Notes: generated by a model from the letters alone, not told the origin. A stretch of DNA of 63,826 bases, filler included, from Polymyxa betae A26-41 (GCA_003693705.1; 8 parts of 8 records of this genome joined end to end with filler, not necessarily neighbours in it); one strand, 5' to 3'; shown: positions 1 through 63,826, counted from the first letter of the whole stretch. Translations and numbers: made by a program.

Positions 1-2036
1 GAGATCTCAAGTAGCGCTATAGGCTGGCGCGCCAGTACGACCATGTCAACATTTTCCAAAGTATTGCCAGGTAGGATTAGCACGAATATGGGAGATCAAG
101 ACTGCAAATCCCGCATTTTTCACTAACAGCACGATCTACCTGTGCCTGATAGTTTGACTGGAAAGAACATAGAAATGCCGCTTGAATTCAGAATGATTTG
201 CGGACTTTTATGAGCCGCCAATTGAAATCCTTCTGATTATTCGCTGCTTTTCGTGTCCGGTCAGGAAATGAAAGATCATACTTCTTTGCCATCCATGTAA
301 TGGGTGAGCTTTGAACTTCCATCTCATTGTGCCCGGTGTCGTAAACCGGCACCTTTTGATTTGAAGGAAGGATTGCGCAGCCCCATAAAATCACTCAAAT
401 ATCGCACCAAGGAATTCATACTTCCCTTCGATAGTTTTATCAATGAATCCAAAACTGTCGCCATAGCTTAATGAATTAGAAACTCTTAAATTATGGCAGC
501 TTGTTTGGATGGAAAATTATGTTGACACACATTCTGCGCAGTGACGCACAAACTTTTGGTTACAGAGATCAAACATTGCGCTGTCAAAAAAGTGCCAAGT
601 TCTGGCACTGAACGACGTGCTTGGAAGCAGTAGACTGAGAATCCGTGGTGTAGCTGCAGGAAGATTTCCTGCTGGGAATATGAATATACCTACTTGATAG
701 TGAAATATGGAAAATAATTGACCTATCGAGTAATAACAAAATGGATCTAAACCATGTGCCATCAATGTGTCGCGTGAGCTTTCAACTTCCATCTGCAATC
801 AAATTGGAATTTTGTTCTGATAACGATTTATTCGGAAAGTGGAAATACTGAAAACTGTCTCCTGGATCTGCTCCAGAAAGTTGCATTACTGTCCGAATCA
901 AACTAGAAATCCACCGGCATCCAATCGTTTCTGATCGCAAATTACAGTGACTGGCCAGTACGACCTAATTGGAGCTCCGCTGGAGATCCCATCTGATCAA
1001 TTGTCAAACGTATGGATTTCAAGGTTGCGCAGGCCTGGAGTAAACTTGAAATTCTTCATATTATCTCCCTCAGTTTCCTGAGACGTTTTCGACATTTTTG
1101 CGTTGAATCAGTTGGTGTTCAACAGTCCCTTTATATCGCTTACAATGTCTTCATGAATTATCAGAGTCAATATTTATGTTGTTAAGACGTGCTCTGGCCC
1201 GCGTACAACCAGTTCGTGCTCTGTTGAGCAGAGCAAGACTGCTGTCAATTCGGTTCGGAATTTCTTCATCTCCATTGCAGCTCTCGATCTTCCTTTTTCA
1301 ATAATGATTGGTTTATTATCCGGCTCAAGGAGACTGTATCGTTCACGCTTTTTAAACATCAGTTTGTATGAAGATAACAGCGGGTCATGATCTATCTCTT
1401 CGTCTCCAGCCATTGCCGATGTTTTTGCTAGCGGAACAATTTCCTCGCTTTTAGCTGTTTCTTCTTCTGTGTAGCTCGTGATGAAGTTTATCTCTATTTC
1501 GTTCTCTCTGCATATCTCTGCTAATTTCTCATCAACATCTTTCACCGCAGCAATCGTCTATCGAATTTGTAGAGGAGAGTAGAGAGTTGATGTATTCATG
1601 AGAGCGAGTCAGAGAAAAGGTGGATCTGCCACCAAGAGGTTTCAAAGAAAGGAACGACTCTAATCCAGCCTGTATGGCGATGATCTCTGTTTCATAGCTG
1701 GATACAACATATTCTATCTGTAAGGTCGTAAAACCTAACCCTAATTCTTAACCGTCTGACAGCTTTCGGCATCTCACCGCTTCAGAATGATTTCCAGCAA
1801 TGCATTCGGACTTCTAATGATTAACTCATACAGACGGATTTGAAACCCTAACGCTTACAACAGTCTCGTCAGCCAACGATCTCTATCTGAAAAGCGTCCT
1901 GGAGCTAACCCTGAAATCAAACCATTCCGAACTTCCAGTAGCAGCCCATTCTGGTTCCACGCAGTCCTTGAGTCAGGTCCGCAATTTCCCAATGTATCTT
2001 CGTTCCGACAAGATCCCAACAGACTCCGAATAGATC

Positions 2037-3377
2037 ATGAGAGCGCTGCTAATAGCAACCTTGATCATGGCGGCGGCGTCCGCCATGAAACGAGATCACG
2101 CCGGAGGCCGCCGCTCGGACTTCGGTCCGGACCCGAAGCGTGCCCGCTTCCAGGACTCGTATCCTCACGAGATTCTCGAGGCTGTCGTCCGTCATACCCG
2201 CCCGGACCCGCTCCTAATCGCAACAATCGCGCAGGTCGACAAGACGCATCTCGAACTAGTCCGTGACAGCCTCCGCCTGAGCCGGATCGTCACCCAGCTA
2301 CCAAAGTCCGGAGACGTTTTCGTCCGCGACCTCGAATGGCTGATCAATGTATGCGGAGAGCGGCCTCGGAATCTCGCCATCTTGCGCGATCTTCTGACGC
2401 CAGAAACAGCGCCTCTGTTCCTGTATCGGCTGATGGCGATCGCCGAGCCGAATCCCGATCTGATCGTCGCCCTCTTCGACGTCATCGGGCCGATCGAATA
2501 CGTCGCGGAGTTGACGCCCGGCTGGGTTCTGGTCCTACTCCACCTCAGCTTGTGGCGGACCTTCCGAGACGCCAACGCGTCCCTGAAACCATTCTGTCTC
2601 CGAATCCTCGCCAGAATCCCGTCGTACTGCCTCCTCGCGGTCGGCGACGTTCCCGCCGCGATTCTCGACGCCGTCCGCCGGTTCGCGGACCCGATTCCCG
2701 GCGACCTTTCGATCCGTGGACGGCTTCCGGACCCGTTCGCCACGATCATGCCGTGGCGGGTCCTCGATCTGGCCGAAGAAATCGCCGCCACGCATGCGCA
2801 CGAGATTCGCCGCCGGCCCGTACTGGCCCGCCGGCTGTTCTTCCTCGGGACGCCGCTCCATCTCGACCAAATGAAGATCGCGGAGTTCACGGTTTCGCAG
2901 CTGCGTGCTTTGCTGCCGTTCGTCGTGAACGTCGCCTGCGCGCTCGCCGTCGAGCTCGACGCCCGGCTCGAATCGGGACGCGATGACCTCGTCGTTGTCG
3001 TTCTGCGCTCGGAGGCGTTCTCGGCGCCGCCTTTCGGCCAATTGAAGACGCTGTGCTGGTCGCTGCAGAGAATCGTTCGTGCGCTGATCAAGACGGCGGG
3101 CCAGCACGCCCGGCTGCTACGCATGCTGCTGGAGGCGACGCTGCCCGATGGCTGGGTGGCCGAACTCGGGTCGTGGTACGACGGCCCGATTCTGCACCGG
3201 GCCGTGAAGGCCGCGAATGCGGGCGCTGTTCGCGTCCTGCTGGAGTTCCCGGACCTGATTCAGACCGATGTTGTCGATCGTGACGGTCGGACTGCGCTGT
3301 CGTATGCGAAGCCCGGCTCGGAGATCGATTCGCTGTTTCACGACGCTTCTGTTCTGTATGAACAGACCTCCATATAG
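2037..3377 (+). CDS. Secreted effector-like protein: signal peptide, basic NLS-like patch, F-box-like segment, C-terminal ankyrin repeats
   Basis: Intronless GC-rich 446-aa ORF. It shows a hydrophobic N-terminus MRALLIATLIMAAASA, PDPKRAR, F-box-like YPHEILEAVVRH...AQVDK...L, and ankyrin motifs ILHRAVKAANAGAVRVLLE and DRDGRTALSYA. Confidence 0.8.
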   Translation: MRALLIATLIMAAASAMKRDHAGGRRSDFGPDPKRARFQDSYPHEILEAVVRHTRPDPLLIATIAQVDKTHLELVRDSLRLSRIVTQLPKSGDVFVRDLEWLINVCGERPRNLAILRDLLTPETAPLFLYRLMAIAEPNPDLIVALFDVIGPIEYVAELTPGWVLVLLHLSLWRTFRDANASLKPFCLRILARIPSYCLLAVGDVPAAILDAVRRFADPIPGDLSIRGRLPDPFATIMPWRVLDLAEEIAATHAHEIRRRPVLARRLFFLGTPLHLDQMKIAEFTVSQLRALLPFVVNVACALAVELDARLESGRDDLVVVVLRSEAFSAPPFGQLKTLCWSLQRIVRALIKTAGQHARLLRMLLEATLPDGWVAELGSWYDGPILHRAVKAANAGAVRVLLEFPDLIQTDVVDRDGRTALSYAKPGSEIDSLFHDASVLYEQTSI

Positions 3378-3551
3378 AATACATTCTTATTATCCATAAA
3401 AGAACAAATTTTCAATTTGAAGAAAAATCATATATAGGTAGAGCACATTGGTTGAAATTTCATCGCAAACAAATGTATAATGTTATTCATCAAATTCAAA
3501 AATATTTTCACAAAAAAAGTGCGCTCTGTTGTGTAATTTTAGCATATGCAC

Positions 3552-3825
3552 GGAATTCGAGAAGGGTCAAGGGGTGACACCGACAAGAAAAATTCCGCCG
3601 CGCAGAAAAAATTCTACTTCGTGCTATAGGTATCGAAATTGTGCCTGACTGGATCCATCAGGCGGGCAAATCCTGCCCGTCTTATCTGTCGACAGCTAGA
3701 AAGATTTGCCCCATCAGGCTTTCCACAGCGTTGGCAGAACAATTTTGTATTTACACGAAGTACAAATTTTTCTGCGCGGCGGAATTTTTTTCGTCGGTGT
3801 CACCCCTTGACCCTTCTCGAATTCC
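3552..3825. mobile_element. MITE-like element with about 70-bp terminal inverted repeats
   Basis: GGAATTCGAGAAGGGTCAAGGGGTGACACCGAC...CTTCGTG (3552-3623) is the near-perfect reverse complement of 3754-3825. No clear TSD is visible (NN just downstream). Confidence 0.75.
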
Positions 3826-5859
3826 CTANNATGAAAAATTGGAATAAGTGAAAACATTCCAAGTTGTTCTGTTTTTGGATTATGGTTTCCTGTGAATATA
3901 TCTCGCCCAAACTCCGGTTTCAGGATGACTGGATAATGCTCATGTGAGGTGGTCATTTGATCTTCAAACGTGGCTCCATCAACACTTGCTGAACGATGGG
4001 TTTTCGTGGGAGTTTTGCTGTCCTAATCATTTTTGTAATAGATGCATGCAATGATGGCTGGTCGTGTGCCCGATCGTACCGATTTTTTGGACGAAATTGC
4101 GGATCATCCAGTAAAAGATCACGAAATTTGGTTCCAGTTTCCGTGATACGACAAATAATGTTTTGCATGATTTTTTGTTTTGTAACCTAAACCCTTACAG
4201 TTTCACGATCATTCATCGATTTCAAAGTCGAGTTACTCAGCGACTGCGTTACCGCTCAGCAATATGTAACCAACTTTTCTTTCAGTGATAAATCGACTCC
4301 TTTTGTTCTTCTTTCTAGCCGATGCCTTATAAGACGGCTTGCCGACTTCAAGCGGGCGTTGAACGCTTTCACGATGAAGGCCGCCGTCATTCCAAAGGTG
4401 TCATTTGTATTCGGTTCCTTATTTGCTGTTATCTGCAAGTATGGATAACAAGGCTGTCGTTATTCAGACATTTATAATCGCTGAAAAATCGCATGCATAT
4501 TCATTTGATTGTAACGACCATGGGACAGCAAACGCTGCGATTCCTGATGAAGAGCGCTCTGGGATCGATGCTTTTAGACTTCATCATGAAAACATCATCG
4601 TTGGGCCGTTTCATATTCAAGTCTAGACACAATGGGAGGCCTGGTTCCAGCGTCTCTTCATTCTGCATTTGCGCGGTTTTAGCGCTCGCAGACGGACTGC
4701 GAATACATCACTCTTCGTTATCGAGATCTTTTGTAGGATTAGACGAATGCGAACATGCAGTGATATAGATACACGGAAATTCTGCTGCCAGACCTCATAA
4801 ACCCTAACCCTAACCTAAAGTCGGCAGAAGAATATTGCGGATCATGGAAAAAATCTGGAAAAGAAGCGATATTCCCTTTAATGGGTTCATTGCTCGTCTT
4901 TGATAAAGTAGTTCTGGATATCGCTGTTCTTGATCCGCTGCCAGCTGGATTCGATTCGAAAGCCCCGCGAGCAGACGTATCCGGACTTCATGGAGGCAAA
5001 GCGTTCGGAGCGGCGGATTTGACACCGCTCCCAATCGTATTCCGCATTCACTGCCACAATCTGCCTGTGGGGGACAGTACGCCCAACGACCAGGGCCTGG
5101 TGGGAGATGAGCGGAATGACTTCGCCGCAATGAAAATGTGGGAGCATCACGCAAGCTCGTGTTCCATTCATAGTAGAATTGCGTCAAAATCCATTCGATA
5201 AAATCTATAGATTATTGATCGTTAATTGCGCATTGTCGATGTAACATTACTGGTCCCTGTCGAGCCCTTCATTGACCTGCAGAGAGCCGAGCACGTCTCA
5301 TCGAAAAGCGAGCCTATTATCGTTGGCCAATCCTAAGAACAAACTCGTTATCTGATCCAGAACATCTTGGGAATTCTCGGAGTGAGCTGACGGGTCCGCA
5401 CGGGTGAATGTGCCTCATTTTCCGCAGCGATGAGATCCTGAGCCTCATCTAGCAGAAACGTAATCTCGCAACCCTCTCGTCTTCACCATTGAGGTCGTCG
5501 ATCGTATTCAGAACGGCCGAATGCGAGAACAGTTCGCGATTTTTGCATTGGTTCTATCAAAGATTTATCGCAGCAATCTAATGATATTCTGATCATTGGG
5601 GATGATGAGATCTTGAAGGGTTGCTGTTACACAGCGACAAGGCAGGGCTTGAAACAAGAAGCAAGTTAGGTTTTAGGGTTTCAAAGCACGGGCACAGAAG
5701 TCCTATGATGAAACTAAGAAGCTTTTTTTATCGTGAAATTGATACAGAACATCGTCACATTTTTCGGCATAATTTCGGACTATCAAATATAAGATGGCGA
5801 TCTCCGGACTTTCATCATCATAAGAACGGGAATCACGTCCTCTTATCCTCCCGAAGGGT

Positions 5860-7154
5860 TTAGGGTTTGACCCGAAGCGTTTCCAAAGGGATCAATCCCA
5901 GAATAGACAGCAGATCGCGAATGGCGGCGACATTGCGGGCCAGTACGGCATCGTGCAGAATCGCCGCGGGATCGACACAGCCGACGTCGCGGACGTCCGC
6001 AGCAGCGTGCGCAGGAGGGCGTGCTGGCCCGGGGCTCGGACCAGGGCCAGTATGATTCGGTGAATGGATCGAGCGCAAGCGAATCGGAAATCCTCGGACT
6101 TGATGATGGCGGCGATCACCGCGAAACGTCCGGTCCGGATCAGGTTGTCGATCTGATTGGAGAGCGCATTGGCCGCGTCCGAAACGAACGGCAGAATAGG
6201 CTGCAGTTCGAGGTCCGTGAACTCCGCGAGATTCAGCGTGCTCAGATGAAAGGGCAGCCCGAGAAAGAATAAAGTTTTCACGAGACCTGGATCGGATCGA
6301 ATATAATTTTGCCGCAATAATCTCCGAAACTGCCGTGAGACTGCGACAATTTGAAGAAATTTTCGCAAATTGTTCCGGAAGACGAGCTACAATTTCGTTG
6401 TTCTCGTTGCTACAATATTAATGAACGATTTTAGAATATCATCGTGGATATAGAGCCGTACTGCTCCGGAATCAGCTGCACGGTTTTGATGAGATCCTCT
6501 GATAGAGACAGCTCCCAGTTCATGTCTATGACGATGGTTGCGGCCCAGCCGGGGATCAATTCGCCCACGGATCTGATCCGTCCGAGTCCGCTCTCCGTGA
6601 ACAGACGCAGAACGGCGAGCGGGGAATAACGCGCGGCCATCTGGAGCCGACTCAAGAAGAGGGCGGCCAGATCGGCGGTGAAGATGTCGGCGGAAATGGC
6701 GCCCCGGATGCGCGAACAGCTGCTGCAATGTCCGAAACAAGTCGCCGCCCGAAGGCCGCATTCGGATTTCGTGCAGCCACGCCTCGCGAGCTCGGCGTCG
6801 GACATGTCCGTAGCTTCGTTGGCTGAGCTGGGCCTGGGCGAACGCCGAAGCCTGCTTCAGGCCGTACTGGGCGTGCTCAACGATCAGGTCCAGCTCGAGA
6901 TCGCGTTCGGGAGACGAGGCCAGTACGGCGGGGGCAGCGCCCGGGCTGGAACCCGTCTCGATGTTGACCCCGGCGGCAGGGTCGTTCTGGATGGCGAATG
7001 CCGTCACGGACTGACGCAAGCCAGCAGTCCGCGCTCGAGGCTGCGTCAGCTGTGTCACTGGATCCAAGGCTGCAGTCCGCGCTCGAGGCTGCGTCATCTG
7101 TATCATTGGATCAAAGGCTGCAGTCCGCGCTCGAGGCTGCGTCAGCTGTATCAC
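5860..7154 (-). pseudogene. Frameshifted paralogue of the 2037-3377 ankyrin protein
   Basis: Collinear homology is spread over four ORFs: GELIPGW vs AELTPGW; LFFLGLPFHLSTLNLAEFT..PILPFV vs LFFLGTPLHLDQMKIAEFT..ALLPFV; PGQHALLRTLL vs AGQHARLLRMLL; ILHDAVLARNVAAIRDLL vs ILHRAVKAANAGAVRVLL. Confidence 0.8.
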
Positions 7155-7190
7155 TGGATCAAAGGCTGCAGTATATCACTGGATCAAAGA
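7025..7190. repeat. 48-bp tandem repeat, about 3 copies
   Basis: Unit CAGTCCGCGCTCGAGGCTGCGTCAGCTGTATCACTGGATCAAAGGCTG, encoding 16-aa LTQPRARTAAxDPxxQ on the minus strand. Confidence 0.9.
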
Positions 7191-8694
7191 CGGCAGTGAG
7201 CAGATCGCAACTGACATAAGAAAAATGTCGAACTCATGATGAGGTTTCCAATCTGTAACGTTAGAGAGGCAAACCTGTTTTGTCACATTTTGATTTCACA
7301 TAATCACTGAGTGCACTTTGAATGCATTATCGTGGCCTGTCTCAGCTACCACCTGATCTGGATCCTTGACAGTGAGAAGCGGACTTTTCCATGGGCGGAA
7401 GTCCGAATCGCCTGATAACCCACCTCGGCAGAAGCGAAATTACCGACATCCTGGACTCGATTCGGATGAGTGCAGGCCAGTACGACAGCCGCAGCGCACC
7501 CGGATTCCGTTTACATTGACGAAACCCTGGACCCTAACCCCATTGTAGAAACGTTGTCCGCTCTTTGACATGGCGAACTGACTGTCGGCTCCATCCTGTC
7601 ACTCAGCATGTCCGAAGATGCGACAATCTGAAAACCCGAATGCCGCTACCTTTCTTAACGTCGTTTGGCGATACCAGTGGTCCAGTACCACCTGATGTAA
7701 TGGTCTATTACTGCGATCTATAATCGAAAGGATTGCAGGCGTCCGCACAATTGCAAGCTCTCATCATGAGCATCGAGCTGGGACGTTCGAATTCTGGTCT
7801 TTCATCAGTCTATTGTAAAGCTTACAATCTCGTCCTAATCGCATCGCTCCATACAAATATTCAGTAAAGAAGTAGAAGTTCTTATTGATTTTGGACTGTT
7901 GGTTCGCGTTTGCACATCGTCTCATTTCCAAAATACTCATCAGGTGCGTCATATCTCTAATACAGGAATTGAATTTGTCATTGAGCTCTCAACGAATGAC
8001 CCCTGACTGAATTCTGTTGTGACTATTGCTCTTTGAATTGTACCGATTGCCTCTCCAAGGTGATCACATTAACGCATGCGTTTATTACAGTATTGTAATT
8101 ACAGAAAAGATATCAATGCTGACAGTTATCTCATGAAATGTGCATATCAGCAGTTACTCTGACGTTTTGGAAATCCAGAACTACATTGTCATTACAATGA
8201 TCGTGAAGGCAGGTGAATATGGGATTCTCAGTATCAGTTATATGATGGAATAAACCGGAGGAGCAACTCCTTGCTGAGCTAGGATTCGAATACGGTAAGA
8301 AACGTTGTCTGAGAGCGACTCCAAATCAATCCCAGCATTCGGGCTCGTCGCGTACTAGGTCGGGCGTCCTTGAAGCACTTCATTCATCGCTCGAACTGAG
8401 CTTCATCCGTAATGATTGATCTGTCTCTAATGATAGATCGTCTGCCTATTCAAATCAATCGACAAATCCATTAATCGATGGCGATGCTCGTTTTTGATGG
8501 ATACGGGGGGGGGGCGGTTCGAAGCGCTTGGCGTCGTACTTCCCCGTCGAATCCGCTATGTTAGGGGTTAGGGAATGATAGAGGCGAATCGTGCCATGTT
8601 CATGGGGACAGTCGATAGAGTGGCGACGCGCGATTTCACGGACTCCGTGGCTGGGAGTCACATTGGTTTCGTCGTATTGCCTCCCCCTTGTGGA

Positions 8695-10467
8695 ATGGCG
8701 ATCGCCGTCGCCCTCGCCCTGATCGCTGCCGTCGCCGCCAATGCTGGTATGCCCCGCAGCCAATCGAATCCGGACCTGATGATCGAGGCGGCCTCTGAGG
8801 CGGATCAGCTCGCGGCCAATCACCGGCACAGCAAGAGCGTCGATGTCGTCCCGTGGCTGGACACGATCAACGGCTCGCCGCATCCGCTGCCGCCGCTGCC
8901 TCCCGGCCATGTTAAAAGACCAGCGCCGCCACTGCCGCCGTTCGCCAAGAAGGCCGCCGTTACGATGGAGGCGGCCGCACCCTTTAAAAAGCCGCCACGC
9001 CCCATCTCACACTCGATTTCGGCGCCCGAATTGTGTCTGTTGCTGTTCGGGATCGAGGCGTCGCTCGGGGTCGGCGTCGCCGCTGCCAAGTCCGCCGAAG
9101 AGAGCCCAGATCGCATCGTCTGCTCGATCACGGCGTCGTGCTCGCCCGATTCGAAAGTCGTCTTCGACATCAACGTGAAGCTGCATTACGACACTAAAAG
9201 CGATCGATCACGAGCGCCGGCACGGTGCCCGACAAAACTCGGGCCTGTACGGGTCCGCTCACGCAGCGTCCCCCCCAGTGCGAAACCTGTCTCGTCGCGT
9301 TCCGCTTGTCCTCTTGTGAATGTTGGTCCAGTATTACCGACGAGTTCGACGCCGATGTCGGAGGCCGCTCTTTCGAACCCGTTGGTCCATGTGCAGGATG
9401 GTTCGTCTTATGAGGTCGGTGACGATACCAATGTTCAAGACAAAGAGACATGCGGGCCTGGCTCGGAGTTCGAAATTGCGACCAGCCTGTCTCCGTCCGA
9501 GTCAATCACCTGTTCGGCCTCTTCTTTTGTAATATCGCAACCTCTTCCAGCCATCACAGGGGACGCTGCTCCATCTGATCCGTTGCCTGTAGCGGAGCCT
9601 CTCGCACCCGTCACCAACATACATGAGGTTGCTTCTTCTGACAGGGCGTCTGCTGCGGAGCCTCTACCAGCTGTCATGCCAGGGGCTGCTCCATGTGCTG
9701 TATCAGCGGAGCCTCTCGCTGAGGCTGCTCCATCTGACTCCTCGTCTGCTGCGGAGCCTCTCCCTGCTATCATGCCTCTGACTGCTCCATGTGCTGTATC
9801 AGCGGAGCCTCTAGCTGTTGTATCAGCGGAGCCTCTAGCTGCTGTATCAGCGGAGCCTCTAGCTGCTGTATCAGCTGAGCCTCTAGCTGAGGCTGCTGCA
9901 TCTGACTCTTCGTTTGTAGCAGAAGCTCTACAGAAGGCTCCTCTGTCTCTAACATCATGCTCCCCCTCCAGGTCATTCACGACGGAACCTTCAACAGTCT
10001 TCATACAGGAATCTCCTCCGGGTATTGAACCTTGTTTGTCCTCATCCCCTATTATGGCGGAGCCTCTATCTGTCATCATACAACAGCCTCCTCCATCAAT
10101 AATTCCTTCAGACCTCCCTATCAACGAAGACGTGGTCGTTCCTGTCGGTGTCGAAAGCGCCATCTCGACACCGGAGGCGGTGACGGATGGCTCACATCTT
10201 GACACACAATCGTCTGCCGATACAAAAGTTCCCAGAAGGACCCGCAACAGGCCGTTAACATCGCAAGAGGTGTTTCTTCTGGTCATATTGGAGGTCATCG
10301 TGGTCATCTCCTTGGTCGGATGTTTGGGGGCCTTTCTCTATGTAGGCATGGAACAACCATTCTGGAATCGTTTTGGTCGAGATCAGGAGCCTAATCGGAT
10401 GCCATCCACTTTTACTTATGTGACCCTAACAGGAAGAAGGATCACCGTTCCCAGATCCAGATATTAA
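8695..10467 (+). CDS. Type I membrane / mucin-like surface protein with SAEPLA repeats
   Basis: The in-frame ATG at 8695 gives signal peptide MAIAVALALIAAVAANA. It is followed by a Ser/Pro/Ala-rich ectodomain with (V)SAEPLA(A) repeats (about 9590-9900), a hydrophobic TM segment VFLLVILEVIVVISLVGCLGAFLYV and a short tail. Confidence 0.75.
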   Translation: MAIAVALALIAAVAANAGMPRSQSNPDLMIEAASEADQLAANHRHSKSVDVVPWLDTINGSPHPLPPLPPGHVKRPAPPLPPFAKKAAVTMEAAAPFKKPPRPISHSISAPELCLLLFGIEASLGVGVAAAKSAEESPDRIVCSITASCSPDSKVVFDINVKLHYDTKSDRSRAPARCPTKLGPVRVRSRSVPPSAKPVSSRSACPLVNVGPVLPTSSTPMSEAALSNPLVHVQDGSSYEVGDDTNVQDKETCGPGSEFEIATSLSPSESITCSASSFVISQPLPAITGDAAPSDPLPVAEPLAPVTNIHEVASSDRASAAEPLPAVMPGAAPCAVSAEPLAEAAPSDSSSAAEPLPAIMPLTAPCAVSAEPLAVVSAEPLAAVSAEPLAAVSAEPLAEAAASDSSFVAEALQKAPLSLTSCSPSRSFTTEPSTVFIQESPPGIEPCLSSSPIMAEPLSVIIQQPPPSIIPSDLPINEDVVVPVGVESAISTPEAVTDGSHLDTQSSADTKVPRRTRNRPLTSQEVFLLVILEVIVVISLVGCLGAFLYVGMEQPFWNRFGRDQEPNRMPSTFTYVTLTGRRITVPRSRY

Positions 10468-11563
10468 TCACGTAATATATTATACATCTATAGATTCGTT
10501 AACTTGAAAATGTCTTCAAACCCTAAACTCTGCCATAGAAAGTCGAAATTCGCCAAACGCTAAGATACCACGCTAATGTTGAAAGTTTTCGGATTTTTGT
10601 TCGGATATTTCCGAATCTGATAACTGTTGACAGTTTCTTGTAAGAAAACTCTGGAATGACTGCAGGTCGCTGATTATGAATATTGGAGAGGATTTCTATG
10701 CGAACGGCGTTGAGACGAGGATGTATCCCGCTCGAGCTTCTTTACCAATTTACATCATTGAGAATTCTTCTCTTTTAACCTGCAAATCCAGCTTTCTCAG
10801 AAGATCATTTGATGAATGGATTCTAAACTGCAAACTGACCTTGCTTATGCATATGAAAGGTAGGCTTGGGGCCAACTTGAAAGTAATCGCCTGGATCTCG
10901 TCCTTTTTTCTACGACAGATCGCCCGGGAATTTTTCAGTCGCCAAACGGCGCGGTGCACCATGGATAGAAGTCACTCCATACAAGAAACGCCTCAAGTTT
11001 TAGGAATTCAACTTGCCACAAAAGAAGCAGGTCGTTTATTCGATCTTCATTCGTGAGCTGGACAGATGAAAATTGTATTGGCTATTGAGACGCTTGTTCC
11101 GAACTGCTTCTTGGTGAGAACGATTTCGTGTAGCAATCGACTATGAAAACGAAACTCGTCAAAGAAAATGCTGCTTTCAAAAAAACAATACGACAGAGAT
11201 GTTGAATTCTCAAGTTTGAACACCACGCCATACAGATGGCAAAACAAAGAAGCATTTATGGCCAGATATGGAAATCTGCTGTGAAAACTAGAAAGCCGGG
11301 AGTGAACACAATGGAAGCTGAAAAGCGCTCTTTGATCGCATCGAAATTCTCTCACAGAATCAATTATCACGAAACATTTAAATCTGCATTGCAGTCTATG
11401 TTATCAATGAGCTGATCCAGGATAGTCATTCAGGCAGCCGAGCGAAATGGGCCAGCATATCTTCTGGCATCCATTCAACAAAGGAAATCTGCTGCAGGGC
11501 CACAGCCTGACATAACTTGGGCTACTGAAGTATCATGGCATCACCAGGACCGCAAAAAACGTA

Positions 11564-11636
11564 TGCCACCAGCGTGGATCGAACACGCGACCTTACGATC
11601 TTCAGTCGTACGCTCTCCCAACTGAGCTATGTCGGC
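11564..11636 (-). tRNA. tRNA-Phe(GAA)
   Basis: The minus strand reads GCCGACATAGCTCAGTTGGGAGAGCGTACGACTGAAGATCGTAAGGTCGCGTGTTCGATCCACGCTGGTGGCA, which folds as a cloverleaf with a T6 Pol III terminator downstream. Confidence 0.93.
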
Positions 11637-11765
11637 CAATTTCTTGCTAAAAGGAGAAGTACGACATCAACACCCAGTTTCAGAGTTATTCTCGACCCGA
11701 TCCACTAGATTGGGCGGTTCGTTTATCAATACACTTCCACTTCCAATTTTACTACTATCCTGGCT

Positions 11766-11865
11766 NNNNNNNNNNNNNNNNNNNNNNNNNNNNNNNNNNN
11801 NNNNNNNNNTTAATTAATTAANNNNNNNNNNNNNNNNNNNNNNNNNNNNNNNNNNNNNNNNNNNN
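11766..11865. other. Artificial contig linker (N44-TTAATTAATTAA-N44)
   Basis: The same 100-bp six-frame-stop spacer occurs at 37814-37913, 42296-42395, 46631-46730, 49872-49971, 53625-53724 and 61003-61102. Confidence 0.97.
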
Positions 11866-13070
11866 TTTTATAAGCTCCTAACCCTAGTATCGAAGAACGT
11901 ACAGATAATCAATATCTCACTCGAATCCTACGCTTTGTCTGCGATACTAATTATTTCTGATACGGCAATGAAGTCTATCATCAGATAGATGGCATTGCAA
12001 TGGGCACGAACTGCGCTGTTTCATGTGCTAATCTCTACATGGATGATTTTGACATGGAATTCGCCCCAAAATGCATATTCTATCGTCGTTACATAGACGA
12101 TATTTTCTTTATCCTCGACACCAATCTTCACTCCATTTCAAACATTCAACATTCCATGAATTCTTTTATTTCTAAAATTTCTTTAGACTTCTCACTGTCT
12201 CCTTCTACAGTCAACTTCCTTGACCTGATCGTTTACCGCAACAACAACAACAGCATCGCATTCCGAACATACCAAAAACCCAACAATATTTATCAATACT
12301 TACCAAAAATGAGTTGTCACAATCCTGCAACAATTAAAGGATACATCAGAGGAGAACTGATTCGCTTCTGCCGCACCAATACTACAATTCAGGATCGCCG
12401 GACCATGGCCTTACTTCTTTATCATCGTCTACGCGCCAGAAGCTTCTCCGCTCAATATCTATCTTCAATTTTTCAAAGAGTTGATCTATCACGTCGATAC
12501 ATCGACTCTTTAAACTTCATCTCAAACACCGAACGATCAAACCCAATCGTCGCCTGCCCTAACATCTCCACGTCTGTCCCCAAAAAAATACCATTTATTC
12601 TACCATTTTACCCAAATTTACTTCGTCACAATATTTCCAGTTTTATTCACTATACCAATAATCACTACCTCACAAAAAAACTCAACATCACTATCTTCGC
12701 CGCCTTCAGAAGAAACCGAAACGTCATCAACCTCTGTTCCAGATCAAACATCTCTGAAGACCAGACCGCCTACATTGACCAGTACCGCCACCACCGTACT
12801 GCCCGTCAAAGCAACCGTACCATCCCTTCTTAATACTATCCTCACTAAATCACACGCTTATTTCGTCCGCTAATCTGTGTGCTACCTTTTCGCGAGCTAA
12901 GATCACGCCAAACTCAGCGCTCGAAGACGAATTGACCTCTCCAACTCCATCAATTCAGAAACGAGGGATAGTATTAAACTCATAGGCTAGTTTATTTAAA
13001 ACTTACTTTTCTATTTAACTTTAACGGGTACTTTAATAAATCCATATCCCCTTTTCCTCCTAACCCTAAC
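11866..13070 (+). mobile_element. Endonuclease-deficient Penelope-like retroelement (Athena/Coprina type), 5' part cut by the contig start
   Basis: RT motifs YHQIDGIAMGTNCA..ANLYM, YRRYIDD, VNFLDL and the PLE thumb TYQKP..YL...SCH...GELIRF are present. The ORF ends at 12833 with no GIY-YIG domain. There is an in-frame TGA at 11958-11960, and CCTAACCCTAACCC follows at about 13059-13072. Confidence 0.85.
12858..12971 (+). ncRNA. Hammerhead-ribozyme-like fold (type III topology, variant core)
   Basis: Elements seen: TTTCG-TC site (GTC 12865-12867); stem I CGCT/AGCG; core CT(C)GAAGA; stem II GAATTGA/TCAATTC; GAAA; and CGAG pairing back with TTCG. The core has an extra C. Confidence 0.45.
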
Positions 13071-13175
13071 CCCGGGGTGAAGTCCGAGTCAACCCCGGGG
13101 TGAAGTCCGAGTCAACCCTGGGCCATAGTCCGAGTCTACCCCGGGGTGAAGTCCGAATCAATCCCGGGGTTTTTT
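13068..13175. repeat. 23-bp tandem repeat (about 4.5 copies), subtelomere-like
   Basis: Unit AACCCCGGGGTGAAGTCCGAGTC, flanked by CCCTAA tracts at 13059 and 13380-13413. Confidence 0.9.
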
Positions 13176-15996
13176 CCGGGGTTGTCCACCCTGGGGTGGA
13201 CCACGGGGCTGGGAACCCGGGGTTGCAAGATACTCCGTGGGTTAAGTCCACGGATATTTGAGCTACAGGACATTAAAAGATATCAGTCGAAAGCTTTAGA
13301 CGGGATTTGAAGGAAATATTTTATCGGATATGCTCCACGGACTTTAGAAATAGATAAGGGTGATCTGGACTACACATATAACCCTAACCCCCTAAACCCT
13401 AAAACCCTAACCCTTATTTTTTCTTAAATTATTGCTAAATAAACGCCACTCTCAGACCATGTCTGCGACGACACCTTGTTCGCTGTATTGAGTCGGGCGA
13501 ACCGAGCCTCATCTCATCTCGGACCGCGTCTCAGAATCGAACTCCGCAACGTGCTCCGAGACGGCATCGAACGGCCTCCGACCAGCTTTCGCTACAGCGA
13601 CGAATTCCGTAAAATCTACCACAAACCTGACGAACTCGAACTTCGCATAAATGAGCAATTGCGACACGGCCTTCGATCCGTTGCTGGGCCTGTACGGCGC
13701 AGTACGAACCTCGCCTCTATCAGCGCAGCGCGGCCTTTCACGCTGCGATCATGACACCGTGGACGCCGGCGAAAGCGCCCGCATTCGTTCGAGAGGCGAC
13801 TGAAAATCTCTTCGTGACCAAACTCGGCGCTGAGAACGTTACAGACCGGACGCGATCCGATTTCGCATCCGCCATTCCGGGCCCAAGATCGCTTCGGATC
13901 GTTCGCATTTTCAAATTATGATTCTTTATTTTTTTTTCGATCTTGTCATTTATCATTAATCGTTACAAAAATCCAATTCATTTTTGTGCCGAAATTTTAC
14001 ATTAAAGAAACTCCTGAATGAATTGTCTCTTTTTTTGAAGTGGCGCTTTGTCGGTTTTCGATAACGATGCGAATTTGCTGAAGCAGATATATATAAAACC
14101 GGAGGCTTGATCTGAAACAAGCAGATTCGTTTGATGAAGTTGCGTCACATCTTGACCGATTCAGTGCTGTTTTGAAGCCATCTAGCAGTGATCAATATCA
14201 TCGTACTGGCACAATATGGTAATCGCGCAAATTCAAATCCACAAAGCACCAATTCACGCCTTTCAGATCGAGCCGTGTTTGTCCGCAAACGAGCCAAATA
14301 GTGAAAAAGGTTTGTTGACGACAAATGGTTCTCGTTCTTCCGGACAAGAATCGTGGGCTGAATCTGGATTCACTGTAGAGAATCAATACACTCATTGTCC
14401 AATTTCAAAGAGCTCAAGATTGCTGTCCAATTTTACAGAAAGTGTATTGATTTATTCAAGCGATGATCTTTTTCTGTGTTTTGACTTTCGCGACCAATAA
14501 AAATTCCAAATCTCGATCTTATGGAGCAGATAATTCATTATTATGTACAAAGGTTTTACTCTTTGACAATCCCATCGCACAGAACAACGGGACTTGTCCG
14601 ACAATACGGGGAGGTGTTTTGGCGCGGCCAGCTCTGTACTATCCGAAACCAGATGCGGTGAAGTGGCACGGCCCTTTCAAACTTCTTCAGGTACGACATT
14701 CGTTATCGCTTGCCTCAAAGTCGTTCGGAAATTGTGTCCAAGCGCCAACGAAAATGGGATCGCTCCATTCTAATGCAATCGCGGCTCTATTTAAAAAGGT
14801 ACGACGCTGTTTCTTATTGTTAAGATATGTTTATGATTCGGTTATAGGATGATACCGAGATCTCGTAATGGTCTTACTATACCAGATTGCGAGAAAAGAA
14901 AACTTACCTGAGACGAAGAGAGAAAAGTTTGAAATGATTTTGATGATATCAACAAAGCCAATGAGCCACAGTAGTAAAAAGCACTCAGAATAGAAAACGA
15001 TTTTTTTTTAAGATGGCTCATGATTTTGGTTTTTCCGGGACCGATGACCTCCTCTCAGCAAGGCGCTCAGCTGATGGAAAGCATACCTTTGATTCCATTT
15101 CAACGCAATTGAAAACATCGAAATTATTGACAATACAGAATGGCTATAGGCGTTTGGTTTTGAACGAAACCAATTCGACTGTGGCCAGCTGGGTAACTGC
15201 CGGCTCGGTTGCAATACCAGCTACTGCTAACAATGTATCATCCTACACGACAGATGACTGAAAGGAAAAAGTCATCATGGATCAGAGTGAAGAGCAGAAA
15301 ACATTAACGAAATGAAAGAGCATGCAGAGAATGAGCATTGCTTTCCTTCATTGGACGAACAAACGGGTTTCGACAACCTCCATACCAGTTGTTTATGGAG
15401 CGGACGAGCGGGCTTCGGGAGCCCTGGACCAGATCGTCTAAAAGTCGCACAAAAGCCATGTTTGGCTTTTACAATCATGAAGCGATCTACATCTTATGTT
15501 GTATGGAATCATTTTTTTCGGGTAAAAAACGAAATGGCTCGTGTGCTTGGCTGGGTTGTTACGAAACGATTTTCGACAGATTCGCAATCTTTCGGGCCTT
15601 TTACGACAGGTATTTGCGCGTTTTTTGTCCAGCAGCGCCGAAGGAAGGTAAATTCGGCTTGAGTGATTGTTGGCATAATGTCATGATAAACAATGTTGCT
15701 CGATGCAGATAATTAAATTGTCAAACAGACGAACAAAAACTGAAACTTCGAACAGACGAAAAAATAACTGAAACTTCGCAATCACGAACATGTGGAATGA
15801 GCTCTATTCCTGTACAGATTCGCTCACAATAGTCCCGTCAACAAAGTGTTTTCACGAGGCGCAGGACGGGTCTCAGGGGCAGCCCTGCTTTCGGAAAGTG
15901 TTCTTACCCATCTACTTGGACTCGTCATCACAATCTTTCTTCTATATAAAGGAATGTATTAAACGATTGTATTTGATCTTAACGAGGGCGTGCCTT

Positions 15997-18900
15997 TCAG
16001 CAAGAGAATTGACTGTTCAGCAGGGCGTCGCTGACGTAGTGCGATCCTCCACCGCAACGCCATCCAGATCCGACATTATACCAGCTGAATCCAGCTGGGC
16101 ACGGCATGATCCGACGTAGCTTCTCTTGAATCGCTTTCGCCTTGCGTTCCTCTGCTTTTCGCTTTTCTTCATCTTCCTCTTCCTTCAGCTTCCGAATACG
16201 CTCTTCATGCAGACGCTTAGCTTTTTCAAGTTCAGCCCAATCTTCGTCGCTAACGCCAGGATCGCGACCTGGTGTCGAGCAGTCGTCGCAAGCGATTTCT
16301 TCAATATATGAAGTTGTAGCACTTTGTTCTTTCAGGAATTGAGGTTTTTCAGAGGGACGGCTCCGTGAATCCATCATCAAGGCCTCCCTGAGAAAAAAAT
16401 GGTAAAAAATGATAAATGTGGCATAAAAAAAGAATATCCACGCGAAAAAACAAACGGAAAACAGTTAGAGCCTACACGAGTTTCTTCGTGGATTCACGAG
16501 GCTTCGTTTCAGGCGGCTTACGCGCTGAAATCATCTCGGCCATTGCTTTCTCAACGTCTGCAGTTTGTATTGTCCGTTCGTCTTCAGGATGATCTTTAAC
16601 GCGAGATGAACGGGCAGATTTTGACTTCTTCCATAACGTGTTGACATCGCGACCGTTAGCCCAGCCGGGAAATTTGATTAATTGCTCACATCCCGATTGG
16701 ATGATGTCGATCGCACCTGCGATCGAAAAGGATTCCTTGGCGGCCTGGTTTTTCAAGAACAAGGCACAATCGGCAGCGTCCCAGTCGTCGAAATCGAAAA
16801 CGTGAGAGATGCGAGACTTCAGGCCCGAATTGTGGTCCAGCATCACATCCATATCGCTATATTCGTTCAATTAAATTCGCAGAGCACGATGGCGGTGCTT
16901 ACGCGGCGTATCCGGCTAGAATGATGACCATGCCGTTGTATTGGGGATCAGTCATCGCTGCCACCAGAGAGGTGATCGCTTCCGATCCATAGTGATCATT
17001 TCCAAGTTCATAGGCCTGAAGAAGAAATTAAGAATCCAAAATAGCTGTCTGCGAACGTAATGTCAATACCTCATCAATAAACAGTACGCCGCCTCTGGCT
17101 TCACCCAGCTGCTGTTCGACCGCCTTCTTCGTCTGGCCGAGATATTCACCTGAACGAAATAAACGTCGGGCTGCGGAAGATCGACAGGGACAGCTTACCT
17201 GTCAGGCCAAGACCGCTCGTTTCTTTTACACGGTTAGTGGGAAGGATACCCAATTGGAACAAAATCTTAGACATGACCCGAGCGACTGTCGTTTTCCCAG
17301 TGCCGGGATTGCCCTGGAGTAGAAAATCAAACACTCACAAAGGAAAGCGACATCAGACCTACACGGAATACGAAATGTCCGATGTCAGGTATCGATGAAG
17401 CGTCGCCTTCTCTCTTGGCGACAATAACGCCGTCTCGCAGCTCGATTAATTTAGCTCTGATGCGATCAATCTTGTAAAGGCCGTAGAGAAGCTTCAACGG
17501 GTCCATCGTGTCGTCAGCGGATTCTCCTTCGATGTCGTCCGGCTGCAGCGTGATCCCGCCCGCGTCAGAACGTGCTGACGCTTTAGCAAGAGCGGCCTTA
17601 AGCAAGTTGTCGATCGCACCAGCGTTACCAAAATGTTCTTGGCTGCGTTGCATGGATAGCACCTGAATCGCCTTTTCACAGACGTCCTTCGTGAAAGCAA
17701 TTTCTTGCGAAACGCATTTCGAGCGGAAAATGTCCTGACGAAATTAGCATTGAGACGATTGAGTCATGATTCAGTAACACACCAGGAGTTGCCGGTCGTC
17801 ATAATCTTCAAACCGGAACGCATAGTCGAAAGCGAAACGACGAGCGAGACCGGGATTGGAGTTGCGCATCATGTCCGAAAGCTGCTTCTCGTATCCGAGA
17901 AGAAGCACGGCAATATCGTCGCTTTCGGTATCTTGCACCTTCTCGACGATAACGTCGAGCACTTGCTTGCCGTACAGTCCGTCGTCGAGGTTGTAGGCCT
18001 CATCGATGACCAACACTTTGCCGCGGGCGTTTTCGATGATACTGGCAGCTTTCTTCTGCGACTCCCCAACGACCGACCCGACAAAATCGCTCGCTGTCTT
18101 AAATACAACCCCTCCCACAGATAAGAAGTTGAGTTCTTTGAGAAGACGCGCGTAAAGACCCGCACATGTCGTCTTTCCCGTACCTATTGTCAAACATGTC
18201 AGACTGACAGAGTCGTCAGAGAAAACCTCAGGTGAGACCTACCAGGATTGCCCAGGAATAAGCGATTCAGCATGACCGGACATGTTGGTTTTCCCTCGAG
18301 TTTAAGATTATAGTTCTTTGCACAAACATTGACGAACTCCTTGACGGAGTCCTTGACCGAGGCCCAACCCGTCTTTTTCTGGAATTCGTCGAGGATCTTC
18401 TTGACCTTTGGATTTGAGAGCGGGTTTTCTCCGACGACGTCCTCGATCTGGATTTCCATGATGGAGCTGTCGAAATCGTCATGAGACATGCGACGGTTCG
18501 TAGCTTCGTCGATCATTTTGCGAACCGCTCTTGCGTTGCCAAACCCTTTGCGGTTCGCCGCCTTCGACAGCTCACGGGCTACTAACTTCCCAATCATCGG
18601 GTCGGCGCTCCAACCTTTGTCGTCAAGCTGTGAAAACCAGATCGTCTCAAGTTCGTCCTGGTCGAAGTCTTCAAACGTAATCTCTTGGAATCGCGATTTC
18701 AAGCCTTCGTTATAGCTGAAAAGCTTGTTGTGAATGTCATCTGAAATAGCAATGTCAATCAAACTAGAAGTGTTAATATGAAGCTTCTGACCTGTGTATC
18801 CTGCTAAAATAAAACTGATGCTATCTCTCAGGTTCTCAGAGGCAGTCAAAAGTTCAGCGACAATCGGTTTGCCCTTGAAGTCGCCCCTAGGGTCCAGATC

Positions 18901-21900
18901 GTACGCTTCATCAATGATTATGGTACCATTCTTGCATTCTGAAATCGCTTCACGGAAGTTGTCGATGCCATCATCTTTGACACTTTGAGCTGTTAGCTCT
19001 TTGAACTTTCCCGATTGTCGCATGCCGCAATCTTTGAAGATTTGGGCGAACAGCCGTGCAACCGTGGTCTTCCCAGTCCCTATATAACAGCAGTGAGCAA
19101 TTGAATGAATATACATCGAATTCAATATACACCTGGATTCCCCAAAAAGACAAAATTTAAATTCATCGCGTTCTTCTGCAGGGTCTTGGCGTCCATCTTT
19201 CTGCGCTGCATTGCAGATCTAAATACTGACAACGCATCGAGCTTTACACGCTCGAGCCCGGTCATCCCCAGAAGCTTCTCCATGGCATCCGAACGATATC
19301 CTTCAGAATCTTTAAGCTGCTCCCATTTCGCTTTTGTCGACAGTTTGCCGGAATGACTCGGGGCTTTGATTGCGCTTGGTGGCCGTCGAAGAAACTCGAG
19401 CTCTTGATCAGAAACCCACGGATTGGCGTGGTCACTATAGCACTTGGTGAAAACCGATAAGCATAACCAGCTGTGGTCGGGATTGTCTTTTTGTGCTAGT
19501 CGAGACGCGGCAAGAATAGTCAGCGGATGCGCAGGTCGAGAACCAATTTTGACGACATACTCTTGGAACTTCTCCTGAGCCTCTGGCACTGATTGCACAA
19601 CGTGCAATAATTCAAGGCAATGGAATAGTAGCAGCTCCGGATGCTTTAATTTGGCAGAGTGGTTCTCAAGACAGTTGAGGCCAGCAAATGGGCTCTTTTT
19701 TGACTCGGCATTAAAAAACTGGAGATTTGCTTTGAGATCTGCTTCGAGAGAGGGCGTGACACCCTTGCTAAATAGATGTCCATCCCATGAGGTGAATTTC
19801 AGCATAGACAGCGACGGAGGAAGCAGCTTTAGGGTCTCCAGATGACGCTGCTTGAAATCATCGATAGCAACATCAGCCGAGGCTTCCATCGGAGGCAAAA
19901 CGCTTTCCGTCTGAATGTACACGGGGCTGTAATTGACGATCTCACAAATCGAGCTCGCCACCGACGCGATCTGGTCACGGGTTGCAGACACGATATGGGT
20001 CGCCTCAAGCGCATACGGATCCCATATGACCAACGACGTTGAACCATCTTTTGCATGCAGCTGAACGGCATCGAACCCCAAACTCCTCTGCTTTTTTATC
20101 CATTGCAACCGCTGTTGTACTTGCTGACCAACGGACTTGCCCTTGTGCTTCTTTGTACGCTGCGCCTGAGCATTCGGAACGTCGGTCGGGTCTACAAGAA
20201 CATGGCACATGAACGCAACCCCAATGACAAAGTGCAGATCGCCAATGGTTCGGTCACGTGAGAGAAGAATGCGCTCGAGGTTTTCACGTGTCAGTGGAAA
20301 GACTTGCACGCCACTAAGCGTCTCGCCCTTAATAAGAGTACTCCAGTTAAACTTTTGTGGAGATTTGCTCAGTGGAATGAACCATTGGGTCATATGCCGT
20401 TGGAAGATCGGACGGCGCCAGACGTTCCTGATCGATAGACGCCATGTTCGGAACTTGTCCATCATCGCCAAAATTCTGGAGATCAATTGATCCTTGTTGT
20501 GTGGCAGCTTTTGCTTGGAGATGAGGTGCGAGTCTTTGAATACTTTCGGAAGAAGATCTGTATCGATCCAAGGACAATCCGCTTCACCAATGGCCTGTAT
20601 GTCCAGCTCCAAACTATTCGTTACGCAAGTAGGGCAGCGCTCGGGGACGCCCTGCGAGCACAGGCGATATTTGAAACTGTGTCCGGAGCCGCACGTCCAG
20701 GTGGAACTGCTCAAACAGCTTGGGCGCTGCGTGAAATGGCAGGCCTGCTCGATTGTAACACCACACACATCAAAGTTCCAGCAAGGCCGCTTGACAGGGT
20801 TGGAGCATGGGCGGTTTAGGTTGGACTCTCGATGACGACATTGAAACGAGATCTCGTGTCCACAAAGTCGATTTTCCGAAACGACGGCATCGCATTCCGG
20901 AAGGGCAGAGGCTGATGTCTTACCGATCTGCGCGATCGCTTGGAAACAGGAAATTGAGACGGAATGGCCACAGGAAGAAACGCGGCGGAAATTAACAGAG
21001 ACTGTGCACTTTGAGATGAAGCGAGACAGCTCAGATGGGACTGCGCTCATGACAGGCAAATTGTCGTCGAAGACGCCCTTCGAGATAGCGTTCCAGGATT
21101 CGGACGCCAGAAATTCAGCTGACCAGGGCGTCCATCCGTTGAAATTTCGCAGGTGGCACGGAACAGAAACAGGGTGATTGCAAAGCGGGTTTGATGACGG
21201 TACTTGAACATGGCATTTGCCGGGCTTTCTTGCATTGGCGCATGGCATTGGTTCCTCGTGACCGCATCGTCGAAGCAGAGTGACTTGAGTTGAGCATTTG
21301 ATATGAATTCCGCAAAAATCCCCGAACGCACTCTCGTCGTCTTCGTTCACGATAGTAAGAGGAGTAAGGGATACTTTTAGCGCACCCGTTGCTAAAAGTG
21401 CTTGTTCCTTGTAACAGACCGAAGAGAATTCATGACCACATTCAGGGTTGGTGATGATCACCTTTTGATTGCAACGCGAGGCAGAGAGTGCCTGGCTGAA
21501 AGCCTCACTGCAAGGCAGCGATACCTCATGACCACATTTTCGCCGGAGCACAACTTTTTCCTTGCAGGCGAAGTCCATCGGGCCATAGTGTTGACCCTCG
21601 AGAATAATTCCGTTTGTGTCAGGTGTGGCTCCAGACCAGGATTCTAATGTTTCCGCTAGTTTGCACGACAGTTTGGCTGAATGCCCGCAGCGAGGAAGGA
21701 GGGCATTCACTGTTTGGTTGCAGGTGCTCATAGCTTGACCGTTTTCGTACTGATTCTTCAGATAGCATGCGACGATCTTCTCGTGTCCACACTTTGGCCG
21801 GTAGGCGACCGTGGCTTTGCAATGAGCAACCTTGTCAGGATTACGTTCCCAGTCGGTGAGCATGGAGCACGCCAGCTCAAGCTCATGCCCACATGGATAC

Positions 21901-24900
21901 ACATACGGACGGAGAGCCGGCTCGGTACACGTAGGCCATTCAGAGACACCAGTTGATATATCGTTCTCATCTGCACAGGACACTCGAATCGTATGTGAGC
22001 AAGGCATTTCCACATCGACAGGGGCTTGACATCGGTAAAGTTTCAATGCGTCCTCAATGCTGTCAACTGCGTTATGCAACTGAAGCGGACGCCTTGACAA
22101 TCCTTTGTTTGGGCGAAGTTGCCCTTTAGCGACGGCAAAGACAACCATGCAAGTGAGATCCTGCTTATGATGAGGACACGGCGACGGAATCGCAACACTG
22201 CATCGCTCATTATGCTGTAGATTTGGCCAATGGCACCGCAATCCACAGAGATGACCGCAACTCAGAGCCGATAGACACATCACGTCACAGAATCCAAGCT
22301 TCACCTGTAGGGCAATTAAGCCAAGTGCTGAAAACTCAAAGCGATGAAGTACCTGATCGGCAGTACGAGCCATGTGGATGCTATCTCTGTGCAGGGGGCA
22401 GCACAGAGGAAGTTGGTTGCCCATACGGGGGGAGTCATACACCACGATCGATTTATCGTGGTTGTCGGGCTTGCCGGGGTTGTTCAGAATGTTAAGCGCG
22501 CGCTTCCAATGCTCTGCGCCTTTCGCGTTAAAATATCCGGCATTGCCGACAATGATCATGCCGAGACGGGCTCGGCTCAGCAGAACAATCATTCTGAACG
22601 AATAAAATCAGAAATACACGAAGAAACTGTAGTTATTCCGCTGACCGATTGCGGAGCTTCACAAACGGAGACGTAGATTTGTCGTCAGCTACCAGTGATA
22701 CAATCACGAGATCAGCTTCATCGCCCTGGAACCTGTAAGCAATTTAATCGTCGGAATCACACAGCGGCATTGCTCTAAATCACCGGTCGACAGTGGATAC
22801 CACACAGGCGTCTTCGACATGTGGCTGATTTGGAGGAGAACGAAAAGGAAGAAGTTTCAGATCTTGCAGCTTTCTCCTGATCAGCATGAGCTGGCCTACG
22901 AAAAGTTAAAAGAAAAGACATGCCTGCTTCTGATTTCGACGAAACCTTTATAAGGAGTGATCAGGGCAATCGACGACTTTGGTACACCACAATCACTAAC
23001 ACAGCAGTTAAGATGCCGAGATTCATGATCACAATCCAGATGCAACGTACGTACACAAGGTATTTCGCAAGGGCACAAACCATTTCTGATTCCAGCTTAT
23101 TGACTTTGCTGAGCCCAACTTGGGCTCTACTTAGTGATCCAGTGTGCTGCCAGAAGAAAACAGACGGCGCAACGCCTGGCACCTCTCTCCCTTTGTAGGC
23201 CATTTTCGGTATCAAAGAACTTTCAAGGCGATGGAGAGAAGATTGACCGACTACTTTGGTAAGGCATATCTCATGATCGATGATAGTTGTGATCTCGCTA
23301 TAGAATTGACGCGTAAGATCAGCAATGTTAGGGCGCATACGCCGCTGTATCGAGAGAACCGTGTACGGCACACGATTTTCTTGTGGCGCACGTACAAGGC
23401 GTTCGAACATGCTGATGGAAACAGTCAAAAAATTATCGCCAACAAAACCCCTTACCTCACGTTGATCTTGTTGATTCTCTCATAATCGAATTTTGACATT
23501 AATGATGGAGACTATCGCATAGTCAATTTAAAAGCAGGGAAAACGATGATGAGAACTAACCAGTTGAAAGTGATCACCGATCTGCTCAAACTTGCACGTT
23601 GATGAACCGATACAGGATAACAGAAGCGGTTCAAGAACCTCTGAAGCTTCCTCGACAATGACGGCGAATGGGTTCAAGGCGCGGATCGCCTCCAAACGAC
23701 CAATACAGCTGACGATGGTGCCGCCCAATACTGCTTTGCCTTCGTAGGCCCGCGCCTTTGCCCGAACTTCTGCATCGAGTAAGTCGTCGTGCCTTCGGGT
23801 GATGGCTGTCGCTATCAACGACATGACACGATCTTGAAGCCCACGTGCAAAGGACAGGAATTCTTCGATGATTCCCCAGCGATCGTCAAGAGAACTTTCC
23901 CACGTCCACAGTGAGGAATGTATGCAAACGTGTTCACGGCCAGTAGGACATGCTGGCGGATTTTCCTCCAAGCAGATATCGTCTTCGTAGATATGGTCGT
24001 CGATTGTGGAAACGCCAGTTATGGCATCATCGGTTCCGAATACTTCTCGAAGATGCACAATATGATCCGCCTCTTCAACGTCATCAGGATCGTCAATTGG
24101 GGCGTGCTCGATATCGTCAGCCATGACCCAATCATCGTCATTGCCGGTCTCCTTGTCTTCAATAGCTATGTCGCCAGCAAGATCGGCTGGCACAGATTCG
24201 ATTGTTTCTTGGGGAAAGCCATTATCGGGAACAGTATGCGCTAAATTTTCTTTAAACTCGCTTGACATTGGTTCATCAACAATCATTTCAACATCGGGAG
24301 GGAGTGCGACGGTCGTTGAAGGAATATCATCAATGTTCCGATGAGGACCGTCGTTATGGGCGCCTGATTCTCTTCCTAGAAAAGGATTCTCCTCTGCGAC
24401 CTCGTATTTCTGATGGTCGCGACAATATTTGGTCCCATGTGTAGGTTTTGATTTACACGGCTTGTTCTTCTTATTGGTCAATGCTTGGCATTGAGAATAC
24501 GACGATGGCGACTTGGCGGCGACATCGGCCAAGTGCTGATGCCTGAGACAGTAAGGACTCTCAGATGTTCCAAACATTCGACATTGAGTGGCACGGCAAG
24601 GGATGGAATGCTGTGTACAGACCATCGACCCTGGAGTTGTCACCAGATTTTTGCACCCATAGGTAATGCAAACAGGATGATCAGAGCAGGTATTATGAGG
24701 GTATTCGTTCAAAGCAACTTGCGCAACAGCACCCGATTCGACGCAGACTCTACAGGCATGCTCCAGGCAGAAGAGCTGTGGCACAGGTAGGCGTTGCTCG
24801 TCGCAAAACTGGATACTGCAAGAGTGCTGTGCGCAGAAGAGCTTTTTGGGTGCCTTGGGTTCTTGACAGGGTGAATTGAAGCCATCCAGATACTGACAGC

Positions 24901-27900
24901 GATGCTTCGGGCAGAAACAGGATCCCGGATCACAGGGGCTCATGCAGATGGAAATCGCAGGCTCAGGTTCGGCATCATCATCTCCAGAACTGTAAGGATG
25001 CCCAGCATCCGCATCATCAAATATTTTGAAACAGCATGGCGGTTGTGGCACGAATCCTATAAGACGCTCAACAATGCGACGATAAAGTGAAACGGCTGAG
25101 CATTACCGGTGAGCCATTTCCATAAGATTTCGCTGATATCGATGTTTTGATCGTAATGCTGAACGAACATATCGGTGGAAGGTATTGCAGGATAGCGAAA
25201 CGTACCTTGATTCCCTCATACAGCGTGGAGATCGCATCTCGTGTGATGGAGCAATCGTTGTTTTGAACACTCTTAAAATGACGGGAGAAGCGCTCGAAAG
25301 TCAAGCTAGGAAGGCATTCCTCCCAAGTAGCATCATCAAGAGTCCACTCCTCGCTGTTCGCTGGTAGCAGTTTCAGAACATCAACGGTCCTGAGAATTGG
25401 ATCAATGCCAGATAAAAATCGTCGCAATCACTCCATTACCTGGCGATAGCCTCCAGCAATGTTGATGCTGCGTCATATGTATTCTTCTTCCTTTGCTTGA
25501 CTTGATCGGCATTTGAGACGGTTAATAGCATGGCATCCCCTCGTGCACATAGCAGAGACTGTAGCTTTCCCGAAAACGACATATAAGTCGTCCGGAGGTC
25601 GCAAATCTTTCTCAGTTCCCGTCGGGCCGACTTAACTCCAGGGTCGTCATTCCACACGCTACGTTCAGCATATCGCGAAAGAGCGGACTCTTGGCAACCG
25701 CCTCCAATCCGTGTCAAAGAAACACCCCGTTCCGATTTAACCAGGTCCATTAGGAACTCATCGATAGCGTGGTTCTGCAATCTGGTCAACGGGACAGTGA
25801 AACAAAACGGATTATGCACACACCTTGTAACTTAGAACCAAAATTGGAGGGTGCCCAACGGATGGATTAGTCTTAATCCACAAGTCCCTCACAATAAGCA
25901 GAGCACGAGCCATCACCACGCCGACGTATGATTTCCCAGTACCAGGTGGCCTGTGAAAGAAAAAGTCAAAACTTTTGACAGCAATGTCGTGAATGGTATC
26001 TGACCCAAGAGTGCAATGAACCGGATGGGTTAGCGCCTCTAAGAAGCTTTGCATCTGGCCTTGATCTAAAGTGGTTGATTCGATCAGATTCTCCAGTTTT
26101 TCCTGAAGTTGGTCACGAAAGTGTTTATCACGCCTCAACTGAACGATCGGATCGATGGTGGAATTATCAATGAGCTTCGCCACGTTTGCTCTGAATACAT
26201 CAGTACTCAGATGATGGTCTTGCACGGTATACGGAGAGAGCTGCGTCGGGAACTCTGATGTTTCTATGCCTTCACTGTCAGCATCATCCACAACTCTCTC
26301 TGGCAACGATAATCGCGGAGACATGTTCAGCAGGGCGCCATTTTGAAAAGGCATCCGAGAAACGCTTTGATGTCCCAAAGCGATGAGCACATGGATGAAT
26401 TCAGGAACGAAGATTTGACAGTCAATGATCGCAATCCGATCACCGGGTTTTAGCGGGACATTAGTTAGGCGAGTCACTCGGGAAACGTTCGATAAATCAA
26501 ACAGTGAGAATGCGATCTGTTATACACAATAAGACATGCAAAATATCACACCACCAATCAAACCAAACCTGTCTTTTTTCACGTCGTTTAAATTCATCAC
26601 GTGATTCTTGCGGCGAATGCACTACGATCTCACCCCACATGATGCGATCGGAAAGGCGTAGGCTGGATTTAGGACCTTCTGGCAGGAACACAACACCGAT
26701 CAGATTCGGAGCGCAGAGTCGCCGTGTCGTCTTCCAGTTCGGTGCGATTGCGGGCGGGCGTCGACTCTTCAGCTGACTGGCGTAAATGCGGCCGTCGAAG
26801 CCGACAAAGGCGACTTGCGCATCGTAGATGTTCGTGGACGCTCGAGGTCCTGGTGGGCCTCGCAATGCATCTCTGGCCTTGGTCGCACATGGGCCACAGA
26901 GGCCCCGGTAGTGGAACTTATTCGGGCACGCGAGCACGACCGACCCTGAGCAGCCCGGTGACAGACAGGACAATGAGCCGGAGTTGTCTACAGGCATCGC
27001 CCATAGAGTGCGACCGCAGGAGCCCTCGTTTCCGACACGATGAGGGCAATGTGGCGTAAGGGCTTGGCAGCCGAGCTCGAAGGTCATCGCAACCCAAATC
27101 TTAAGCACTGTTTCGAAATAATCTTCCGGAGAATCATAGACACCTTGTGATAGGGTCCCGGGCACCTTCATTACTGGAAGTTTCGTTGGTTGGAATATTG
27201 ATGTCGTCAATAACCATGATATCGTGGCAGTACGCCAATCTAGATACGCTCCAGAGCCTTCGCCAGATTTCACCAAAACAGGCGGCAGCGCTTCCGTCAC
27301 CGAAGAAGTTTGACATGTTTTAATCATCCAAGGTTTTTCCAAGTCATCCTAAAAACGTTGTTAAATGAGTTAGGAGGAAAAAAACGTCCAAACCAGCAAT
27401 TCGTATATTTTCCCTTGTACGAGGCGATGCTCTTTAACTGCAGCGTTTAAGCCGCGGGATGCAGCCGCCAGCATTCCCTGAAAGTGCTGGATTACGTCAG
27501 ATGGGGCCAGATTCCAGGACGTTTTCATAAGTCGCTGAAAGAGTTGATGAATTTACAACCTGGTCACATAGCTCTGATACCTTGACAGCGTTCGCACACG
27601 CTTCAACATTCCTCACAGCGCGCTGCTCGTCCACCTTATGAAACAGCTCGATAAAACGCTGCATATTCTTTGAGTAATCTGAGTCAAAAATTGATCAGGA
27701 TGGGAAGGATAGCAAAACGCACCGAGTACCTGCCAGTGGAATGATTATGACGGGGGCATCCATGGAGAACGGGATTCGCGCCAAGACAGTCACGAGGTTG
27801 GCCATGTCTCTCAAATTCAGAGACTTGCGCCCTTCGTCCGACCATGCAGAAATCCAGAGATCGCGACCAAGACCCGACGACAGGTACTTTCCGAGTTCGA

Positions 27901-28180
27901 CATCGCTTTTTCGAGCGAACGATTCGATAAATGAGGACATCTTGCTATTCTGGTCGAAAGACCCATCCTCCAGTGATAGTGTACTGCTGGATTCTCCGCG
28001 ATTTGGTGCTCTCGAGCGTCCACGACCCTCCGGATGGTAAGATCCGCGACCACGGCTCGGGTGTGACGCCCCTCGCCCTCGATCCTTGGACACAGCCGAC
28101 CAGCGACCACGACCGCGTGCATTGCCGCCGGCCCCGGAAGACGGCGGCCTTCCTCCGCGCTGCCAACCTCTTGACGACAT
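15997..28180 (-). CDS. Multi-exon gene: ZNFX1-like SF1 (Upf1-like) helicase, NF-X1-type zinc fingers, three CbbX/SpoVK AAA+ ATPase modules and a C-terminal Cys/His motif
   Basis: Starts with an RGG-rich N-terminus (ATG 28180). Helicase motifs: G|PPGTGKS, VIVEEASEVLEP, IGDHFQL, SMFERL, QRRMRP, ITPYKG|Q, TVD|RFQG, SRARLG. Many CGH/CxH fingers lie at 22300-20630. There are three GNPGTGKT Walker A loops, each with IDEAY, and the C-terminus is CPAGFSWYNVGSGWRCGGGSH. The GT-AG introns checked (17314-17362, 18184-18242, 19080-19132, 27679-27729) restore the frame. Confidence 0.9.
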
Positions 28181-28847
28181 CTAGATAGGCAGCGAGAAGA
28201 GATGAGAAATGTGATAACGGAGATGTTACAGTACACTGCTAGCGGGTTCCTCTCACAGTGGCGGTGTCTCATCCTTCACACTTGCGTACTGCGCACTATT
28301 TCTGTTCGAGTCTTCGAGGAGGATAGTGGATACATCGCTCCGGGTGTATTGCGTTGTCATATGCTGACGTCGCCGTCGTATTACAATCTTGCTCGTTTAA
28401 CAAACCCGCCTACTAGTCTGTATGTAAGCGGCATGTTCGCAATCGGAAATTTGACGGGCTCAGAATCGATGAGATTTCGTCTAATTACATTTTAGTTTTT
28501 GCAGAAGTTATATTCAAAATAAACATTATTTGCTTACTTTGCAATGTATCTAGAGACGAAGAAAAAAACGATTGCTCAAGAATTGGGTGCCAAACCATCA
28601 GCAGGGGTGGCCCCTAAAAATGGAGAAAACGCAAGGCGAAACGAGATCTTTTTACTCGAGTCTTCCGGTAGCAGGCGTGTGAGCGCACCACAGCAGGCAT
28701 AATTCTACATGAGGTTCAGGTTGAGGTCAATGCCGGTTTATTCAATATAACAGCAGGTTCCGGAAACTTATGTTCTTTGTGGGAACGGGCTGCCTACGAG
28801 ACAATGGCAGCGCGAACGAGGAGTCGCAGGTTGGTCAATAAGTGAAG

Positions 28848-28848
<1 letters not shown>

Positions 28849-28887
<39 letters not shown>
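28849..28887. repeat. (GA)n microsatellite
   Basis: Run of GA dinucleotides. Confidence 0.95.
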
Positions 28888-28889
<2 letters not shown>

Positions 28890-29519
28890 CTCTATATAGA
28901 AATCTTTCAATAAAATGCTTTATCTAAGAAATGACGTCTGGGAGAATTGCACCAAAAGCTATGATATTGATGCGTGCGATCGAAATGTGATCAAACTCGG
29001 CATTGTTGCGAATTCGGTCCAGGTCCGGGTCCAGTACGATCAGGACCTAGATGGGAAAGATCTGCCGACAGATGGGATCGGATTGTGTTCGACCGCTTCA
29101 ATGGTTTTATTGAAAATTGAAATCATCGTAAAGCTTTGGTACTCTGTAATTGCGAGCTTGATGATATCAGGAAGAGCACTTCGCGATGATAAAAAAGATC
29201 ACAGAATCAGTCTGCCGAAATATTCAGTCGGAATGAAATTCTTGGTGCGATATGGCGGCATGCTCGAATGAACTCTATCATCAAATCGTCAAATGTTTTC
29301 GGAAGTTCAGACTGGCCAAAAATATCTAGAATCATGGCTCTAGATTGACCAACAGTACCTGAAATAGTCAGTGTCGCAAATGATTCAAACAGGTCCTGAT
29401 TTTCCTTCTCCTTTTTTTTCAAACACTTTTTTCAAAAGATCGTTACAACCTGTCAACATTTGTTCTTTGCCTTTTTTGCTGAATAATGACTATGGAAGAT
29501 TCAGATCATGATTATGTTT

Positions 29520-30418
29520 TAGGCTCTTTAAAAGGCCGAGAAAGAACCATCCAGCGACATCTGTGTCCTTTTGCAGCTCCTTATCCGGATCAAATTGGCA
29601 TTCTCCAATCTTCCCTTGTTGCACGCAGCTAAAACAGCTGATTTAGTGATGAATAATCAAAACGGTTTAATGGTGACGACCTCTCGAAATGGGAACAAAA
29701 CTCTATCTGGACAATGTCGGCAGATAGCTTTATCGCAGAGTTGAGAACAATCTCTGGGCGTTCATATTGCGGAGATGGCAATTTACGAAATTGTAACTTT
29801 AACGCATAGCCTCCAGACCAGGAGTGTTTAGAGAATGGCCCAGCTGGTAGCCCTGTTATTGCTTCCTGCATGTAAATCGTTAAAGAAAACACTTTTAAAT
29901 CACAAAAAAGTTGAGTTACATTGTTATCAGTAGTGATGTCAGAATACAGAAGAATGTGTGAGATATCCCGTGTATATTCATTGGTGCCAATATGATACCA
30001 GGATCTCCAAGAGAAATTCTCCAGAATAGAGGGTGATATGCGAAATACGACACCACCGAAACAAGACCTTTGGTACAGTTGCTCAAAAGTCTTTGTCTTC
30101 TTGAACTGATCCCAAGCCCTGTCGATGGCGTCAAAATTGGTTGCGAGCGGTTTCGCTACGCTCTCTTGCGTTGATCGAATCGAGTTGGCAACGCTGTAGT
30201 GAATATATAGCCTCGACTTTGGAAAATATCTCATCTAAATTGCAAAGGTACTGCCTGCGATTCCCACGATCTGTTCCCTGAGGATAATATGGTTGAGGGG
30301 AGAGCTCTCCTTGAAGAAGGATGTTGATGGCGGCATCTACATGGGTGCAGTGCTGAAGCTCTCCAACACAGAGCTCGATCACGTCAGCATGCGGAAGACT
30401 ATAATCTGGTGCTGGCAT
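29520..30418 (-). pseudogene. Hypothetical gene, probably spliced and/or frameshifted
   Basis: Overlapping ORFs 30131-30418 and 29629-30234 have protein-like composition. No family was recognised. Confidence 0.3.
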
Positions 30419-32424
30419 CGCCTAATGCCGTTATCAATGACGACGCTGACGTAAACACATTCGGCGAGAAATGAAGCCAGATGTCTTTAATACATAAGGA
30501 ATGGAAACTGGGCAAAGAGAAACAGGACACGGGCAGGGTCATGTACAGCGAACGATCCGGCTTCGTCACTGGATCGGGTTCGGGGGCCAGTACGACTTGA
30601 TCACCTGATCAGGTTCGTGAGGGGCCCGGCTGCGGCGTTGCGCGGCAAGTGAGGTCGCAGGGGGCCTGTTGCGTACTTGAAAAAACCCTGACAACGTATA
30701 ATGGTTTATAGTCCGAACTGTTCCAACTGGGAGTCCGCATTTTTTCTGTCACAGAGTAGAAATTTCTTGGTAGTGGCGAGGCCCTGCCTCAGTGTTTTGA
30801 GGCTTCCCTGGAGAACGATCTTGCACTCCGTCACAGCTCCATTGTTTTTGTTTGGTCAATTAATACTGTTGGAGTTAATTAATCACAGTGCAACGCACTT
30901 TTGATCATCTGACGTCGAGCTCTCTCTACAATACGAATCTCAGATAAATCGAGAATACACTGATCTTGATTGCTCAAAAGCGCTACGAATGCATTAAGGG
31001 ACCCGCCATCTCATTCTGGGCACAAATCACTAAAGCGTCAATCAGACATTGCGAATTTCTTGAATTCACCGTGCTCGTGTTTTGACGCTATTCACGAGTC
31101 CCTGCGACTTTTCGTTGCTCCGGAATATCATCCGGTCACCTGACCCCTAATTGTTGATTGTACATTATCATACTCAACATAATACACAGAATTCTCTTGA
31201 CCCTGATGGACTGAAACGTAGTGCAGGGACATAATATGACTTCCCGGATGTGATGGAACTGCCAAAAAACAGTTGTCTCGAGAACCTGATAATCCGTCAA
31301 TAGAACGTTGCTGTGTATTTTAACATAAACAAGTTATCATTCGGACATTCCAAGTACGTTCGTTTTCGGCTGTAGGAGTCTTCTGAGATGGTGTGATAGC
31401 GCGTTGGAACCCGGAGATCCTATAGATCATGCGTACGGCAATCACAGACTTTGTCCGATAAAATGCATATTGCAACAATCGGAGCAGCGACTTGCAGCAC
31501 ATAGCCTGATCTATCCGGAGCTCCTACAACCGGTTTCATAACCTTCCCGCCTTAATTTACGCCATCATAATCCAGGTCGGCGCTCTAGGGGTCCAGTACG
31601 ACCATGCTGGTCTCCCCAAATTGAATGGGAATCGTGCCATTAGCACAGCAGAATACTGATCAATGTCCTTTTATAAGATCCCGGCGCAAAATGTAGCACA
31701 ATACGAGATTTCTGGCACAATGTTTGCGAACAATGGTGTTTTTGGTGCTGTTGGTCTATTGCATGTTTCCAGGAGTCTCAGACCCTGTGAATTATTACTC
31801 ATGGAGTCCGGCTGATCGGAATGGCGGCGTAGGCTCAAAAACTGCCAGAATACAGCAGACACAAGCACGAGCTCCAAGGACAAAGATCTTAGCCAGATAA
31901 TCAACTTCAGCTCGGCTGCATAAAGTAAACAAATTGACCATTTCCAAGTCGTTACCATCGGATTACGTACAGTGATGATGATGGATGGAGTCTTTAACAG
32001 AAAGTCTGAGCCTTATCTGAACCGACAGAAATAAAGACCCGCCGCTCGAGTACAAAGGTTCAAGAGCAGATTTTCCAATAAATTCAGGTAAAGAAACCCA
32101 TTAACGAAAGGTAGAGAAACCCATTAACGAATCAATACTGCAGACAATCATGTCCAGATAGGTTTAGCTACGGACATTCAGTTTTGTTTATCTTAGGTAT
32201 TACCTCTCTTTGGGCTTATAAAATCTACTTGCTTTTGACAGCTGTAAAATCAGAGAAGGACGGATTGAAATGGTTTCGGATTATGCTGCAAAAGCACACA
32301 GCAAGAGAAACTTGTTATGATCGATGGCAGAATAATGAAAGGCGATGATTATAACGGTGCGTGAGCAGGAGGCCGATTCCGCAAGAACAAACGAAGACGC
32401 CGCATAGTATGAAGATAATCGTAT

Positions 32425-32946
32425 CTAATAGCAAATATCAGATATAGGGCAGAGAGTATCACTCTGCTTACAAATGGATATTGAATCAGAATTCGAAACC
32501 TGTTGAGGCTCGTAGAGAGAATTCGTGATGGGAGAGTCCGCTTTGCCATTGGACGGATCCGACTCGGATTTTGCGACGAAGCTTTTATCAGGTTTCGCGT
32601 TCTTGAGGCCTTCTGAGTTATTATTCGGCTGAGAAGTTACAATGGATGATGAAGGGATCGAAAAGGTTTTAGGCGGCATGGCAGGCACATAAGGTGGCCC
32701 CTCCTGAAAGTCCTCAAAGAAGAACGAAGTCTCCGGTTCGGATAACGAACGACAACAGCCGCCATACTGTTGCCGCCCAAATTTGCTCTCCATCTTCGCC
32801 ATTTGATGATAATAGTCGGGAATGTGAGCGATTAAAAAGTCGCAAATAATATGTTTCCATCGTTGATCGCCAGGATTAGATTGCGTCCAGTTCTTGTAGC
32901 AGACGCTCAAGAGAGTATCTCCATTGTCATCGGCAAGATTGACAAT
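32425..32946 (-). pseudogene. C-terminal fragment of an ankyrin-type protein
   Basis: The frame upstream of the listed ORF reads IVNLADDNGDTLLSVC (ankyrin VN..D..G.T.L motif) and abuts the repeat at 32967. Confidence 0.4.
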
Positions 32947-32966
32947 CTAAGCGAAGAGGGTCGCTG

Positions 32967-34516
32967 TAAATTGGCCTAAAATTGGCCCTAAAATGGCCTA
33001 ATCTCCGTGGGCGCAGTTTTCGTTTACAATTGGCCTAAAAATGGCCTAAAGCTCACAGAATATCAATAACCCTAAAACCCTACTCTATAGCTGTTCGTTG
33101 CCAGTTTCCAGCTGGCATGGGCAGGGCCCATTTCAAAGCGATTGTCAGTCTTTGTGGAGCTCCCAGGTGGAATTCATGACAGCTCCGATCTTACGAGTTG
33201 CAACAGTAATAAACTTTGAAATATAATACAGGAAACCTGAATTCTGTCCCCCTTTTGATAATTGGTAGCAAAACGAAAGGTGCTACAGTCAATCCTTTCT
33301 ATAACGACACTCTTTATAACGACTTCTTTATAGAAGCCCGATAATGGTACTATGTACGGATATTGTTGTATGGATTCTCTACAAAGTCATCAATGACATG
33401 GCGGCGTGGCCCATATCTGTTAGATGAGATTCTTATGGGGCTCTTTGATTATCATCTCGATCCTTCACAATACAAACTGGATTTTCTACCATTGTCTCGT
33501 CACCCTTAGACTAGACACCTGGGAGGATTAGCATGACGTCTGACGCTTAGACCCCTTTTATCTCATGTTCCCAACTCCTTCGAGAAAGAGAGAGTCGCTT
33601 AGGATAACCGAAAAACAGCTGTTTTGCAGAGTATACAATGATAACATTACAGAGAAAAAACTTTCTAAACTATTGGGTTATTTGGTGATTCAGGTCTGTC
33701 GGTCGACTATTTGTGGCACTGTAAGAGACCTTTCGAAGTTCGAGGATCAGATGAGCAAACTGACGTTAACGACGACAAATCGAAGCGCATCGAAAGCTTG
33801 TTAAACACTTTTCGGGGTAACCTCGAAGAAAAGCCAGAAAAACTTCTTGAAGTTTGTATAGCTTTAATTTTGTATCAATTCAAGAACTAAACCTAAAAAG
33901 AAACGGTTCCAAAAAATAACTGATGCGAGTTTATACATACAAATGGTCCATAGCTTCGGGAGAATACATTTATAACGACAATGTTGTTATAATGAAAACT
34001 CGCCTGTGTCGTTATAGAGTGGGAGGACTGTATAACAACTATTAAGTCACGACTGCAGCTCGGCAGATCCTGAAATAGGATATTGATTTGGTTCTCAAAA
34101 GCAAAGCGCTGTTAGTCTACAACATAATCGCAATCCTAAGCGCAAGAGCGCCAGCACTTCGTTGCCCTCAAGAAAATTCAAGATTTGTTGGGGCACGAAA
34201 TCGGTATTGTCTGAGCCTGTTTGAGAGAATTACCCAGAATGAAATTTCCTGAAGGCCGTGCGTAGACCATTCAGATATCAACTATCTAGAAAACCCTACA
34301 GATGAATAAAGTGTACAAATTTTAGGTGTATTCTCAATTAATGTCAATGCTAGATCCTCATATCAAAAAATTGTCAACCAATCTGCAATCGTGCATTGAA
34401 CTGGCGTTAGGCCATTTTTAGGCCATTTGGGCCAGATTAGGCCATCTTTAGGCCAATTGTCATGGAAAACTGCGCCCACGGAGATTAGGCCATTTTTAGG
34501 CCGTAGGCCAATTTTA
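32967..34516. mobile_element. Inverted pair of GGCCTAA-rich repeats (possible 1.55-kb TIR element)
   Basis: 32967-33050 (AATTGGCCTAAA..ATGGCCTAATCTCCGTGGGCGCAGTTTTC..ACAATTGGCCTAAA) is the reverse complement of about 34430-34516. Confidence 0.6.
33286..34030. mobile_element. Non-autonomous Tc1/mariner (pogo/Tigger-like) element
   Basis: TA|CAGTCAATCCTTTCTATAACGACAC ... GTGTCGTTATAGAGTGGGAGGACTG|TA, giving a 20/25 TIR match and a TA target duplication. Confidence 0.8.
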
Positions 34517-35835
34517 GACCAAATTCCATTCTCCCAGCGAAGAATGGCAGCTCGGCCGCCTTTCGAAGCAGTCGTGTGGAAGCGGTCGTCCACGGATCCC
34601 TCCAGTAATGGTCTTCACGAAGCAGCTTTAAAACCGCGGATAGAAACGAAGACGGGGATGATCGGAATGCACGAAGGGGCGACGGAGACCGAAGAAGGGC
34701 GAACGCGGCCCTCAGTTGATCTCCCCAATGCATGATGTCGATCTCGGATTGACTCAATTTCGGTTTGCCTGAACGATTCCGTAAACAGAACATAATTTCA
34801 GGATCGCAATCACTAGATAACAATCAATAAGACGCATTTTGCAAATGCCAATGAAATTCAAAATAAAAATGTTATAAAAACTTTAAACAAATTGTATAAC
34901 AATGTATTTCTTTCGTTTTTTGCATTAATTGTAAAGTTTTTTCCAAATGTTTTAAATCAAACATTAAACGATTTTGAATATAAATAAAAATGTCCTTTTT
35001 GCGTTAATTGTAATGATATGTTTTAGGGCATTTTGATAATGATATTGAAGCCAACCTTAGATTCAGATAGCGTTCTAATACAGTTAGAGAGCCGTCATGG
35101 GCAGACAGCACAGATGGGGAAAGGCTATTGATTATGGTGGTGAAACAATACGATCTGTCCGGAAATTCGAACTTGGTTTCCAACAGCAAACGAAGAAACA
35201 GCGCTCGTTCGTTCATGAGCGGTTTCGGAGATTCCGCCCACAGCTTGATAGCCAATATTTCATAGCGTTCAGACTCATAGGGCATTGTCCTAATAGATTT
35301 TTCAATTTGAATAGCAGAATATCTTCGAATAAGTTATTACTTAGCAAGATCGAGAAGCCATGTGATGTTCTGCTTACAGTAGGTACATGGATCAGTATGA
35401 CTCAATTTTTTTGCAGCTTCCTTTAAAATGATGTCAATACTACCCCCTTCCCAAACGGTTTCACTTGGTGCCATTTCAATGTCGAGCTATTCCCAAAATT
35501 CATCGTCAAAGAAGCAAAATTGCTGATTTCTTTGGGGTGCAAAATGTATGGCAGATCTACGGACAGCCGTTAGCGCAGCCACTCCGTGGGCGCGCCCATA
35601 CTATGCCGTTCAAAAGACTAACAGTGATGACTGACTATATAAATGTAAATGTAAATGTTGTTTTAGTCAAATTTTCATCTTCCCACATTTCTCACCAAAT
35701 TATCCATGAATTAGGGTTAGGGTTTTAATGAAATCATTGCTTCAGAAATTGAACAGGCAGAAGGGCGATGACTTGTTTATAGATGATGATAGTTCAGAAT
35801 TCTATCAGTTACGGTTTGGTTTCTAAAAGTTGTTT

Positions 35836-36082
35836 TGTGAGCCAGAACACTAATATGGTTTCGATATGGTATATCCTGTGAGCCAGAACTGATATGGTAT
35901 CGATATGGTGTCCTGTGAGGCGGAATACCAATATGGTATTGATATGGTATCATGTGAGTCCCAAAACCGATGTGGTATCAATATGGTATCCTGTGAGGCA
36001 GAGTACCCATATGGTATTGATATGGTATCAAAACCGATGTGGTATCGATATGGTACCCCATGAGCCAGAATACTGATATGGT
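35836..36082. repeat. Degenerate minisatellite, unit about 37-39 bp
   Basis: Recurrent TGTGAGCCAGAATACTGATATGGTATCGATATGGTATCC-like units. Confidence 0.85.
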
Positions 36083-36140
36083 CCTAGGCTGCACCGTGCA
36101 GCGATGTTGTACAATAGATCATAGAGGAAAGATGTCGGTT

Positions 36141-37060
36141 TTAGGCCAGCCATTTATTGTTTTTGTTACGCAAGTAGTTAACGGTCTCTGTCATGCTGTA
36201 CTCAAGTCCCAATTGCATACAGAACGCCTTTAACTCTGACTTGTTCATTCTGCTGACAGGTTTACACGGCATGGGGTTTGAGGACGGTTCGTCAGCTGTA
36301 ACTTCCTCTTCACGAGCCTGTACGATAAATCAGATACACTTACACTTAAATATCAAGAAATAGCTATGAATAGGGACCTGGGCGGTCCTGTTGTTAGCAT
36401 GGCCGTCGCCAATCATATATTCTGTTCCATTATCAAACACAGGTTGGAAGCAGTGTCGCAATGGGTAGTTAGCATCGCTCATAAATATTCCAAGTTCATG
36501 AATGAAATATGCCAGCATCCGCGTCGGCTCCGTTGCGGTCGGATCCCGGCATACCTAGTTCGTCTGTCAGTAATTGAAAACGCGCTCAGTCTTGAGACTC
36601 AAGCCTTCAATAGCACATCGGATGGCAGCTCCATCAAATTTTTCAGCACTTGTGCGTACAGATCTTTGATGCATTCTGGCGCTACATGTTGAGAGGCAGT
36701 ACGAAGGAATTTCCACAAAGTCTTGGGCTCAATTCCGTTCACGTTCAAAGCCGGTATCTTATCTTGAACAATACCAGTGACTGCATGAACGCCAGTGTAA
36801 ATATAGCCTGCCTTTTTGAAGTCGGCTACAGTGGGCCATTTTTCGTCTTCCAGCTGTAGGGCTTGCTTCAGGTTGCTCGCTTCGTTACTGTGTAGCTTAT
36901 TGATGTGTGCAGCAAGATTTAGGTCACTTGTTAAGGGTTTAATACAGCATCCACAGACATTAGGAATTATTTCGTGGTTTTTCAACTGGGCATGCTGTTT
37001 AAGGAGGTCTTTGAAGGTTTCGAGTTCGAAGGGTTTGGAGTTTGTGACTCTGTCCTTTGT
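36141..37060 (-). CDS. Spliced gene with a C2H2-type zinc finger and a C-terminal HeH/SAP-like helix pair (5' end unclear)
   Basis: Contains CGCCIKPLTSDLNLAAHINKLH. The last exon reads ...MNKSELKAFCMQLGLEYSMTETVNYLRNKNNKWLA* (TAA 36141-36143). The model needs a 50-nt GC-AG intron at 36555-36604. Confidence 0.5.
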
Positions 37061-37913
37061 TAGGGTTGCTACAAGTGTTTTTTTTTACTTTCTAGGAACT
37101 TTTTTCCAGCTATCCGTTTATCTGGTGTCCCGACACCTCCTTACCAATTTTGGCTTAGGAATATTTAGCGGTTTTTCGGCAAGCCCTCTTTGAATTCCAA
37201 TTCTGTAGCTTTGCAGACAGAATCAGAGATAGCCAAATGATAGGGCAAATCGCAAAGTCCGAGTTCGATTCCCGCTCGAGTAATGTTTTTTTTTATATTC
37301 TTCCTGATTTTGATAAAGCGAATTTATTTCATCAGTATTCTTGTCACGTTGGACAGTTAGCTGGTTAGGCTGAAAATCAGGTCGAGGATTTCACGATCGC
37401 AAATTAGCGNNNNNNNNNNNNNNNNNNNNNNNNNNNNNNNNNNNNNNNNNNNNNNNNNNNNNNNNNNNNNNNNNNNNNNNNNNNNNNNNNNNNNNNNNNN
37501 NNNNNNNNNNNNNNNNNNNNNNNNNNNNNNNNNNNNNNNNNTGGATAGATGGGGTACTGAGTGCTGAGCTTGATCTCTGATTTTAGAAGTGTGACCGAAT
37601 TCAGACAGCATGCATGCTGAAATCGACGTCAGGGTCAGGGTTCAAATCACCATGAGTCGCAATCTTTTTTTGACCGTCTTTGCCGTATTCGGACCGTCCC
37701 GGATGCCCTCATTTCAGCTAAAAATATTAATCTCGTCCAGACCCCGGCCGATGACGGGCCAGTATACCTGGAGCCAGTACGGCAGCGACGCATCCAGGCG
37801 CTCCGCAGCTTCCNNNNNNNNNNNNNNNNNNNNNNNNNNNNNNNNNNNNNNNNNNNNTTAATTAATTAANNNNNNNNNNNNNNNNNNNNNNNNNNNNNNN
37901 NNNNNNNNNNNNN

Positions 37914-40900
37914 CAGCACTGTACACACTCGAGCACTTGACGTTAAAATAAAATGCGCGACGACTCTACTTCGCCTATTCACAGCATTACCCTCGCAGGC
38001 CTCGCTTGGCGTCGTCTTAAAAGATTAAGAGTCCCAGGCTCCACCAATGAGCGAACCCACTGTTGAACGCCACCTCGTTCCCGTATTCGACGGCTCCAAC
38101 TTCCAACAATGGCGCCAACGTATTGCCAACCTCCTCATCGAGAAAGATCTGGATGATATCACGGGGTTCGATCTAACATCCCTCCTTCCTCTAGCATCAC
38201 AACCATCTCTAACAGATAAAGCTAAAGAGGACCGTAAAGCCCGTGCCGCGATCCAGCACCGAGTCAATGACACCGTCCTCACCATCATTGAAGGATGCCA
38301 AACGGCCTATGACACCTGGAAGCTGCTGCACGGCACTTATCAACGTAAATCCACAGCGGCATCTGTCGCCGCGTTGAAGGCCGCCATCACTACAACAAAA
38401 GGAAGTCGGTCCATGCAAGAATACATCGCAGATGTCCAAAGCAAGTGCCGCCACTTACAAAATACCGGCGTCACCATCGAATCCCTTCCGGTTGCCATTA
38501 TGCTCGCCAATCTCCCAGGCGATTACTCCGAAGTTACCTCCGCGTTAGACACACTGGATACTGTGACCATGCAAAAGGCATCAGCAATGCTTCTTAATGC
38601 CGAAATCTCTAAGAAGAGCTCTTACTCATCGTCCACACCTATACCAGCATCCATCGCCGAACAGCTACAAAGTCTGCAAAAACAAGTAAACGCCTTGTCA
38701 ACGACGGCTAAAACGATCCCCCGAAAGCCATTTACTGGTGTCCCATGCTCGGTACACGGGCTGAGATCTACCCATACTGATCAGGAATGTCGACAACAAC
38801 AGAATAAGGACAGTAAACAACCATCTTCACTGTACTCTGTGCCCGCGTTATCGTCTAGAGTCAAACCACACGAGCAAGAAGACTGTTTCTACTTAGATTC
38901 GGGCGCTGGTAGACACATGGACTTCGATCGAACGGCAATGTCAGAGTATCAAACCTCTCAAGGTCCAATAATCCAACTTGGCGATAGTTCGACGATTGAA
39001 TCTGTCGGCCACGGTTCGAGCCATGTAACACTACAGTACGGGCGAGGAAAGATTTCTGATGTCCTGCACGTCCCGGATCTTGGCAAGAAACTCCTCTCCA
39101 TAGGGCAGAGCACGAACAAGGGTTTCAAATTCTGGTTTGACAGAGACTCCTGCAAAATCTTTGAAGAGGATGGATGCATTCCACCCACCGGGAATGTTAT
39201 TGCTGACGTACCCAAGACCGATGGCAATCTTTACAAACTTCAGAGTGAAAAGCCCATTGATAGTCCTGTCCAGGCAAACTTCGCAGTGAGAGGCTCGAAG
39301 GCCTCCCTGAAAACTTGGCACGAACGCACAGGACATCTGAACTACAAGGACCTCAAACGGTTATCCGAAGGTAGCGCCACTGGCATTCTCGTCGACGGAC
39401 AGATCTCCGACGATGACAATGGATTATGTGAGCCATGCATCCTTGCTAAAATGACCAGGGCGCCTTTCTTGAAAAGTTCAACAATTACCAATCGTCCTGG
39501 ACAGCTGGTTTTCTCTGACATAGCTGGACCTTTTCCTGTCCCCGGGATCTTCTCATCAGCGGTTTACTTCGTGACGTATCTCGATCACTTCACCAAAATG
39601 CCGAGGGCCTACTTATTGCAGCGGAAATCACAACAGTTTGAAGCACTAAAGATGTATAACCAAGAGATGTTTCGGAACAACGGTAACCATGTCTTTCGCT
39701 TAGAATCCTTCCAAAGCGACAACGCCGGTGAATACCTATCAGAGGAGTGTCAACGGTATTATGAAGAGCAGAACATCCACCACCAAACCATCGTCGCCTA
39801 CAATCCTGAATCTAACGGATCAGCTGAGCGTCTTAACAGGAGCATCATGGAGCTTGCAGAAAGTTTGCGACTCCAAGCCGGGTTGAGCAGTGAATTCTGG
39901 CCATTCAGTGTGGGTACAGCCTTGTACCTGCTGGCGAGACGACCACATTCATCGCTCCCTGGACGCATCACACCGTTCGAAGCTTGGACTGGGCGGAAGC
40001 CATGCATCTCTCACCTGCGAGTCTTTGGCTGCAACGCTTGGGTCCATGTACCGAAAGCCCTTAGACGGAAGCTCGAGCCCCGTGCGCGTCGAGCAATCTT
40101 CGTCGGCTACTGCGACAAACAGAAGGCTTACAAACTACTGGACCTGGACCGCCAAAGGATCGTGGTCAGTCGGGACGCCGTCTTCGATGAGATTTCCTTT
40201 ACGTTTGTCAGAAAAGCATGTGGAACGCCAGAGGACGTAGCCATCCAGAGTGCACCAAGCTGTGTTGTAAATGACGATTACGGAACAGAGCATCACGCTG
40301 CACAGCCGGCCGCCAACGAAGATCTAGACGACAATGGAGATTGGCTGGATGACAGCGTCACTCTCGACGACGATGAAAGGCTGAACTTAACATCGTTCGA
40401 TGATGATCTAGAATCGTCGTTATCGAATTCCCATGTGCTTGATGATACCGCGGAGGATGCTATAGGTACCGACATCAGGCCATCCACCAGCAGGGCCCGA
40501 CCTATCGAGACTCGCCACTCGACCCGATCGCGACCTCCAATCCCGCGGTTTGTCCCAGGAAACTTCTGTATCACCGGTAACAACGATGTGTCACAATACC
40601 AACGCCCGCCATTAGACGGTGTCAAAGCCTCAGCCGTTCCCATTCCGTCGTCGTTGAAGACTGCCCTGGATAACGAGCACTCCGGCCACTGGTTCGACGC
40701 CGCGCGTCTGGAGCTCGACACACTACGAAAATTCGGCACATTCTCATTGACCAGTCTCCCCACCGGTAGGAAGGCCATTGATTCCAAGTTTGTATTCAGC
40801 GTGAAGCCTCAACCTGACGGATCTGTATCTAAATTCAAGGCACGTCTAGTCGCAAAAGGGTTCTCACAACGACCTGGTCTTGATTATAATGAGACTTATT

Positions 40901-42295
40901 CACCTGTGGCCCACACTGAATCTTTACGAACCATCCTGGCTATCGCGGCACAACACCGGCTCTATCTCCGGCAAATCGATGTCGTCGGCGCTTACCTCAA
41001 TGGCACCCTGAATGAAGATCTTTATTTGAAACCGCCTGCCGGCGTTCTCGACCCAGCATCCGGTCATCTCGTTTACAGACTGCATAAGGCATTATATGGC
41101 CTAAAGCAGTCAGGGCGGGTATGGAACGAACGTGTTCACCGTTTCTTGACCGATCGGCTTGGATTTACACGCACGAAAGCCGACCCCTGCATCTATTCCT
41201 TGCGTCTGGGAGCTACGTTTGTCATTCTTGGTATTCACGTCGATGATATGCTACTGGCCCACAACTGCAATCGCTTATGCAATTCCATTGTCGTCAAGCT
41301 CGCTGCCGAATTCGAAATTACTGATTTGGGGACACCTTCCTTGTTACTTGGAATGCGGATCACACGCTGCGATGACACAGGAGCAATTACATTGGACCAA
41401 GAAACTTTCACGAAGGAAATTTTATCTCGCTTTAATATGGCCGACTGTAAGGCAAGCCCAGTTCCTGCCCAGCCACAAGTGCACCTTTCCCGTGCAATGT
41501 GTCCCCAATCTCGCGATGAAGAAGCTGAGATGAAGACCAAACCATACAAGGATCTGATTGGTTCTCTACTATGGTTAGCAACAAATACCCGTCCCGATAT
41601 ATCTCAAGCCGTTGGAACACTGTGCCGTTTTACATCAAATCCCGGCAAGTTGCACTGGACGGCCGCCAAGCATGTCCTCCGATATCTGTCCAATACGAGC
41701 CATCTCGGCTTACGCTACCAGCACGACTCCACTAATCCCGGTCTCAGCGCCTATTCCGATAGTGACTGGGCAAATTGTCCCGATACGCGACGATCGACAA
41801 CCGGCTTCGTTATATTCTACGGCGGAGGTTCGATTTCGTGGAAATCAAAGCTGCAGAAATCTGTGGGCAGCTCTTCCGTTGCCGCTGAATATCAAGCTCT
41901 CTATGACACGAGCAGAAACTGTGTTTGGCTCCGGCAGTTGCTGACAGAGATTGGTTTCCCTACGACAGGCCCCACAGTCATCAATGAAGACAACAAGGGT
42001 TGTATTGCCATCGCTCAGAACAACCGAACTGATGACCTCACAAAACATATTGAAGTTAAATACCATTACACTCGAGAACAAGTTGAAGCGAAGAAGCTCT
42101 CAATCCAGTACTGTCCGACAACTCGCATGGTCGCCGATTTCCTTACCAAACCCATCAATTCCCGCAAGTTCCATTGGTGTCGTGAACAGCTCGGCTTAAC
42201 ACCAGTCCTCTCGAGGGGGCGTGTTAGTTAGATACACCAGCACTGTACACACTCGAGCACTTGACGTTAAAAATAAAATGCGCGACGACTCTACT
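37914..42295 (+). mobile_element. Ty1/copia LTR retrotransposon, coding-intact
   Basis: The partial 5' LTR (37914-38022) and 3' LTR (42222-42295, starting TGTTAG after PPT GAGGGGG) are identical in their overlap except for one A. PBS is at 38023-38041. Confidence 0.97.
38047..42231 (+). CDS. Copia gag-pol polyprotein (Gag, protease, integrase, RT, RNase H)
   Basis: Motifs in copia order: FDGSNFQQW, YLDSGAGRHM, WHERTGH/CEPC, SDNAGEY, SNGSAER, KARLVAKG, LYGLKQS, HVDD, YSDSDWA. Confidence 0.97.
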   Translation: MSEPTVERHLVPVFDGSNFQQWRQRIANLLIEKDLDDITGFDLTSLLPLASQPSLTDKAKEDRKARAAIQHRVNDTVLTIIEGCQTAYDTWKLLHGTYQRKSTAASVAALKAAITTTKGSRSMQEYIADVQSKCRHLQNTGVTIESLPVAIMLANLPGDYSEVTSALDTLDTVTMQKASAMLLNAEISKKSSYSSSTPIPASIAEQLQSLQKQVNALSTTAKTIPRKPFTGVPCSVHGLRSTHTDQECRQQQNKDSKQPSSLYSVPALSSRVKPHEQEDCFYLDSGAGRHMDFDRTAMSEYQTSQGPIIQLGDSSTIESVGHGSSHVTLQYGRGKISDVLHVPDLGKKLLSIGQSTNKGFKFWFDRDSCKIFEEDGCIPPTGNVIADVPKTDGNLYKLQSEKPIDSPVQANFAVRGSKASLKTWHERTGHLNYKDLKRLSEGSATGILVDGQISDDDNGLCEPCILAKMTRAPFLKSSTITNRPGQLVFSDIAGPFPVPGIFSSAVYFVTYLDHFTKMPRAYLLQRKSQQFEALKMYNQEMFRNNGNHVFRLESFQSDNAGEYLSEECQRYYEEQNIHHQTIVAYNPESNGSAERLNRSIMELAESLRLQAGLSSEFWPFSVGTALYLLARRPHSSLPGRITPFEAWTGRKPCISHLRVFGCNAWVHVPKALRRKLEPRARRAIFVGYCDKQKAYKLLDLDRQRIVVSRDAVFDEISFTFVRKACGTPEDVAIQSAPSCVVNDDYGTEHHAAQPAANEDLDDNGDWLDDSVTLDDDERLNLTSFDDDLESSLSNSHVLDDTAEDAIGTDIRPSTSRARPIETRHSTRSRPPIPRFVPGNFCITGNNDVSQYQRPPLDGVKASAVPIPSSLKTALDNEHSGHWFDAARLELDTLRKFGTFSLTSLPTGRKAIDSKFVFSVKPQPDGSVSKFKARLVAKGFSQRPGLDYNETYSPVAHTESLRTILAIAAQHRLYLRQIDVVGAYLNGTLNEDLYLKPPAGVLDPASGHLVYRLHKALYGLKQSGRVWNERVHRFLTDRLGFTRTKADPCIYSLRLGATFVILGIHVDDMLLAHNCNRLCNSIVVKLAAEFEITDLGTPSLLLGMRITRCDDTGAITLDQETFTKEILSRFNMADCKASPVPAQPQVHLSRAMCPQSRDEEAEMKTKPYKDLIGSLLWLATNTRPDISQAVGTLCRFTSNPGKLHWTAAKHVLRYLSNTSHLGLRYQHDSTNPGLSAYSDSDWANCPDTRRSTTGFVIFYGGGSISWKSKLQKSVGSSSVAAEYQALYDTSRNCVWLRQLLTEIGFPTTGPTVINEDNKGCIAIAQNNRTDDLTKHIEVKYHYTREQVEAKKLSIQYCPTTRMVADFLTKPINSRKFHWCREQLGLTPVLSRGRVS

Positions 42296-42689
42296 NNNNN
42301 NNNNNNNNNNNNNNNNNNNNNNNNNNNNNNNNNNNNNNNTTAATTAATTAANNNNNNNNNNNNNNNNNNNNNNNNNNNNNNNNNNNNNNNNNNNNGTAGG
42401 AGACAAACGACACACCAGAGACGTTGCGCCTAACATACATACGAGCCAAGCAGCAAGCAGCTAACTTACAAGATTCCCTCGAGAATATGAGCGGCTGCTT
42501 ATTCTCTACTACAGCATTTGTGTTCTTGTTCAGGTTCTCTCGAGATCGATGACAAACCAGCGTTTGTACTTTCGACTTGGGCCCGTTTAGAACTACATAC
42601 GTCTCTCCTTTATGAGTCCCTTTCTCCAGCTAATTCCCAAGTATCAGTAAATAATAAAATATCAATATAAAATAGGCGAGATTAATTTA

Positions 42690-45445
42690 CCTAGCATACT
42701 CCAATTCGCTCTTAAAGTGATGTTTGATCTTCTGGATATCATCGGACTTGTGAATCTATGATATCAATGTGAGTCAAAGCTGCACTATTGTATTGCAAAC
42801 CAATATACCTTCCAGCAATGCGAAAAAATCATCCTTTTCGCAGAACGGGCAGTAAAACTTGATTGTGGTTGAAGAAATTGGTACAGATTCCGTCGGCGTC
42901 GAACTCTTCGTACAAATGTATAGTATCGTCGCTTCAGAAAAACAACACAATCGAGAATTGACAGTAGCCAATCGTCACCGGTAAAGCGGCCCTGTTCGCT
43001 ATCATCCAGCATTTGACCACAGAGATCATCGTGAAATGTTTTTCCCGAAGCTGGTCTCTCCAGAAACAGAAAGCCTTAGATATAAAATTTCAATAAAACT
43101 TTATAAAGTCGCTTATTGGTGAGTGATGTGGTTGACATAATTAAGTTTTGAGCACTGATTTGCTAGGAGTTGCTGTTCCTGAATATGATCTCCGAATATT
43201 TCAGTAAAATAGTTGATATCATTATTACAGTGATTTTGCAGGCAGATCAATATTGGGTGCACAATGTCATTGAAATATTTCTGTAAATCTTGAGAGCAAT
43301 TCAAATCCATCAGCTGAACTTGATCTCGAAGGAAGCGAATGCAGACCAGAAATGTTGTCTGTAACATTCGAGGTTATATAAATCAGAGATATAAATCAAC
43401 AACTTACCATCTGGAATCCTTTAACTTGATATCTCAGAAGGCAATCAAAATTGTTCGACAAATCTGGAATGAATATTAAATTGCGTGCACCAATATCGAG
43501 TACAATGGATTGTTCAAAGCCGCATAACGACTCAGGACAATCAATACGATTACAGCTGAGGTTGAACTTGGAATGACAGAACGGACTTCCCCATCGAGCT
43601 TCAAATATTCGCAGATCCTTCTTACAGCAGATTGTAAGACATTGTAACACTGGCAGGCAGGTCTCTCGTAGCATATTCTGAAAGCGTTTATACTTCTTGG
43701 TCGACGAACCATCTAGAATGAAGACCCAGCCAATCTTGCTGTACAAACAGGCAATCCGAATGAGTTTCTGCAATGTGTTCTTTGCATTGGCAATCTGGGA
43801 GATGTCTTTCAAAACCAGAGAGGAATGATTGACAGAAAGAGTTAACGGTTCGGAATTGCAGAGAGAATCTTCATTAGTCTTGAAAAACATCGTCCAACGA
43901 CTATCAGTGAGGAAAGCGTACTCTTCTGGATCCGGTTGTTTCTTCTAGATTGAGAAAAAAAACTTATAAAAAAGTTAATTTTGATCAGACAGACTTACAA
44001 GAAACCGACAGAGACTTTCGTAATCAACAATTTTGTCCACTGTACTGTCGAGCAACATGTTCAGATTCATCCGTCTCTCGATGTTTGAAATCGTTGATTT
44101 TTGCGGAATATTCGATTGAATTTGACCAGAGGAAGGATTTTGTTCAATGGGAGTAGAATTTTCAGGGAAAGATCGTTTTGCAGAGAATGAACTGATGATA
44201 ACTCGCTGCACTTTCGTTCTCATCCTGTGCTTCGTGAATCCGCAGGGATTCCCGGAACATTTCAAATAGAATTTCGAATGCTTGAATGCGAATCCCCAGC
44301 GACTCTGAAACCGTACGAAATTGTTCTGGCAGCAATCTACGACACATCGTAATACAGGCAGACATACAGCCCACATCCAGGTTCTTAGACGTGTTCCAAT
44401 CTTCTTGCGGGCCAAGAATAATTTCCGATAAAGATTGGCTATCAGAATCAATTTTGGTAATGTGTGTTTGGAGCGAGCGATCTCATTGATCTCATACAAA
44501 ATCAGTTGCGTATTGTTGATTTTGATAATCAAAGATTCGTCAACAATTAGACAATCTGGGGCGGTCGGCAGCTGATTAAAAGATTGCATTTCCTCAATAT
44601 TCGGTTGTTTCCTCTAATACACAGAATATTATACACAGGTCACTAATTGATACGAATTATTTACCAGAAACTGACATAAACTATTGTAGTCAGTAATATC
44701 ATTCACATTATGATCGAACTTATCACTGAAACTGTTAAACATAGCTGCGCTTCTAAGAGTGCGTTGCCGCTTTCTGACGGATGAACCATTATCACAAACA
44801 GCCTGGTTGATATTGTTACTGAGCAAAAATGAATGAATTTTTAGATAAAAGCAATACCTGGCCCTGAAGTGAAGATTCATGAGCATGAGCAGCTAAAGAG
44901 GGTTGCAGATATTGCCCTTCAGGTTGACTTTCAGATGCATTCGATATTGGGAGGGGTTCTGGTATAGTCTGCAACTCCTTAGCAATCAAATCCTATAGAG
45001 AAATATCAGTCTAGGTGAATGCGAACAACTGAAACCCATTCATACAGCAGAATCTCGTGAATTTTCAAAAGTTTTGTAAATGGCGGTAAGCAGGACATCG
45101 GGTGACAAAAACAGTCTTACATCAGAATCGAATTCTGATTGAAAAGATTCCCCCATACGGAATATCATGGACGAATCCTCTCTCTGAGAATGATCTTGAA
45201 CTGTATGATGGAACTTAGATAGCAACCAGCAAGAATCTTGAACAGGACGGATATCGGTCTCAATCAAAATCTATCATAGATGCCATTAGATTGTCAGTAC
45301 AAAAACGAGGGCAGATCAACGAGACCGCGGGCTCCTGGGCGACCCTATGGTCGTACTGGTCCCGGAGAAGCTTCGACAACGTCTCGACTGTATTTGCGGC
45401 ATGAGCAGCGACCAGAATGAGGACGAAGATGGCAGAGAGAATCAT
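42690..45445 (-). CDS. Multi-exon secreted protein with repeated Cys-rich modules and a distal C2H2-like finger (may be partly decayed)
   Basis: Signal peptide MILSAIFVLILVAAHA. Repeats are CLPVLRCVVDCCQNNFVRFQSRWG, CLPVLQCLTICCKKDLRIFEARWG and HPILICLQNHCNNDINYFTEIFG. FYCPFC lies near 42850. The exon structure was not fully resolved. Confidence 0.5.
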
Positions 45446-45734
45446 CCCTCTCAACGATGACAAACAGAGACCCAAATGACAGAATCATGACACTGATCAC
45501 GCAAATCGCGCAGTCCGAAAGTCGTTTCGCCGAGGAAGGCTGCGCCAAGGCCTCTGCTATTCATCATCAAAAATGGAATTTCTGATCATTTATTCAACTT
45601 TGTTGGCACCACTCTGGTATATTTTTAATTCTTGCCCTCGGGCATCCAAAGCGAATAAATTGTGAAATATAAAATCATTTTTTTTTATACAATAAGCAGC
45701 AGATATGTATGAGCGCCTCTTCAGCCTGTCCGAA

Positions 45735-46235
45735 AGTCATCTTGACGGATAACCGCAAGCGGTTACTGCCCGAAATTTCAACCGAGCTCTTTCAATCGGA
45801 CAGAATCGGAAGTCTCGGATTGAATTGTTAGCAAGAATTCCGAAATAATTTCTCTCCCAATGATCACAATAAATCCCTTGAAATATGCGTTCAGCGAGCT
45901 CGTCAGAAACAAGTTGTTCTCAGGAAGCGACTAGAATAATTCCAGACCTGGAATTAGATTTCCCTCTCCATGCCAGTAGGGAAGTATAAGAGGGTTTCCT
46001 CCCTTTTTATTGGGCGAGTGGCCAACCCTACATAGACAAGGCTTTCTTACTGCTGATAAATCGGCATGTTTGTCTCCGGGTTGGTGATCAGCTGACTTCT
46101 CCATTCCCTGCAAGTATCGATTCAGGTTTTTGGACGATCGATCTGTTGATATTCTCAGTTTTGTTCGAACTGCTGCATATGACAGAGTCTCCCGGACAGA
46201 GAGTAGCGCTGGAGGGCTCCACAACCATTGAGAAA
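45735..46235 (-). pseudogene. Possible decayed ABCG transporter fragment
   Basis: LSVRETLSYAA resembles ABCG LTVRETL.FAA, and downstream EISGSNRLRLSV resembles the GISGGER.RLSI signature. Confidence 0.3.
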
Positions 46236-46394
46236 GGCAAGAGGTGATAATCTTGAATTTTTTTCACAAAAATCAATATTGTAGTAAATTTGATCGACAG
46301 ATTATACTTTTGTGACGTCATCTTAAAAACTAAGTCAATAATAAAGTTCAGTACGATTTTTAGTATGTTCTAAATAGGAGTTATCACATAAAGT

Positions 46395-46630
46395 TTACTG
46401 AATGAGTAATTGGGTAGAATTTACTGCAGATAGAGCAGGACATTGTCCACTATGTCCAGGACAATATTTCCGTTGAAATTGATAATGATCTATATAGTCT
46501 CCAAATATATGAGAGAAATAATTGACATCATTATTACAATGATGTTCAAGACAGTATAATATTGGATGAAGAGAATCACGGAGATAATCACTCAGATCAG
46601 GTGATGTATTCAAATTCCGCTTTTTCAGTT
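46395..46630 (-). CDS. C-terminal part of a paralogue of the Cys-module protein (cut by the contig end)
   Basis: HPILYCLEHHCNNDVNYFSHIFGDYI matches HPILICLQNHCNNDINYFTEIFGDHI at about 43180-43260. Confidence 0.55.
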
Positions 46631-46730
46631 NNNNNNNNNNNNNNNNNNNNNNNNNNNNNNNNNNNNNNNNNNNNTTAATTAATTAANNNNNNNNNNNNNN
46701 NNNNNNNNNNNNNNNNNNNNNNNNNNNNNN

Positions 46731-46798
46731 TTCATACCGTTGCGGACAGCTTAACTCTGATTTTTTTTTAAGAGTTAAGCTGTCCGCAACGGTATGAA
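46731..46798. repeat. Perfect 28-bp inverted repeat with a 12-nt T-rich loop
   Basis: TTCATACCGTTGCGGACAGCTTAACTCT / AGAGTTAAGCTGTCCGCAACGGTATGAA. Confidence 0.95.
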
Positions 46799-47196
46799 CT
46801 ATAGAAATTGAAACTGCCCAGATAGGATTGGATTCGATTAAGTGCAAAACCAACAAGGTTTTCTGTTATTGAGGATATGTTCTGCCAGTTTCAGTCTCAG
46901 TTTTCTTCAATCAATCGATGCGAGATGAATGACCTGCAAATTCACGCGGCCTCTTGTTCTGTAACTTCAGATCTCGAACTTTCTATTGTTAGACTTCAGG
47001 CTTTACACCTGAGCACAGACGAGCCTGCCTAACGGAAAGCAGCTTGAAATTGTGTGATGAAAGTTACAGATTTCCTACAAGAGTAACGTGAATATCAGAA
47101 GTTCGCCCACCTCATACTGAGAGCTATTCCGTGGCGGGGGTCCACGGACTGCGAAGAAATCATGGTCGGACCCATTTCTGTCAAAATCACCCTCGA

Positions 47197-48250
47197 ATGA
47201 TGTCGTTCGTACTGGTCCTCGTGGCTGCGTCTATTGTTGGTCACGGCCTTGGTCATGAAGATGGAAACATTCTGCCGCAACCCACCCAATCCCACTTGGT
47301 GAACTTGGAAAGTTCCGATTATCAGCCCAGTCTGCTCACGTTTCCTGTATTCGTTACATCTGCTGACATCTAGTAGCTGCGGACTCCGGGCTTAATACAG
47401 CTTCTGAATCTGTTGCCGAGCATACAATTGATCTTGAACCGATCCAAGATCGTCCATCTACACTGTCACTCTCTCCAACTGTTGATGTTACAGCTCCTCA
47501 AGTACATTATGTTACAGTTCCACCAGCTCAATACGCTCCTATTCATGTTCAGCGAACCCTTCGAGACCGTTTGGTAGAATATACTATGACATTGTTGCTT
47601 CTATTAACCAAATATTTATAGTCCAGTCTAATCTCCGCATTTGAGGGAAATTTTGTACGTATCGTTCTACTTTTTCTTTTTTTGCAGTGTTTGTTTATTT
47701 CTTTTAAAAATTTTAATTACTTTTCCATTCTAAAACGTCTTGTTCCTGTTCGCAATACAATCTAATCTTGGTCGATAGTTCCGCTGTCTCGGAACTGCGA
47801 TGTTCGTGTTGGGATCCCTTCCGCCGCTCTTCGTACCCAGTTTGTTGCTCAATAACCAAATCAGCTCTGTTCAGCTCGTCAATTTGATCTGCGTCTGGAT
47901 TATGGCCGCATTCATCGGCTCTGCATCTTCTTTACTTCCATTCGCTGGTGTCCATCCCACTATGACTCTCTCTACGTCTATCACTTATTTTTCTTGCCCT
48001 TTTCCTTTCAATATCGTCAATTTTCTTTATTTTTTCTTACAGAATCCAAACTGTCATTATTTAGGATCAATGTGGGTACGTTCTTGCGGCCAGCTTATGT
48101 ATGACGTTCGTTGTTCTCGCCGTTGAAATGCTGGTGTCGGCAATGATAGCGCATCGCCTGACTGTTACAGAAGGTGTTGTCCTCCTTATTCTCTTCTGTA
48201 TTGTAATATCCGCGACACTTCACTGTGTTCGATTCTTCCATCGCTGACCT
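47197..48250 (+). pseudogene. Decayed signal-peptide plus multi-TM protein gene
   Basis: Begins MMSFVLVLVAASIVGHG. A Ser/Thr/Pro-rich frame continues after a frameshift near 47370, and hydrophobic segments occur at 47800-48250. Confidence 0.3.
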
Positions 48251-48678
48251 TTATAAACTGTAGGAATATTGGTCTTCGTTATTCTTGTTCTTTTATATTG
48301 TATAATCTTGAAATAATTCCGTTCATGAACTTCATCGAAGCTCTACTAAAAGTCCACGTTCGTTGTCCGATTCGCAATACTTCCTACCGCAATGAAACAA
48401 AAGTTTGAATATTTTTGCGCTGTTCCGATAAAAAACCTTGATTTTTCAACTCTTTTTTTTTGCTGAAAGTGCGACCTGGAAAAAAACTTCTGCTACTGGG
48501 CAAATTTAGCTTTAAAAGACCGTTAACAACGCTACTGGTGGAGATCCTCTTATTTTCACTGTATTTCGCTGCGCTATAATTTGATGAATTTCCAATCGGA
48601 TCGCGTGTCCAATCATCTTAGACCATTGTCTCTAAGCGATTCAGTTCTAAGCTGAGCCGACATCAGCTAAAGCGAAAA

Positions 48679-49545
48679 ATGGCCGAAGGCAGCAGTAGCA
48701 GGACCAGCACGACTGGTACCTGTCCATGCGCGGGTCGGTTGAACCGATTTTCAGGATTCGCGTTTCTGGATTCTATTGAGAATCAGGTTGATTGCATTCC
48801 GAAATCTGATGGCGTTTTTAGATCCGAAGAATGATGGCTGTCCATGCGGGGAAGGCTGCAAATGTGGACAGAAGTGCATATATGACGATTGCCCTAATAA
48901 GCTGAAACAGCATTCTGCGAAATCTGCAGCCGCCTGTATTTGCTTCGAATAATTTGTTTCTCTGGAGTTTTTGAAAAACGTTTTTCTTAGACCCTAATTA
49001 TGAAAAGAAGGAATCGCTAGCTGGATCGAGTTCCAGAAAAGCCTGTCCATGCTCTGGTACAGATTTACTCGGTTTTTCATATTTTTTTTTCGATTTTATG
49101 GAATTTGCTGTTATGCAGAAGGCTTGTTACTTGTCTTTTTTTGGATCCAAATGACTTGAAAGAGAGGTTTTGGTGATGATGTGTTTTTGCAGGTCCCAAT
49201 CAAACCGAGTGTCGATGCGGTGTGAATTGTGCTTGTGGAACATCATGTTCGTTTGCAAACTGTCCCAATAAACAGCAAACGAAAGCAGTCCAATCTCACA
49301 CCTGCGCCTGCTCAGGTAGAGTAGCATTTTCCTCTCTTTGTGATTTGGGTATCAAAAATCGATGTTGTATGTTTTAGAGCCAAGTAAGGACCGCTGTGAT
49401 TGCGGCAGGATCTGTGCCTGCGGTTTAGCTTGTATCTATGATAATTGTTCTAATAAGGCGCGAAACCTGTCAGGTACTTATCTTTGCCTATTTTAAACTG
49501 CTTTTTTTTTCAGAAAGTTTTCTCCCAAATCTCAATCTGCTCTGA
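48679..49545 (+). CDS. Six-exon metallothionein-like Cys-rich protein (161 aa, 24 Cys, three modules)
   Basis: Exons 48679-48733, 48822-48935, 48991-49056, 49193-49315, 49378-49473 and 49514-49545 are joined by GT-AG phase-1 introns and give an open frame. Modules are CPCGEGCKCGQKCIYDDCPNK, CRCGVNCACGTSCSFANCPNK and CDCGRICACGLACIYDNCSNK. Confidence 0.8.

Positions 49546-63826: not shown

What the first reader, a model, noticed from the sequence alone, without database searches (positions are those of the whole stretch)
15997..28180. Giant ZNFX1-like helicase fused to a triple CbbX-type AAA+ array: candidate RNA-sensing immune protein
Seen: one spliced gene of roughly 3,600-3,800 aa by length estimate, comprising an RGG tail, SF1 helicase with the EEA Walker B, a long NF-X1 finger array, three AAA+ modules and a terminal CPxGxxW..GWRCxGGSH motif. 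Established: animal ZNFX1 is a dsRNA sensor and small-RNA inheritance factor, and a helicase-NFX1-multi-CbbX architecture with this C-terminus occurs in fungi without a defined function. Inference: this may be an antiviral or anti-transposon sensor-effector that parallels RNF213-like AAA+/Zn-finger immune proteins. That would be notable if the host is a virus-vectoring plasmodiophorid.
Basis: partly seen in the sequence, partly recalled or inferred. Interest (0 to 1): 0.75.

Follow-up and report, generated by a model that had tools for sequence, protein, structure and literature searches.

The report
Giant ZNFX1-like helicase with AAA+ motors
This is a real, spliced gene for a 3,629-residue protein that joins a ZNFX1-type helicase to a predicted inactive PARP-like domain and three AAA+ motor modules; relatives occur in many microbial eukaryotes and in Hydra, and it likely grips unwanted RNA and pulls apart the proteins bound to it.

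Summary
Confirmed. Spliced contigs give 25 GT-AG introns and one 3,629-aa ORF (minus strand, 28180-15997). A single 9,638-nt contig carries helicase through C-terminus, so it is neither two genes nor a pseudogene. Human ZNFX1 is the closest solved helicase; the three AAA+ modules are SpoVK/CbbX/EccA-type with Walker A, Walker B and arginine finger intact. The gene is not unique: the same layout occurs in Plasmodiophora (60% identical), chytrids, oomycetes, diatoms, alveolates and hydrozoans, and the helicase-AAA fusion has been noted in print as uncharacterised. New here: an AlphaFold model (pLDDT 88.5) puts a PARP-fold domain, apparently without the catalytic triad, plus a TPR-like domain where ZNFX1 has its Miz and RZ ubiquitin ligases. 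A conserved acidic motif resembles ZNFX1's auto-inhibitory plug. The AAA triple plus C-terminal finger is a portable cassette that grows to 4-5 modules by copying module 3. The C-terminal motif is not an RZ finger, so the RNF213 parallel is weak. Best reading: an RNA-gated AAA+ remodeller for RNA surveillance; the defence role is inferred, untested.

The parts
15997..28180 (-). Whole gene, 26 exons, 3,629 aa
27947..28180 (-). RG-rich tail, aa 1-78
   Evidence: sequence
27319..27946 (-). Conserved N-terminal domain, aa 79-240; sits where ZNFX1 has its armadillo domain (equivalence inferred; profile match not significant)
26307..27246 (-). Likely stalk and 1B barrel, aa 265-560, with an inserted cluster of 8 conserved Cys/His (aa 331-384; each kept in 47-51 of 52 rows)
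25649..26114 (-). RecA1 first half: Q motif, Walker A (aa 661-668), motif Ia
23912..25648 (-). Large 1C insertion, aa 746-1275: helical part, Cys/His-rich part (901-1110), acidic part
24038..24085 (-). Conserved acidic plug-like motif, aa 1218-1233
22452..23911 (-). Helicase Walker B (EEA) and motifs III-VI, aa 1276-1660
20619..22409 (-). Zinc-finger array, aa 1675-2255, 13 units, ending in a treble-clef-like finger (aa 2229-2253)
19974..20573 (-). Predicted PARP/ART-fold domain, aa 2271-2470, catalytic triad apparently lost
19350..19763 (-). Predicted TPR-like helical domain, aa 2541-2678
18475..19292 (-). AAA+ module 1 (aromatic pore loop missing)
17573..18402 (-). AAA+ module 2 (sensor-2 Arg missing; pore position Val here, often His in relatives)
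16520..17500 (-). AAA+ module 3, all motifs present; Tyr3311 aligns with CbbX pore Tyr114
16000..16266 (-). C-terminal unit, aa 3541-3629: conserved lead-in motif, charged coiled-coil-like stretch, finger with invariant Cys3596, Cys3611, His3616

Best explanation
The gene encodes one intact giant protein, a ZNFX1-related helicase joined by a long zinc-finger array to a predicted pseudo-PARP, a predicted TPR-like domain and three CbbX-type AAA+ modules, which likely acts as an RNA-gated remodeller in surveillance of foreign or aberrant RNA. Step 1 (shown): it is one spliced ORF with all helicase motifs, and with Walker A, Walker B and arginine finger kept in each AAA module. Step 2 (inferred from ZNFX1): the acidic motif at aa 1218-1232 plugs the RNA groove until single-stranded RNA displaces it and switches on the helicase ATPase. 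Step 3 (inferred): the zinc array is a stalk that carries the C-terminal machine. Step 4 (fold predicted, role inferred): the pseudo-PARP and TPR-like domains are non-catalytic binding surfaces for RNA or client proteins. Step 5 (inferred from CbbX): the AAA modules close a ring, most simply two chains of three, and module 3's pore tyrosine pulls on a client peptide to strip or remodel the RNP. The output would be mechanical, where ZNFX1's is ubiquitin. Step 6 (inferred, weakest): the targets are viral or transposon RNPs.
For: One ORF on one contig. In a 73-row alignment, helicase Walker A is identical in 57 of 57 rows with residues and Walker B is EEASE in 65 of 65; AAA Walker A/B, the GY sensor-1 and the Arg finger are kept in all three modules. 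Plug motif: of 65 rows covering it, Asp1218 64, Arg1230 63, His1228 62, Gln at 1227 59 (the window itself has Val), inside a segment that is only 28% identical to the P. brassicae orthologue. By eye it matches the ZNFX1 plug helix (residues 828-836) as read with an 87-residue numbering offset. AlphaFold model from 81 sequences, pLDDT 88.5: model residues 77-277 match ART folds (SRO1 Z 8.5, rmsd 4.4, 154 aligned; RCD1 8.3/4.7/158; TASOR pseudo-PARP 8.2/3.7/147; tankyrase 8.1/4.1/154), and 347-484 match TPRs (Z 8-9.4). 69 of 71 family helicases keep the ART domain. Traits typical of conflict systems: module number 3, 4 or 5 in 36, 22 and 6 of 64 proteins, by repeated duplication of the one complete module; the cassette sits on other N-termini in 17 of 120 hits, including ankyrins; three Hydra paralogues; a non-vertical tree. 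Known pseudo-PARPs ZAP and TASOR act against viral RNA and retroelements.
Against: No experiment, induction data or RNA target exists. The HMMER alignment to ZNFX1 put the plug 27 positions away from my by-eye register, and a direct search with that exon did not reach it. ART Z-scores of about 8 are middling, rmsd is about 4 A, and no Foldseek PDB hit reached E 0.001. Proteins with 4 or 5 modules do not fit a simple two-by-three hexamer. RCD1/SRO1, the top ART matches, are plant stress regulators rather than defence proteins (recalled). A full-length, well-conserved orthologue in P. brassicae and transcripts in all 6 laid runs suit a housekeeping role equally (the runs were chosen for holding the gene). 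One frame-shifting joint in run X6.
Confidence: 0.45

Rival explanations
1. Same biochemistry but a housekeeping job: it remodels endogenous RNPs (decay, granule or ribosome-linked quality control) with no defence role.
For: Conserved full-length orthologue in P. brassicae (60%, 73-81% in the catalytic domains). Transcribed in all 6 laid runs. Delerue et al. predict 'RNA processing' for such proteins. UPF1, aquarius and Sen1 are the next structural relatives.
Against: Variable module number, cassette shuffling, paralogue expansion and a non-vertical tree are unusual for housekeeping genes. The named hits are scattered across lineages (absence elsewhere was not tested).
Confidence: 0.25
2. A small-RNA pathway helicase like Hrr1, SAD-3 or worm ZNFX-1, which holds silenced transcripts for RdRP amplification; the AAA modules would recycle Argonaute or RdRP complexes.
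For: ZNFX1 and Hrr1 share the 1C insertion and act in RNAi. P. brassicae has Argonautes and a Dicer-like gene.
Against: No RdRP was predicted in P. brassicae (this host's genome was not available). The family shows no PF25396 (the ZNFX1 domain; name recalled) in the Pfam lists shown, while fungal-type hits do, and lies on a long branch from them.
Confidence: 0.12
3. An RNF213/ZNFX1-like ubiquitin ligase, in which the terminal Cys-Cys-His finger is a minimal transthiolation module or the treble-clef finger binds an E2.
For: Cys3596, Cys3611 and His3616 are invariant in 41 of 41 rows and follow an amphipathic-looking stretch, as the RZ finger follows a ubiquitin-binding helix. Scattered weak RING/U-box scores (E 0.02-0.16, all below cut-off) occur in 4 of 29 proteins.
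Against: RZ needs four zinc ligands plus a catalytic Cys/His; only three Cys/His are conserved here. No RZ pattern in 235 proteins. The treble-clef region scored best as DUF4379 (E 0.001).
Confidence: 0.12
4. The ART-fold domain is an active, divergent ADP-ribosyltransferase that modifies RNA or protein once the helicase is engaged.
For: Fold matches also include active ARTs (tankyrase, PARP10, MbcT). Position 2449, one off the expected Glu, is Glu or Asp in 28 of 57 rows.
Against: His is in at most 1 of 59 rows at aa 2335-2338, Tyr in 0 of 58 at 2360 and Glu in 0 of 57 at 2450. The window has Thr-Ser at 2449-2450. The positions were mapped by topology, not by a residue-level superposition.
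Confidence: 0.05
5. Two adjacent genes or a pseudogene.
For: One frame-shifting joint in X6; contigs are assemblies, not single molecules.
Against: Continuous ORF with no stop, one contig across the junction, and the same fusion in dozens of relatives.
Confidence: 0.01

Closest known systems
Human ZNFX1 (PDB 9q9z; bioRxiv 10.1101/2025.10.14.682297)
   Same: SF1 helicase with EEA Walker B, large 1C insertion with an acidic conserved patch, zinc fingers directly after RecA2; best PDB match.
   Different: No RZ finger; Miz not detected; 1C about 530 aa against about 290; extra Cys/His cluster in the 1B region; ends in pseudo-PARP, TPR-like domain, three AAA+ modules and a different finger.
SF1 helicase-fused SpoVK/CbbX-clade proteins of eukaryotes (Delerue et al. 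2024, PMC11513918)
   Same: The paper names eukaryotic clade members with an N-terminal SF1 RNA helicase, 'poorly characterized', predicted to act in RNA processing; the clade marks GY sensor-1 and Asn before the Arg finger are present.
   Different: The text I could read gives no PARP-like or TPR domain, plug or module number for them; its Fig. 3A architectures could not be seen. Fungal-type hits (P0068, P0101-P0103, P0115) share the AAA cassette but score neither the ART nor the TPR profile.
CbbX, EccA1, SpoVK
   Same: AAA subfamily (NCBIfam E 1e-87 to 1e-120 for P0001); pore Tyr in module 3; TPR before the AAA as in EccA.
   Different: Three differentiated modules in one chain rather than a homohexamer of single modules; modules 1 and 2 lack the pore aromatic or the sensor-2 Arg.
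Pseudo-PARPs TASOR, ZAP/PARP13, RCD1/SRO1
   Same: PARP fold without the H-Y-E triad.
   Different: 6-14% identity; here embedded in a helicase-AAA chain; no evidence of direct descent.
RNF213
   Same: Giant protein with tandem AAA+ modules and zinc fingers (RNF213 architecture recalled, apart from its RZ finger).
   Different: No RZ pattern; RNF213 did not appear among the PDB rows shown; analogy only.

Membership tests
ZNFX1 (human type) | UPF1-like SF1 helicase with EEA Walker B | tested here: met
ZNFX1 (human type) | Large 1C insertion with acidic plug helix | tested here: inconclusive
   Insertion and conserved acidic motif present; by-eye match to the plug, but HMMER register differs
ZNFX1 (human type) | N-terminal armadillo domain | tested here: inconclusive
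   Conserved domain at that place, profile score 1.1 bits; not modelled
ZNFX1 (human type) | NF-X1-type fingers after the helicase | tested here: inconclusive
   First finger aligns with ZNFX1 and fits the pattern; Pfam zf-NF-X1 not hit
ZNFX1 (human type) | C-terminal RZ finger (four Zn ligands plus catalytic Cys/His) | tested here: not met
   Three conserved Cys/His only; 0 of 235 pattern hits; C-terminus not modelled
ZNFX1 (human type) | Miz/U-box-like E3 domain after the fingers | tested here: inconclusive
   Model residues 1-76 were barely tested by the fold searches; weak sub-threshold RING scores
ZNFX1 (human type) | RNA-stimulated ATPase and E3 activity | not testable with these tools
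   needs biochemistry
SpoVK/CbbX/EccA AAA+ clade | GY signature in sensor-1 | tested here: met
   all three modules
SpoVK/CbbX/EccA AAA+ clade | Asn shortly upstream of the first Arg finger | tested here: met
   all three modules
SpoVK/CbbX/EccA AAA+ clade | Sensor-2 arginine | tested here: inconclusive
   present in modules 1 and 3, absent in module 2
SpoVK/CbbX/EccA AAA+ clade | Hexameric ring | not tested
   two copies of the triple exceed the size limit; no complex prediction was obtained
PARP/ART fold | Fold over most of a domain | tested here: met
   Z 8.1-8.7, rmsd 3.7-4.7, 147-158 aligned; predicted model, middling Z
Active PARP | H-Y-E triad | tested here: not met
   positions mapped by topology

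The most novel reading that the evidence does not exclude
An ancient, laterally spread eukaryotic antiviral machine in one chain: a plug-gated ZNFX1 helicase senses RNA, a ZAP/TASOR-like pseudo-PARP and a TPR domain pick the target, and a portable AAA+ cassette, tuned by copying its pulling module, tears viral or transposon RNPs apart, possibly with the terminal Cys-Cys-His finger as a new catalytic or ring-closing module.
Probability: 0.25. Interest if true: 0.85.

Novelty: new variant of a known kind. Interest (0 to 1): 0.55.

Why it matters
ZNFX1 couples RNA sensing to ubiquitin. This family keeps the sensor and appears to swap the output for a mechanical AAA+ motor behind a pseudo-PARP, so the helicase-and-stalk front end would be a modular RNA sensor with interchangeable effectors. 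It offers a testable RNA-surveillance candidate in lineages whose cell-autonomous defence is poorly known (plasmodiophorids, chytrids, oomycetes, diatoms), with tractable homologues in Hydra, Clytia and chytrids. The gene in this window is one ordinary member of the family.

Tried and rejected
No whole genome is held, so copy number and RNAi partners in this host were not checked. Single-sequence AlphaFold of aa 2252-2698 failed (pLDDT 38.6). The ESM Atlas gave no usable hit for the C-terminal motif or the ART region. A PDB sequence search with the C-terminal unit found only coiled-coil noise. Pfam found no PARP in 29 proteins covering the region, so the domain is visible only by fold. No complex prediction was obtained, so dimerisation of the C-terminal unit is open. 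PADLOC hits to MkoA and IetA reflect generic SF1 and AAA similarity and were not used. Three look-ups of earlier findings returned nothing. Literature searches that found no paper describing this family: ZNFX1+CbbX, 0 papers. Only Delerue et al. mention the fusion; a search of their one supplementary file found none of six terms, and figures cannot be seen. The library lacks most subscription papers. The family carries PF26600 and PF26601, which did not appear in scans of the local Pfam copy, so I could not read their names. P0017 and P0019 lack both accessions and the zinc array while keeping the TPR and about two thirds of the ART domain, so these probably cover the zinc array, but one may already name the ART domain.

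Full report
Observation. Stop-to-stop frames on the minus strand between 28180 and 15997 carry helicase, Cys-rich and AAA sequence. Six public runs hold the stretch. Their contigs skip 25 segments of 44-88 nt (one search hid 18 of its joint rows, and supplied the 5' ones from one sample). All 25 read GT..AG on the minus strand, and splicing gives one 3,629-aa ORF. One 9,638-nt contig spans helicase to stop. The only discordant joint is a 59-nt skip in X6 at 22734-22794, with GT..AG ends on the plus strand, which could be an antisense splice or a mis-splice; it was not resolved.

Host. The nearest named protein is P. brassicae PBRA_008449 (P0235, 3,691 aa), with 2,194 of 3,629 residues identical. 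Short introns fit that group (about 60 bp in P. brassicae). The host is likely a plasmodiophorid other than P. brassicae; the genus was not determined.

Family. A search with the AAA region of P0001 gave 1,324 hits, of which 120 were listed. Using profiles built from the family itself, 74 of 120 carry the ART-like domain, 71 carry the family helicase, and 69 of those 71 carry both. Named members come from chytrids, oomycetes, diatoms, a dinoflagellate, Chromera, Hydra and Clytia; a Diplonema member lacks the zinc array and ART domain. A beetle-assembly hit may be a contaminant. Phytophthora sequences are over-represented. No vertebrate or land plant name was among the 120, but absence was not tested.

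Helicase. ZNFX1 is the best solved match. Motifs Q, I, Ia and II-VI are intact. Naydenova et al. (bioRxiv 10.1101/2025.10.14.682297; parts 1-3 of 6 of the text read) show ZNFX1 auto-inhibited by an acidic plug helix in insertion 1C, a rigid finger stalk, and Miz plus RZ ligases. Here 1C holds a conserved acidic motif in otherwise variable sequence. Taking the paper's Walker B numbering against the chain gives an offset of 87, and the plug so located resembles aa 1222-1230 in register (acidic start, Ala-Asp, Ile, terminal Arg). This is a by-eye match; HMMER aligned it 27 positions away.

New domains. A search of cluster representatives with aa 2195-2691 gave 86 hits. I aligned the window stretch with 68 of them and 12 longer homologues; hits matching only zinc repeats and most very long ones were left out, the latter for size. 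The model has pLDDT 88.5 and pTM 0.61. Over model residues 77-277 the leading matches are ART folds, including RCD1, SRO1, TASOR and tankyrase and a viral PARP-like protein. Z is about 8-8.7, which the tool calls middling, but about 150 residues align and the strand and helix order follows the PARP layout as I recall it. Mapping the triad by that topology, His, Tyr and Glu are not conserved. Douse et al. (10.1101/2020.03.09.974832; passages) describe TASOR, ZAP and RCD1 as catalytically inactive, TASOR's domain as needed for silencing and weakly ssRNA-binding, and ZAP as destroying viral RNA. Model residues 347-484 are TPR-like, a common helical fold.

AAA cassette. The modules belong to the SpoVK/CbbX/EccA clade. 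Delerue et al. (PMC11513918, section 7 and passages; preprint passages) already note eukaryotic members with an SF1 helicase. Module 1 lacks the aromatic pore loop, module 2 lacks the sensor-2 Arg, and module 3 is complete, with Tyr3311 at CbbX Tyr114 (weak 25-residue match, consistent). That tyrosine is needed for threading (PMC5437159, passages). In a FastTree of 112 modules from 27 proteins, modules 1, 2 and 3 each form one clade across all eukaryotic architectures (support 99-100), and extra modules group with module 3, mostly beside their own lineage's copy. Among 64 proteins with ART and C-terminus, 36 have three modules, 22 four and 6 five. Seventeen further hits carry the AAA array and C-terminal unit on other N-termini; 16 of 26 such non-family proteins show a TPR-profile score just upstream, mostly weak (7-31 bits, one 71).

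C-terminal finger. Ten residues, among them two Cys and one His, are invariant in 41 of 41 rows (rows were selected for having the motif). It has half the Cys/His of an RZ finger and matches no RZ pattern. Whether it binds zinc between chains or is catalytic is open.

Phylogeny. In a 45-row, 1,157-column tree (LG+G4, quick search; redundant oomycete rows, several partial rows and the fungal-type proteins left out), the window and P. brassicae proteins nest with two chytrid proteins, from Zopfochytrium and Nowakowskiella, at SH-aLRT 100. A clade with the Spongospora-labelled protein is rejected (p-AU 4e-10; tested after seeing the tree, simple model). Transfer between chytrids and a plasmodiophorid ancestor is one reading; hidden paralogy, or a mislabelled transcriptome sequence (the Spongospora data are a filtered de novo assembly), are others. 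Direction is not shown.

Verdict. The gene is real and intact and belongs to a widespread, uncharacterised ZNFX1-related family. It works like ZNFX1 at the front and like CbbX/EccA at the back, but it is not a human-type ZNFX1 by the RZ criterion. An RNA-gated remodeller with a surveillance role is the best reading (0.45), ahead of housekeeping (0.25), RNAi helper (0.12; P. brassicae lacks a predicted RdRP, PMC4471660 passages) and E3 ligase (0.12). The papers on worm ZNFX-1 were seen only as search listings.

Noticed in passing
window 38029-42231 (+): Uninterrupted 1,400-aa Copia-type retrotransposon frame with gag, integrase and RT domains; may be a recent insertion.
   Followed up: partly
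window 11961-12833 (+): Reverse-transcriptase fragment (RVT_1, E 7e-5) in a strongly C-skewed stretch; looks Penelope-like by recalled motifs.
   Followed up: partly
window 56815-59564 (-): Two similar frames (56815-57546 with 57522-58004, and 58515-59564) with a hydrophobic signal-like start and no Pfam match (2 scanned); tandem paralogues of a possible secreted protein.
   Followed up: no
window 2034-3377 (+), 5860-7175 (-), 53681-54469 (+): Related-looking frames, one with a signal-like start and a weak C-terminal ankyrin match; ankyrin proteins are enriched in plasmodiophorid secretomes.
   Followed up: no
window 22734-22794: Run X6 shows a 59-nt skip with GT..AG ends on the plus strand, overlapping the annotated intron; antisense splice or mis-splice.
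   Followed up: no
window 14000-15600 and 28952-30000: Low-depth contigs cover both flanks, so neighbouring genes are probably transcribed; the two frames scanned on the left and one on the right had no Pfam match.
   Followed up: no
proteins P0075, P0076, P0079, P0083, P0105, P0107: Proteins with 5-9 tandem SpoVK-like AAA modules, some named as bacterial (Bacillus) and carrying TPRs; their modules form clades apart from the eukaryotic triple.
   Followed up: partly
proteins P0081, P0084, P0087, P0090, P0091, P0097, P0098, P0110: Ankyrin repeats fused to the same triple-AAA cassette, with no helicase.
   Followed up: partly
proteins P0068, P0072: Fungal-type helicase plus triple AAA present twice in one predicted chain, giving six AAA modules; the copies are nearly identical, so possibly fused tandem gene models.
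   Followed up: no
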